64,000 nt of DNA from the IMG/VR virus record IMGVR_UViG_3300027708_000015. One strand, written 5' to 3'. The notes beneath the pieces are model-generated. The model worked only from the letters and a program-made list of their open reading frames with translations, searched no databases and was not told where the DNA came from. This stretch comes from a virus. Its lineage: Duplodnaviria; Caudoviricetes. The position numbers and the translations under genes are program-made. Positions 1 through 64,000 of the stretch are shown one piece after another (within the stretch, counting starts at the first letter, position 1; every line of letters starts with the position of its first letter).

Positions 1-247
1 ACACTAGTTTTTCTTGATCTAAACTTACAGTTTCTGTTGGCGGAACTGGTAATGCATTAATAATCATATTGACAGTGCTGGCTGACTGCCCGCTAGGAAC
101 TGCCCATACTGTCACTGTGTCTGTAACACTGCTACTGGTGTTGCAAATTATAATTGAAGTAATGGCATTTCCAATGCTGGGTGCTGTGACCGCAGGTAGT
201 GTTACTACTAATGGTGAAGTTGTTATCTGTTGTGCATTAAGTGCCAT
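1..247 (-). CDS. Partial small virion-associated hypothetical protein (runs off the left edge)
   Basis: Not in the ORF track. Manual translation from ATG at 247: MALNAQQITTSPLVVTLPAVTAPSIGNAITSIIICNTSSSVTDTVTVWAVPSGQSASTVNMIINALPVPPTETVSLDQEKLV, open to the window edge. Starts 9 nt after the stop of 257..1654, same strand. Confidence 0.7.
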   Translation of the reverse strand, partial: MALNAQQITTSPLVVTLPAVTAPSIGNAITSIIICNTSSSVTDTVTVWAVPSGQSASTVNMIINALPVPPTETVSLDQEKLV

Positions 248-256
248 GTTGTGTCC

Positions 257-1654
257 TTATAGTAAAATACTTAGCAGTACTGCTCGTTTTCTACTTATTA
301 ATTCGTCCGGTGTTTGCACAGTGGAATTTACTATATACAAGCCTGTACGTCCCGGTCCAACTTGAGAGCTGGAATATACTTGAGTGCTACTGGCCATAGT
401 TCCGCTGTTGTACGTCAATGCTGATTGATTGTCAAATCGGGTGTATGCATTAATTTCAACAGTTCCGCTGTTGGCTGTCAGTGTTAGATTGTTACTGCCA
501 ATATCATTTATAGTATCGCCGTAAATTCTAACACTGCCCACAGTCAAACTGCCGTTGGCACTGGTTGTGATTCCGCTAGCAGTTGTTCCTGTTACTGTGG
601 CAAAATATCCCATGGGGTTGGGGTTGGTATTTGGCGTTGTCAAGAACTGGATTGATCCAGTAGCTTGGCTAGTACCAGTAACTGTTACCTGTGCATAGGT
701 ATAGTTGGTAAACGTAAGTCCTGTAGTTGATCCTGCTGTAGTAACTATTGCAAGATTTCCTGGGTAAGTTCTCAGTGTAAACGTATTAAAAGTGTTGGTT
801 GCAGATATTTGATATATTGTTGGATTGCTATAACCAGTAATAGAACCAGTGCCGCTGCCTGCTCCGCTAACAGTGACCTGCATTCCCACAAATAGTGTAG
901 ATGTGTTACAGGTAAACTGACCAGCTGTACCAGCAATTATCACTCCGCTGATTGTAGGAGTACTGGGATACTGGATTGTACTGACCAGTGCTTGTCCTGC
1001 TCCTGCACCACTGTAGCTACTGGCCACATAGTTGTTTAGATATTGCACATTGGGTATGTGCCATGCACTTAGACCCAGTCCAGCATAGTTGTTTGCACTG
1101 GTTAGTAAAGTGTTGGTCGTACCGTTGTACGTTGCACCAGAATTCACTATGGCCAATGCTTTGGTGCCACCTTGCAGATCAAAAGCCAAATCGCCTGTAG
1201 AATCTGCTACCAATGTTCGCACTTGCAATGCATTCAACACTTGACCAGTTGTTGCTCTAGTGCTGGGATTGACTGTTACTGTGTCTAGTAAAAATGTTCC
1301 TGTAACTTCATTGTTCAACACTGCATCGTAGTGACTGACATTTTCATTAAACAACAACTGTCCTGCTGAAGTGTTGCCTCTATCAATTTGTAAACCGCTG
1401 GTACCAGAACCAGCAATAACTGATCCAGTTCCGCCTGAATTTATTTCAATAATATTGTCATTGAGTACACTGGTAGTTGTTTCAATAATAGTCGATGCAC
1501 CTTTGACATCCAAGTTGCCCCAGATAGTCACTGTGCCATAATTTCCGCTGGCATATCGACCAATCGCCGTGCCTGTAGTGTCAAAGATGATATTACCTCC
1601 AGGCCTTACCTGTAAGCTATAATCACCGTTGGCTACTTTGACAATTTTTGACAT
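257..1654 (-). CDS. Thr/Gly/Asn-rich virion structural protein (fibre/decoration-like) with one intact copy of a small beta-domain module
   Basis: 465-aa ORF with beta-rich low-complexity composition in the structural cluster. Contains ISGVIIAGTAGQFTC...VGMQVTVSG...YSNPTIYQISATN...TFTL, a module repeated in the 5323-aa protein. Confidence 0.65.
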   Translation of the reverse strand: MSKIVKVANGDYSLQVRPGGNIIFDTTGTAIGRYASGNYGTVTIWGNLDVKGASTIIETTTSVLNDNIIEINSGGTGSVIAGSGTSGLQIDRGNTSAGQLLFNENVSHYDAVLNNEVTGTFLLDTVTVNPSTRATTGQVLNALQVRTLVADSTGDLAFDLQGGTKALAIVNSGATYNGTTNTLLTSANNYAGLGLSAWHIPNVQYLNNYVASSYSGAGAGQALVSTIQYPSTPTISGVIIAGTAGQFTCNTSTLFVGMQVTVSGAGSGTGSITGYSNPTIYQISATNTFNTFTLRTYPGNLAIVTTAGSTTGLTFTNYTYAQVTVTGTSQATGSIQFLTTPNTNPNPMGYFATVTGTTASGITTSANGSLTVGSVRIYGDTINDIGSNNLTLTANSGTVEINAYTRFDNQSALTYNSGTMASSTQVYSSSQVGPGRTGLYIVNSTVQTPDELISRKRAVLLSILL

Positions 1655-1667
1655 TTAGAATCCTATA

Positions 1668-1685
1668 AGGGCCCCGAAGGGCCCT
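1668..1685 (-). terminator. GC-rich hairpin with UUCG tetraloop (terminator or RNA-stabilising stem)
   Basis: agggccc-cgaa-gggccct, a perfect 7-bp stem between the 593-aa and 465-aa genes. The U-tract is weak, so termination is uncertain. Confidence 0.55.
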
Positions 1686-1694
1686 ATTGGTTTA

Positions 1695-3476
1695 TTACAC
1701 GTTATCGATCTTAACTGAAACGCTGGACACTGCTGAACCAAATGTCCAGTTAACTGTTGCTCCATCTGCAAACTGTGTACCAGTATTGCGTGTTACACGG
1801 CAACGACGGTTAGTGATCTTGCTGACCCAATATGAACCACCAGCTGAGTCGACAGCGTTGATAGCCATTGTGCCACCAACTGTTGGGAAAGCTGTTACCA
1901 ACTTGGCGTAGAATACACCATCAGCATTTTCAACACGGAAACGTTGTGTGTTTTCTTGTTTGATAATGTCAGTGTCTTGACGAGCAACGCCACCAGTTGT
2001 GGCCAATGCCACTGCTTGCATAGCGGCATAGTTACCAGTGTAACCAGTTGTTACCTGTGCGGCAAATGTCATTGTTGCAGCCGCTGATCCTGAACCAAAT
2101 GTGATTGCTGTGTTACCACTTACTACTGTAGTAATTGTCAAACTTGTTGCTGTTGTAACAACTGCGGCATTGCCGCCTACTGAGCTACTTAGAACAATTT
2201 CAGTTGCTCCGTTGACTGCAATAATGTAATAAGTACCAGCTGACAAGCTACCACCTGAACCAGTTGTAACCACTTTCAATCCTGGAACCAATTGGTCTGT
2301 TGAACTTACAGTTTCTTTGTAAAGAACAATTGACAACCCAGTCACTGCACCTGCGGCTCCGCCTGTTGGAGCAGTACCTGCAATAGTTACCAATGTCAAT
2401 GTGCTTGTACCGTTAGTGGCTGTTACCAAATAGCTGTTACCAGTTGAGTATGAGCTGTCGATGAAGTTTGTACTTGCTGTACCAGTAAATGTAACCACCT
2501 GTCCAATATAGAATGTTCCAGCGGCTTGTGCTGTACCCAATGTGATTGTGTTAGTTACTGCACCCACTGTGATTGTACCATAAGCACCACTAGCAATAGT
2601 TGTTACTGTTGTAGCACTAATACCAGGAGTTACTGGAACTGTGTTGATATAACCGTTACCGTTGTTAGTGTATGTAACACCGTTAACACCAAATGTTGCT
2701 GGAGTAATTGTCAAACCGGCACCGCCAGTTACTGCTGGTGTTGGAGTTTGAGCGGCATTTAAACCAGCTGTAACACCTGACTGAGCGTATGTACCACCAG
2801 CTACTACGGCTACGCTCGCTACTGTGTTGTATGTGCCACCAACTACTACGGTTGAAGCTGTAACTGTACCAGAACCTGTTACAGTTGTAATTGCTACTGG
2901 ACTTGCGGCCACTGCATTAGCATATGAACTGGCAAGTGTGATGCTTGTTGAACTACCGACTACAGCAACATAATATGTGCCGTTAGCAAACCCTGTTGCG
3001 GTACCTAGTGTAACACCAGTAACTACAACGTCTTGTCCAACTACGTATGTACCAGAACTAATTGTAGCAACACCAGCAGTTGTAATGTTAGTAATTGCCA
3101 AACCAGTTTGACTAGCTGTTAGAGTTGGAGTATATGTACTTGTAACACCGCCATAAGCTACTGACAAACTACCAGCGCCAGTTGTGTATGCTTTAGTTTG
3201 TGAACCAGCTGAGTTAGTTGTACCAGTTAGAATTGTGAATGTTGGAGTACCAACTGCTGTTACACCACCTTCTGTGCTTAACGCTGGTTTTGGAAATGTT
3301 GTTGTTAATGCGGCTGCTTGAGCTTGAGTATATGAACCAGCTGTACCAACGCTGGCATTAAGAGCTTTTAAACCACCTAGATCGTAGTCTGTTGGCAGTA
3401 AACTTGTATTACCGTATAGGCCTGTGGCACCTGTATTTCTTTTACCAAAATATTTTTTATTTAGAGGACGTCCCAT
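1695..3476 (-). CDS. Thr/Gly/Ala-rich virion structural protein with about three beta-domain repeats
   Basis: 593-aa ORF with AAGGAG RBS and a late promoter upstream. Repeats of the form (Y/F)xxGQxVxxTG...G(T/N)YY(V/I)xxxxxxTxxxL. Confidence 0.65.
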   Translation of the reverse strand: MGRPLNKKYFGKRNTGATGLYGNTSLLPTDYDLGGLKALNASVGTAGSYTQAQAAALTTTFPKPALSTEGGVTAVGTPTFTILTGTTNSAGSQTKAYTTGAGSLSVAYGGVTSTYTPTLTASQTGLAITNITTAGVATISSGTYVVGQDVVVTGVTLGTATGFANGTYYVAVVGSSTSITLASSYANAVAASPVAITTVTGSGTVTASTVVVGGTYNTVASVAVVAGGTYAQSGVTAGLNAAQTPTPAVTGGAGLTITPATFGVNGVTYTNNGNGYINTVPVTPGISATTVTTIASGAYGTITVGAVTNTITLGTAQAAGTFYIGQVVTFTGTASTNFIDSSYSTGNSYLVTATNGTSTLTLVTIAGTAPTGGAAGAVTGLSIVLYKETVSSTDQLVPGLKVVTTGSGGSLSAGTYYIIAVNGATEIVLSSSVGGNAAVVTTATSLTITTVVSGNTAITFGSGSAAATMTFAAQVTTGYTGNYAAMQAVALATTGGVARQDTDIIKQENTQRFRVENADGVFYAKLVTAFPTVGGTMAINAVDSAGGSYWVSKITNRRCRVTRNTGTQFADGATVNWTFGSAVSSVSVKIDNV

Positions 3477-3480
3477 TTTG

Positions 3481-3571
3481 TTTTCTCCTTAGTGAAAAAC
3501 GGCGTTCTAGGCCGTACGCGGTTGGATTTCCGCATAAAACTCACCCCATGTGAGTCATACATTGTATTTAT
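3481..3571 (-). promoter_or_regulatory. Late promoter (ATAAATAC, 3564-3571), ~85-nt leader with three hairpins, and RBS
   Basis: Stems at 3539-3555 (actcac/gtgagt), 3515-3536 (7 bp with one G-U on the minus strand) and 3499-3515 (acggc/gccgt), followed by AAGGAG. Confidence 0.6.
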
Positions 3572-4428
3572 GCGTAGGTGATTCTTAAGCTCGCTTGACT
3601 TAGATAAACTGTATCTCTATGCGGATATATCGCATTGCTTTGAAAACTGACCACAACACCAAATGTAGGATTTGATACCAATTCTTCAGTTAGTTGTACT
3701 CCCCATACAGTTGAGTCACCACCGTATATATTATAATTTTCAACTGGATGTAATGGCTCTAGCAAAGATCCAGTATACATATCACTCTGCACAGGATTTA
3801 TAGTACTGGCAAGATCATTGCCTCCGTTAATTTCTGCGTTGTTTAGTACTAGTTTAATTTTTAAATCTTGTATTCTACCGGCACGTTGTATATCAATAGC
3901 TAAATCCAAACTTGTAACTTTCCTAGTTAATGGATTTAATGCTCTATATGCTGGGTAAACAGTATTAGTCCACCAATTAAAACTAAAAGTATCAGTTACA
4001 TCACCATTCGAAAGTAAAAGCCATTCTCTAGCATCGGCAGCAGTCATTCCTAACCTACTATTCATTGAAGGAGATTTATTAATATTACCATAAGCATAAC
4101 CGCTTACGGGATCTATAGTTGTTAAAAAACTATATAAAGATCCGGTAGTATCGCCAAGAGATATTTGCAGAACTTGATCTCTAATATTGCGTAACAGTTG
4201 AGAATAATCAGCATAACCGGTACAATATAATTCGCTAGTATTGCTTAGAAACTTTTCCATCCATAATCCACTGATCGTATACAAGGGTTTTTTACTTGAT
4301 GCATACGCCCCTGGTACCAGAGCTGTGGGATTAAAATTCCAATCTATACTGGAGATTCCTGTAACTGTATTAGGAATATTAACATTAGTTAAAATTGTTG
4401 GATTTAAAAAAGCTGTGGTAGTGGTCAT
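3568..4428 (-). CDS. Hypothetical protein downstream of major capsid (possible head decoration protein)
   Basis: ORF track gives 3568..4443. The ATG at 4428 (MTTTTAFLNP) is preferred because it follows a TAAATA box and lies downstream of the gp23 terminator. Function inferred from position only. Confidence 0.6.
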   Translation of the reverse strand: MTTTTAFLNPTILTNVNIPNTVTGISSIDWNFNPTALVPGAYASSKKPLYTISGLWMEKFLSNTSELYCTGYADYSQLLRNIRDQVLQISLGDTTGSLYSFLTTIDPVSGYAYGNINKSPSMNSRLGMTAADAREWLLLSNGDVTDTFSFNWWTNTVYPAYRALNPLTRKVTSLDLAIDIQRAGRIQDLKIKLVLNNAEINGGNDLASTINPVQSDMYTGSLLEPLHPVENYNIYGGDSTVWGVQLTEELVSNPTFGVVVSFQSNAIYPHRDTVYLSQASLRITYA

Positions 4429-4446
4429 ATCGTATTTACCCAAAGA

Positions 4447-4470
4447 AAAAGGCTACCGAAGTAGCCTTTT
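4447..4470 (-). terminator. Rho-independent terminator after major capsid gene
   Basis: AAAAGGCUAC-UUCG-GUAGCCUUUUUCUUU on the minus strand; A/T runs on both sides suggest it is bidirectional. Confidence 0.9.
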
Positions 4471-4498
4471 CTATATAACAAACCTCTTGGTTATCAAA

Positions 4499-5674
4499 TT
4501 AACTGAACTTAACGTTAGCTGAAGTGATAGCAACTAGACCTAGATAGTCAGCCGCATTACCTAGAGAAGATGCTGTGTTTGACAACTCAACATAACCATA
4601 ACGTGTCATGAATGAAACGACTGGTTCGAATGTTGATGGGTCAAGTACTACACCACTGCTCATCAATGGAATGTATGGGCAATAGAATGCAGGAGCATCA
4701 GACTCGCTAGCACCTTTGTATCCGATTAGGATAGATGCTGAATCTTGAGCGTATGAGTTAACATAAACCTTCATAGCACCGTTCAATGTACCAACAAACT
4801 TAGTGTTTGTAGGAGCTTCGAAAGTACCTTCTGTTGTACGAGCAAATGCGCTTGTAGTAGCAGATTGTAGAATTGTCAACGCAAATGGTGATACAACAGC
4901 GTAGTTACCAGCACCACGACGTGTACGCTGAGCGATCAAGTTGCTTACGCGATTGATCTGAACAGCTAGAGCGGCATGCTCGTCACCAACGAATGTTGCT
5001 GTACCTGAAACAGCAGACTGGTCATAAGTCTGTGTTGCTGTACCAGCTAGAGTTGTTAGAGATGCAATGATCTCTTGGTCGATTTCAGCAGTGATTTCTT
5101 GTGCCAAAGCAGCCATAACTTCAGCTTCAACGTCAATGCCTTGTTGGGCTTGTGCGTCTTGTGCTGACTCAAATGTCCAACGAGCAGACAATTTACGAGT
5201 TTTAGCTTCAACTGTTTGTTTCAAGATTTGAATGCTTAGTCTGTTACCAGCTACACCTTCTAGCGTTGCTGTTGAAGCGGCTTTAGCAGTCGCATCAGTA
5301 GCGTTACCAGAGTAGGCAGCGGCAATCTTGAATGGGCTCAATGCCTCTTCACCAGCTAACACGTTCGCACCTGTTGATGTATCGCTATAGCGTACACGTA
5401 GGGTGTGAATTTGTCCAACTGGACCAGTCATTGGTTGTACACCAACTAGTTCATTAGCAATGACTGTTGGCATAACGCGACGGATCACTGGAAGGATCAC
5501 GCGGTTTAGTGTTGCGACGTTACCAGCAGAAGTGGCACCAGCTGTAGGACTTTCCATCAAATACTTACGAGTATTTTCTAGAGTAACTCCCATCACTGAT
5601 TTTTTAGTGCCTGACAAGCCTTCTAATAGGGCTTCTTTTGTTTCTGCCCAACGTCCATTAAGTAGTTCTGACAT
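4499..5674 (-). CDS. gp23: Major capsid protein (T4 gp23-like)
   Basis: Motifs LPVIRRVMPTVIANELVGVQPMTGPVGQIHTLRVRY, KQTVEAKTRKLSARWTFESAQD, AFYCPYIPL and TRYG. Follows scaffold and protease genes. Confidence 0.95.
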   Translation of the reverse strand: MSELLNGRWAETKEALLEGLSGTKKSVMGVTLENTRKYLMESPTAGATSAGNVATLNRVILPVIRRVMPTVIANELVGVQPMTGPVGQIHTLRVRYSDTSTGANVLAGEEALSPFKIAAAYSGNATDATAKAASTATLEGVAGNRLSIQILKQTVEAKTRKLSARWTFESAQDAQAQQGIDVEAEVMAALAQEITAEIDQEIIASLTTLAGTATQTYDQSAVSGTATFVGDEHAALAVQINRVSNLIAQRTRRGAGNYAVVSPFALTILQSATTSAFARTTEGTFEAPTNTKFVGTLNGAMKVYVNSYAQDSASILIGYKGASESDAPAFYCPYIPLMSSGVVLDPSTFEPVVSFMTRYGYVELSNTASSLGNAADYLGLVAITSANVKFS

Positions 5675-5685
5675 TTAAATTCTCC

Positions 5686-6789
5686 TTAAATTTTTAGTCC
5701 TGCGAGTCTACGGATTGCAATGATATTGCTATCACCTTCCGTTGTCTCACTGCTACGTGGGTTGTTGGAAATCTTATTTCCGGTTATTTCTTTAGCCTCT
5801 ACTAGTGCCTGTTTCTTCTGCGGAGTCTTGCCATTAATTACTGATGGCAAATACTTTTCAAAACTTTCGTTTAGACGTTCTGTTTTCACAGACTCCATTA
5901 ACTCGCTCATGATTTCACGTTGCTCACTGTTAAGTGGGTTCAGTAACTCGCTCATGATTTGTTTTCTTGTTTGACTCTCTTTAAGAGTACGGATCTCAGC
6001 TTGTTTACTTTCTAAGATCTTTTCTGCTTGCACAACTGCCTGAGCGGCTTCTTGCATTGCTTGATCTTTCAAGTCTATAACTTTGAGTAATTTTGCTGTT
6101 TCCGATTTTTCATTTAGGTAGCTGGACTGATATTCAGCGGCAAAAGCCTCAAATAACTTACGTCCAAAGTCTTGACGACGAGCGGCTTCAATGTCTTCTT
6201 TCAATGTTGCCATTTCAGAACGTAGTCCTGATTCGACAATGCCTTCGACCATTGTTGCGGCACGTTGTACAAACGCTTCTTTTACCTTCTTGATTTCTTG
6301 ACGACCTTCACGAACTAAGCGTACCTTAGTTTCTGCTAGGTCTTTCTTGTCTTGCATAAACTCTGTAATTTCTTGAGCTAGAGCTCCAACTACGAATTGT
6401 TCCAATTTACCAAACTTGCTTGCCATTGTTTTCTGATCTTCATGAAGTTCTTTAACTTCACTAGCTAATTGACGTGTAACAAATTCCTTCATTACACTAG
6501 CGTCTTTCTTCATTTTCTTCGCGTACTTAACTTTCATTTCTGCAAGTTGATTACGGTCATCGGCAAACTCAACGATCTCAGCACTTAATTGTTCAGAGAT
6601 CATGCGATCTACTGCGTCAACCATAGTGTTTTTATCGTGTTCGTATTTTTGTGCGAATTCTTCGCGTAGTTGTTGAGTAAGTACTTCACGTTGCTCGTTG
6701 ATACGAGCTTCAAAAGCATTCTCAATTGACTCTTTGATCTCTTCTGAAATCACATTGTTTTCGAATAAAGATTTTAGTGCATCCAACAT
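5686..6789 (-). CDS. gp22: Prohead core scaffolding protein (gp22-like)
   Basis: 367-aa charged coiled-coil between protease and capsid genes, as in T4 gene order; GGAG RBS. Confidence 0.8.
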   Translation of the reverse strand: MLDALKSLFENNVISEEIKESIENAFEARINEQREVLTQQLREEFAQKYEHDKNTMVDAVDRMISEQLSAEIVEFADDRNQLAEMKVKYAKKMKKDASVMKEFVTRQLASEVKELHEDQKTMASKFGKLEQFVVGALAQEITEFMQDKKDLAETKVRLVREGRQEIKKVKEAFVQRAATMVEGIVESGLRSEMATLKEDIEAARRQDFGRKLFEAFAAEYQSSYLNEKSETAKLLKVIDLKDQAMQEAAQAVVQAEKILESKQAEIRTLKESQTRKQIMSELLNPLNSEQREIMSELMESVKTERLNESFEKYLPSVINGKTPQKKQALVEAKEITGNKISNNPRSSETTEGDSNIIAIRRLAGLKI

Positions 6790-6802
6790 GTGATTCTCCT
6801 TA

Positions 6803-7447
6803 TTATTGGAGTTTGTTTATTATTGCTAATAAACTCTCTTTGAGATATTTCTGTGCTTTGGGGTCACCTTTAACCTCTTGCGCTATACGCAAGGCATTAA
6901 GACCACCGCGATTATTCATCAGGTGTTCATAAATTGGTGTAGGATATGCTCCCGGGGCGCTAGGTTGAGCTACCATATCTACTGTGATAATCTCAAAATC
7001 TGATACTTCACCGGATCCGTCATCTCTGACGTTTCCGGATCCGCGACTTGAAACACCTAATTTTACTCCGCTTTCCAGCATAGTGCGGATTAGTTGTCCC
7101 ATAGGGGTTGGTAAAATTTTCAGTTTACCGTAACCATTAGGCCCGTCCATCCACATATTCACCATCATGTGGGACACACGGTCCAGGTTAATTTTTAGAT
7201 CATCTGGATGATCCACTTCTCCGAGAACTGAATAACCGTTCTGAATCTGATCGTTTAGGGTTTTGACAGCCTTGCCAATCTCATTAACAGGGTAAACACG
7301 CTGGTTAGCGTTGCGTATACCGCCCTGGATGCAAATCCCGGACATGTATAAGTTTTTCCCATCTTTGTCATCAGATTCAACGATCATTTTTGCTTCGTTG
7401 AAACTGAGATTCTCTCGGAGGTATAACATATTTTTCAATGTCATCAA
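6803..7447 (-). CDS. gp21: Prohead protease (gp21-like)
   Basis: GICIQGGIRNANQRVYP, LGEVDHP, VSHM, LGVSSRGSG, DMVAQPSAPGAYP. True start may be ATG 7429. Confidence 0.92.
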   Translation of the reverse strand: MMTLKNMLYLRENLSFNEAKMIVESDDKDGKNLYMSGICIQGGIRNANQRVYPVNEIGKAVKTLNDQIQNGYSVLGEVDHPDDLKINLDRVSHMMVNMWMDGPNGYGKLKILPTPMGQLIRTMLESGVKLGVSSRGSGNVRDDGSGEVSDFEIITVDMVAQPSAPGAYPTPIYEHLMNNRGGLNALRIAQEVKGDPKAQKYLKESLLAIINKLQ

Positions 7448-7450
7448 CTA

Positions 7451-8455
7451 TTACTTGCGTGCCTTAAGGATGGCTTTGGTGTTTTGTTCGCCGCGTTGGC
7501 TACCAACTTCACCTGAATGTGCACCAGCTAACTTGCCTGTGGCTTTGAATTCACCTTGTGCATCAATGCCGCCGCCTTTGACACGAGTCTTGAATGCTGT
7601 CTTACCTGCATCGCCGCCTGGTGTGTTCATTACTTTGCCAATCAATGGCTTGGTACTTGGATCAGCTAGACCACCTTTAGTTCCGCCTGCTTTAACGCCT
7701 GCATCGCCATGCACTTCCACATGATTTTGTGCAATGTTACCAGCTGAACCGCCCATGTCATTGGTCATGTTATCGATCAATGAACGTGTGTTACCGCTTG
7801 CTTTGTAGCTGCCGCCAGTGCTTGCACCAACGTTTTGTAGTTCTGTTTTGCCAGCAAGGTTAGCACCTGAACCGTATGGAACACCAATCTTGTTGACATA
7901 TTCCATCATCTTAGCTAGTTCATCTGCGCCGCCCATGTCTTGGTCGTCCATTCCTGGCTCGTCACCCATGTCGTTGCCCATGTCTGCATCCATTCCCATT
8001 TCTGGTTCTGCATCCATGTGCTCTTCACCTTCTTCACCTTGTAGCAAGTGTTCAAACTCTGCTTTTAGGTCTTCTAGTGCATCTTCTAAATCCATAACGC
8101 GGTCTTCCATGTCGCCGCTTTCTTCGCCTTCTTCGTCACCAAATTCTGACTCTTCGCCATCATCTTCTGCATCATCGGCTTCACCATCATCTTCTGCATC
8201 ATCGGCTTCAGAGTCGCCTGCTTCTGCATCATCTGTTTCGTCATCTTCTGCATCATCGGCTTCGCTGTCGTCTTCAGAATCATCTGAATCACTGTAAGGA
8301 TTGCCAGTATCTTTGCTGAAATCTTCAGCTAATAATTCTTCGTAAATTTCACGTGATTTTCCAACAACGATGTTGTGGAATATTTCTTTTGCTTGGTCTT
8401 GATCATCATTGATCAAAGCTTCAAGCATTGCTTCAAATTGAGCGCGGTCAGTCAT
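7451..8455 (-). CDS. Highly acidic prohead core/internal protein (positional analogue of T4 gp67/gp68)
   Basis: 334 aa with a long D/E-rich repeat tract, between portal and protease genes; late promoter and AGGAG RBS upstream. Confidence 0.6.
   Translation of the reverse strand: MTDRAQFEAMLEALINDDQDQAKEIFHNIVVGKSREIYEELLAEDFSKDTGNPYSDSDDSEDDSEADDAEDDETDDAEAGDSEADDAEDDGEADDAEDDGEESEFGDEEGEESGDMEDRVMDLEDALEDLKAEFEHLLQGEEGEEHMDAEPEMGMDADMGNDMGDEPGMDDQDMGGADELAKMMEYVNKIGVPYGSGANLAGKTELQNVGASTGGSYKASGNTRSLIDNMTNDMGGSAGNIAQNHVEVHGDAGVKAGGTKGGLADPSTKPLIGKVMNTPGGDAGKTAFKTRVKGGGIDAQGEFKATGKLAGAHSGEVGSQRGEQNTKAILKARK
8150..8292. repeat. Imperfect tandem coding repeats (unit ~27 nt, EADDAEDDG/E)
   Basis: catcatcttctgcatcatcggcttc occurs twice in tandem, with degenerate copies nearby; it encodes the acidic tract of 7451..8455. 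Confidence 0.8.
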
Positions 8456-8496
8456 GTTATTTCTCCTGTGAATTGTTTGTAGTACAAGGCTGTAAG

Positions 8497-8504
8497 ATAT
8501 TTAC
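8497..8504 (-). promoter_or_regulatory. gp55-type late promoter (GTAAATAT)
   Basis: TAAATA box about 40 nt upstream of ATG 8455. Confidence 0.6.
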
Positions 8505-8558
8505 TCTTTTAAGTAAAAAGTAGGCAGATATAGGTCAAAAACGACAGATTTTTTTAAA

Positions 8559-8807
8559 TTAAGCAGGAGCGCCAGGTGCTGCCGGAGGAACAGCGTACAT
8601 GTCGTGAATAAATTCTAATTCGCGCTCTTGCTCTAATATGTGTGCTTCTGTGCTTTTACGTAGTTCGTTGATTTGTTTCAGTGTAAGTCTTGTCTTACGT
8701 GTGTCATCACGATGCAAAATGGTGTTATCACGGCCTGCATCATAGCGCAGATCGTTGGCCACATGTCGTGTGTCAGGATCAATGTAAAACAATTCTCGTA
8801 GTATCAT
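8559..8807 (-). CDS. Small hypothetical head-module protein
   Basis: 82-aa ORF between portal and the acidic core protein, with its own ATAAATAC box (8812-8819). Confidence 0.7.
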   Translation of the reverse strand: MILRELFYIDPDTRHVANDLRYDAGRDNTILHRDDTRKTRLTLKQINELRKSTEAHILEQERELEFIHDMYAVPPAAPGAPA

Positions 8808-8811
8808 ACGA

Positions 8812-8819
8812 GTATTTAT
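8812..8819 (-). promoter_or_regulatory. gp55-type late promoter (ATAAATAC) overlapping the portal stop codon
   Basis: ATAAATA-CTCGT-ATG(8807). Confidence 0.65.
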
Positions 8820-16444: not shown

Positions 16445-18219
16445 TCTGTTATTTCTAGGTCTGTAGCATAGCTAGTAAACCCGTTTTCCTTGATAACTTT
16501 GAGTACATTGTTCACACGACCAATCAATTCGTCCTTGTGCGATATTAGGAATATGTTCTTTTTGCGTTCACGACTCATCTTTTTCAGCACTGCCAATGCG
16601 CCTTCTACACCCGATGCATCAAGCCCGTTGTCTATCAATTCGTCAACAAATAACAGGTTTATACCTTGATATAGGCTTTCCCAAACGTCTCTAAATGCCC
16701 AACTCAAGCCCAGAATCAAGCGATTGCGTTCGCCTCTCGACAGGTTATCAAAGTCTAAATCCTGTCCCAGCTGTGTGATCAACACAGTTAGATCGTTCTG
16801 AAACAGCACAGAGTGTGGCAAACCCATCTTGTCCAAGTAGTAGGTCAGACGATTGTTGAGATAAGCCAGGTTCTGATCGATGATTTTCTTGCGAATAAAC
16901 GAATCTTTTGACGTCAACAGCTTGAGCAAGAACTCCTGATGATCCTTTACACTGCTTAATTCGTTGACTCGATCCCAAGAAACTGTCTGCATGGCTGTGT
17001 GCTTGAGCTCATCTATCTGTTCTTGATAGGGATCTGCTTCGCCCGCTTTGATTTCCAGCTGTGTTTCCAAGCTCTTTAGATTGTTTTGATGCTTGAGTGC
17101 CTGTTCCACAGTGTCATAATAGGTATTGGGACGCTGTGCGACCTCGCCAACTGCGGCTATTTCACGGATGATCAGTGCCAGATCTGCAACAATCTTGTCG
17201 TGATAAGTGTTGGCATCAGTCATATGAGTAACAGCTTCTGCGGTCATTGACTCGTGTTTATGGTCATGCAGTTCTTGATCACAAGCGTGACATTTACGGT
17301 CTTGCAGTTTAGCCAGCTCGCCAGCGTACTTTTTTACGCTTCGCTCTGCTTGCGCTACCGCGCTATCTAACGTAGCCCGCTCCTTATTCAGGCTTTTCAG
17401 CTTTGCCGACGTGTCGTCGTAGACTTTTAGCTCCGCATGCTTCGCAAGCTCAGCTTCAATATCCACACTCTCTAGTTCTACTATCGCACGAGCAACCTTT
17501 TCAATTTCATTAGCATGCTGAGTATTCCACGCACTTTGCTTAGTAGTTAAACTGTCAATGCTCTTCTGAATACCTTCATTGCTACGTTTGACTGCTTCTA
17601 TATCTGCGTTTTCTTGTAGTATTTGATCTTTAGATTCTTTGATCAGCTCTTTGAGAGTCTCAGCTTTCTCACTTAGTATAGTAATACCCAGTAACTGCTC
17701 AATGATTGCTCGTTGATCGTTAGCTCGCATGCTTAAAAAAGGTTCAGTATAGGTATTCAATGCCACAATATGCTTGAACATGTCGTGACTCATGCCTATT
17801 AGATCATCCAAGTCCTTCTGAGTCTCACGCATATCACCTTGCGCATCATCTGTTTCTGCTGTTTCTTGTGCTTGGTCGTTGACAAAGAACTGTAGGATGT
17901 TCGGTTTACGCCCACGTTCAATGCGATAGTCTATACCATCTTTTTCAAATGCCAAGGTAACCAGCATACCTTTGTTATTAATTTTATTAACAAGGTTGTC
18001 TTTTTTAATATTGGTTAGGGCATTGCCATATAACGCAAAAGTCAATGCATTAACAATAGTAGTTTTGCCTGTTCCGTTACGTGATCCACTATCATCACCG
18101 CCTTGATCTAAGTTTTCTCCTAGTACAAGTGTCAAATTCTTCTGTGCAAAGTTTACAGCTTGGGTTTGATTGCCCACGCTCATAAAATTTCTAACGGTTA
18201 ATTCCTTAATATTGATCAT
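16441..18219 (-). CDS. gp46: Recombination endonuclease ATPase subunit (gp46; Rad50/SbcC-like)
   Basis: Walker A GSRNGTGKTT, zinc hook CHAC, signature LSRGE, Walker B LLFVDELID, and ISHK. Confidence 0.95.
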   Translation of the reverse strand: MINIKELTVRNFMSVGNQTQAVNFAQKNLTLVLGENLDQGGDDSGSRNGTGKTTIVNALTFALYGNALTNIKKDNLVNKINNKGMLVTLAFEKDGIDYRIERGRKPNILQFFVNDQAQETAETDDAQGDMRETQKDLDDLIGMSHDMFKHIVALNTYTEPFLSMRANDQRAIIEQLLGITILSEKAETLKELIKESKDQILQENADIEAVKRSNEGIQKSIDSLTTKQSAWNTQHANEIEKVARAIVELESVDIEAELAKHAELKVYDDTSAKLKSLNKERATLDSAVAQAERSVKKYAGELAKLQDRKCHACDQELHDHKHESMTAEAVTHMTDANTYHDKIVADLALIIREIAAVGEVAQRPNTYYDTVEQALKHQNNLKSLETQLEIKAGEADPYQEQIDELKHTAMQTVSWDRVNELSSVKDHQEFLLKLLTSKDSFIRKKIIDQNLAYLNNRLTYYLDKMGLPHSVLFQNDLTVLITQLGQDLDFDNLSRGERNRLILGLSWAFRDVWESLYQGINLLFVDELIDNGLDASGVEGALAVLKKMSRERKKNIFLISHKDELIGRVNNVLKVIKENGFTSYATDLEITE

Positions 18220-19229
18220 AGGCTACTGTAAATTTCCAGCAATTTGTTTTTGTCGTATGTTTCGCTGTCGATACTAATAATCTGATTGCTGACAATTTGA
18301 TCAATGCTTTCAAATGCTTGAATATCTATATTAGTATTGATTTCGATTTCTTTCTTTTCTGCGATAAGTGTAAGTTCACGTATGTCATAATCAGCAATGA
18401 ACTTCTCTTTGATAAAACTAGCTTCTTCAAAACTGATATCTATATCCAATGCCACACGTAAATGCTGTTTAGGCAGTATAATTTCATCTGCACGATCGAT
18501 CAATTCACTCAGTTTCAGTGTACGGAATGTGGGTTGAGCAGGCCAACTATGATAAACAGGTGTCTCACCCCATTGCATAATCATCATTCCGCGATCATCA
18601 TCCCATGCGTCTGAATAATTGTGTGGAAACGCATTGCCAATGTAAATCATATTTTCGTTTTGCTGACGCTTATGGAAGTGCCCGCTGAACCCCAGTTCAA
18701 AACCTTTGAATGCATCCACTTGTAGTTCGCCATGATCTGGCATCTGTACCATTGCGTTCATAAAGAACTTGGGCAATTCAAAATGACCAAAGCAGTATTT
18801 GCCCTTCATGTTCTTTATTCTTTTCCATTCGTCCCCGACAAGCCAAGGGCATAGTGTGACATCGCCGATAGTAGTAGGCTCGTGTACAACAGTAACACCG
18901 GGAATATACTTGCCAAATTCAACTGAATGTATGTCCCGTTTATCTTTGTAGTACAAATCATGATTGCCAGGAAAAAAGTAAAAATTATCAAAAGCCTTAC
19001 CCAGTTTTTCCAAGGCACGCAAACTATAATCCATCGTAGTGATATTAAGGCTATTGCGATTATGATGCCAATCACCCATAAAGATACCTGTATCACAACC
19101 TTCCTCCTTTGCTTTAGCAATGTACCAGTCTACAAAATCTTCACAGTCTTGATTGTGTACCGAGCTGTTAGATTTTAATCCAAAATGTATGTCCGTGAAG
19201 GCGGCAATCTTCTTAAACATATTACTCAT
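18216..19229 (-). CDS. gp47: Recombination endonuclease nuclease subunit (gp47; Mre11/SbcD-like)
   Basis: FTDIHFG, MGDWHH, GNHD, GHFE and SGHFH phosphoesterase motifs. Start at 19229 forms a TAATG overlap with the upstream ORF. Confidence 0.95.
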   Translation of the reverse strand: MSNMFKKIAAFTDIHFGLKSNSSVHNQDCEDFVDWYIAKAKEEGCDTGIFMGDWHHNRNSLNITTMDYSLRALEKLGKAFDNFYFFPGNHDLYYKDKRDIHSVEFGKYIPGVTVVHEPTTIGDVTLCPWLVGDEWKRIKNMKGKYCFGHFELPKFFMNAMVQMPDHGELQVDAFKGFELGFSGHFHKRQQNENMIYIGNAFPHNYSDAWDDDRGMMIMQWGETPVYHSWPAQPTFRTLKLSELIDRADEIILPKQHLRVALDIDISFEEASFIKEKFIADYDIRELTLIAEKKEIEINTNIDIQAFESIDQIVSNQIISIDSETYDKNKLLEIYSSL

Positions 19230-19393
19230 TAATAACATTCCTTGACAATGTAATATGTAGGTTTGGGATATTTGTTAGCAATATCGTTTTCTTTAATCCA
19301 TTTGTTCATATCTGGCGCATTAAAAAACATTTTGTTAACGACTACTTTATGTGTGGCCGACTCTACAATACTAAGATAGTTACTTTTACTCAC
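19229..19393 (-). CDS. Small hypothetical protein
   Basis: GTG at 19393 is preceded by AAGGAG; its stop overlaps the gp47 ATG. Confidence 0.6.
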   Translation of the reverse strand: MSKSNYLSIVESATHKVVVNKMFFNAPDMNKWIKENDIANKYPKPTYYIVKECY

Positions 19394-20219
19394 TGGGTGT
19401 TTCTCCTTCAAATCGTTTTAAAGCGGCCGCATGCTCGCCTGCACCAGTTCTTGAGTAGCTGGGGTTCATACCGTTGATTTCTAAGATATCATCTCGGATA
19501 TTTTGATTACGTTTTTCAATATTGATAACACGCACAAAACTGTTTGTAACTGCGGCAGTAAAATAAGCGAACGGATTATCTGATTTGCTTTCATCAAATT
19601 GCAAACCAATTTGTGTTAATTGTAGAATAGCTTGACCCTTCATCTCGTCATTGTATGTATAGCCACGTACATTGCCACGGGTGGCATATCTCTCACATAA
19701 CTTTAACATCATACGTGCCAAGGTGTTAGTAATTTGGCCAGCATCTTTGTCAAAGTGCCCTTTTTCTAAAGTGCCTTTCCAATGACTTTTACCTACACAA
19801 ACTAGCTCGTCGGCGTCATTATATTTCCAATGTTGAAAGGGCGGAAAATTCACTTTGTCTCTATGGTCAGCAAGACTTTTAGGATTCTTTTTGCGAGTAT
19901 TGTTAAGCGGAATATGGTCAAAAGTCATAACACGGAAAACGACATCTGTTTTTTGGATTTTTTTGTAGTCCACTTCACAGTCTGCTTGTTTGACTTTTTC
20001 TCCAGCTTTTTTACGAGTTTGATATTCTAGATCACCTTGTCGTTTGGCTCTATTACGTTTGGCCTCTGCTACAGTACGTATATTAATTTTGTCAATGCTT
20101 GGTATGATTAAATCATATTGATGAAACTCGGGACTTGAAAACACACAATACGAGCTTTTTGATTTGTGTATCTCTAACAACATATCCTTGTTGTTTAGGT
20201 AATTTACTTTAGCTGTCAT
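19386..20219 (-). CDS. gp55: Late-transcription sigma factor (T4 gp55-like)
   Basis: NYLNNKDML, YATRGNVRGYTYNDEMKGQAIL, FDESKSDNPFAYFT; located next to gp47/gp46 as in T4. Confidence 0.88.
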   Translation of the reverse strand: MTAKVNYLNNKDMLLEIHKSKSSYCVFSSPEFHQYDLIIPSIDKINIRTVAEAKRNRAKRQGDLEYQTRKKAGEKVKQADCEVDYKKIQKTDVVFRVMTFDHIPLNNTRKKNPKSLADHRDKVNFPPFQHWKYNDADELVCVGKSHWKGTLEKGHFDKDAGQITNTLARMMLKLCERYATRGNVRGYTYNDEMKGQAILQLTQIGLQFDESKSDNPFAYFTAAVTNSFVRVINIEKRNQNIRDDILEINGMNPSYSRTGAGEHAAALKRFEGETPSE

Positions 20220-20242
20220 TGATTCAGTTCTCCGGAATGTTA

Positions 20243-20271
20243 AGTATAAACTACGCAGTTAATAAAGTCAA
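20243..20271 (-). promoter_or_regulatory. Sigma70-type promoter for the gp55-gp47-gp46 operon
   Basis: TTGACT (20266-20271), 17-nt spacer, TATACT (20243-20248). Confidence 0.75.
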
Positions 20272-20278
20272 ATAAATA
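20272..20278 (+). promoter_or_regulatory. gp55-type late promoter (ATAAATA) for the baseplate operon
   Basis: 24 nt upstream of ATG 20303, abutting the -35 box of the divergent promoter. Confidence 0.65.
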
Positions 20279-20302
20279 ATACACCAAAAGGGGATATTAA
20301 TT

Positions 20303-21289
20303 ATGGCAGTTCTTGGATCGACAGTTACAACTCTCAGTGCTAGCTCAAATATTTTGAGCCAGACTACTAACGTTAGCCGCCAGGTAGCAAGTGGAATTGC
20401 TGGTATAACAGCAGTCAGCGATCTTGGATCTGCAATACGATCCGGTAGTATAGCTTCTGGTGCAGAAGCCATTGGAGACCTGAGCAGTGCATTTGCTTCA
20501 TTTGGTGGCGATGCAAATTCGAATGATTGGCGTGTCAGATTAAGTCTCCCTACTTGGCCAAGTTTTAGATCTAGCCCTGTGCTTGCTCCACTGAAAGATG
20601 CTGGAGGATTGATATTTCCCTATACCCCGCAAATTACTATTCAGAGCAGTGCCACTTATGGTGCAATAGAAACTGTGCATACAAACTACAAATTCCATGC
20701 ATTTAGAAACAGTGATCCCGGAACAATTACAGTAACAGCACCTATGAACGTGGAAGATCCAACACAGGGCTTGTACTGGATTGCCGCTGTGCATTATTTA
20801 CGCAGTCTGACTAAAATGTTTACAGGTCTTGATCCTAAAGCAGGTAACCCTCCTCCTATAGTTAAACTTAACGGATATGGCAATTTTGTTTTTAAGAATG
20901 TGCCTGTAGTGATAACTCAATTTTCAACAACACTGCCTAACGATTGTGATTACATCGCTGTGCCGGTAGTTGGCAGTGCCGCAGGTGCAATAGAAGGAAT
21001 TGCAGACGCATTAGGCGGAGCCGCAGATAGCCTCGGCGGAGCCGGTATTGGACTAGGCGGACTAGTGAATAGTGTAAGTAGTATAGCAGGTGGAATAGGT
21101 CAGATAGCAGGGCTTGCAGGATCTTTGGGACTGGGCGGAAAAACAAGCGGCGGCATTAGCTATGTACCAACAAAGAGTTCGTTCCAAATTACTCTACAAC
21201 CAATTTACAGTAGAACCAGTTCTCGTACATTTAGTCTTGATAGGTTTGTGCAAGGTGGTTATCTAAACAGCGCCTTTGGATACATTTAA
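20303..21289 (+). CDS. Baseplate tail-tube initiator/cap-like protein (gp48/gp54-like)
   Basis: DWRVRL, GLIFPYTPQI, GNPPPIVKLNGYGNFVFKNVPVVITQF, VPTKSSFQITLQPIY; first gene of the baseplate cluster. Confidence 0.55.
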   Translation: MAVLGSTVTTLSASSNILSQTTNVSRQVASGIAGITAVSDLGSAIRSGSIASGAEAIGDLSSAFASFGGDANSNDWRVRLSLPTWPSFRSSPVLAPLKDAGGLIFPYTPQITIQSSATYGAIETVHTNYKFHAFRNSDPGTITVTAPMNVEDPTQGLYWIAAVHYLRSLTKMFTGLDPKAGNPPPIVKLNGYGNFVFKNVPVVITQFSTTLPNDCDYIAVPVVGSAAGAIEGIADALGGAADSLGGAGIGLGGLVNSVSSIAGGIGQIAGLAGSLGLGGKTSGGISYVPTKSSFQITLQPIYSRTSSRTFSLDRFVQGGYLNSAFGYI

Positions 21290-21290
21290 T

Positions 21291-21590
21291 ATGGCAACTT
21301 ATACAAATACAAGTCCCTACTTTACAACCAGTATAACCAACAATCATCTTGGTACACTATCAATCAGACCAGTGAGTTCTGAAGTTGATGATATTCTATA
21401 TACAATACAACCACAATACACATATAGACCAGATCTATTGGCTCACGACCTTTACGGTGATTCTACACTGTGGTGGGTTTTCATTCAACGAAATTTAGAT
21501 GTTCTACAAGATCCTATACTTGATTTTATTCCCGGTAAACAAATTTATCTTTGTAAAAATAGTAGCCTAAAAACTGCCCTAGGAATATAA
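21291..21590 (+). CDS. Baseplate wedge LysM-like protein (gp53-like)
   Basis: YRPDLLAHDLYGDSTLWWVF...N...DPILDFIPG. ATG 21291 preferred over the track's TTG at 21276. Confidence 0.75.
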   Translation: MATYTNTSPYFTTSITNNHLGTLSIRPVSSEVDDILYTIQPQYTYRPDLLAHDLYGDSTLWWVFIQRNLDVLQDPILDFIPGKQIYLCKNSSLKTALGI

Positions 21591-21591
21591 C

Positions 21592-23808
21592 ATGAGCGGA
21601 GTAGACAGTTTAGTTCAGGTAGCCGCTGCCACAACTGCTGGACTAGCAGTAGTGCAAAGTCTATCATCATCCGGCCCAGCTAATTCTGTTTCGGCAGCGA
21701 GCGGAGCAACAGGATTATTTGGATCATTCTTCTCTGGCTCCGGCAATACCAAACTACCAGTGGCTAATCCACTACTAAACTATGCCAGCTATACATATCA
21801 GATAGGGTTAGGTGTGTTGACCAATGCACAGATAAACAATCCTAATCTTTACATGAAAGGCAACACGATTCCTTTGATTCTTAAAGATGCCAGTGCTAGT
21901 CCGCAGAATAGAGTAAAAACTCCCTACGGCACTTTTGAATTTTATATAGATAATTTAGAAATTGACACACTGCCAGTTCTCCAAACAAATGCCATGTCAA
22001 ATGTTACCAACATAACATTTAAAATTATTGAACCCTACAGCATGGGCATGTTTATGGTGGCACTACAAACAGCCGCTGCCAAAGCAGGGCATCAAAATTG
22101 GATACAAGCACCGTTTATAATCACTATAGATTTCAAAGGCAACAAGGAAACTGGAACCTTATCTAATATTCCCAAGACGAGTCGTAGGATTCCTATAAAG
22201 CTCACACAATCCGATATGACAGTAAATGAACAGGGATGTGTTTATTCGGTTTCGGCAATCCCATGGAATGGTCAAGCATATTCAAACGCAGATGCAGGCT
22301 TAAAAACAAATATAGCTATTTCTGGAAAAACTGTACAAGAAATATTGCAAACAGGACCAACCAGTCTTCAGGCAGTTATCAACGCAAAATTAAAACAGCA
22401 AGAAAAACAGGGAATAGTAAATCAAGCAGACGAAATTGTAATTCTATTTCCTCGAAGTTTAGAAACAGGCAAAGCTCCTGCTTCAACAGATCAAAAAGCT
22501 ACTACAGCGGTAGATGCAGACTCTATTAGCAAACAGATAGGAGTAACTAGAACTGGAACAATCGGCGATACCAAAGAAGGCATAAACAAAAATCTAATAC
22601 AATCATCTTCTGATGTTAATGAGCTGGGAGCATCCACATTGGGATTTAGTGAAATAAGACAGGGCGATACCACAGCAGGTAAAGAAAAAGACGTATGGAA
22701 AGAAAATTCCGGAGTGTATACTAGAGGAAACTTGGTAATTGATCCTGCAAAAAACGACATGCGATTTACTCAGAACATGGATATTTTTAATGTTATTAAT
22801 CAGGTCCTAATGATAAGTGATTTTTCTAAGAAAGCAATGAAAGGTGAAGCTGTAAGTGATAAAGGCACAAGGCCGCTATGGACTATAGATGCTCAAGTAT
22901 TCAATATAGATAGCAATGCTAATCTTAACAAGACAGGTATGTATCCTAGACTAATTGTTTATAGAGTGGCACGATACGAAGCACACACTCAACAAAATCA
23001 ACCAGTTAACACCGCACCAGTGGGTGTTGACAACTTGAAGAAAACAGTGGCTAAATCTTACAATTATATCTATACTGGCAAGAACGTGGATATAATAAAT
23101 TTTAATATTAAATTTGATGCCGGATTTGTAGGCAAGATGGGACAAGCCAAGTTGAATCAAAGTCAAGACATCACAAATAAAGCTAATGAAAGTGGCGCCC
23201 AAGAACTTAAAAAGGATGACTTTCAGTATCCTGAGGGCAAAGCACCACCTACAAGCGGAAGTTTTTTACCAGGAGTTGTGAGAGCTTTTGAAAACTGGTT
23301 AGGTACAGATTTCTACGGTGGTGGCGGCCCGGAAGATTACAGCACACGAGTAATGAGATCCTATTGGGATGCAGTTACCAGCATGTCTGACATGGTAGAA
23401 TTAGAATTAGAAATACTGGGTGATCCCTACTATATTATTCAAAGCGGATTAGCTAATTATTCGGGTTCTTTGGATTCGGACAATCTGCATGACGACGGTA
23501 GTATGGCGTATCAAAACGGACAGGTATTTATTAACGTAAATTTTAGAACGCCAGTTGACATAAATCTCACATCGGGAATGTATGATTTTGGAAAATCAGC
23601 CAAGACTGGTCCGGTACAGATGTGGTCCGGATTGTATAGAATTACAGAAGTACATAGCAAATTTCAAGGTGGTACATTTTTACAAACCCTAGACGGGATC
23701 AGATTGCCTAACCAGGAATTTCCTAGCTCTTCACAACCAACTAAGGACAAGCTCAATGGGCTGGTCCAAGCACCGCCTAACGGTGATCCCGCAACTACTC
23801 CAAAATAA
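21592..23808 (+). CDS. Baseplate hub protein (gp27/gpD-like)
   Basis: 738 aa between the LysM and spike genes; YNYIYTGKNVDIINFNIKFD, ELEILGDPYY, SGLYRITEVHSKFQGGTFLQTL. Confidence 0.55.
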   Translation: MSGVDSLVQVAAATTAGLAVVQSLSSSGPANSVSAASGATGLFGSFFSGSGNTKLPVANPLLNYASYTYQIGLGVLTNAQINNPNLYMKGNTIPLILKDASASPQNRVKTPYGTFEFYIDNLEIDTLPVLQTNAMSNVTNITFKIIEPYSMGMFMVALQTAAAKAGHQNWIQAPFIITIDFKGNKETGTLSNIPKTSRRIPIKLTQSDMTVNEQGCVYSVSAIPWNGQAYSNADAGLKTNIAISGKTVQEILQTGPTSLQAVINAKLKQQEKQGIVNQADEIVILFPRSLETGKAPASTDQKATTAVDADSISKQIGVTRTGTIGDTKEGINKNLIQSSSDVNELGASTLGFSEIRQGDTTAGKEKDVWKENSGVYTRGNLVIDPAKNDMRFTQNMDIFNVINQVLMISDFSKKAMKGEAVSDKGTRPLWTIDAQVFNIDSNANLNKTGMYPRLIVYRVARYEAHTQQNQPVNTAPVGVDNLKKTVAKSYNYIYTGKNVDIINFNIKFDAGFVGKMGQAKLNQSQDITNKANESGAQELKKDDFQYPEGKAPPTSGSFLPGVVRAFENWLGTDFYGGGGPEDYSTRVMRSYWDAVTSMSDMVELELEILGDPYYIIQSGLANYSGSLDSDNLHDDGSMAYQNGQVFINVNFRTPVDINLTSGMYDFGKSAKTGPVQMWSGLYRITEVHSKFQGGTFLQTLDGIRLPNQEFPSSSQPTKDKLNGLVQAPPNGDPATTPK

Positions 23809-23810
23809 AC

Positions 23811-25451
23811 ATGACAAGTCCAAATCGTATAGATTATAACGTTCCCAAGCAGACAGAGAAATCCGGACCCGGTCCATTCCTTGCCAGAGTGGTAAGCCAG
23901 GTTGATGACACATATATGGGAAGTCTAGAAGTTGAGCTTCTGGGACCTTCAGGAGCATCTTTAGAAATAGGACAGACAGTAACTGTCAAATACATGACTC
24001 CTTTCTATGGGATAACTAAAAAAACATCTGACCCTAATCTAAACACATTTCAGAATAGTCAACAGAGCTATGGTATGTGGATGGTGCCGCCTGATCCCGG
24101 AACCATAGTAATGGTCATATATGTCAATGCAGATCCCAAGCGAGCCTATTGGATTGGATGTGTGCCCGAAGAAAATATGAATTTTATGATGCCCGGTGTA
24201 GCCGCAACAGAACGAGTTGTAGAATATACCAAAGGCGATAACAATGTACCAGATGCGCATCTTGGACGGGCTCCTACTGGAGAATACAATAAACTCATTG
24301 CAGAAAATAACACAGCCGGAGATCCAGAATTAAAATTAAAACCACAGCATCCTTTTTTCACAACATTGCAAAATCAAGGCCTAACTCTAGATGATATTAG
24401 GGGAATAACCACTAGCAGTGCAAGACGAGAATTCCCCAGTGCAGTATTTGGAATCAGTACTCCTGGTCCGTTGGATAAAACTTCAGCAGGTAGAAGAGGC
24501 CCCAAGGGAAATATAGGTCAACAGATAAAGAATGCTCCGCTGAGTCGTCTAGGAGGTACTACATTTGTAATGGACGACGGTGATGACAAATTTATCAGAA
24601 TGACCAAAGCCAACGCCGGACCGCCTGTATACGAAGCATTGGAAGCATTGCCCGACCAGCAGGTACCTAGTGGTGATGTTACTGTGCCGCACAACGATTT
24701 GGTAAGAATACGCACACGAACCGGACATCAAATACTTTTACATAATAGTGAAGATTTAATTTACATTGCCAATGCTGCCGGAACCAGCTGGATAGAACTT
24801 ACCAGCGACGGCAAGATCGATATCTATGCCAATGATAGCATCAGTGTACATACCAAAGCAGATATGAATTTTTATGCAGACCGAGATATTAATATGGAAG
24901 CTGGTCGTAATATCAATATGAAATCTAAGACACGTACACAGTTAGAATCAACTGGGGATTTTAATTTCCTTGTAGGCGGCAATTACAAAGTTGCAGTTAC
25001 TGGCAATTACATTAATGTGCTAAAGAATTTAAATGTAACTGCAACCGCCGCCGTAAACTTAACCAGCCTAAATACAAATTTACGCAGTAGCAATAATATT
25101 ATAATGACAGCCAACACTATAAGTGAAAATAGTGCACCGGCAGCAACAGCAGTGTCTACTGCACCCAAGGCACTATCCGCATTTGATAATTTTTTCAACG
25201 CCACTGGAGGTAAGATAACCAGTATTATGAAACGTATACCAAATCACGAACCTTGGCCACAGCATGAAAATTTAGATCCATTATTCATGACACCTAGTTC
25301 CACTGATAGAGAAAATACAGAACCTATCAAGTTTACAGCAAATGCTAATAATCAGTTGGTACCAAAGTATTACTCAGTCTATACAACTGCTACAGATACC
25401 TTTACAAAATATAAAGGCACTGCAAGCGGTCCTACATCAGGAGGAAAATAA
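23811..25451 (+). CDS. gp5: Central spike protein (gp5/VgrG-like OB fold plus beta-helix; no lysozyme domain seen)
   Basis: ARVVSQVD..GSLEVELL, MWMVPPDPGTIVMV, YWIGCV, IRTRTGHQILLHNSE, then short beta-helical repeats. Confidence 0.7.
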   Translation: MTSPNRIDYNVPKQTEKSGPGPFLARVVSQVDDTYMGSLEVELLGPSGASLEIGQTVTVKYMTPFYGITKKTSDPNLNTFQNSQQSYGMWMVPPDPGTIVMVIYVNADPKRAYWIGCVPEENMNFMMPGVAATERVVEYTKGDNNVPDAHLGRAPTGEYNKLIAENNTAGDPELKLKPQHPFFTTLQNQGLTLDDIRGITTSSARREFPSAVFGISTPGPLDKTSAGRRGPKGNIGQQIKNAPLSRLGGTTFVMDDGDDKFIRMTKANAGPPVYEALEALPDQQVPSGDVTVPHNDLVRIRTRTGHQILLHNSEDLIYIANAAGTSWIELTSDGKIDIYANDSISVHTKADMNFYADRDINMEAGRNINMKSKTRTQLESTGDFNFLVGGNYKVAVTGNYINVLKNLNVTATAAVNLTSLNTNLRSSNNIIMTANTISENSAPAATAVSTAPKALSAFDNFFNATGGKITSIMKRIPNHEPWPQHENLDPLFMTPSSTDRENTEPIKFTANANNQLVPKYYSVYTTATDTFTKYKGTASGPTSGGK

Positions 25452-25897
25452 TGTCCGATAGTTTACATACCAAAGTAGTTATTACTTCAAAGGCTACAAA
25501 TAATACAGTATCCAGTCCGAGAAAGTACAGAGGGTTTAGTACAGTCAGTACAACCACCCAGAATTTTGCATTGTATGATTTTGAATTGATCAAACAAGAT
25601 CTGCTAAACAGTTTTCATGTTCGGCAAGGTGAAAGATTGATGAATCCTGAATATGGGTGTGTGATATGGGATTTGTTGTTTGAACCATTAACTGATAATC
25701 TCAAAGAACTTATATTGCAAAATGTCAATCAAATAGTCAATGCTGACCCCAGAGTTCAGGCCAGTAATGTGATTGTTACCAGTTATGATACAGGGATACA
25801 GATAGAAGCAGTATTGACTTATCTGGTTTATAACCTACAACAGAAGTTGCAAATACAGTTTGATCAAACCAACGGTTTAACAGCGCAGACTGTATAA
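25451..25897 (+). CDS. gp25: Baseplate wedge/sheath-initiator protein (gp25-like)
   Basis: LIKQDLLNSFHVRQGERLMNPEYGCVIWDLLFEP...DPRV. Confidence 0.88.
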   Translation: MSDSLHTKVVITSKATNNTVSSPRKYRGFSTVSTTTQNFALYDFELIKQDLLNSFHVRQGERLMNPEYGCVIWDLLFEPLTDNLKELILQNVNQIVNADPRVQASNVIVTSYDTGIQIEAVLTYLVYNLQQKLQIQFDQTNGLTAQTV

Positions 25898-25919
25898 AAT
25901 ACACACATAATTTTATCAA

Positions 25920-25927
25920 ATAAATAC
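25920..25927 (+). promoter_or_regulatory. gp55-type late promoter (ATAAATAC)
   Basis: 17 nt upstream of ATG 25945. Confidence 0.65.
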
Positions 25928-25944
25928 AGTTATTAGGATCAATC

Positions 25945-28900
25945 ATGAGTTCAACCACAAGACAAAATAATCTGCTTATGGCAGAAGATTGGCAAAAGAT
26001 ATATCAAAGTTTTAGGAATGCAGATTTCCAAAGCTATGATTTTGACAATCTGCGTCGAACAATGATTGATTACATTCGTACTAACTTTCCTGAAGATTTT
26101 AACGATTATATTGAAAGTTCAGAATACCTTGCGCTTATCGATTTAATTGCTTTTATAGGACAAAGTGTAGCTTTCCGCGCTGACCTAAATGCTCGTGAAA
26201 ACTTTTTAGAGCTTGCAGAGCGTCGAGACAGCATATTGAGATTAGCTCGACTGGTCAGTTACAATGCCAGAAGAACGGTAGCAGGTCAGGGATTATTAAA
26301 ATTTAGCACAATACAAACTACTGAAAATGTTGTTGACAGCAATGGGCGCGACCTTGCTGGACAATTTATATCTTGGAATGACAGCAGTAATCCCAACTGG
26401 TACGATCAATTTATCAAAGTTATCAATTCGGCACTTCCTCAAACTCAGCAGTTTGGCAATCCGGCGGATAGTGCTACCATTTATGGAGTTCCTACTGCAC
26501 AGTACAGATTCAATGCCACTAACAAAGATGTTCCGGTATATTCTTTTTCTAAAACTATAGCAGGTCGTGCAATGGACTTTGAAATAACCAGCACGTCATT
26601 CAATGGACAAACATTTATATATGAAGAAGCTCCAAAGATTGCAAATCAAATTGCTTGTGTGTACAAGGATGACGGTTACGGAGCTGGCAGTCCAGGCACT
26701 GGATTTTTCTTTAACTTTGTACAAGGAACACTCAACACAGGATCGTTCACAATCTCAAACCCCACTACCAATCAATCTATCAATATTGACACACAAAATA
26801 TCAATGATTCAGATGTTTGGTTATATGATTTAAATCAAAGCAATGGATTGGAGAACACACTATGGTTAAAAGTTCCTGCTCTAACAGGAAATAATATTGT
26901 CTACAATGCATTAAATCAAACCACTAATACAATTTATGCAGTAGCCACTCGAGTCAACGATGCAATCAGTTTAAATTTTGCAGATGGCACATTTGGAAAA
27001 CTGCCAAATGGTAATTTTAGAGTTTATTATAGAGTCAGTAACGGTTTAACTTATACCATTAATCCAGCAGACATAGTTAATGTATCAATAGTTATACCCT
27101 ACAAGTCTGCACTAGGCACAAGCGAAACCCTCACAATAGGACTCAGTTTACCCAGCTCGGTTATCAACGCAACTGCCGCCGAAACAAATGCCAGCATAAA
27201 ACAAAATGCACCGCAAACATACTACACTCAGAATCGTATGATCACAGGCGAGGACTACAATGTTAGTCCGCTAGCAGCCAATCTACAAGTGGCAAAAGTA
27301 AAAGCAATCAACAGAACATCCAGCGGCATCAGCAGATATTTTGATCTAACAGATCCTACCGGCAAATACAGCAGTACAAACTTGTTCGCAGACGACGGCA
27401 TAATTTATCAACAATTTTATACTTCAGGCACAACATTTTCTGCATCTGGCACCAAGGTAACCGGAGCCTACATTCAAGGTGTAATTGATAACACTGTGCT
27501 ACCTATCCTAGAAGATCCCAATCTTAGAAATTTCTTTTACTCAAATTTTATTACCTACACTTCTGCCAGTCTCAATGTGTCATGGTATTCAGTGACCGGC
27601 GATAGTAACAGCACCAGCGGATACATAGGTGGCATTGCATCTAAAACACCTTTTGCTGTAGGAACATATACATTGACAGATTTGAGCTATGTTAGGGCTG
27701 GCGCACTGATCAAATTTACTGCACCTGCTGGAAAATATTTTAATACAGCACAATATAATGCTGTCACTACTATACCAACGGTAGCAGGTCAACCGGTAAT
27801 ACCATCAAAGGGTACTAGTTATTTGTGGGCAAGGGTAGTTTCTGTAAACAGCGACGGTACAGCCGGGGGTGTAGGAACATTGTCGACTGGGTTTGGACCA
27901 ATTGTTCTCAGCAAACAAATCCCAACCGGCGCAGTAGTTTCAGCTGTAATGCCTCATTTTGCAACAACCTTGACTTCTAGTGTGCAAGCGTCGATGGTTG
28001 ATTTGATACTGAGTAATTCAACTTTTGGTCTGAGATATGACACTGCTACAACCAGTTGGCAAATTGTTTTTGAACAAAATCTAAATAACAAATCTACGTT
28101 CAGCTTGCAGTATCAGGGCAATAACAGTAACACACAGCAAGACGCCAGTTGGATGCTGTTGTTTACGACAGATACATTGATATACACTATTACAGAACGT
28201 GCGGCACGATATGTATTTGAGAGCAATGCCGAAGTCACATTCTATTTTGATGACAGCGTTAAAATTTATGATATTGTAAAATCAAATACTATTACAGACA
28301 CTATAAAGATACTTAATATCAATACACAGCCCGACAGTGCCTTTCCGTTCACGACTGACTATCAATGGCAAGTGGTTAGTGAATTTATTGGACAAGACGG
28401 ATATATTGATCCTAAAAAAATTATAATAACTTTTGCAGATCCAAGCAACAGTGGAGTAGTTGATAATCCTCAACAGTTTTTAGATATTGTTGCACCTTCA
28501 GTAAATTCATTAAACAAGTACATTGTTGAGAAAAAATATGAGATATCTTTAGGACAGGAAGACTACAAATATGTGCCTAATAATCCATCTACCGGGCCAG
28601 TAATTATATTGCCTACGCAAAGCGCCGCATATCCAGTAAGTCAATGGACAGCTGGACAATACTTTTATCTTGTTGACACACAATTGGTTGTGCAGTATGT
28701 GCCTACCAGTACTACTCAACAACTACAACCTACGTTGGATTATAAAGTCTATTCAGGTAGAGATGGGTTACGATTCCAATATACCCACGGTGCTAATTAT
28801 GATTCAAGGATTGATCCAGGCTCTAGCAACATCATCGATATCTACGTATTGACTCACAGTTATGATACTGCATTTAGGCAGTGGGTAGCCAAGGGTGCCT

Positions 28901-29457
28901 TGCAAGATGGAACCAAGCCATTACCACCAAGTCAGGACGAATTAAATACACTACTATCACCTAACTTGAATTTGATCAAATCAATATCAGATGAAGTAAT
29001 TTATCATTCAGTAAATTACACATTACTTTTTGGGCCAGCCGCCGACCCTGCACTACAGGCAACATTTGAAGTCATGATAAACCCTACATCAGCAGTGAGC
29101 TCGGCCAATGTCATAGCCAGAGTGTTGACAGCAATTAATCAGTTTTTTGCGCTTGAAAATTGGGGGTTCGGTGATACTTTTTACTTTACAGAATTATCAA
29201 CTTATGTAATGAATCAGTTGGCACCGGATGTGATCACATTTGTGATTGTACCAGCTCAAACAGGTAGATACTTTGGAAGTTTATTTGAAATAACATGTCC
29301 TAGTGACAGTCTTTTCTTGAGTTGTGCTACAACAACAAATATACAGGTAGTAGCTGGGTTGACCAGTACTAACCTTAAAACAGTAACGGGCACTGCACTA
29401 GGTGATACAGTGTCCAGTCAACAGATAACCAGTGCAAATTATGGGGCAAATAGTTAA
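25945..29457 (+). CDS. gp6: Baseplate wedge protein (gp6-like, enlarged)
   Basis: SYDFDNLR, FNDYIESSEYLALIDLIAF, NARENFLELAERRDSILRLARL, FADGTFGKLP, YYTQNRMITGEDY. Confidence 0.85.
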   Translation: MSSTTRQNNLLMAEDWQKIYQSFRNADFQSYDFDNLRRTMIDYIRTNFPEDFNDYIESSEYLALIDLIAFIGQSVAFRADLNARENFLELAERRDSILRLARLVSYNARRTVAGQGLLKFSTIQTTENVVDSNGRDLAGQFISWNDSSNPNWYDQFIKVINSALPQTQQFGNPADSATIYGVPTAQYRFNATNKDVPVYSFSKTIAGRAMDFEITSTSFNGQTFIYEEAPKIANQIACVYKDDGYGAGSPGTGFFFNFVQGTLNTGSFTISNPTTNQSINIDTQNINDSDVWLYDLNQSNGLENTLWLKVPALTGNNIVYNALNQTTNTIYAVATRVNDAISLNFADGTFGKLPNGNFRVYYRVSNGLTYTINPADIVNVSIVIPYKSALGTSETLTIGLSLPSSVINATAAETNASIKQNAPQTYYTQNRMITGEDYNVSPLAANLQVAKVKAINRTSSGISRYFDLTDPTGKYSSTNLFADDGIIYQQFYTSGTTFSASGTKVTGAYIQGVIDNTVLPILEDPNLRNFFYSNFITYTSASLNVSWYSVTGDSNSTSGYIGGIASKTPFAVGTYTLTDLSYVRAGALIKFTAPAGKYFNTAQYNAVTTIPTVAGQPVIPSKGTSYLWARVVSVNSDGTAGGVGTLSTGFGPIVLSKQIPTGAVVSAVMPHFATTLTSSVQASMVDLILSNSTFGLRYDTATTSWQIVFEQNLNNKSTFSLQYQGNNSNTQQDASWMLLFTTDTLIYTITERAARYVFESNAEVTFYFDDSVKIYDIVKSNTITDTIKILNINTQPDSAFPFTTDYQWQVVSEFIGQDGYIDPKKIIITFADPSNSGVVDNPQQFLDIVAPSVNSLNKYIVEKKYEISLGQEDYKYVPNNPSTGPVIILPTQSAAYPVSQWTAGQYFYLVDTQLVVQYVPTSTTQQLQPTLDYKVYSGRDGLRFQYTHGANYDSRIDPGSSNIIDIYVLTHSYDTAFRQWVAKGALQDGTKPLPPSQDELNTLLSPNLNLIKSISDEVIYHSVNYTLLFGPAADPALQATFEVMINPTSAVSSANVIARVLTAINQFFALENWGFGDTFYFTELSTYVMNQLAPDVITFVIVPAQTGRYFGSLFEITCPSDSLFLSCATTTNIQVVAGLTSTNLKTVTGTALGDTVSSQQITSANYGANS

Positions 29458-32400
29458 TGGCTAACAATGTTATACCACCCGGAGGATTAGGTGTAAATTT
29501 CCTTCCGGACTTTTATCAAACCCCTGCCAATAAAAAATTCCTGCAGGCCACGATTGACCAACTCTACCAACCAGGAACTATTACCAAGACTAGCGGATTT
29601 ATCGGACGAGAAAACGCCAAGGCTGCCAACGGATCAGATATCTATGTAAAAGCATCCACTCGAGATAGACAGAACTATCAGCTGGAGCCGGGTATCGTAG
29701 TAAAAGATTCTTTAGCCAATGTAACGTTTTTTAGAGACTATCAGGATTACATCAATCAGTTGGGAGTATTTGGAGCAAATACCAACAACCATGCTCGTCT
29801 AAACAAGCAAGAATTATACAGTTGGGATCCACATATTGACTGGGATAAGTTTGTAAACTTTCAAAATTACTATTGGTTACCTTACGGACCTACCACTGTA
29901 AGAATTTATGGACAGCAAGCAACAGCTATCAGCACATACACTGTAGAACTACAGTCAGAAGGCAATGTCAATGAATATCTGTTTACACCAAATGGACTGA
30001 CACTCAATCCTACTATCAAATTATATAGAGGTCAGACTTACAATTTTAATGTTAACAGCCCAGCCAACCCATTCAGTATCATGCTGTCTAGAGCAACAGG
30101 TACTTCTACCCGTTATTCTCAAGGTGTTATTAACAATGGAGTTACTCAAGGAATATTAAAATTCACAGTGCCTATAAATGCCCCCGACCTACTGTATTAT
30201 CAAAGTGAGTCAGATATAGCAGTAGGCGGAGCAATAGAAATTTATGATGTGCTTGCTGATTCCTATATTGATATAGATAATGAAGTGCTTGGTAAAAAGA
30301 AATACACATTGAGCAATGGCACTGAATTGAGCAACGGTATGAAGGTTGCGTTCGGTGGAAATATCACTCCGGAAAAATACGCTAAAGGTAGTTATTATGT
30401 AGAAGGTGTAGGCACTGCAATCAAATTAGTCCCCGAAACTATTCTAGAAATAGTAAGTCCTTATACCACTAATCAGGCTATAGAATTTGGCGCAAGTGCA
30501 TTTGATACAGCACCGTTTGATGATGCCACAGGTTTTGCTACCTTAAAGGACTACATAGTAATCAATCGTGCCAGCAAGGATCATAATCCATGGACACGAT
30601 ACAATCGTTGGTTCCATAAAGATGTGATAGAAACATCGGCAAAATACAACAATGACACTGTATCGTTGGATCAAAATGCTAGAGCAGTACGACCAATCAT
30701 AGAGTTTGAAGCAGATCTCAAACTATTCAACATGGGAACTTCTGCTATAGTTGATATTGATCTAGTTGATGATTTTACTACAGATGTATTTTCAGTCATT
30801 GAAGGCACATCTGGGTACAACATTGACGGTGTACAATTGGTACAAGGGCAAACAATATTATTTTTAGCCGATACAGATCCTTTGGTAAAAAATAATATAT
30901 TCCAAGTTGACTTTGTCAACATACAAGGAACCACACGTATAGCATTGACTCAAGTGGCAACTCCTGTAGAAAATCAAGCAACAATAGTTCTACAAGGCGT
31001 TAAGAATCAGAGTCTAATGTACTGGTTCAATGGCACTACCTGGATCAAAGCGCAACAGAAAACTTCAATAAATCAAGCTCCGTTGTTTGATATATTTGAC
31101 GACAACGGTATCAGTTACAGTAATCAATCAACTTACGTGGGCACTACGTTTGTAGGAACAAAAATATTTTCCTATGAACAGGGCACGGGAATTTCTGATA
31201 CAGTTTTGGGATTCCCGTTAACATATCTAAATGTTTCAAACATTGGAGATATAGTGTTCAGCTTCAATTTAGCTACTGACACTTGGCAATGGAAGAAGAA
31301 CAGTGTAGCAGTCACCGGGCATGTTAATGCTGGCTATCTATTGAGTCAGGATTATGCTGGCAACGCCAAATATGTCAACGGCTGGCAATTGTGCAATACT
31401 TCAACTATTCAAGCCGCTATCCGAATTTATAAAAATTCTGGATTAAAAAATAAATTTGACATTGATGTATATGACAACATTGTCAATCTCAGCGATCTAC
31501 AAGTAAAAGTATACATCAACGGAGTCCGACTAGACAAAAGCGCATGGTCGTTAGTAAAAGGAACTGCCTATTATCAAGTAGTGCTATCAACGCCAATGCA
31601 CTTAACTGATGTTTTGACAATTAGAAGTTTTTCAGCTCAGCCTATAAACGCAAACGGCTATTACGAAATTCCATTAAACTTGCAAAATAATCCATTGAAC
31701 GATGATATCACTACATTTACATTGGGTGAAGTTACAGATCATGTAAACAGTATCATAGAAAATATACCGGACTATGTAAGTATTAGAAATTCAGGAAATG
31801 TTTCTCAGTACGGAACAAAGTTTGTTCAGCATAGTGGCCCGTTGAGCCTTGCATTATACCACATTACTTCAGAATCAAATAATGTTATCAAGGCATTAGA
31901 AACTGCTAGAGATGATTACAATTCATTCAAACGAAATTATATAAACATTGCTGGTTCATCAGGTATAGATGCAAATCCGATTCAACTAACTGAATTATTT
32001 TTACAGAAGCTAAATGCAAATAAACCTAATACTGCGCCCTATTATTTTAGTGACATGGTACCGTACGGTGCTAGTACAACTACAAATTTGGAAGTAGTTG
32101 ATTATCGAATCAAAACATATCCTCTTACCTCTGTGTTCTCATTGGATGTTTTAAGTAATAAAGCTGTAGGTGTTTATCAAACAAAGATAGCAACCGGTAC
32201 CAAATCACAGCTAGTACATGGGCGAGATTATACATTTAGCAATCAAGGATTTGTAGTAATTGATGATAGTGTATCGTTATCCAACGGAGATACAATTACC
32301 ACAGTTGAATACGACAGCACAGATGGATGTTATATTCCAGCAACTCCTACCAAGCTAGGCATGTGGCCTGCATATGTTCCGCAAATCTATCTAGACACCA

Positions 32401-35400
32401 CACTGGTTAATCCACAGAATGTAATACAAGGACACGACGGCAGTATTATTCTAGCTTATAATGACTTTAGAGATGATTTGATATTAGAATTAGAATTACG
32501 TATATACAACAACATCAAGGTCAAATATGACCCTACTATTTTTGACAGTACAAATATAGTTCCTGGATATAATAGAACAAATGATTATTCTTTGTCAGAG
32601 TTTAATCAAGTATTAGCCCCTGCATTCTATCAATGGTCGGGCTTGGTTGGTATTGATTTTACTTTGCCTTTGAACTACGATAGAGGAAATCAGTTTACAT
32701 TCAACTACTCCCAGGATGTTGCTCCAAATCAATCTCCAACTCCTGGCTTCTGGAGAGGAATATATCGTTGGATGTTTGATACTGATCGTCCACATCTGTG
32801 TCCGTGGGAAATGTTGGGGTTCAGTACAGAACCAAGTTGGTGGTCTAGTGTTTACGGTCCAGCGCCCTACACCAGCGACAATTTGGTATTATGGGACGAT
32901 TTATCTACCGGCACTGTAAGAAAACCAGGCAGTGCGTCTGTAGTACTAAGCAAATATGCTAGACCCATATTAAAAGGGCACATTCCAGTTGACCAGGACG
33001 GACATTTATTAAGTCCTATACGTTGCGGATTAGCTCGGGGATCAGAAACACCAAGCATTGGTAATGATTTTGTGTTTGGTGATGTTAGCCCTGTAGAAGC
33101 AACATGGCGACGTAGTAGCTATTATCCATTTAGTGTAATAGTAGCCTCAATGTTGTTGACTCCCGCCAGCACATTTGGTCTGCTACTAGATCGATCAAGA
33201 ACAGTTCGAAATTTGGCCGGACAACTTGTTTACTCTGAAACAAATTTACGTATCAAACCCGCAGACGTAATGATTCCCAGCGTGTATTCTAGTGCAACTA
33301 GAGTACAAACTGCGGGCATTGTTAATTATATTGTTGACCTTATTTCAAATATTATTTTTAGTAATAATCAAGAATCATACAAGTCTTATCAATCAAACTT
33401 GGCTTTGCTAACTGCTCAGCTAAGTTATAGAGTGGGAGCATTTACTAATCAAGATCAATTTAATTTATTGTTAGAAAGTAAAACACCATCAGCAATTGGC
33501 AATGTTTTCATCCCACAAGAAAGTTATAAAATATTTTTAAATTCCTCTAGCCCCACACAGAAAATTACCTACAGTGGTGTGATAATTACCAAGTTATCTA
33601 CTGGATTTGAAATAAAAGGTTATAGTAAAACCCAACCTTACTTCAACTATTATGAGCATATTGAATCAGGAGTTACTATAAATGTTGGCGGAATAAGCGA
33701 AAGTGTAGTAACTTGGACTCGAGGCCAGCAGTATATTGTTGGACAAGTGGTTCAATACAACAACGTATATTATAGGACCAAAATTAAAAATACAGCAACA
33801 CTTGAATTTGAATCAAAATATTTTGTAGCATTGCCTAGTCTTCCTATAGTAGGCGGAGTAAGTGCAACATTTAGAGACAAGTGGAATCAAACTAGTGTTA
33901 AAGTAGCACCATATGGTAAACAGTTTTCAACAGTGCAGTCAGTGGTGGATTTCTTGTTGGGATATGAGCAGTATCTGATCAGTCAGGGCTTTGTCTTTAA
34001 TGATTTCAATAAAAAATTATCGTCAGTAGCTAATTGGTCTACTAGTGCTAAAGAATTCATGTTCTGGACCCTACAAAACTGGTCAAGCGGTAATACTGTA
34101 TGGACCGAATGGGCGCCAAATCAACCATATAACTACGGCACAATAGTGCGTTACAACGGCAGTTACTATAGTGCTCAATACAATATTCTTGCGTTGGGTC
34201 AGTTTGAATTTGAACAATGGACATTGTTACCTGGATTAAGCAATGTGGGAAGTAGTGTAATAAGTCTGAGTCCTGCAGCCAATGGTATAACTTTCAATAC
34301 TACTCTAGCGGTAGTGGACGATATTAAAAATCCATTCAACCGTTATGAAATATTCAAAGTAGACAGTACACCAATACACCCTAATGAACTAGACAGCTAT
34401 AGAATAGGCAATACAATAACATATTCCCCACGTACTGCTGATGGAATTTACTGTGCAAGTTTTTATCTAATACAAAACGAACATGTGGCGATTGTAGACA
34501 ACATGGATATATTCAACGATGTTATCTATAATCCCCCAAGCGGATATCGTAGAGATCGTATTAAACTTTCAGGATATGTTACAGAAGGTTGGTACGGCGG
34601 ATTAGATATTCCGGGATTTATCTTCGATGGTGCAAAAGTACAGGGTTGGCAGCCGTGGCAAGATTATAACATGGCCGATATTATCGCCTATCAAGGATAC
34701 TACTACAGTGCCAATTCGTTTATTGCAGGGTCTGCAACATTTGTGTCATCACAGTGGAATCGATTATCAAAGCAACCATCAGCACAACTACTGCCAAACT
34801 GGACCAATACAGCTACCCAGTTTACAGATTTTTACGGTCTTGACATTGATAATTTCAATACACAGCAACAGGTATTTGCACAACACCTAATTGGGTATCA
34901 AACTCGACAGTATCTGCATAATATCATACAAGATCCTGTAAGTGAATTTAAATTTTATCAAGGAATGATCCGAGATAAGGGCACTCAGAATGTACTAAAT
35001 CACTTGTTCGGAGTTCTCAATGCCGACAAAGTAGAGAGTCTGATGTTTTATGAAGAGTGGGCGATCCGTGTTGGACAGTACGGTGCTTCAAGTGCATTTG
35101 AGGATTTTGAAGTAATCATCGATCAAGCACAGTATAAAAATAATCCGCAGGGCTATTATCTAACAAATTCTTCAAAGTCTGATGTCAGCTATGTTATAAA
35201 TCAACTAGTACCTAATGATATCTATCTGAAACCGTTGGGATATAATAGTAAACCGTTTCCAGTTTTAGAAAAATCTAACCAACTACTGCGTAGTGCTGGG
35301 TATGTCAATCCAAAAGATATCACAATTCAGTTAGGCAGTCTTTCAGAGATAGTGAATTATAGTGTAGCCGCCTTGGCCAACGGACAGTATGTGTCTGTAG

Positions 35401-38400
35401 CATTTAGTGCCAACACTTGGAATGTTTACAGATTTACAGATTTACAGATTCGAGTACTGAATGTAACTTATGTGTTGGAAACAAAAACACTAACCATTAC
35501 TACACAAAATCTATTACCTCTCATGGCAGGAGATTATATCGGTATTGCGCAAGTTGCTAGCATTACAGGATTTTATCAAGTAGCCAGTGTATCATTGAAT
35601 TCATTCACAGTTGTCAGTGCATCGGCTTTGGTAGTGTCCGCGCCCTTCACACAATCCGGACAAGTTGTAGTCTATGCATTAACACCTCAACGTACCACAT
35701 CTATAGATACTCTAGATACAGTGTCTTTGACACATTTACAACCTGGAACATTGGTATGGACTGACGATTCGGGCAACGGCAAGTGGGCAGTATGGCAGTA
35801 CAATAGCGTGTACTCTACACAGAACATACCAGATGTTTCGCCAGCAACTAATTTTAACTTTGGTTCTAGTTTATCGATCAATAGTCAATCAACAATTTTA
35901 GCAGTCGGCGATAGTCAGGGAAGCCTACTGATGTATGACAAGGCAGGATCATCTGTTCCATGGATACGCCGAGGATCAATATCCGCACCGTTTGTGTCAA
36001 AAAGCGGTCCGATAAGTCTAAATCAACTAGCTACGATATCTGCACTGAGTGCCGACGGTACATGGCTAGTAACAGGAAGTCCTACTGCAGGATATGCATC
36101 AACCACGTATCGAGGTGTCTATAATAGCAGTTCAACCTACGCTATTAATAGTATAGTTTCTGTTGTAAATTCTACAAATAATTATTCTTATTATCAAGCC
36201 ATGAAACCGGTGCCAGCCAGCACTCCGCCCACTGATAGGAGTTATTGGTTTATATCTCCGTATATTCCAGTCAGCCAACTGCTAGGTACAGATTCTACAC
36301 TAGCAGGACAAGGCGTTGTCAGCATATACTTAAAAGACTCAAACAACAACTACAGTCTAGTTGACACTATTATCAGTCCGCTGCCAGCGGCTGGCGAGCA
36401 GTTTGGATCTAACATTGTGTTTGGCAACAACAGTCTTTATATAGGTGCTATTGGATATAATAGCGGCGCTGGCCGAGTATATAAATTATCATATATCACA
36501 ACACCACAAGTTACTACGCAGTACAATCCTGTAGGAAGCTCGGCAAGCACGTTAGCAGTCAGCACAACTAGCGGCATACGTCCTGGAATGATAGTACAAG
36601 GTACAGGATTTACTAAAGGCCAAACAGTACAGGCAGTGCTTACTACAACAACATTGCGGTTAAGCGGAAGCCCTGACACAGGAATTACACCTTCTGGAAT
36701 ACTTAATTTTGTAACCAAAAGTTGGACATATGATTGGAGTGAAAACTACATAGGAACCCCATCAAGTGCTTTGGGTTCTACAATAGCAATCAGTGCCGAT
36801 GCTACAACACTTGCAATTAAATCGATTGGCAAAGTCAACATTTATAAAAATACCGGCAGTGGTATGACCATGTTACCAGCAGTGCTAGGTAGCGATGCAT
36901 ATTTTGGGATGGGACTATCTGTGTCAGCAGACGGATCTTATATTGCTATTTCTAATGATACTGTTGGCCCTGTAAGCCAATCAGGCGGCGTGACGATATA
37001 TTATTATACTAATGGGGCCTATACTCAGTACCAAAGTTTGGTCAATCATCGGCCAGAGACTAATGGACTGTTTGGAAACAAATTAGCGTTCATGTCCGAC
37101 GACACGATTGTGGTATATAGCAAAAACGGTGATAGCCAGATCAGCACACCGTTTGATAATAATACAACAACATTTGATAAACGATCTACAAATTTTGTCA
37201 CACTAGAAGTTAACAGCGGTCGTGTTGATATCTATGACAGATATAAAACCAAATGGGTGTTTGGAGAAAGTCTAATATCGACCAATTTACCAAGTGACGG
37301 ATATGGAACAGGATTCGCAGTCGGAACAAATCAAGTTGTAATAAGTGCGCCAAACGCTACTGATCAAACTCTTGCATCGGGATTGGTATATAGTTACGGT
37401 AAGACAGCTGACGCATATACTTGGTCGCAGTATCAACAACAAGATTTAGTTGCTGATATCAGCAAAATTAAAAAAGCTTTCTTGTATAATAGAAAATTAG
37501 GAACCTTGGTAACTTATCTCGATATAATTGATCCGTTACAAGGAAAAATCGCTGGTCCTGCACAAGAGGAAATATCTTATCAAACTTTTTATGATCCTGC
37601 AAGTTATTCGTATAGTGATGGTACAACAGCCGCAACAGTTGATGTTGATGCGTTCTGGGAAGATCTGCCTATAGGACAGTTGTGGTGGAATTTGGCCACT
37701 ACAAAATTCTTGGAAAATAATTTTGAAGATCCGGCATATAGAACTAGTGCTTGGAATACCCTAGCAAAAGGGGCCAGTGTAGACATATACGAATGGGTAT
37801 CATCAAATTTATTACCAGCCAACTGGGATATTCAAGCAGACACTCCAGCTGGTTTAGCTAAGGGCATAAGTGGAAAGAGTCTATACGGCAATTCTGCATA
37901 TAGTGTAAAACAAAATTATGACAACATTAGCAAAACGTTTTACAGCACATACTATTACTGGGTTAAAAATAAACTAGTTGTTCCATCAAATGTAGCCGGA
38001 AGACACATGGCATCTCGTGATGTTGCATTATTAATAGCCAATCCGAGAGCTCAAGCATACACTTGTTTAGCTATAACTGGAGCAGACTCGTTTAGTTTAA
38101 TCAATGCTTCCCAATATCTAAAAAATACTGATGTTGTATTGGCCATTGAATACTGGACTATTGATAAAACAGATCAAAATGTACATAGCCAGTGGAAATT
38201 AATCAGTAATGATACATTGGTAAATCTTCCCTTGCATATTGAACGCAAGTGGATCGACAGTTTGTGCGGAGTTGACAGTGAAGGTCGTCTAGTCCCAGAT
38301 CCTCAGTTACCGGCTAAATTACGATACGGTATCGAAAATAGACCTCGTCAGGGTATGTTTGTCAATCGTATAGAAGCATTAAAACAATTTATAGAGCGTG

Positions 38401-41400
38401 TTAATCTTCTATTGATAGGATATCAGGTAACTGAATCTAAAGACATTACTCCGTTAGAAGGCTACGATCCTATACCAAATGTGTTGCATGGCCTGTATGA
38501 CAAGGCAGTTGACACTTATGCAGAGCTTGTATATGCTAATATCGGATCTTTTTCGTCTGCATCTGTTACCCCAGTCATTGTGTCCGGCAGTGTGGTAGGT
38601 ATCGTAATTATAAATTCTGGTAAGGGATATGTAAATGCTCCCTACATCACAATAGCAGGATCGGGCAAGGGTGCAGTGGTTCAATCAACAATCAATTCTC
38701 TGGGACAACTCACCGGCGCAAAAATAATCAACGGAGGAGAAGGTTATAATATCAATACACTATGCTCAATCCGTAGCTATTCAGTTCTAGTGGTAAGTGA
38801 TGAAACTGTAAACAACACTTGGAGTATATATTCTTATGACACTGTAACTAGTATCTATTCTAAAGTGTTGACACAGTCTTATGATGTTAGAAACTATTGG
38901 ACCTATGCTGATTGGTATGCCACCGGATACAGTCAATTTACTGCTCCGGATATCACTGTTCAAAATTTTGTAGATCTAAATACTGCTCAAGACACGTTCT
39001 TCAGATTAGCACGTAATGGAATAGAGCAACCTGGGCAATTGATCAAGGTACTCAACGGCAATGCTGGTAAATGGGTTTTATTGTACAGATACTCAACTAA
39101 AATTACAGTAGACTGGACTCAAAGCTATAGAGTGATAGGAATACAAGACGGTACTATACAGTTTAATAGCGATCTATACAAATTTGCCGGAACTGTTATC
39201 GGTTATGATTCTAACATTTTTGACACTGCTGACTTTGACGTGCAGGCCACTAAAGAATTAAGAATTATATTAAACACTATCAAGGACAAAATATTAATTG
39301 ATGATCTGAAACAGCAATATTTAGATTTATTTTTAAGCAGTTTACACTATGCTCACAGTGAACAACCTTTTATTGATTGGGCCTTCAAAACCAGTTTCAT
39401 CCGTGCAACTCACACAGTTGGCGCACTGAACCAACCTGTTAACTATCCTGTAGATAATCTAAGAAATTTCCAAGATTACGTTGCAGAAGTTAAACCTTAC
39501 AGAACTAAAGTTAGAGAGTATATAAGTCAATATACCGGAATAGACATTGATCAAAGTGCTGTTACAGATTTTGATTTGCAACCCAACTACTCGAATAATC
39601 AAATTAAACCAGTTGAGGCAGTGTATTCTAATAACAGTATTAGTGTAGTAGATCCTACAATACAGACTTATCCCTGGAAGTTCTGGTATGACAACGTTGG
39701 ATTCAGTATCACCGAAATATTGATAGTCAACGGCGGTAGTGGATATGCAAATATTCCGCAAGTGATAATCAGTGCACCAACTGGTTCCAATGCTGTACCT
39801 GCCACAGCAGTGGCTTATATTGCCAATGGACAAGTTAATAGAATAGTTTTAACCAATGTTGATCAGTACGGAAGTGCTGGCAAAGGTTACTTATCAGCCC
39901 CAACGATAACAATTGACGGCGGATTGGAAATTGGCGGAGTGCCTGCTACAGCAGTCGCAATCATTGGGAATGGACTAGTTCGTTCAAATCTTACAGAATT
40001 GCGATTTGATCGAGTCAATCAAACGTACTATTTGGCAAATTTACAGCAAATAGACAAATTTACTGGGTCGGGATCCAAGTTGCAGTTTGTGTTGACCTGG
40101 GCTCCGGACATACGTGTAGGACAATCTAGTGTTACGGTTAATAGCATTCCTGTTCTTAGAGAATTATATACTCTAAAAGTAGTTAAATCAACTGTGTCTG
40201 GCTACACACAATATACAGGAACAATCACGTTCGTAACAGCTCCGGCTCTAAATACGGCCATAGTGGTTACGTATAATAAATCTCAATCAGTATTGACAGC
40301 CGCTGATAGAATTCAATATTATTATAATCCCACAACCGGACAGTTAGGCAAAGATCTAACACAATTAATGACCGGTGTTGACTATGGCGGAGTTATAGTC
40401 AGTGGACTGGGATTCAACATTGCAGGCGGGTGGGGTGCTAGTCCGTATCTGACAGATTCGTGGGACAGCCGTCCTGTTACATTTAATGATTATGCAGTCC
40501 AAGTAGCTGGTAACACGCATGTATTCACATTGCCTTACACTCCGGCTACAGGCACATCAATTAATATATATTTTGCAAGACAGAAGAAGGTATCGTACGT
40601 GTCAGACGGTGCCAAATTGCTGTATGCGTATGATTCTGCATTACAGAATATTTCTGTAAATGTAGTGTCAACTAGTACAACATCTGCAGTTACTACGTCA
40701 TATATTACAGCAGAAGTAATCAGCGGAACAACTGTCAAAAGCGGCGGTTATACATTATTGGTTGCCGATACTACTGGAATAGTGTCGGGTATGATTGTCA
40801 AAGGCACAGGTTTTACAAAAAATCAAAAGGTTGTAAATGTAATAAATTCAACAACACTGACTATAGACAATGTGGCCGACGGATTTCCAGTAAACAGTGA
40901 ACCATTAACGTTTTCTAATTTGCCCGGTAGTTTTATATTGACAGTTGCCAGTACTGCTGGCTTAGCAATTGGAGATGTAGTTACAGCCTCTGGCATATAC
41001 AGCACAGCATTTGCTTACGGCACAACAATTACAAAAATTAATTCATCTAAGTCTGTAACCCTTAATCAGATTCTTTATGCGACACTTGCCGCTGGAACAA
41101 CTGTAACATTTACACAAAATCTTATACAACCTAATGATGTGGTAATCAACGCTTCAGGTACTGTTCAGCTGTTACAAGCCTATCCTGCAGGCAGTGTAAT
41201 CACTGTGGTCGGACAGCAACTTCCTGTAAGATTGGATGACCCCAATTACGGATTAGTAGCTACAAACAATTGGGTACCTGGCACACAATATGCTGTCAAC
41301 AACTTAGTATTGGTAGATGGCATCTCATATGTTTGTCGTAAAGTCAATACCAGCGGCACAAAATTTAATTTAGATTTTGCACTGGGATACTGGAGTTTGA

Positions 41401-44400
41401 TAAATTCCAATGCTATTATTCCAACGCCGGTTCTTGGAGTAAGTGTAATCACATCAGTTATAGAAGGCGGAGCTGGCGGTGCTAGTCTTTCTATTACCTT
41501 TGCTGGGTCAGTTGTAGGCGGCGAAGCAGCCACTATTGAAGACACTGTGCTCGATGGCGGCATTATAAATGATTCTCCTACCAATGTGATAGAAATACCT
41601 GCTACATTCACAGTATTAGAGGGAGATGAATTTATTCTAAGAGAAGCATCTAGTGATGGTTCAGTACCAACACCAGATGCAAACTATGACAGTAAAATCG
41701 ATGGTGGAAATTTAGCCTATTCTACTGCTACAGGTATAGCCGCAGATGATATCATTCTCGACGGAGACGGATTCGTAACCCCAACATCTAGTCCGGCCAC
41801 TGAAGAAGTGATGCCGGGACAAGTAGTAGATACTCTGGCAATCAAAGTGTATGACAAATCACCGTCCGGTGCCGCAAGCATTAAGGTTAACTCTTACTTG
41901 ACCGATGGCGTAAATAAAGTGTTTGCTATAGGGCAAACTCCAAACAGTCCTCGAGCTGTCATAGTGAAATTAGGCAGTAATATACAAACATACACGACAG
42001 ACTATACTGTTGATTATTCAAATAAACTAATACGTTTTAAAAATATTCCTACAGTAGGGCAGTCTGTCACTGTGTTTAGTATAGGGTTTAATGGAAAAAA
42101 CATTTTAGATCTTGACTATTTTATCGGCGACGGGACAACAACTGAATTTATAACAAGAGCTCCTTGGTTAACTTCTCTTACCCCGCTGGTTTATGTAAAT
42201 GGGGTAACAGCGGCAGTTGAGTTATTTCAAACTGATACTACTTATGCATTCTCTCATGCAGTCGGACTTAGATTTGTAACTCCACCTGCTATCGGAACAC
42301 TAATAAATTATATCATTGTTAGCGGAAGTCAACAGACTTTTGCAATTACAAAAACTGAAATAGTTAGTACGACTGGCACAAGCACTTACAAATTACAATA
42401 TCCAATAGGTAAATCTTTACCAAACGAAAGTAGTATGATTGTTAGAGTTGATCAATCAATACTGCAAGCACCAACTAACATATATTTCACTATCAGCAAT
42501 CTCAACTACAAATACACTGTTGATCCAGCTAAGGCATTGCCTTATTCAACTTCAATTGGCAATATATATGTGTATGCTGGCGGTAATCAGTTGGTGTTTG
42601 GCAACGATTACACAATAGATCCGTCAGGTATCTCAGTGACAATTACTGCAGATGTTTACACAACTTATGCAGGCAAACAACTAGTTGTAAGTATTATTTC
42701 AAATAATGGATATACATATAATCCTAATTCAAATGAAATAACTTTTGCGAGCGGAGTTATAGTCGGAAGCTCACAAACAGTTGAGGTAGTCAGCAACTAC
42801 TTGCATGAGACGTTGGACATACAACGTACCGATGTGCAGTATTCTGCTTCATATACATTGACTCCGGGAACTGTGGCCTTTTACCAATATAATGCAATCG
42901 GTGGTGGCCTGATTAGGCTTGATAGACCAGTAATTGATGCTGGATATGTATGGGTAATTAAAAATCTAGTTTTGTTATCTCCGGGAGCCGATTATAAACT
43001 CAATGACGATTTACAAAGTATTCGTTTGACGCAGCCAATAAGTCTATCTGATAATTTAGAAATTCTCACATTTAGTAGCAATGTACTTCCGTCGTCGGGA
43101 ATCGCATATATGCAGTTTAAAGACATGCTTAATAGAGTAACCTACAGACGACTAAATGCCAACAAGAAAACAAGTCTTGTGCAAGCATTGAAATGGAACG
43201 ATACACAAATAGTAGTAAGCGATGCGTCTGTACTAGATCAACCAAACGCCGCAAATAATAATCCCGGAGTAATAGAAATTCGAGGCGAACGCATAGAGTA
43301 TTTTCAAATAAACTATGCTACAAATACTCTGAGTCAACTGCGTAGGGGTACACTAGGAACAGGCGTTTATAATATGAATCTTGAAGGATCATTTGTACAG
43401 AATATTAGTTCAAGTGAAGCAATTCCCTACACAGATACTACTATCACTGGAACTATACTGTCTTCAGGACTTGGAGTTCCAAGAGTTACAGGATCTATTA
43501 TATCAACTACGACTAAAGTGGATCAGCCTATATCTAGTTTTTCTATCGAGTCAACAACTGGGTTATTAAAGGTAACAACAGGAAACTATTATGTTGGACA
43601 GGTTATAGCTGTGTCTGGCTTTCCGATCCATGCTAGTCTTACAGGCGTAACAGCTCTAAACTCAACTGGACAGTTTAGTTGTATTGCTTCTCCGACCTCA
43701 TTCTTAGTGGGTCAGTCAATTATTATCAACAGTTCTACAACTAATGCAATACTTTCTAATGTCAGCATAATTGGAACTTCCGGACAGTTTAGTTGTTTGT
43801 CAAGCCCTACTCCAATGATTGTTGGTCAACAAATAACTATGACAGGGCTAGTAGTTGTAACTCAATACCTATCAGGCGTAATTATTACTGATACCAATGG
43901 GGGTTTTAGTTGTACCTCTTCAACAGTGCTATTAGCTCCGGGACAAATTGTTACAATTTCTGGAACTTTTGGTTCAGGGGCCAGTGTTGGCAGCATAATT
44001 GACTATGCCAGTCCGTCAAGCTATACCATTACTGCTACCAACGGCAGAACTACATTTTCTCTAGCAAAGATTGGAGGCGGTCAGGTAACAACGACAGTGG
44101 GGATTCCGGCCAACCTAACATATGTGTTGACAGCTGGTTCAGGATCTGTTCAAAATTATGTAAATCCAACCACATATGTTATTAGTGAGACCGACGGATC
44201 AACAACATTTACTCTAAAAACTCTATCTGGTAATGCCTTAGTAACTACCCAAGGAATTCCGGCCACAGCCTCTACAATTCCTACCGGATTGAAACTAGTA
44301 TTGGTATCTGGTACTATTGCTGGATACTCAGGAACACAAACTAGGTATTATATTTCAGCTACTAATGGATCGACAAGATTTACATTGTCGTCAACTTATC

Positions 44401-45428
44401 CAGCAGTAACTCCTATAGTTACCACTCTAGGCAGTATGTATGGCCAACAGTATAGTCTGAGCGGAGCAGGATTTAACAATTATCTCAATCCCACAAACTA
44501 TTATGTAGTTGACACAAACGGAACAAATCTAATTACTTTGTCCACAGCACCAAATGGATCTCCGATTGCTTCTGCAGTGGGAACACCTTCGGGACTGACA
44601 GCCAATGTGGTTATCAGTATTGTAACTTTGAATAGCAACGATGGCTTATCTACAGGACAAAAATTGGTTGTTACAGGTGAGGGCGGCGGCGGCCTAAAAC
44701 CGGGATCCTATTATATTGTTAACCCATCTGTGGGTCCAAATCAAGTCACACTGGCCAGCAGTCTTGCTCTAGCACAAGCAGACAAACCTATTAACACTCT
44801 AACCAGTTCCACGCTATCAAATACCACATTCAGCTCAGGCGGGCAGGATATTGGTATAGGATTTGTCCCAGACAATGCTGATCAAATTGATGTATTTGTT
44901 GGCGGATACAATACCACAATATGGGAACCCAACACCAAATACAGTATAGGACAGCTTGTTTCAACAGGTCCTTATACCTATCGATGCATAGTAGACCATA
45001 CTAGTTCAACAGCATTTGGTAAAGATCTTGCCAACTGGTATTTCTTTGTAGAAAATACACGATTGAAGAAATCTTCCTACAGTATATTTGATGTAAATAA
45101 AGCTCCTTATAGCCCAGCCGGTGACAGAGATTTCCCAGCAGATTTTATTGTTGACGGTGTTACAGCAACCGTTACACTAACAAATCCGCTAAGTCTTGGC
45201 ACACAGGTTACTGTGATTAAGAAGACAGGTATTGCCTGGGACGGCAATAAAAATGCTCCAGTTAACATACTAAATGATAGTAGTGCTATTGCTAATTTTA
45301 TCAAGGCAGCTCCTGGAATTTGGTACACTGAATACAAACAAATAAGTAATAGTACAATCAAAGGAAATTTTGACAATACTACTGTGTTATTTGACAATAA
45401 TAATACAATAACATTCGATCAAGGATAA
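29457..45428 (+). CDS. Giant baseplate wedge/structural protein (gp7-like scaffold with many inserted adhesion-type domains)
   Basis: Uninterrupted 5323-aa ORF directly after gp6 (TAATG overlap). Contains CBM5/12-like W..G..Y..G..V.Y repeats, FG-GAP-like propeller blades, a cupredoxin-like segment, GGSGY repeats and nested beta-modules. Confidence 0.75.
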   Translation: MANNVIPPGGLGVNFLPDFYQTPANKKFLQATIDQLYQPGTITKTSGFIGRENAKAANGSDIYVKASTRDRQNYQLEPGIVVKDSLANVTFFRDYQDYINQLGVFGANTNNHARLNKQELYSWDPHIDWDKFVNFQNYYWLPYGPTTVRIYGQQATAISTYTVELQSEGNVNEYLFTPNGLTLNPTIKLYRGQTYNFNVNSPANPFSIMLSRATGTSTRYSQGVINNGVTQGILKFTVPINAPDLLYYQSESDIAVGGAIEIYDVLADSYIDIDNEVLGKKKYTLSNGTELSNGMKVAFGGNITPEKYAKGSYYVEGVGTAIKLVPETILEIVSPYTTNQAIEFGASAFDTAPFDDATGFATLKDYIVINRASKDHNPWTRYNRWFHKDVIETSAKYNNDTVSLDQNARAVRPIIEFEADLKLFNMGTSAIVDIDLVDDFTTDVFSVIEGTSGYNIDGVQLVQGQTILFLADTDPLVKNNIFQVDFVNIQGTTRIALTQVATPVENQATIVLQGVKNQSLMYWFNGTTWIKAQQKTSINQAPLFDIFDDNGISYSNQSTYVGTTFVGTKIFSYEQGTGISDTVLGFPLTYLNVSNIGDIVFSFNLATDTWQWKKNSVAVTGHVNAGYLLSQDYAGNAKYVNGWQLCNTSTIQAAIRIYKNSGLKNKFDIDVYDNIVNLSDLQVKVYINGVRLDKSAWSLVKGTAYYQVVLSTPMHLTDVLTIRSFSAQPINANGYYEIPLNLQNNPLNDDITTFTLGEVTDHVNSIIENIPDYVSIRNSGNVSQYGTKFVQHSGPLSLALYHITSESNNVIKALETARDDYNSFKRNYINIAGSSGIDANPIQLTELFLQKLNANKPNTAPYYFSDMVPYGASTTTNLEVVDYRIKTYPLTSVFSLDVLSNKAVGVYQTKIATGTKSQLVHGRDYTFSNQGFVVIDDSVSLSNGDTITTVEYDSTDGCYIPATPTKLGMWPAYVPQIYLDTTLVNPQNVIQGHDGSIILAYNDFRDDLILELELRIYNNIKVKYDPTIFDSTNIVPGYNRTNDYSLSEFNQVLAPAFYQWSGLVGIDFTLPLNYDRGNQFTFNYSQDVAPNQSPTPGFWRGIYRWMFDTDRPHLCPWEMLGFSTEPSWWSSVYGPAPYTSDNLVLWDDLSTGTVRKPGSASVVLSKYARPILKGHIPVDQDGHLLSPIRCGLARGSETPSIGNDFVFGDVSPVEATWRRSSYYPFSVIVASMLLTPASTFGLLLDRSRTVRNLAGQLVYSETNLRIKPADVMIPSVYSSATRVQTAGIVNYIVDLISNIIFSNNQESYKSYQSNLALLTAQLSYRVGAFTNQDQFNLLLESKTPSAIGNVFIPQESYKIFLNSSSPTQKITYSGVIITKLSTGFEIKGYSKTQPYFNYYEHIESGVTINVGGISESVVTWTRGQQYIVGQVVQYNNVYYRTKIKNTATLEFESKYFVALPSLPIVGGVSATFRDKWNQTSVKVAPYGKQFSTVQSVVDFLLGYEQYLISQGFVFNDFNKKLSSVANWSTSAKEFMFWTLQNWSSGNTVWTEWAPNQPYNYGTIVRYNGSYYSAQYNILALGQFEFEQWTLLPGLSNVGSSVISLSPAANGITFNTTLAVVDDIKNPFNRYEIFKVDSTPIHPNELDSYRIGNTITYSPRTADGIYCASFYLIQNEHVAIVDNMDIFNDVIYNPPSGYRRDRIKLSGYVTEGWYGGLDIPGFIFDGAKVQGWQPWQDYNMADIIAYQGYYYSANSFIAGSATFVSSQWNRLSKQPSAQLLPNWTNTATQFTDFYGLDIDNFNTQQQVFAQHLIGYQTRQYLHNIIQDPVSEFKFYQGMIRDKGTQNVLNHLFGVLNADKVESLMFYEEWAIRVGQYGASSAFEDFEVIIDQAQYKNNPQGYYLTNSSKSDVSYVINQLVPNDIYLKPLGYNSKPFPVLEKSNQLLRSAGYVNPKDITIQLGSLSEIVNYSVAALANGQYVSVAFSANTWNVYRFTDLQIRVLNVTYVLETKTLTITTQNLLPLMAGDYIGIAQVASITGFYQVASVSLNSFTVVSASALVVSAPFTQSGQVVVYALTPQRTTSIDTLDTVSLTHLQPGTLVWTDDSGNGKWAVWQYNSVYSTQNIPDVSPATNFNFGSSLSINSQSTILAVGDSQGSLLMYDKAGSSVPWIRRGSISAPFVSKSGPISLNQLATISALSADGTWLVTGSPTAGYASTTYRGVYNSSSTYAINSIVSVVNSTNNYSYYQAMKPVPASTPPTDRSYWFISPYIPVSQLLGTDSTLAGQGVVSIYLKDSNNNYSLVDTIISPLPAAGEQFGSNIVFGNNSLYIGAIGYNSGAGRVYKLSYITTPQVTTQYNPVGSSASTLAVSTTSGIRPGMIVQGTGFTKGQTVQAVLTTTTLRLSGSPDTGITPSGILNFVTKSWTYDWSENYIGTPSSALGSTIAISADATTLAIKSIGKVNIYKNTGSGMTMLPAVLGSDAYFGMGLSVSADGSYIAISNDTVGPVSQSGGVTIYYYTNGAYTQYQSLVNHRPETNGLFGNKLAFMSDDTIVVYSKNGDSQISTPFDNNTTTFDKRSTNFVTLEVNSGRVDIYDRYKTKWVFGESLISTNLPSDGYGTGFAVGTNQVVISAPNATDQTLASGLVYSYGKTADAYTWSQYQQQDLVADISKIKKAFLYNRKLGTLVTYLDIIDPLQGKIAGPAQEEISYQTFYDPASYSYSDGTTAATVDVDAFWEDLPIGQLWWNLATTKFLENNFEDPAYRTSAWNTLAKGASVDIYEWVSSNLLPANWDIQADTPAGLAKGISGKSLYGNSAYSVKQNYDNISKTFYSTYYYWVKNKLVVPSNVAGRHMASRDVALLIANPRAQAYTCLAITGADSFSLINASQYLKNTDVVLAIEYWTIDKTDQNVHSQWKLISNDTLVNLPLHIERKWIDSLCGVDSEGRLVPDPQLPAKLRYGIENRPRQGMFVNRIEALKQFIERVNLLLIGYQVTESKDITPLEGYDPIPNVLHGLYDKAVDTYAELVYANIGSFSSASVTPVIVSGSVVGIVIINSGKGYVNAPYITIAGSGKGAVVQSTINSLGQLTGAKIINGGEGYNINTLCSIRSYSVLVVSDETVNNTWSIYSYDTVTSIYSKVLTQSYDVRNYWTYADWYATGYSQFTAPDITVQNFVDLNTAQDTFFRLARNGIEQPGQLIKVLNGNAGKWVLLYRYSTKITVDWTQSYRVIGIQDGTIQFNSDLYKFAGTVIGYDSNIFDTADFDVQATKELRIILNTIKDKILIDDLKQQYLDLFLSSLHYAHSEQPFIDWAFKTSFIRATHTVGALNQPVNYPVDNLRNFQDYVAEVKPYRTKVREYISQYTGIDIDQSAVTDFDLQPNYSNNQIKPVEAVYSNNSISVVDPTIQTYPWKFWYDNVGFSITEILIVNGGSGYANIPQVIISAPTGSNAVPATAVAYIANGQVNRIVLTNVDQYGSAGKGYLSAPTITIDGGLEIGGVPATAVAIIGNGLVRSNLTELRFDRVNQTYYLANLQQIDKFTGSGSKLQFVLTWAPDIRVGQSSVTVNSIPVLRELYTLKVVKSTVSGYTQYTGTITFVTAPALNTAIVVTYNKSQSVLTAADRIQYYYNPTTGQLGKDLTQLMTGVDYGGVIVSGLGFNIAGGWGASPYLTDSWDSRPVTFNDYAVQVAGNTHVFTLPYTPATGTSINIYFARQKKVSYVSDGAKLLYAYDSALQNISVNVVSTSTTSAVTTSYITAEVISGTTVKSGGYTLLVADTTGIVSGMIVKGTGFTKNQKVVNVINSTTLTIDNVADGFPVNSEPLTFSNLPGSFILTVASTAGLAIGDVVTASGIYSTAFAYGTTITKINSSKSVTLNQILYATLAAGTTVTFTQNLIQPNDVVINASGTVQLLQAYPAGSVITVVGQQLPVRLDDPNYGLVATNNWVPGTQYAVNNLVLVDGISYVCRKVNTSGTKFNLDFALGYWSLINSNAIIPTPVLGVSVITSVIEGGAGGASLSITFAGSVVGGEAATIEDTVLDGGIINDSPTNVIEIPATFTVLEGDEFILREASSDGSVPTPDANYDSKIDGGNLAYSTATGIAADDIILDGDGFVTPTSSPATEEVMPGQVVDTLAIKVYDKSPSGAASIKVNSYLTDGVNKVFAIGQTPNSPRAVIVKLGSNIQTYTTDYTVDYSNKLIRFKNIPTVGQSVTVFSIGFNGKNILDLDYFIGDGTTTEFITRAPWLTSLTPLVYVNGVTAAVELFQTDTTYAFSHAVGLRFVTPPAIGTLINYIIVSGSQQTFAITKTEIVSTTGTSTYKLQYPIGKSLPNESSMIVRVDQSILQAPTNIYFTISNLNYKYTVDPAKALPYSTSIGNIYVYAGGNQLVFGNDYTIDPSGISVTITADVYTTYAGKQLVVSIISNNGYTYNPNSNEITFASGVIVGSSQTVEVVSNYLHETLDIQRTDVQYSASYTLTPGTVAFYQYNAIGGGLIRLDRPVIDAGYVWVIKNLVLLSPGADYKLNDDLQSIRLTQPISLSDNLEILTFSSNVLPSSGIAYMQFKDMLNRVTYRRLNANKKTSLVQALKWNDTQIVVSDASVLDQPNAANNNPGVIEIRGERIEYFQINYATNTLSQLRRGTLGTGVYNMNLEGSFVQNISSSEAIPYTDTTITGTILSSGLGVPRVTGSIISTTTKVDQPISSFSIESTTGLLKVTTGNYYVGQVIAVSGFPIHASLTGVTALNSTGQFSCIASPTSFLVGQSIIINSSTTNAILSNVSIIGTSGQFSCLSSPTPMIVGQQITMTGLVVVTQYLSGVIITDTNGGFSCTSSTVLLAPGQIVTISGTFGSGASVGSIIDYASPSSYTITATNGRTTFSLAKIGGGQVTTTVGIPANLTYVLTAGSGSVQNYVNPTTYVISETDGSTTFTLKTLSGNALVTTQGIPATASTIPTGLKLVLVSGTIAGYSGTQTRYYISATNGSTRFTLSSTYPAVTPIVTTLGSMYGQQYSLSGAGFNNYLNPTNYYVVDTNGTNLITLSTAPNGSPIASAVGTPSGLTANVVISIVTLNSNDGLSTGQKLVVTGEGGGGLKPGSYYIVNPSVGPNQVTLASSLALAQADKPINTLTSSTLSNTTFSSGGQDIGIGFVPDNADQIDVFVGGYNTTIWEPNTKYSIGQLVSTGPYTYRCIVDHTSSTAFGKDLANWYFFVENTRLKKSSYSIFDVNKAPYSPAGDRDFPADFIVDGVTATVTLTNPLSLGTQVTVIKKTGIAWDGNKNAPVNILNDSSAIANFIKAAPGIWYTEYKQISNSTIKGNFDNTTVLFDNNNTITFDQG

Positions 45429-45431
45429 GAT

Positions 45432-47945
45432 ATGACACAACAGATAATTGCCACAGGCTCAGCGGCAAATGACGGTACTGGGGATACACTTCGAAGTGCT
45501 GGTACAAAGATAAACGCTAATTTTTCGGAATTGTATGCTAACATTTATACATTGCCAACTGCACAACCTCCAGCAAACAATTTAGGTATACCGGTTGCAG
45601 GAAGACTAGGCGGAGTAATACCAGACGGTAATACGATTACTATCACAAACGGAGTTATCAGTGCTGTGTCGAGCGCGGCATCAGCTGGTGCATTAACCGG
45701 TACAGCGTTAAAATCAACAGTGGTCAGCTCAAGTCTAACCAGTGTTGGCACGCTGACAAGCCTAACAGTGAGTGGCACAACCACTTTGTCTACATCGCTT
45801 AACGGTTTGTTAAAAAGTACAAATGGTCTAGTATCCTCAGCAGTTGCAGGTACAGATTATCTAGTTCGAGGAAGCCTCAGCGTAGCAGTTGCTAGTAATA
45901 GTGGAGGCGGCAATTTAACTTACAGCAACGGTATCTTTACATTTACACCTCCGCTGATTCCAAATTACTCAGTAACAACTGCCACACCTAGCGGTGATGG
46001 CTCACTAAGCATAAGCGGAACAGTGTTTACATACACACCTTATAGTTTGCAACCAGCTACTACAGCTACACTAGGAGGTGTCAGAGTTGACGGTAGTAGC
46101 GTCACTATCAATAACGGTGTAATCAGTGTTAGTACAGGTCTAAGCGGCAGCATAAGTTTCAAAGGAACATGGAATGCAAGTACCAACACTCCTACCCTCA
46201 GCAGTAACCAAGTGGGCGCAAACGCAGGTTGGATGTACATTGTGGGCACCAGCGGAACCCAAAACTTAGGAGCTGGATCGTTTACCTATCAAGCAAGCGA
46301 TTTGCTAGTGTATGATGGTGTAAACTGGATTGATATTGCATCAAATAATGGTGTGGTATCATTCAATTCTAGAACCGGCGCAGTATTGTTGACCAGCAAT
46401 GACGTTACATCGGCATTGGGATACACTCCATTACGAACCAGCGACCTAAGTTCATATTTAACAGGGATTAGTCAAAGTCAAGTTACATCAGCATTGGGAT
46501 ATACCCCACTCCAGGCAAGTAGCCTAAGCATTGTAACAAATGCAGCCAGCGGATCTGGCAGTTTAAGTTATTCAAGCGGTGTATTTACATTTACACCTTA
46601 TGCTTTGCCAACAGCAAGCACCGCGGTGCTCGGTGGTGTTAAGATTGACAACAGTACAATCACAATCAGCAATGGAGTTATTTCTGTCAGCAGTGCGTTA
46701 ACCAGTGCCACACAATTTAAAGGCAACTGGGATGCAACTAATAACTCTCCGTTATTGGGTGGAAGTTTACCCGCTGGAGTTGTTGCTGGATGGGAATATA
46801 TTGTTAGCGTAGCTGGAACCAGAGATATAGGCAATGGAAGTACAGCATATTCTATTGGAGACTTGGTGATATATGATGGAGCCAAGTGGGTACGCATACC
46901 TGGCGGCAACGCTGTTACATCGTTTAATACACGTCAAGGTGCAATTTCATTGACTAGTAGTGATGTTACTACTGCACTGGGTTTTACACCTAGTGCATTA
47001 ATTGGTTCTTCTAGTATAACTACACTGGGCACCATTGCTACCGGAATTTGGAACGGTAGTGTGATTGCAGGACAGTACGGCGGCACTGGAGTAGCCAATA
47101 CTGGCAAGACAATTACGCTGGGCGGCAACTTAACTACTGCTGGTATTTTTACCACATCCGGCGCATTTACAACCACACTGACTGCCACATCTGATACCAC
47201 ATTGACTTTGCCAACTACTGGCACACTGGTCACACGAGCAGGCACAGAAACATTAACTAATAAAACACTTGGAGCCACCACAATTGCCGGCAGTTTAATT
47301 CCTGATACTGATATTACCTACGATCTCGGTTCCACCTCTTATAGATTCAGAGACCTATATCTAAGTGGAAGCTCAATTAAATTAGGCAGTGCAACTATAA
47401 CTTCTTCTGGTACCACATTGTCCATACCAGCATCAAGCACGTTGACAACGCCGGTAATTGCTAGTAATATTACAACGGCCAGTACAAGTTTTGATCTTGT
47501 TAATACAACTGCTACTACAGTAAACTTTGCTGGTGCGGCAACTGTTGCATTAAAGATTGGTGCCAGCGGTGCACCTATTACAGGATTTGCCGCAACAGCT
47601 ACATCAACAAGTACAGCCGCAAGTTTAGGTTACTTAGGTATGCCACAGCAGAGTAAATCAGGTGCCTACACAACAGTCATTGGTGATGCAGGTAAACACA
47701 TTTATGTAACAGCTACGGCAACTATTACCATTGACTCTAATGCCAACGTGGCTTATCCAATAGGCACAACTATTGCATTTATTGCGGCAGCTGGCGCAAC
47801 AGTGACTATCGCAATTACTTCAGACACAATGTATTTAGGTGGTACTGGCACAACAGGATCACGCACACTGGCTGCATATGGTATGGCCACTGCGGTCAAG
47901 GTTACTAGCACAAGCTGGTTTATCAACGGCACAGGATTAACATAA
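45432..47945 (+). CDS. Tail fibre with gp9/gp10-like N-terminal baseplate anchor
   Basis: IATGSAANDGTGDTLRSAGTKINANFSELY N-terminus, an internal ~160-aa duplication and a beta-rich C-terminal tip. Confidence 0.7.
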   Translation: MTQQIIATGSAANDGTGDTLRSAGTKINANFSELYANIYTLPTAQPPANNLGIPVAGRLGGVIPDGNTITITNGVISAVSSAASAGALTGTALKSTVVSSSLTSVGTLTSLTVSGTTTLSTSLNGLLKSTNGLVSSAVAGTDYLVRGSLSVAVASNSGGGNLTYSNGIFTFTPPLIPNYSVTTATPSGDGSLSISGTVFTYTPYSLQPATTATLGGVRVDGSSVTINNGVISVSTGLSGSISFKGTWNASTNTPTLSSNQVGANAGWMYIVGTSGTQNLGAGSFTYQASDLLVYDGVNWIDIASNNGVVSFNSRTGAVLLTSNDVTSALGYTPLRTSDLSSYLTGISQSQVTSALGYTPLQASSLSIVTNAASGSGSLSYSSGVFTFTPYALPTASTAVLGGVKIDNSTITISNGVISVSSALTSATQFKGNWDATNNSPLLGGSLPAGVVAGWEYIVSVAGTRDIGNGSTAYSIGDLVIYDGAKWVRIPGGNAVTSFNTRQGAISLTSSDVTTALGFTPSALIGSSSITTLGTIATGIWNGSVIAGQYGGTGVANTGKTITLGGNLTTAGIFTTSGAFTTTLTATSDTTLTLPTTGTLVTRAGTETLTNKTLGATTIAGSLIPDTDITYDLGSTSYRFRDLYLSGSSIKLGSATITSSGTTLSIPASSTLTTPVIASNITTASTSFDLVNTTATTVNFAGAATVALKIGASGAPITGFAATATSTSTAASLGYLGMPQQSKSGAYTTVIGDAGKHIYVTATATITIDSNANVAYPIGTTIAFIAAAGATVTIAITSDTMYLGGTGTTGSRTLAAYGMATAVKVTSTSWFINGTGLT

Positions 47946-48646
47946 TGACTGGTATCATGATGCACAATATGAGCCACAAGGCTGGCCCGGCTCCTGCCAC
48001 AGTGGTTTATAATCTTGATGCGGCTAATTATTCTGCTATGCCTGCGAATGGAGTAACTATAACTGGCAGTTACACATTAACAGTCAGTAACACAAATTCA
48101 AGAATTAGTTGGAACGCGGTCAATGGCGGAGTGTTTAGAAGTGCCTATATTGGAGATGCCATGGGTGATTATATGTCCGGCGGGCCAAACTACAGCAACG
48201 GCAATCAAAGTTTTACAATATTCATAGCTTATAAGTTAGCTACATCAAGCTCAGGACGGTTGCTTAACACAGGCAACGAAGCCAATGGCGATTTTGTCAT
48301 GGGCGCATACAACGGTCGACCAAAAGTTTATTTTACTGCCGCTCAAAATATCAATTTGAGTGGTGCTACCGCAGACACAGTTTGGCATTTGGACTGGGCA
48401 ACATTTAACAAGACCACAGGTGTGGCTAACCTATATTCAGCTACCAGCGTACAGCCCACGACCTATACGTATACAGCAACCAATACTGCCATACGAGGCC
48501 CTAACCAATTGAGATTGTTTAATAGGCAAAGCGGTACTGAGGCACATCCAGCTGACATTGGCGTGATAAAGGTGTGGGATGGTGCCTTAACTTTGGCTCA
48601 GGTTCAGACTGAATATGCGGCCTATAAAACCCGATTTGGATATTAA
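47945..48646 (+). CDS. Concanavalin A-like (LamG) lectin-fold protein; probable fibre-tip adhesin
   Basis: VVYNLDAANYS, FTIFIAY, WHLDWATF, DIGVIKVWDGALTLAQVQTEY.A.K.RFG; translationally coupled to the fibre gene. Confidence 0.7.
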   Translation: MTGIMMHNMSHKAGPAPATVVYNLDAANYSAMPANGVTITGSYTLTVSNTNSRISWNAVNGGVFRSAYIGDAMGDYMSGGPNYSNGNQSFTIFIAYKLATSSSGRLLNTGNEANGDFVMGAYNGRPKVYFTAAQNINLSGATADTVWHLDWATFNKTTGVANLYSATSVQPTTYTYTATNTAIRGPNQLRLFNRQSGTEAHPADIGVIKVWDGALTLAQVQTEYAAYKTRFGY

Positions 48647-48668
48647 ACTAGCACATTATGAAAACAGC

Positions 48669-48674
48669 TAAATA
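48669..48674 (+). promoter_or_regulatory. gp55-type late promoter (TAAATA)
   Basis: Upstream of ATG 48695, followed by an AGAGAG RBS-like sequence. Confidence 0.55.
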
Positions 48675-48694
48675 CAAGATAAAGAGAGTTAACT

Positions 48695-49300
48695 ATGCAT
48701 AAAGATCAAACTGGAGTCCATATTGAAGGTCATATCAAGATATATGATCCTGAATCTAAAGAAGTTTACATCAATAAACGCAATGCAATCCACTACGAAA
48801 ATATGAGTATTGCTTTGGCCAATACCATGATCAACAACGGTCAAGGCTACATATATCAAATGGCCTTTGGCAACGGTGGAACCAGCATTGATCCTACCGG
48901 AATCATTACATATCTAACTCCTAATTCAAGCGGAACTAATGCCAGTCTTTACAATCAAACATATACCAAAGTTGTAGATGGCACAGCCAGTACCAACATG
49001 GACGCAACACGCAATTTCACAGAAGTGCGTCATGTAACTGGAACAAACTACAGCGATATATTTGTGACCTGCTTGTTGGATTATGGCGAGCCTAGCGGTC
49101 AATCTGCTTTCGACACCACAATCAACGGCGAAACAACATTTGTATTTGACGAACTAGGGTTACAAAGTTACAGCCCAACAGGCAATAATTTATTACTAAC
49201 ACATGTGATATTCCATCCTGTGCTAAAGAGTTTAAATCGTTTGATACAGATCGATTACACAGTGCGTATACAAAGCCTTACTGGCTTGGTAAATGTTTAA
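48695..49300 (+). CDS. Baseplate/tail structural protein
   Basis: 201 aa; GHIKIYD, MAFGNGG, FVFDELGL, HVIFHPVLKSLNRLIQIDYTVRI resemble myovirus baseplate/fibre N-terminal folds. Confidence 0.6.
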   Translation: MHKDQTGVHIEGHIKIYDPESKEVYINKRNAIHYENMSIALANTMINNGQGYIYQMAFGNGGTSIDPTGIITYLTPNSSGTNASLYNQTYTKVVDGTASTNMDATRNFTEVRHVTGTNYSDIFVTCLLDYGEPSGQSAFDTTINGETTFVFDELGLQSYSPTGNNLLLTHVIFHPVLKSLNRLIQIDYTVRIQSLTGLVNV

Positions 49301-49310
49301 GGGGCTATAG

Positions 49311-51500
49311 ATGACATACACAGTTTCATTTACTGACTCAACAAATCCTGCCAAACCTCCGATTACAGTTGCAGACGGTGCGCTAAACAATCAAACCAGT
49401 TTGTCACTGGTAGGTCAAAATTATTCAGGATATGGGCCTGTAATAGCAGGAAACTTTTTACATCTGTTAGAAAATTTTGCCAGTGGTATTGCTCCTATCA
49501 ATCCTGTTCAAGGACAATTATGGTACGACACCAATGTAAATTCCAACATACTTAGAGTATACAACGGAACTCAATGGATAGAAGCAGGAGCACTGAAAAA
49601 AGCCACAGCAGCCAATCAACCTAGTGTTTCGGCCAGTGTAGCAGGAGACCTATGGGTCGACACTACCAACAGTCAACTTTATCTATTTTCAGGTGCAAGC
49701 TGGTTATTGGTTGGTCCCACATACAGTGCAGGATTGCAAACAGGTCCAATAGTAGAGTCTATAGTTGATACTTCGAACATAAGCCACCCAGTTATTTCGA
49801 TGTATGTAACTAGTACAACAGACAATATATCTTATCGACTTGCAATAATAAGCAAAGACGCATTTACTCCCAAGTCTAGCATCATCGGATATCAAACAAT
49901 CAAAGAAGGTGTAAACTTATATTCAAACAGTTTAACCAAAGATTCCGCCACTATCTGGGGAACTGCTGACGTGGCCAACAATTTACTGGTTGGTTCCAGC
50001 ACAGTGCCAGCGGCAAATTTTTTAAGATCGGATGTAACCAGCACTTCAAACAGTGTTCTAAATATTAGAAATGCAGGCGGCTTGAGTATAGGAAATGATC
50101 TCAGTTTCAATATTTCACAAGGCCCAACGGCCTTTACGCTATTTTCTAAAAATACCACAAGCAGTATTGAATTCAGTGTAAACGGAAGTACGCTGTTACA
50201 TTTAGATCCATCTGGATATGTGGGCGTGGGTGCAGGAAATACATCCCCTGCCACCGCTCTCAGCGTAGCAGGAGTTGTAACTTCGGGTATAGCAGGTGCA
50301 CCTGGCGGACTGATAGTGACTGATGGAGCAAGTCCTATACCAACTACAGTGTTAACTGTCAGCACTACCGGTGGAATCACCACGTCTCTGAACATGACCT
50401 CTACAGGCAATTTGTCAGTGGGCGGTGTAGTCACAGTTGGATCTGGATCAGCTGGCGGCGCAGTAATATTACCGGCACCTTCAGTTTCGGTTCCGCTATT
50501 TGATATAGGTTCGGCCAGTCAGCCTTTTAGAAACATATATGCCAACACATTTACCGGCAGTTTTACCGGAACATTCGTTGGCTCAGTAACAGGTAATGCC
50601 AGCGGCACCGCTACCGCACTACAAAATCCTACACAATTTTCCATTACTGGCGACGTAATTACCACTGCTCCAATCAATTTTACTGGAAATTCAGGACCAG
50701 CTACATTAACTACCTTGGTCAGCAACACAATGATTTCGGGAAAGACGGCAGCTACCGGAGCCAGTGCAACAGATCAAATGTTGGTATTGCAAACAAATGC
50801 CAACACTTCAAATCTAGTCAGCATGACAAGACAGACTTTTCTATCCGGGGTAGGCATTTTTGCAATACCGGCTGGAGTTATGATGCCGTTTGCTGGCCCA
50901 GTGTCTGCAATTCCTGTGGGATGGTTGTTATGTGATGGCAGTGAGATCAGCACAGCTACATACAATCAATTGTTTTTAGCGATAGGGTTTGTGTACAAGG
51001 CACAAATAAATCTATCGGGCGTAAACACGTTTGCTCTTCCGGATATGAGGGGTCGCATGCCGTTGGGATTAACCAACATGAACAACTATGGAAACATTCC
51101 TGGATTTACTCAAGCTGTCAACAGTAGTGGACAAACGGTTAATACAGGCGGCCAGCGCGGCACAGTGACAGGAGTGATAACACAAAGTGCAAATCAAACT
51201 CCAGCATCTATACTAGGAGCGGTTGGTGGATCCGACGGAACAGTACTATCAGTTGGCCAGATTCCCCAGCACAAACATAAACTAAGTACTACCAATGCTC
51301 AATACTATGCTCCGGGTGTAAATGGAGGATCTCCAGACACTAATGCTTCTCAAGGATACAGCATACCGCCAGGCGGAACAGGTTACGGATTGACCAATAC
51401 CGGAGATATGACAACTGGTGGTGCCGGTGATAGTGTAAACTTGATAAATCCTTTTATGGCAGTTAACTATATAATCTTTACTGGTGCAGGACTAAGCTAA
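49311..51500 (+). CDS. Short tail fibre with tail-collar domain (gp12-like)
   Basis: IPAGVMMPFAG...PVGWLLCDGSEIS...YNQLFLAIG...FALPDMRGR, QIPQHKH and NPFMAVNYIIFTG are tail-collar motifs. Confidence 0.8.
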   Translation: MTYTVSFTDSTNPAKPPITVADGALNNQTSLSLVGQNYSGYGPVIAGNFLHLLENFASGIAPINPVQGQLWYDTNVNSNILRVYNGTQWIEAGALKKATAANQPSVSASVAGDLWVDTTNSQLYLFSGASWLLVGPTYSAGLQTGPIVESIVDTSNISHPVISMYVTSTTDNISYRLAIISKDAFTPKSSIIGYQTIKEGVNLYSNSLTKDSATIWGTADVANNLLVGSSTVPAANFLRSDVTSTSNSVLNIRNAGGLSIGNDLSFNISQGPTAFTLFSKNTTSSIEFSVNGSTLLHLDPSGYVGVGAGNTSPATALSVAGVVTSGIAGAPGGLIVTDGASPIPTTVLTVSTTGGITTSLNMTSTGNLSVGGVVTVGSGSAGGAVILPAPSVSVPLFDIGSASQPFRNIYANTFTGSFTGTFVGSVTGNASGTATALQNPTQFSITGDVITTAPINFTGNSGPATLTTLVSNTMISGKTAATGASATDQMLVLQTNANTSNLVSMTRQTFLSGVGIFAIPAGVMMPFAGPVSAIPVGWLLCDGSEISTATYNQLFLAIGFVYKAQINLSGVNTFALPDMRGRMPLGLTNMNNYGNIPGFTQAVNSSGQTVNTGGQRGTVTGVITQSANQTPASILGAVGGSDGTVLSVGQIPQHKHKLSTTNAQYYAPGVNGGSPDTNASQGYSIPPGGTGYGLTNTGDMTTGGAGDSVNLINPFMAVNYIIFTGAGLS

Positions 51501-52840
51501 TGACATATTCAATTCTTTTAACCAATGGTACTACACTAGTACCCGGTGGCTTGGCCAATGCTACTATCAATCAAACCACTACCGATTTGACCTTGATCGG
51601 ACAAAACACCTCGGGCTACGGCACATATATCAATCAGAATTTTGTTAAATTATTAGAAAATTTTGCCAATACAAGTCAGCCAAATCATCCTCTCAAGGGA
51701 CAGTTGTGGTATGATACTAGTCAAAATTTGTTACAAATTTATAATGGCAATCAATTTACTCCAACTGGAAATACTATCGTAGCTGATTCAGCCCCCAGCG
51801 GACTGACCACAGGAGGATTATGGATCAATAGTAAAACCAGTCAACTGTACTTTAACGATGGCACACAAACTACCCTAGCCGGACCAGCTTACACAAGACA
51901 GCAGGGACTATCTGGATTTATTGTCAGTTCAGTGCTTGACACATTGAATGTCAGCCATACCATTGTGTCTCTTTATGTTGCCAATACACTGATGGGTATT
52001 TTTGCCAAGGAATCATTCGTTCCAGCATCAGCCATTACAGGTTTTACTGATACAGTTACAATCAACGCCTACCAAACACGTACAATATTAACAGTAGAAT
52101 CTGCCTCGGCTAATACATTGATAGTAGGTCAAACAATAACTGGTGACGGAGTATTACCAAATACAATTATCACCAGCTTGACAGTCAATGGTGTGACAGC
52201 TAACGGCGGCGTGGGGCAATACCTAGTAAGTACCAATGCCATAGTAACCTCTACAACTATGACCGCAGTGTATGGTACTTTGCAAATCGGGTTTAATGTC
52301 AGCACTTATGGAGGCATCAAATTCAATGTTCCAGTAAGTCAAGCCAACTATTTGTTATCGCCCACTGACGGTTCTTTGAAGAACGCTAATAGTTTTTTAT
52401 CAACTACGTCGGCCTCTCAGACTACTGGCACAATCTCTATAGCTAATTCGGCAGTTGATAGTGTTGGGTCGACACCACAATTGGTGCTAGGCCAATCGGG
52501 ATATACACAAATTAACACTACTTACAGTGCATTTGAAATAAAAAGTAAGATAGCTAATCAGGATTTTCAAGTCACTTTAAACCCTGCCAATAATGCTACC
52601 CAAGCATTTTATATCAACGGCACTGTTTTACGAGTTGGAATCAACGGATTTAATGCCAGTAATCTGCCGCAGGCCACACTGGATGTCAACGGTTCCTTTA
52701 GAGTCGCTCCGGGCAATGTTCCACTGCACTATAATTCAACGGGTGTGCAAGGACAAATTGCATGGGATTCAGGATTTATCTATGTTTGTATTGCAACAAA
52801 TACCTGGGCTCGAGCACCGCTTACAAGCGTTTCTTGGTAA
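51500..52840 (+). CDS. Tail fibre-like protein (paralogous N-terminus)
   Basis: Shares LTLIGQN..GYG...NFVKLLENFA...P...GQLWYD with its neighbours; ends GQIAWDSGFIYVCIATNTWARAPL. Confidence 0.7.
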   Translation: MTYSILLTNGTTLVPGGLANATINQTTTDLTLIGQNTSGYGTYINQNFVKLLENFANTSQPNHPLKGQLWYDTSQNLLQIYNGNQFTPTGNTIVADSAPSGLTTGGLWINSKTSQLYFNDGTQTTLAGPAYTRQQGLSGFIVSSVLDTLNVSHTIVSLYVANTLMGIFAKESFVPASAITGFTDTVTINAYQTRTILTVESASANTLIVGQTITGDGVLPNTIITSLTVNGVTANGGVGQYLVSTNAIVTSTTMTAVYGTLQIGFNVSTYGGIKFNVPVSQANYLLSPTDGSLKNANSFLSTTSASQTTGTISIANSAVDSVGSTPQLVLGQSGYTQINTTYSAFEIKSKIANQDFQVTLNPANNATQAFYINGTVLRVGINGFNASNLPQATLDVNGSFRVAPGNVPLHYNSTGVQGQIAWDSGFIYVCIATNTWARAPLTSVSW

Positions 52841-52854
52841 CAGCTTAAAATATG

Positions 52855-52862
52855 ATAAATAC
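52855..52862 (+). promoter_or_regulatory. gp55-type late promoter (ATAAATAC)
   Basis: Upstream of AAGGA RBS and ATG 52888. Confidence 0.65.
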
Positions 52863-52887
52863 ACTGAAATAAGGATGAGCGACTACC

Positions 52888-54363
52888 ATGTCATATACAA
52901 TTAATCATTATAACGGCACTTTGTTGGCTACTGTAGCAGATGGCACAGTTGATACAAGTACTAATCTTACGCTAGTAGGCAAAAACTATGCCGGCTATGG
53001 TCAAGCGCAAAACGACAATTTTGTCTGGTTGTTAGAAAATTTTGCCAATACTTCAAGTCCAGCAAATCCACTAGCTGGACAAATTTGGTTTGACAGCGGT
53101 AACAAGAAATTAAAATTTTGGGACGGAGCAAAATTCCGTATTGCTAGCGGAGCAGAAACTGGAACCACGGCACCTTCCGGACTAACGCTGGGCGATTTTT
53201 GGTTCAACACTCAGAGCAATCAGTTGTATGCATGGACTGGCACTACCTTTACTTTAATTGGACCTCAACAAGTGGTAGGTGCTGGGACAACTCAGATGCA
53301 ATCTGTTAGTGTACTTGATGTTAATAATGTAAGTCATGCTATTATACAAGGTGTTGTTAACGGCCAAACAGTTTTTACTATTGCAGGAAGTGATGCACCA
53401 TTCAACTTAAACTCTACTACAAATCCAATTACAGGATTTGATATAATACAGCAAGGGTTAACATTGCAGTATACTATCAACGCCAATAACGGTGTAACAT
53501 CGGGCAGTCAACGGTTCTGGGGAACGGCAACCAATGCAGAAAAACTAGGCGGTCATAGTATTAGCGAGTTCGTGCTGAATACAGGAACCCCGCAGTTTAC
53601 CTCTCTAGTTAATTTTAGCGATACAGGATTTACAATAGGTAGTCCTATTTCCAAGCTGGCTATATATAATGCAGGCCAAACGACTCCTACCATACAAAAT
53701 ATTAATGGCACTACAATACAATTTCAAACACTGGTCAACGGATCGACAGTAACTCCGTTGATATTGAATGGTAATAGTGCTACTCCTGGAAATACAATAG
53801 CTAATTTAGGATCAGCACAGTTACCGTGGGCCAACGTGTACGGTACTTATCATTGGGGTACAGCCCAGCAGGCTGATGCTCTAAACGTAAACAATGTGTA
53901 TGTAACCGCAAGCACATCATCCACTCCCGGAACAATCGTAGCTAGAGATAGCAGTTCAAATATTTACGCTAATTTGTTCAACGGTACTGCAACTTCAGCA
54001 CAGTATGCTGACTTGGCAGAAAAATATTTGCCAGATGCTGAATATCCAACAGGTACAGTTGTAAGTGTTGGTGGTGATCAGGAAATAACTGCTGCCACAG
54101 ATGGTGATAGAGCTATTGGTGTAATTTCTGCTAATCCAGCATATATGATGAACAGCGATCTTGAAGGCGGTGTTTATGTTGCATTGAAAGGACGAGTTCC
54201 GGTATTTGTAGTAGGTCCAATTAGCAAAGGTCAGTATTTGATATCTTGCGGAACTGGTATGGCCACCGCGGCAAATGACAGTTCAACTCCTGGAATTTTT
54301 GCTGTTAGTTTAGAAAACAGTAATCATGACGGAGTCAAACTTGTAGAATGTGTGATTCTGTAA
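52888..54363 (+). CDS. Tail fibre with C-terminal intramolecular chaperone/autocleavage domain (peptidase S74/G2-like)
   Basis: Same N-terminal adaptor as 49311 and 51500; C-terminus YADLAEKY...GTVVSVGG...IGVISANPAYMMN...VALKGRVPV. Confidence 0.75.
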   Translation: MSYTINHYNGTLLATVADGTVDTSTNLTLVGKNYAGYGQAQNDNFVWLLENFANTSSPANPLAGQIWFDSGNKKLKFWDGAKFRIASGAETGTTAPSGLTLGDFWFNTQSNQLYAWTGTTFTLIGPQQVVGAGTTQMQSVSVLDVNNVSHAIIQGVVNGQTVFTIAGSDAPFNLNSTTNPITGFDIIQQGLTLQYTINANNGVTSGSQRFWGTATNAEKLGGHSISEFVLNTGTPQFTSLVNFSDTGFTIGSPISKLAIYNAGQTTPTIQNINGTTIQFQTLVNGSTVTPLILNGNSATPGNTIANLGSAQLPWANVYGTYHWGTAQQADALNVNNVYVTASTSSTPGTIVARDSSSNIYANLFNGTATSAQYADLAEKYLPDAEYPTGTVVSVGGDQEITAATDGDRAIGVISANPAYMMNSDLEGGVYVALKGRVPVFVVGPISKGQYLISCGTGMATAANDSSTPGIFAVSLENSNHDGVKLVECVIL

Positions 54364-54365
54364 AA

Positions 54366-54372
54366 ATAAATA
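54366..54372 (+). promoter_or_regulatory. gp55-type late promoter (ATAAATA)
   Basis: Just after the 54363 stop and upstream of ATG 54392. Confidence 0.6.
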
Positions 54373-54391
54373 ACAAACAAAGGGATATTCA

Positions 54392-55492
54392 ATGCCAAAT
54401 ATAGCCGCTAACGACTATAATGCTATTCAGGGGTTAGTTGCCGGACGATTAGGCACCGGTATTAATACATATGGTCAGACACTTTACAGCGCACAAGTGT
54501 CAACTTCTGGAAACATTACAGCACAACAGTGGCAGGCTCTTCTAACTGATATAGCCGCTCTAAACTATCACCAACTAAATGCCGGTCCGCAGTACAATGG
54601 ATCACCATTAACTGTGCCTTCAAATGGCACTGGTGTATCGATAACGATTGGTACGACTACTTATACCAATGCTCCGCCTGCAGTAAAAATTAAAGAATCA
54701 GATCGTGCGGCATATCTTGCAGTGGCAAATGCGCTGGTGAATATCAATCCATCTACAGTTTCAGCTATAAGTTATCCGGGCGCCTTTACTACTAATATTA
54801 ATGCGGCACAACGAACTACCGTTGCCGCAGGTTCTTTTATTGCACCCAGTATTAGAACAGGCAGTGTTTCTCCTTGGGGAAGCACTATCAACGGAACAGC
54901 TCAAGCTAGTCCGGGAGGTCAACAATTGATTAGTATGATTGTTACACTCACGTTTCCAGATGCACTATCTGCTCAATATTATTTTAATACAGGCGGATCT
55001 ATTCTAGTATCAGGTAATGCCACTGCCGGACAGACAGCAATTTCAAATACCAAAGATTATTCCTGGCAAGTTTTATTGTCCAACATGGGCAATGTTGTTT
55101 TTAATTATACCGGCACTGCTTCGTCAGCTAGCAACGGCGTTGGAACTCCTTATGGCTGGAGTTATTTTAACGCGAATAGAAATACAACCAAAACAATTTA
55201 TACCATAACCACATCGTCATCGTTATATGCTCCTAATCAAGCTGATATACTGTGTAATCTAAATTCTACCGGCACTGTACTTACATTCACACTGGAGCTT
55301 CAAGATTTATCCACAGCAATTACTAAAGTTGCTAGCGGTGCGTCACCGGGTGATACACTGTTATATTCTATTGATACACCTGTAACAGCCACTATCTCTA
55401 CCGGAATGACTATTTCATACGCTTCGGGAAATTATGTGTCAACTAGTGCATACTTGCCAGTGCCTGTGATCACTACGCCTCTCACTGCATAA
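54392..55492 (+). CDS. Virion structural protein (paralog A)
   Basis: 366 aa, Thr/Ser/Ala-rich; shares DYN.IQ, QW.AL..DI, DRAAYLA.A.AL and YFN.G..I with 55511..56506. Confidence 0.65.
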   Translation: MPNIAANDYNAIQGLVAGRLGTGINTYGQTLYSAQVSTSGNITAQQWQALLTDIAALNYHQLNAGPQYNGSPLTVPSNGTGVSITIGTTTYTNAPPAVKIKESDRAAYLAVANALVNINPSTVSAISYPGAFTTNINAAQRTTVAAGSFIAPSIRTGSVSPWGSTINGTAQASPGGQQLISMIVTLTFPDALSAQYYFNTGGSILVSGNATAGQTAISNTKDYSWQVLLSNMGNVVFNYTGTASSASNGVGTPYGWSYFNANRNTTKTIYTITTSSSLYAPNQADILCNLNSTGTVLTFTLELQDLSTAITKVASGASPGDTLLYSIDTPVTATISTGMTISYASGNYVSTSAYLPVPVITTPLTA

Positions 55493-55510
55493 GTACAAAA
55501 AGAGGATCAT

Positions 55511-56506
55511 ATGGCAGCTGGACAAGGTTCAAAAATACAAGATACTGACTATAATACTATTCAGGCAATAGTATATAATATTTTATACAATGTATATGGC
55601 CAGAGAGATCTAAATACAGTAACACTCAACGGCGGAACAGGCCAAGTAACAAATTCTACAAATTTTAGATCTGATACTCCTACCACTGTTGCGCGAGCCC
55701 CGCAGTGGAATGCTCTTCAAAACGATATAAATCGAATACAACGACACATATACAATACTGTACCTAGTCTTACCACAGACACTACCACTGTCAGTATTGG
55801 TGAAGCTGACAGAGCCGCATATTTAGCCGCTGCCACAGCACTTAATAGTTCGACCATTTGGTATGGATATCCGGCCGATGCAGTCACCCCAGCCACAGTT
55901 GGCGGCACCAATCGAAGTTTAGTCCCAGCACTAAAAACAGCAGTACACATAGTGAATATTCCGTTTGCCAGCACCACCGCTGCCACATATTTTTTCAATG
56001 CAGGTAGTAAAATTACTATAGCATCGTCATTGACCCCTCAAGCATCAGGTCTACCAGGCGACTTTGGAACTCTGAATACTGACTGGGTAAACCTATTGGC
56101 TATTTCAGGAACCTTGTCATTTACTAGGAATACAACAACATGTGACACTTCTCCCAGTTATGTAACTAATACAAATTTTGGATTTGTCGATGTAACCAGT
56201 TCAGAGACTACCATTTTTACTAGAAACATTGCTGACAATCTGTATACTGGCGGAAGTGCTGACAGGTATTATATAACTGTAAAATATGTGGGATCGACAT
56301 TGACATTTACTAGTTATTTCACCAATACATATACTAGTACAGGTTATGCTACGCCTGGATCAACTCAACCCAGTCCTGCAGTGAACTATCCAATAACTGG
56401 GACGTTGTACAACACTGTTACTGCCTACTATGCAACTGGATCAAATGTATCAGTCAGCGGATATTATCCTGCTGCCAATATTACAGATACATTCAACGTT
56501 GTTTAA
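55511..56506 (+). CDS. Virion structural protein (paralog B)
   Basis: 331 aa; same motifs as paralog A; GAGGA RBS. Confidence 0.65.
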   Translation: MAAGQGSKIQDTDYNTIQAIVYNILYNVYGQRDLNTVTLNGGTGQVTNSTNFRSDTPTTVARAPQWNALQNDINRIQRHIYNTVPSLTTDTTTVSIGEADRAAYLAAATALNSSTIWYGYPADAVTPATVGGTNRSLVPALKTAVHIVNIPFASTTAATYFFNAGSKITIASSLTPQASGLPGDFGTLNTDWVNLLAISGTLSFTRNTTTCDTSPSYVTNTNFGFVDVTSSETTIFTRNIADNLYTGGSADRYYITVKYVGSTLTFTSYFTNTYTSTGYATPGSTQPSPAVNYPITGTLYNTVTAYYATGSNVSVSGYYPAANITDTFNVV

Positions 56507-56529
56507 TCAAATTAATTAATTCTAATCGC

Positions 56530-56558
56530 TTGACAAGCTAATTACTATAGTGTAACAT
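56530..56558 (+). promoter_or_regulatory. Sigma70-type promoter for the glycosyltransferase-like cluster
   Basis: TTGACA (56530-56535), 17 nt, TAACAT (56553-56558); GGAG RBS before ATG 56579. Confidence 0.65.
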
Positions 56559-56578
56559 AGTACATTACGGAGTCATTC

Positions 56579-56929
56579 ATGGACGAGAGAATTGAAAAAG
56601 CATTTGCGGTAGCCAACTATTCAGCTACCTTATCAAATCAACGAAGAATTATTTCAGAGGAATATCAGCAAAAACTGGTATACTATGCCAATGGCGCAAC
56701 ATTCAAAGTTTCTCCAGACCTAATTGCATTTATCAAAACAGTTCTAGATTTGGGGCACACATCAGATATACCATTTTTAGATGCTAATAATTTTCCTGTA
56801 GTTATTGAAAACGTTCAGGAATTTTTAGATAATATAGTTTCTGTATACTTTGAAGCTCTAAACGAATACACAGTAAAATATTCAGAGATCAAAAAGAAAA
56901 GAAAGATAGCTGACATAGTTGAACTATGA
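56579..56929 (+). CDS. Hypothetical protein, first gene of the GT cluster
   Basis: 116 aa; ATGA overlap with the next gene. Confidence 0.7.
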   Translation: MDERIEKAFAVANYSATLSNQRRIISEEYQQKLVYYANGATFKVSPDLIAFIKTVLDLGHTSDIPFLDANNFPVVIENVQEFLDNIVSVYFEALNEYTVKYSEIKKKRKIADIVEL

Positions 56930-57774
56930 CCACAGGTGCATTGATATTCGCCCAGAATAACAAAGTTGTTGACTATGTCAAACTGGCAGTATTTGCGGCT
57001 AGTCGTGTTGACCAATACTTGGGCATCCCTGTTAGTCTAGTAACAGATGATAGCATTTGGCTAGAAAAAAATTATCCCGACCACAAATTCAGCTCTGTTA
57101 TTCAACTAGAGCATGCCACTATGGCGCAGAGCAGAAGATTTAATGATGGTACTATAGCAAGTAATTTTGTTGAATGGAAAAATTGGACACGGAGTCAAGT
57201 TTATGATCTTACGCCCTACGATCGCACACTGGTACTAGACAGCGATTATGTTTTAAATTCTAAAGTATTAAAAACTGCACTAGACAATGATCACGATTTT
57301 CAAATATATCGTGACAGTTTCGATCTGGCACTAGAAAGAGATACTAGAGATTTTGTTCGTATCAATCCTTACAGTGTTCCTTTCTATTGGGCCACAGTTT
57401 TTATATTCAATAAAACAGCGTTAACAGAAAGTTTCTTTGTGTTAGTAGAGTATATAAAAAACAATTGGATTTATTTTAGGACCTTGTACAATATCAATGC
57501 GCAGACGTATAGAAACGATTTTGCATTCAGCATTGCAATACACATAATGAATGGAAAAACAGCAGGCGATTTTGCTACAGAACTTCCGGGGAAAATGGTT
57601 TATATCAGTGATCGTGATTTGTTGCTAGATGCCAAAGAAGATAAAATGAATTTTCTAGTACAGAAGCATAAATTTTATGGTGAATATACTGCTGTTAAAA
57701 CTTCAGGCATTGATATTCATGTTATGAATAAATTCAGTCTAAGTAGATATATTTCTGGGGAATCTGGTGTCTAA
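56926..57774 (+). CDS. GT-A fold nucleotide-diphospho-sugar transferase-like protein (GT8-like)
   Basis: VDYVKLAVFAA, YDLTPYDRTLVLDSDY (DxD), FYWATVFIF, YRNDFAFSIA. Confidence 0.7.
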   Translation: MTTGALIFAQNNKVVDYVKLAVFAASRVDQYLGIPVSLVTDDSIWLEKNYPDHKFSSVIQLEHATMAQSRRFNDGTIASNFVEWKNWTRSQVYDLTPYDRTLVLDSDYVLNSKVLKTALDNDHDFQIYRDSFDLALERDTRDFVRINPYSVPFYWATVFIFNKTALTESFFVLVEYIKNNWIYFRTLYNINAQTYRNDFAFSIAIHIMNGKTAGDFATELPGKMVYISDRDLLLDAKEDKMNFLVQKHKFYGEYTAVKTSGIDIHVMNKFSLSRYISGESGV

Positions 57775-58606
57775 AGGATTTGTCGTATTTGCACAAAACA
57801 CACAAAAGACAGACTATGTCAAACAGGCCTATGCACTGGCATTGAGTATCAAACACAGTCAATCTACAACAACTTTGGTATCAATAGTTACTAATGATCC
57901 TGTTCCTAAAAAATATCACAAAGTATTCGATCAAATAATTCCTATTCCCTGGTTCACAACAGCAGGTGATAGTCCGTTGGCCGCGGAGCATCGTTGGAAA
58001 TTATATCACTGTACTCCGTATGACGAGACAATTGTATTAGACACTGATATGCTGTTGCTAGAAGATATTTCAGAATGGTGGCATTATTGTAGGAATTATG
58101 ATGTTAAATTTTGCTCACGTATAAAGAATCACAAACTTGATTCAGTAGTTGACAACATACACAGAAAAGCATTTGTAGCGAACAAACTTACTAATCCTTA
58201 TTATGCTCTACACTATTTCAAGAAGAATGATAAAGCATTGGAATTTTATCGTGTGCTAGAATTTGTATGCAACAATTGGCAATGGTGTTGGACTACGTTT
58301 GCTCCCGACTTTTACCAAAATTGGTTAAGTATGGATCTAGCTGTGGCTGTGACAATTGAAATCGTAGGAGAGTATAATTACACAGTTGACTCGTGTAGTC
58401 CTTTAGAATTTATACACATGAAAATCCCATTGCAAGATTGGCCTGCTAGTGCAGACAGATGGCAGGATACAGTACCTTGGATTTTAAATAATCAAGGGGA
58501 GCTGATAGTTTCTAATATTAAACAAACTAAATTATTTCACTATGTGGAAAAAGACTTTGTAACAGCGTCTATACTGAAGCAATTGGAAAAACTAAATCAT
58601 GTCTAG
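57767..58606 (+). CDS. GT-A fold nucleotide-diphospho-sugar transferase-like protein (paralog of the preceding gene)
   Basis: TDYVKQAYALALSIK, YHCTPYDETIVLDTDML (DxD), ALHYFKK, SMDLAVAV, FIHMK. Confidence 0.7.
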   Translation: MSKGFVVFAQNTQKTDYVKQAYALALSIKHSQSTTTLVSIVTNDPVPKKYHKVFDQIIPIPWFTTAGDSPLAAEHRWKLYHCTPYDETIVLDTDMLLLEDISEWWHYCRNYDVKFCSRIKNHKLDSVVDNIHRKAFVANKLTNPYYALHYFKKNDKALEFYRVLEFVCNNWQWCWTTFAPDFYQNWLSMDLAVAVTIEIVGEYNYTVDSCSPLEFIHMKIPLQDWPASADRWQDTVPWILNNQGELIVSNIKQTKLFHYVEKDFVTASILKQLEKLNHV

Positions 58607-59189
58607 CAAATACATAATACCTCCAAAACAACAGTATTGGGCTCACTACAATAAGACAACAGGCGTAATCCGCAGTGCATCAAACGAGCCAACCACCCTG
58701 GATGAAGGTAGTATTGAGATTACCTATGACGAATACAAGTTATTTGCTGAAGGTCAGAAAAAATTACATGAGCATATGATAGGTTATGCTAGAACAGTGG
58801 ATGGTACTACACAAAAAACTATAATACAAATAGCCGAACAACTGTATGGATTTAGGAACAATATATTTGAATGGATCAATGAACCTCCTACTCGAAATAC
58901 CGAACTAACAGTGACTTGGAATAGACAAGCAAAAACATGGAATTTTACACTGAGCAAAAAGGCTAAAAAAAGAATAGCCAATGATCTGTTAACTAAGACA
59001 ATATTTTTCATCATGCTTAACAATGATTTTGATTTTTTGATACGCAATATTGTTATAGATGTATCTGAGTTGGTAGAGAAAGAAAGTATAACAGTGCCGT
59101 TTGAAAGCAAGATAGAAACAAATATTGAAAAGATCTCAGTGTCGTGCCAGATATTATTTCAAGGTTATGGATTAAAAATAAATGGATAA
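58599..59189 (+). CDS. Hypothetical protein within the GT cluster
   Basis: 196 aa, overlapping both neighbours; no motif recognised. Confidence 0.65.
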   Translation: MSSKYIIPPKQQYWAHYNKTTGVIRSASNEPTTLDEGSIEITYDEYKLFAEGQKKLHEHMIGYARTVDGTTQKTIIQIAEQLYGFRNNIFEWINEPPTRNTELTVTWNRQAKTWNFTLSKKAKKRIANDLLTKTIFFIMLNNDFDFLIRNIVIDVSELVEKESITVPFESKIETNIEKISVSCQILFQGYGLKING

Positions 59190-60078
59190 AATTAAAATTA
59201 TAGAACAAGATATTATTTTTCTCAGCTATGACGAACCTAATGCTGAAAAAAATTATGCAGATTTATTAGCCAAAGTGCCATGGGCTAAACGTGTACACGG
59301 AGTTAAAGGTAGTGATGCCGCCCACAAAGCCTGCGCCAAACTAAGCGAAACAGAATACTTTGTTACTGTAGACGCAGATAACATTGTAGATCCCAAGTTT
59401 TTAGAAGTAGAAATTGATCTGGATGAATTGGGTCTGACTAAGGAAAATGTTTTCAGTTGGTGCGGCAAGATTCATGTCAATGGACTCATGTATGGTAACG
59501 GTGGCCTTAAACTATGGACACGTAAGTTTGTTAACGAAATGCGCACTCACGAAAATTCTGTAGTAGATGATGTAAAGGGTAGAGTAGAATTTTGTTTTGA
59601 TGATCGTTACTATCAATTCAATGACAATTATTCAGAGAGCTATACCAATGCAACACCATTTCAAGCATGGCGGGCAGGATTCCGTGAAGGTGTTAAGATG
59701 AGTCTTAATCAGGGAATAAAAACAAATGATGTAAAAAAAGTGTGGTGGCAAAATTATCATAGGCTACTTGTTTGGTGCACAGTTGGAGCAGATGTTGAAC
59801 ATGGTGTTTGGTCAATATTGGGAGCAAGAGAAGGGTGTTACATGACCATGTTTACAGATTGGGATTATGCCAATGTTAGAGATTTTGAATGGTTGACAAA
59901 TCATTGGGAAACTACTCATGAGCAAGCAGAGCCAGAAAAAATTACAGAATATATAAATTTTCTAGGCAAGTATCTTATGAAACATAGTGAGTTAGAAATT
60001 GCCAACCTAGATCCAGCCGGTAGTAAGTTCTTCAAGACAGTGTATCAAAACACTCCTAGGATTTTAAGAAGAAGATAA
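59182..60078 (+). CDS. GT-A fold glycosyltransferase-like protein
   Basis: DIIFLSYDEPNAEKNY, RVHGVKGSDAAHKA, FVTVDADN (DxD), YGNGGLKLW, FQAWRAGFREGVK. Confidence 0.65.
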   Translation: MDKIKIIEQDIIFLSYDEPNAEKNYADLLAKVPWAKRVHGVKGSDAAHKACAKLSETEYFVTVDADNIVDPKFLEVEIDLDELGLTKENVFSWCGKIHVNGLMYGNGGLKLWTRKFVNEMRTHENSVVDDVKGRVEFCFDDRYYQFNDNYSESYTNATPFQAWRAGFREGVKMSLNQGIKTNDVKKVWWQNYHRLLVWCTVGADVEHGVWSILGAREGCYMTMFTDWDYANVRDFEWLTNHWETTHEQAEPEKITEYINFLGKYLMKHSELEIANLDPAGSKFFKTVYQNTPRILRRR

Positions 60079-60758
60079 TGTACGACATAGTATTCATATC
60101 TTATAACGAACCTGATGCAGAAGAAAATTTTGCCAGTCTAAAGGCACGATTTCCTAGAGTCAAACGTGTCAGCGGAGTTAAGGGAATTCATCAAGCACAC
60201 ATAGCTGCCGCCAAGAAATGCTTTACTCGTATGTTTTGGGTAGTGGATGGCGATGCTGTTATTCTAAATGATTTTAATTTTGATTATAAAGTACCCGATG
60301 ACGAGTTAGATGTAGTTCATGTTTGGCGCAGTATAAATCCTATTAATAGTTTGAGTTATGGATACGGTGGTGCAAAACTTCTACCAAAACAATTAACCAT
60401 CAATATGGATACAACTACTACTGACATGACCATGAGCATTAGCAGTAAGTTTAAAGCAATGCCAGAGATCAGTAATATCACAGCATTTAATACAGATGCA
60501 TACAGTACCTGGCGTAGCGCCTTTAGAGAGTGTTGTAAACTAGCAGTAATTAACAATGAAGAATCGTTAGCTAGATTAGACGTATGGTGCCAACTAAATG
60601 ACTCTGCTCCTTATGGATTTTATGCCTATTCAGGCGCACTTGTGGGGCAAGCATACGGTGAAAAAAATGCCTCCGATAAAGAGGCATTATCTAAGATAAA
60701 TGATTTTACTTGGCTAGAAGCTCTGTGGCTAGCGGAAAAATCTCAGCTATCACTTTAG
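60078..60758 (+). CDS. GT-A fold glycosyltransferase-like protein (paralog of the preceding gene)
   Basis: DIVFISYNEPDAEENF, RVSGVKGIHQAHIAAA, FWVVDGDA (DxD), YGYGGAKLL, YSTWRSAFRECCK. Confidence 0.65.
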   Translation: MYDIVFISYNEPDAEENFASLKARFPRVKRVSGVKGIHQAHIAAAKKCFTRMFWVVDGDAVILNDFNFDYKVPDDELDVVHVWRSINPINSLSYGYGGAKLLPKQLTINMDTTTTDMTMSISSKFKAMPEISNITAFNTDAYSTWRSAFRECCKLAVINNEESLARLDVWCQLNDSAPYGFYAYSGALVGQAYGEKNASDKEALSKINDFTWLEALWLAEKSQLSL

Positions 60759-61374
60759 CACAAGCAATGGCAACTTCTTGATGCTCTTTCTGTGTACCAT
60801 TAGCACTACGCAATTCAATAAAGTGAATCCAACTACGCAGTGTTCCGTTCATATATAACCGACTTTCAATAAGCCCTTCTGGTAAGACAGCACGAGCTTG
60901 TTCCTTTGCTATACCATTAGCGATAGCCCACTCGTACTCTCTTTGTGCGGCATATATAACTCTTTTTTGAGCACGTTCCCATTCGTTCTGTAGCAGTTGA
61001 TCTTCGACTGGGATACTGTTTTGTCTATTGGCAGTGTCTTGGAGTCGTGCTTCTCGCAATACAAACGACAGGTCTTTAGTAGGATCAGCATATCGCTGAC
61101 TGAATTCTTGAAAGCTGAAGCTACGATGTCTGAGGATCTGTCGTGCAATATCTCTGGTGGTGGTAATTTCGATACAGGCGGAGACCATTTCGAGTGGGCT
61201 CCAGTGTTGGTGTTTGACCAAGTATCTGATGAGTTTGTCGGATGTTTCTGTGTTAAGTTGATTGCTTGGATTGGACACACGGGCGCAATACGCAATGAGT
61301 TCCTGTGCATCTTCAATGCCAATATCTGCGAATTCCTGTGTGGGTTGGGAGTAACTGAGTAATCGAACATGCAT
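60706..61374 (-). CDS. thyX: Flavin-dependent thymidylate synthase
   Basis: HQHWSPLEM, RQILRHRSFSFQEFSQRY (RHRx7S motif), KEQARAVLP, MNGTLRSWIHF, QKEH. Confidence 0.95.
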   Translation of the reverse strand: MHVRLLSYSQPTQEFADIGIEDAQELIAYCARVSNPSNQLNTETSDKLIRYLVKHQHWSPLEMVSACIEITTTRDIARQILRHRSFSFQEFSQRYADPTKDLSFVLREARLQDTANRQNSIPVEDQLLQNEWERAQKRVIYAAQREYEWAIANGIAKEQARAVLPEGLIESRLYMNGTLRSWIHFIELRSANGTQKEHQEVAIACAKVIAEIFPLATELLAK

Positions 61375-61382
61375 TATTTATA
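61375..61382 (-). promoter_or_regulatory. Perfect TATAAATA box abutting the thyX ATG
   Basis: TATAAATA-ATG with no spacer; overlaps the upstream stop. It may be coincidental. Confidence 0.4.
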
Positions 61383-61701
61383 ACTTCTTTTTCTTTAAAA
61401 ATTGTTGAGTTAGTTTTTCCATATCCTTACGAATACGATCTGTATCTAACTTGAAGTCAACATTATGTATATTGTCTTCATAGTTTTGACACACTTCGGC
61501 TAGATTTTTTTCAAAAGACCCCCATCCCTCACGGCGTGTCTTAGCTGTTATTTTTATTTCCCAAGTTTTACCATCTTTAAAATTGACCAAAACGGTATGG
61601 AGATACCTAAGAGGCATTACATTCAAATATACCTCACCAAATACTTCTGGCCAATGTGCGATAACATCCTTGGGAAGATTTCGTCTTCCCGATTTTGTCA
61701 C
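61378..61701 (-). CDS. Hypothetical protein
   Basis: 107 aa in a tightly packed, coupled minus-strand run. Confidence 0.7.
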   Translation of the reverse strand: MTKSGRRNLPKDVIAHWPEVFGEVYLNVMPLRYLHTVLVNFKDGKTWEIKITAKTRREGWGSFEKNLAEVCQNYEDNIHNVDFKLDTDRIRKDMEKLTQQFLKKKKL

Positions 61702-62315
61702 GCAGTATCTTTAACCGTTTTCTTTACTGTAGGAGCAAGTTCTTCAGCTTTACGACGCATTGCCGCCGCCTGTTTAGCTAGAGCATCTGCTTGACTACGA
61801 TAGTGTTTGGCTTCAGCTTCTGGACTATCAAATGTCAACGGAGCACTGGCTGTGACTGTAGGTGCTACTGAAGCTTCCAATACTGGTGCTTTGGTTACAT
61901 CAGCATCTTTGCTAGGAATATTGGAATCTTTCATAGCTAGATCATCTACTGCTACACCACGTTGTTCAGCAATAATTTGATTCAATTCGGATAGTGCAAT
62001 AGCAACACCCGGAGTCGGAGTCATCTCAATATTGCTAGTGGGAGCCTTGATCAAACGACCCGATGCGTGTAACGCTGGCAACATAGTCGATCCATCTGGG
62101 AACTGTGTGCGAGCCAATGCGTCTGCAAATTCAGTTGCATCCTGACCGGTTCCACTTTCGACCAAATTAATAATGGCGTCATGATAAATGTCAGGTAAAT
62201 TCTCTGTTGGGATAATCAAGCAACTATACGCATCACCTGGTAATGTACGATACGCCACTATACATTTTTTATTAGTGGCTTTGACACGTGCCACGTGTTT
62301 GAGTTCTTTAGCCAT
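61698..62315 (-). CDS. Hypothetical protein with C-terminal helical/low-complexity tail
   Basis: 205 aa; GGAG RBS-like sequence; ATGA overlap with the downstream gene. Confidence 0.7.
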   Translation of the reverse strand: MAKELKHVARVKATNKKCIVAYRTLPGDAYSCLIIPTENLPDIYHDAIINLVESGTGQDATEFADALARTQFPDGSTMLPALHASGRLIKAPTSNIEMTPTPGVAIALSELNQIIAEQRGVAVDDLAMKDSNIPSKDADVTKAPVLEASVAPTVTASAPLTFDSPEAEAKHYRSQADALAKQAAAMRRKAEELAPTVKKTVKDTA

Positions 62316-62316
62316 A

Positions 62317-62574
62317 TTATGCTCCGGTAGCAGGTGCTGTAGCAGGTGCTGGTTGTTGTGTTCCGTCGGCGGGTTGTTGTTTAGCGACCAGTTCTAAGAA
62401 TGCTGTCAACTTGTTGTAAGTTTGGCCAACTGCAACCATTTCATTGGGTTTGAATGCGCCACGTGAGCTAGCAATATCAATAATAACTTTCATGGCGTTA
62501 AGATCGTTAATAGTTAGATCTGTGCCAGAAGCTGTTGGATCTGCTTGCTGTGGTGTTTGTGCTGTATCAGTCAT
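62317..62574 (-). CDS. Small helical hypothetical protein
   Basis: 85 aa; AAGGAG RBS; core LTINDLNAMKVIIDIASSRGAFKPNEMVAVGQTYNKL. Confidence 0.75.
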   Translation of the reverse strand: MTDTAQTPQQADPTASGTDLTINDLNAMKVIIDIASSRGAFKPNEMVAVGQTYNKLTAFLELVAKQQPADGTQQPAPATAPATGA

Positions 62575-62607
62575 GGTATCTCCTTAATATAATCTGTACG
62601 TATATAA

Positions 62608-62895
62608 TTATCTCTGTGATAAATGTGGACAGGCAATCGTGAAAAAACTTAATTCTTTTTCACTTTCAAAACCTATCTGTGTATTGTATACAATAGTGTT
62701 GGTGTTGTCTAAAGCAATTCCTTGCCCTATATAGTACCTATTATTTAAATGATGTCGTATCCATAGATCTATGGATTTGAGCATTGTTGGATTGTATCGA
62801 TCCAAGTATGTGTACTTGAAATGCGGACAGGCAAATTCAACCCTCCGTAGACCAAAATAGTTTAGAGGATTTGGTTTGCCTGTCTTCAGTGCCAT
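62608..62895 (-). CDS. Hypothetical protein
   Basis: 95 aa; TAATG-coupled to the vWA gene. Confidence 0.7.
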   Translation of the reverse strand: MALKTGKPNPLNYFGLRRVEFACPHFKYTYLDRYNPTMLKSIDLWIRHHLNNRYYIGQGIALDNTNTIVYNTQIGFESEKELSFFTIACPHLSQR

Positions 62896-64000
62896 TACAC
62901 TGATACCTTAGCTTGTTCGTAATAAGCATATTCTCCAAAAGGTGGAACAATCTTATCATTGCCGTGGATGATGAATACTGTGTCGCAGTAATTTTCATCA
63001 CCCCAACTGCCCCAGGGGTAACCGTCTGTGAACATGATAAACTTCTTAGGCTGAATGTCGTGTTCTTTCATGTAGTCCCAGTTGACATCAAATTCAGTAC
63101 CACCACCGCCCATTGGTTCGTAGTGATCGAACTCGTCCATGGAGTATCCGTCAAAATCTGCTTCGTTGTATACACTAGTATCAAAGCACCATACTTTAAT
63201 TTTAAAGTCTTGGTACTCCTGCATAATACCTTTGATCTCACTCAAGAAATCTTTGGCTTGCTCGTCACCGATTGATCCTGACATGTCAATACTTACACAG
63301 ATGTCAATAGTCTCTTGGAATTGTGTGCCGGGTAATACTGCACCAATGTGCCAACCTTTACGGTTAGGGCGCATAAAAGAATAATCGTTCTTGATAATAC
63401 TTTGTATTTGTTGACGAAGAATTTCACGCCAATTCATCTTTGGCTCTGTTAATTCTTTGATCATACGTTGTATACTAGCAGGAGTGTTACCAGCGCCTGC
63501 GGCCTGTGCGGCCTGAATAGTAGCTTCACGCATTTCGTCACGGATTTCTTTTAATTCTTCTTTAGTATAGCTGGGACGACCGTCCTTGCCTTCTGAACCC
63601 CAGTCGATATGTTCATCAAGCAGTTGACCCAATGCTTCAAGTTGTTTCTTATCCATTTCATCAAAAATACGATCATACACTTCTTCTGCACCCATACCGT
63701 AGTATTTGGCATCGTGAAAGATTTTGATATCTGGAATTTGATGATCACCAATATGATCTCGGACCAATTGTCCATTTACACAGTAGTCAGCGGCAATGTT
63801 AAAAATCTGGGGATCACGGCCTTCGCGACGCCCCATGTGATCAAACACATTGTGTAGGATTTCATGTGCAATTACAAACTCTACTTGTTTGACAGTAAGT
63901 TTTTCGAAAAACTCACGACAGAAGAAGATATGGCGTCCGTCAGTTGCGGCAGTAGGTAACCATTTTTCTGCTTCTTGTATTTTTAGGCGTGTAGCCATAT
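62895..64000 (-). CDS. Metallopeptidase-like (HExxH) plus vWA domain protein (DUF2201-type); probably 5'-truncated
   Basis: TAATDG, AHEILH, NIAADYCVN, MIDAS-like SIDMSGS, WCFDT, GGGGTEF. The frame stays open to the window edge. Confidence 0.85.
   Translation of the reverse strand, partial: MATRLKIQEAEKWLPTAATDGRHIFFCREFFEKLTVKQVEFVIAHEILHNVFDHMGRREGRDPQIFNIAADYCVNGQLVRDHIGDHQIPDIKIFHDAKYYGMGAEEVYDRIFDEMDKKQLEALGQLLDEHIDWGSEGKDGRPSYTKEELKEIRDEMREATIQAAQAAGAGNTPASIQRMIKELTEPKMNWREILRQQIQSIIKNDYSFMRPNRKGWHIGAVLPGTQFQETIDICVSIDMSGSIGDEQAKDFLSEIKGIMQEYQDFKIKVWCFDTSVYNEADFDGYSMDEFDHYEPMGGGGTEFDVNWDYMKEHDIQPKKFIMFTDGYPWGSWGDENYCDTVFIIHGNDKIVPPFGEYAYYEQAKVSV

What the first reader, a model, noticed from the sequence alone, without database searches (positions are those of the whole stretch)
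43530..44612. 'Russian-doll' nested domains: four N-halves followed by four C-halves in the giant baseplate protein
Seen: the 465-aa protein carries one intact module, made of an N-half (ISGVIIAGTAGQFTC..LFVGMQVTVSG) and a C-half (GSITGYSNPTIYQISATN..TFTL...IVTTAG). The 5323-aa protein has four consecutive N-halves: ISSFSIESTTG..YYVGQVIAVSG (43530-43619), LTGVTALNSTGQFSC..FLVGQSIII (43638-43730), LSNVSIIGTSGQFSC..MIVGQQITMTG (43752-43847) and LSGVIITDTNGGFSC..LAPGQIVTISG (43869-43964). Four consecutive C-halves follow: GSIIDYASPSSYTITATNGRTTFSL, GSVQNYVNPTTYVISETDGSTTFTL, GTIAGYSGTQTRYYISATNGSTRFTL and GFNNYLNPTNYYVVDTNGTNLITL (43965-44612). Inference: each domain was inserted into the same loop of the previous one (N1-N2-N3-N4-C4-C3-C2-C1), giving an out-and-back rod or antenna. 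This is an unusual recursive way of lengthening a virion appendage.
Basis: partly seen in the sequence, partly recalled or inferred. Interest (0 to 1): 0.75.

Follow-up and report, generated by a model that had tools for sequence, protein, structure and literature searches.

The report
Nested beta-barrels in giant baseplate protein
Near the end of a 5,323-residue baseplate protein of an uncultured jumbo phage, four copies of one small beta-barrel domain sit one inside another like Russian dolls; many phage tail proteins use this build, but I found no paper describing it for phages.

Summary
Residues 4692-5054 of the giant ORF (29457-45428, +) hold four N-halves followed by four C-halves of a ~90-aa module. 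The same module occurs intact in the 465-aa protein.

A profile built only from intact modules of other proteins matches the N-halves at positions 3-36 and the C-halves at 37-90. The module folds as a small closed beta-barrel (pLDDT 90) of the E1-FCCH / EF-Tu domain II kind.

In an AlphaFold2 model of the array (pLDDT 81, pTM 0.61), single solved barrels superpose on N4+C4, N3+C3, N2+C2 and N1+C1. No row of either table has the ends that parallel pairing predicts.

In about 150 other protein clusters, every block with equal numbers of N and C halves reads as a balanced-bracket word. These include NNCC, NNNCCC, N5C5, NNCNCC and N6C5NCC.

Orthologous giant proteins carry zero, one or four modules at this exact site.

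The nested reading is therefore supported. The "rod/antenna" shape and any adhesive function remain inferred.

The principle is known from cyanobacterial RNA polymerase Si3, and from T4 sheath and flagellin (recalled, not checked here). This scan has already noted similar nests in cyanophage giant proteins on other DNA.

The parts
29457..45428 (+). Giant 5323-aa virion protein that hosts the nest, directly after a T4 gp6-type wedge gene
   Evidence: ORF. It matches phrog_10938 'virion structural protein' at E 2e-153, and residues 155-265 match phrog_677 'baseplate wedge tail fiber connector'. Gene order matches Agrobacterium phage Atu_ph07, where wedge gp181 is followed by the 4449-aa structural protein gp180. 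Fifty-seven giant homologues of 3081-5428 aa were found.
43470..44831 (+). Variable cassette (residues 4672-5125): 20-aa linker, four-level nest and one trailing divergent barrel. Many orthologues lack it.
   Evidence: BLASTP: in P0010, P0011, P0017, P0018, P0022 and others, query 4300-4671 and 5126-5323 align to adjoining subject residues. P0031 has a single module at this site.
43530..43619 (+). N1, N-half of the outermost barrel (residues 4692-4721). It is the most divergent copy and lacks the GQFSC motif.
   Evidence: N-half HMM E 3e-7; intact-module profile positions 4-34, E 9e-3. It pairs with C1 in the model, where barrels align on ranges 1-6..368-373.
43638..43730 (+). N2 (residues 4728-4758)
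   Evidence: It pairs with C2: model range 40..317-319, for example EF-Tu domain II with Z 6.4, rmsd 2.7 and 72 residues aligned.
43752..43847 (+). N3 (residues 4766-4797)
   Evidence: It pairs with C3: model range 77-79..264-265, for example the E1 FCCH fragment 4p22_B with Z 6.3, rmsd 2.7 and 78 residues aligned.
43869..43964 (+). N4, N-half of the innermost barrel (residues 4805-4836)
   Evidence: N4+C4 is a contiguous intact module (profile 3-87, E 7e-27). Model range 115..210, for example the T1 tail tube FCCH-type domain with Z 6.5 and UBA6 211-292 with Z 6.3.
43989..44138 (+). C4 (residues 4845-4894), which closes the innermost barrel
   Evidence: C-half HMM E 5e-17.
44142..44300 (+). 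C3 (residues 4896-4948)
   Evidence: C-half HMM E 4e-17; module profile 37-81. Its long loop, model residues 249-258, has pLDDT below 50.
44310..44468 (+). C2 (residues 4952-5004)
   Evidence: C-half HMM E 2e-16; module profile 39-89.
44469..44618 (+). C1 (residues 5005-5054), which closes the outermost barrel
   Evidence: C-half HMM E 1e-17; module profile 43-90.
44622..44831 (+). Trailing un-nested segment of similar sequence pattern (residues 5056-5125, L.TGQKLVVTG-GGGG-..GSYYIV..NQVTLAS)
   Evidence: Only weak likeness to the module profile (E 0.02-0.6). It is conserved together with C1 in several unrelated proteins, which match query positions 345-460. It was not folded.
689..964 (-). The single intact module of the 465-aa protein (ORF 257-1654, residues 231-322)
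   Evidence: Module profile E 2e-33. AF2 model pLDDT 89.9, pTM 0.79.
25945..29457 (+). T4 gp6-type baseplate wedge gene just upstream of the giant gene (context)
   Evidence: phrog_10646 E 1e-294. It is 34-37% identical to wedge proteins of the jumbo phages Phosso, Atu_ph07 and phAPEC6.

Best explanation
Residues 4692-5054 of the giant baseplate-region protein form four complete copies of one small six-stranded beta-barrel of the E1-FCCH / EF-Tu domain II kind. Each copy is inserted into the same Gly-rich loop of the copy outside it, between the strand ending 'V.VSG' and the strand starting 'GSI.GY'. The chain therefore runs N1-N2-N3-N4, closes barrel 4, and then closes barrels 3, 2 and 1 on the way back. 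This much is shown or predicted.

The rest is inferred. Neighbouring barrels are joined by two chain crossings, with linkers of 6-9 aa outward and 0-1 aa on the return, so the stack should be stiffer than beads on a string. The chain also ends where it began. That lets a multi-domain protrusion sit in an internal position of a host protein without pulling the host apart.

The whole cassette is an optional surface decoration. Orthologous giant proteins carry zero, one or four barrels at this site, and a tail sheath protein of another phage carries a four-level nest. Its most likely role is a projecting stalk on the baseplate rim that contacts the cell surface or neighbouring virion parts. No binding specificity can be read from the sequence.
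For: - Half-domain complementarity: a profile of intact modules matches N-halves at positions 3-36 and C-halves at 37-90. Any N joined in silico to any C gives a full-length 60-90 bit match.
- Fold of the intact module: AF2 pLDDT 89.9 and pTM 0.79 from 144 sequences. The split point is the loop 35-40 between strands 29-34 and 41-42.
- Fold likeness: UBA6/Uba1 FCCH, the T1 and FCWL1 tail tube outer domains, EF-Tu domain II and the endosialidase barrel (Foldseek TM ~0.5; VIA Z 5.5-6.5).
- Pairing: in the AF2 model of the nest (pLDDT 80.6, pTM 0.61), single barrels align on 115..210, 77-79..264-265, 40..317-319 and 1-6..368-373. These are exactly N4+C4, N3+C3, N2+C2 and N1+C1.
- Grammar: of 35 blocks with more than two halves in non-redundant relatives, all 23 with equal N and C counts are balanced-bracket words. 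They include NNCC x6, NNNCCC x2, N4C4 x2, N5C5, NNCNCC, NNNCNCCC, NNCNCCNC, NCNNCC and N6C5NCC. The joint chance under random order is about 1e-13.
- Linker lengths are constant: N-to-C 5 aa, N-to-N 6-9 aa, C-to-C 0-1 aa.
- Depth varies at the orthologous site. The cassette is absent with a seamless junction in many giants, is one module in P0031, and is four in P0002 and P0005-P0009.
- P0064, a tail sheath protein (PF17482), carries an internal N4C4 nest.
- P0007-P0009 carry a further ~80-aa foreign domain inside the innermost barrel.
Against: - The pairing rests on a prediction from only seven aligned sequences. Just two of the five AF2 models were confident (80.6 and 79.8, against 51, 35 and 33).
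- I could read only the first and last aligned residues, not contacts. The VIA Z-scores of 5-6.5 are below the level at which the tool says a match is more than a common arrangement.
- One row (4hiz_A, range 78..307) does not fit cleanly.
- Sequence-only pairing tests were weak. The mirror-profile score averaged about +0.5 z for nested. Mantel correlation was 0.77 nested against -0.22 parallel for this protein but reached by 3 of 24 permutations, and it was null or opposite for P0007, P0064 and P0079.
- In P0079 the N-halves are 81-85% alike while their C-halves are 50-59% alike. This does not fit growth purely by whole-module insertion.
- Shape and function are untested.
Confidence: 0.82

Rival explanations
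1. The barrels are completed between chains. N-halves of one copy of the giant protein pair with C-halves of a neighbouring copy in the baseplate (a domain swap), so the array is an oligomerisation zipper rather than an intrachain nest.
For: Baseplate wedge proteins are present in several copies per virion (established for T4). Some relatives show C-halves in excess of N-halves (P0059, P0062, P0065).
Against: N and C counts are equal within the single chain here and in all 23 balanced blocks. The monomer AF2 model closes all four barrels within one chain. The 5-aa N4-to-C4 linker equals that of stand-alone modules. The C-only protein P0080 is an N-terminally cut fragment.
Confidence: 0.06
2. 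The halves pair in another order within one chain, for example parallel (N1 with C4, N2 with C3), giving an intertwined rather than a nested topology.
For: The profile HMM scores any N joined to any C as a full module (N4+C1 83 bits, N1+C4 70 bits). Sequence likeness therefore cannot choose the pairing. Mantel tests favour parallel pairing in P0067 and P0102.
Against: None of the 100 rows listed by VIA has the ranges that parallel pairing predicts (about 6..210, 40..265, 79..318, 115..370). All four nested ranges are seen repeatedly. Mixed words such as NNCNCC and N6C5NCC contain adjacent N-5aa-C units identical in spacing to free modules. That only makes sense if the innermost N and the next C pair. 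For this protein the Mantel r for parallel pairing is -0.22.
Confidence: 0.04
3. N-type and C-type segments are two different small independent domains that happen to form two tandem arrays. The 'intact module' is simply one of each side by side.
For: Tandem arrays of short beta-rich repeats are common in phage fibres. Each half has its own conserved motif.
Against: The intact module folds as one closed barrel with strands from both halves (pLDDT 90). Independent arrays would not keep N count equal to C count, nor give bracket-balanced mixed words. In the nest model no barrel match is confined to an N-array or a C-array alone.
Confidence: 0.03

Closest known systems
Si3 insertion of cyanobacterial RNA polymerase beta' (RpoC2)
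   Same: Copies of one small beta-rich domain are inserted recursively into one another. A 2026 survey of 48,551 insertion events singles out its eight domains in six nested levels as the most complex case (PMC13114784).
   Different: The fold is different (sandwich-barrel hybrid motif), as are the host (a cellular enzyme) and the role (trigger-loop and sigma contacts). Here the unit is an FCCH-like barrel in virion proteins. Depth varies between close orthologues, and the same grammar recurs in at least 150 protein clusters.
E1 FCCH-type barrel on the outside of T1-like siphophage tail tube proteins
   Same: It is a six-stranded closed antiparallel barrel that faces outward as a decoration (PMC13576161). 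The best structural matches of barrel 4 are the T1 tail tube (9l0f_G, residues 14-97, Z 6.5) and FCWL1 (9jlf_E, Z 6.2), together with UBA6 FCCH (Z 6.3, 21% identity).
   Different: Those proteins carry one terminal barrel, not a nest. No Pfam family, PF16190 E1_FCCH included, was reported for this module at E <= 0.1.
T4 tail sheath gp18 and flagellin (out-and-back, heterotypic nesting)
   Same: From my own knowledge, not checked here: in gp18, domain I is inserted in domain II, which is inserted in domain III. In flagellin, D0, D1 and D2 are each made of an outgoing and a returning segment, with the variable domain at the tip. [quoted passage not shown] The ESM Atlas shape search listed flagellin and FliD among the weak matches of the nest model (TM 0.27-0.32).
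   Different: The nested domains there are unrelated folds, and the depth is fixed at two or three. Here one fold is reused recursively and the depth is an evolving variable.
I-domain of P22-like coat proteins and EF-Tu domain II
   Same: The barrel fold is similar. The I-domain is itself an insertion domain on a virion surface. The module profile's best sequence hit in the PDB is the 126-aa 'Putative coat protein' chain 6mnt_A (E 0.046), which I take from memory to be a coat-protein I-domain.
   Different: The hit is not significant, and there is no nesting.

Membership tests
Recursive (nested) domain insertion, A1-B1-C-B2-A2 type | Each host domain is discontinuous in sequence and is completed by a segment that follows the inserted domain | tested here: met
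   The intact-module profile matches N-halves at positions 3-36 and C-halves at 37-90. In the AF2 model, single barrels align across ranges 78..265, 40..318 and 1-6..370 with only about 70 residues aligned. This rests on a prediction, not an experiment.
Recursive (nested) domain insertion, A1-B1-C-B2-A2 type | Last-opened, first-closed order (balanced-bracket words) across the family | tested here: met
   All 23 blocks with equal N and C counts are balanced words, including the mixed words NNCNCC, NNNCNCCC, NNCNCCNC and N6C5NCC.
Recursive (nested) domain insertion, A1-B1-C-B2-A2 type | Depth varies among homologues, so the insertion is an evolutionary event and not a fixed fold | tested here: met
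   Zero, one or four modules at the orthologous site; depths 1-6 elsewhere.
E1 FCCH domain (Pfam PF16190) / EF-Tu domain II-like closed barrel | Six-stranded closed antiparallel barrel that superposes on solved members | tested here: inconclusive
   Foldseek TM 0.45-0.53 at E 0.03-0.4. VIA Z 5.3-6.5 with rmsd 2.3-3.1 over 68-80 residues. These are below the Z of 8 that the tool gives as the level for more than a common arrangement.
E1 FCCH domain (Pfam PF16190) / EF-Tu domain II-like closed barrel | Sequence match to the Pfam model above its cut-off | tested here: not met
   No Pfam family was reported at E <= 0.1 for the 465-aa protein. For the 361-aa array the only row was a sub-threshold DUF5018-rel match. 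The likeness is of fold only.
T4 gp7-type baseplate wedge protein | Position after the gp6-type wedge gene and before gp8/9/10-type genes | tested here: met
   A gp5-like hub gene (23811-25451), a gp6-like wedge gene (25945-29457), the giant gene, then an 837-aa protein with connector-type matches to phrog_677 and phrog_958. Atu_ph07 has the same order.
T4 gp7-type baseplate wedge protein | Sequence or fold homology to gp7 itself | not tested
   PHROG matches are to phrog_10938 'virion structural protein', and to phrog_677 for residues 155-265. No comparison with T4 gp7 was run.

The most novel reading that the evidence does not exclude
Self-nesting of this barrel may be a general, heritable way for tailed phages to build stiff out-and-back stalks of adjustable length inside loops of baseplate, sheath and fibre proteins. 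Depth would set how far the innermost barrel, or a foreign domain grafted into it as in P0007-P0009, is held from the virion, and so would tune host-surface contact.
Probability: 0.3. Interest if true: 0.8.

Novelty: new variant of a known kind. Interest (0 to 1): 0.66.

Why it matters
Nested insertion of unlike domains is textbook. Repeated self-insertion of one domain is on record, in what I could search, mainly for cyanobacterial RNA polymerase Si3. Here the same principle appears in virion proteins with a different fold. It follows a strict bracket grammar across about 150 protein clusters, and depth changes between close orthologues (0, 1 or 4 at one site).

This offers a natural series for asking how a domain tolerates a whole copy of itself in one loop, and how such chains fold when the outer barrels can only close after the inner ones are made. 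It also raises the question of whether two-strand connections give stiffer projections than tandem repeats.

For annotation it is a practical warning. Domain finders that expect contiguous domains will call only the innermost copy and leave the rest as "unknown".

For design, the module is a candidate scaffold for displaying a binding domain at a set distance from a surface, while returning the chain to its starting point.

Tried and rejected
- Sequence-only pairing tests. A mirror-profile score against 160 free modules had little power: the true partner ranked at a median of 52 of 160. For nests it gave only a weak lean to nested pairing. Mantel correlation of N-N against C-C similarity was suggestive for this protein and for P0061 (28 of 5040 permutations) but null or opposite in others. 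I do not count these as evidence either way.
- HMM scoring of in-silico joined halves cannot tell pairings apart.
- I considered whether the 20-aa linker (4672-4691) supplies a first strand to the trailing barrel, which would make a fifth level. Joining them did not raise the score (3.0 against 4.4 bits), so this is dropped as unsupported.
- Pfam gave nothing at or above its cut-offs for the module (only a sub-threshold DUF5018-rel row for the array), the trailing barrel, the upstream 140 residues or the foreign insert of P0007.
- tblastn of the C-terminal 724 residues against GenBank phages found nothing. Atu_ph07's homologous giant gene has no module.
- There are no DNA-level repeats.
- Three literature searches for nested or recursive insertion in phage proteins found no description.
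- The ESM Atlas shape search gave only TM below 0.4.
- Complex prediction was not used, because no protein-protein binding claim is made.
Full report
**What is there**

The window holds a 5323-aa ORF at 29457-45428 (+). I built separate HMMs for the N-type and C-type segments. They find four N-halves at residues 4692-4721, 4728-4758, 4766-4797 and 4805-4836, and then four C-halves at 4845-4894, 4896-4948, 4952-5004 and 5005-5054. No other copy occurs in the giant protein. The 465-aa protein (257-1654, -) has one intact N+C unit at residues 235-321.

For a check that does not lean on the giant protein, I aligned 144 stand-alone modules. All but one come from other proteins; the exception is the 465-aa protein of this window (alignment A1). 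A profile of this alignment matches N1, N2 and N3 at profile positions 3-36. It matches N4+C4 at 3-87 (E 7e-27), and C3, C2 and C1 at positions 37/39/43 to 81/90 (E 6e-16 to 1e-11). The two segment types are therefore the two complementary parts of one module, always cut at the same point. The copies are only 21-50% identical to one another, and the DNA has no repeat longer than 17 nt. The array is old, not a recent duplication or an assembly artefact.

**What the module is**

AlphaFold2 on A1 gives a confident all-beta model (pLDDT 89.9, pTM 0.79). Strand 29-34 ('QVTVSG') is followed by the Gly-rich loop 35-40, which is the cut point, and then by the remaining strands. Foldseek against the PDB gives only weak matches (E 0.03-0.4, TM about 0.5), but they are consistent in kind:
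- the FCCH barrel of UBA6 and Uba1 (up to 21% identity);
- the inserted barrel of phage endosialidases;
- the N-terminal barrel of V-type ATPase subunits;
- outer domains of phage tail tube proteins.

The profile's best PDB sequence hit is the 126-aa 'Putative coat protein' chain 6mnt_A (E 0.046, not significant), which I take from memory to be a coat-protein I-domain. No Pfam family was reported for the module at E <= 0.1. A 2026 paper describes the FCCH-type six-stranded closed barrel as the outward-facing decoration of T1-like tail tube proteins (PMC13576161). I therefore file the module as an FCCH / EF-Tu domain II-like barrel at the level of fold only.

**Which halves pair**

AlphaFold2 on residues 4686-5062 with six relatives (A2) gave pLDDT 80.6 and pTM 0.61. 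Two of the five models were confident and three were not. Coordinates are not exposed to scripts, so I used structural alignment ranges instead.

VIA-align superposes single solved barrels of about 85 residues on the model, with 64-80 aligned residues at rmsd 2.2-3.1 Å. It reports four classes of model range:

| Model range | Example matches | Segments spanned |
|---|---|---|
| 115..210 | T1 tail tube Z 6.5; UBA6 211-292 Z 6.3 | N4+C4 |
| 77-79..264-265 | E1 FCCH fragment 4p22_B Z 6.3; EF-Tu domain II Z 5.9-6.1 | N3+C3 |
| 40..317-319 | EF-Tu domain II Z 6.4; Qbeta replicase-bound EF-Tu Z 5.6-5.7 | N2+C2 |
| 1-6..368-373 | siderophore-interacting protein barrel 8c4l_B Z 5.3; riboflavin synthase barrel Z 4.6 | N1+C1 |

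A model residue number is the protein residue number minus 4685, so the boundaries of these ranges are those of the segments named in the last column. No row has the ranges expected for parallel pairing (about 6..210, 40..265, 79..318). One row (4hiz_A, 78..307) is untidy. The caveats are real: the alignment is shallow, the Z-scores are below 8, and only the ends of each alignment are visible.

**Family-wide grammar**

A search of 1.84 billion representative proteins with residues 4670-5130 gave 163 hits at E <= 1e-3. I scanned the best 150 of these, together with the giant homologues, using the two half-HMMs. With the two-window parse (gap up to 60 aa) the counts were NC x134, NCNC x8, NNCC x6, NNNCCC x2, N4C4 x4 and N5C5 x1. 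There were also mixed words: NNCNCC (P0077), NNNCNCCC (P0075), NNCNCCNC (P0068), NCNNCC (P0072) and N6C5NCC (P0061).

re-parsed the same hits after removing close duplicates, splitting blocks at gaps of more than 30 aa. It found 35 blocks with more than two halves. All 23 with equal N and C counts are balanced-bracket words, with a joint chance of about 1e-13 under random order. The other 12 blocks fall into two kinds. Some are cut apart by a foreign insert longer than 30 aa; P0007, for example, is balanced as a whole. The rest lie in very complex or fragmentary proteins with excess C-halves (P0059, P0062, P0065, P0080, P0081). Spacing is constant: 5 aa from an N to the C that closes it, 6-9 aa between stacked Ns, and 0-1 aa between stacked Cs. 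Two independent tandem arrays would not keep their counts equal, nor produce words such as N(NC)(NC)C.

**Variation at the orthologous site**

Fifty-seven giant homologues were found.
- In many of them (P0010, P0011, P0017, P0018, P0022 and others), residues up to 4671 and from 5126 onward of the window protein align to adjoining residues. The sequence there reads '...IPYTDTT.T..I.SSGG....LGFIP...'.
- P0031 has exactly one module between those two flanks.
- P0002 and P0005-P0009 have the four-level nest plus a trailing divergent barrel (5056-5125).
- P0007-P0009 also carry an ~80-aa foreign domain inside the C-half of the innermost barrel.

Depth therefore varies as 0, 1 or 4 at one site. The whole cassette is an optional insertion at one fixed internal position of the host sequence. 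Elsewhere, P0064 is a tail sheath protein (PF17482 at its C-terminus) with an internal N4C4 nest.

**Context**

Upstream lie a gp5-like hub/lysozyme gene and a gp6-type wedge gene (phrog_10646, E 1e-294). Downstream lies a protein with connector-type matches. The giant protein matches phrog_10938 'virion structural protein'. The wedge protein is 34-37% identical to those of the jumbo phages Phosso, Atu_ph07 and phAPEC6. In Atu_ph07 the wedge gene is followed by a 4449-aa structural protein. The 465-aa protein is found on JGI metagenome contigs of up to 204,578 bp. The source is therefore an uncultured jumbo myovirus. 'Baseplate protein' is a reasonable inference, not a demonstrated fact.

**How it most likely works**

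Shown or predicted: there are four barrels, each closed by a returning segment, and all inserted in the same loop.

Inferred: each pair of neighbouring barrels is tied by two short chain crossings, so the stack should be stiffer than tandem repeats. Because the chain returns to its starting point, a long projection can be grown from an internal position of the host protein, which a linear array could not do. The optional presence of the cassette points to a surface decoration or contact organ. So do its placement on outward-facing virion proteins and the foreign domain grafted into the innermost barrel in P0007-P0009. No ligand can be named. The ESM Atlas shape search listed flagellin and FliD, classic out-and-back proteins, among its weak matches (TM about 0.3). 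That is a hint at most.

**Open points**

Sequence-based pairing tests were weak or mixed. In P0079 the stacked N-halves are 81-85% alike while their C-halves are 50-59% alike. This suggests homogenisation of the N array, or a growth route other than whole-module self-insertion.

**Comparison with what is known**

Recursive self-insertion is documented for Si3 of cyanobacterial RNA polymerase, which has eight domains in six levels and is the most complex case in a 2026 survey (PMC13114784). [quoted passage not shown] Three literature searches found no description of self-nested barrels in phage proteins. Earlier notes of this scan report the same kind of nest in cyanophage giant proteins on other DNA. 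I treat those as leads only.

**Verdict**

This is a new variant of a known architectural principle.

Noticed in passing
window 1695-3476 (-), 593-aa protein next to the 465-aa protein: It carries two clear tandem, un-nested copies of a diverged form of the same barrel, at residues 300-395 (E 7e-10) and 389-462 (a short-N form, E 7e-6). A third, marginal match (E 0.002, 4.4 bits) lies at 119-220. No PHROG or Pfam family matches. At least three proteins of this phage therefore use the module.
   Followed up: partly
P0007-P0009 (orthologues), aligned to window ~44060: An ~80-aa foreign domain with G-S-G-Y motifs is inserted after the 'TFTL' strand of the innermost barrel's C-half. This is a second insertion site in the barrel and one more nesting level. 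Pfam gives nothing for it.
   Followed up: partly
P0064 (1438 aa, from the representatives search): A phage tail sheath protein (PF17482 at residues 1329-1427) has a four-level nest of the same barrel at residues 246-593. The nest is therefore a portable decoration and is not tied to baseplate proteins.
   Followed up: partly
P0059, P0062, P0065 (2806-3607 aa and 1674 aa): These very complex proteins have 8-9 N-halves and 9-13 C-halves, with large gaps between them. The excess of C-halves may mean diverged N-halves that the HMM misses, or halves supplied by another gene, as an earlier scan note proposes for a Dit protein.
   Followed up: partly
window 43470 and 44831 (junctions of the cassette): Both ends of the 454-aa cassette carry the same 'SSG' tripeptide ('TILSSG|LGVP...' and '...NTTFSSG|GQDIG'), where orthologues without the cassette read 'T.SSGG'. 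This may be microhomology from the insertion event, or it may be chance.
   Followed up: no
window 29457-45428, elsewhere in the giant protein: Pfam finds CBM_5_12 carbohydrate-binding repeats, for example at residues 1551-1574 and 5156-5186. Orthologues that lack the nest often have an extra CBM5/12-like segment of 83-106 aa just after the same site. The region is therefore a hot spot for swapping surface modules.
   Followed up: partly
P0079 (858 aa, N5C5): N-halves 2-4 are 81-85% identical while the matching C-halves are only 50-59% identical. The two sides of the nest do not evolve in step, which may reflect gene conversion among the closely spaced N-halves.
   Followed up: no
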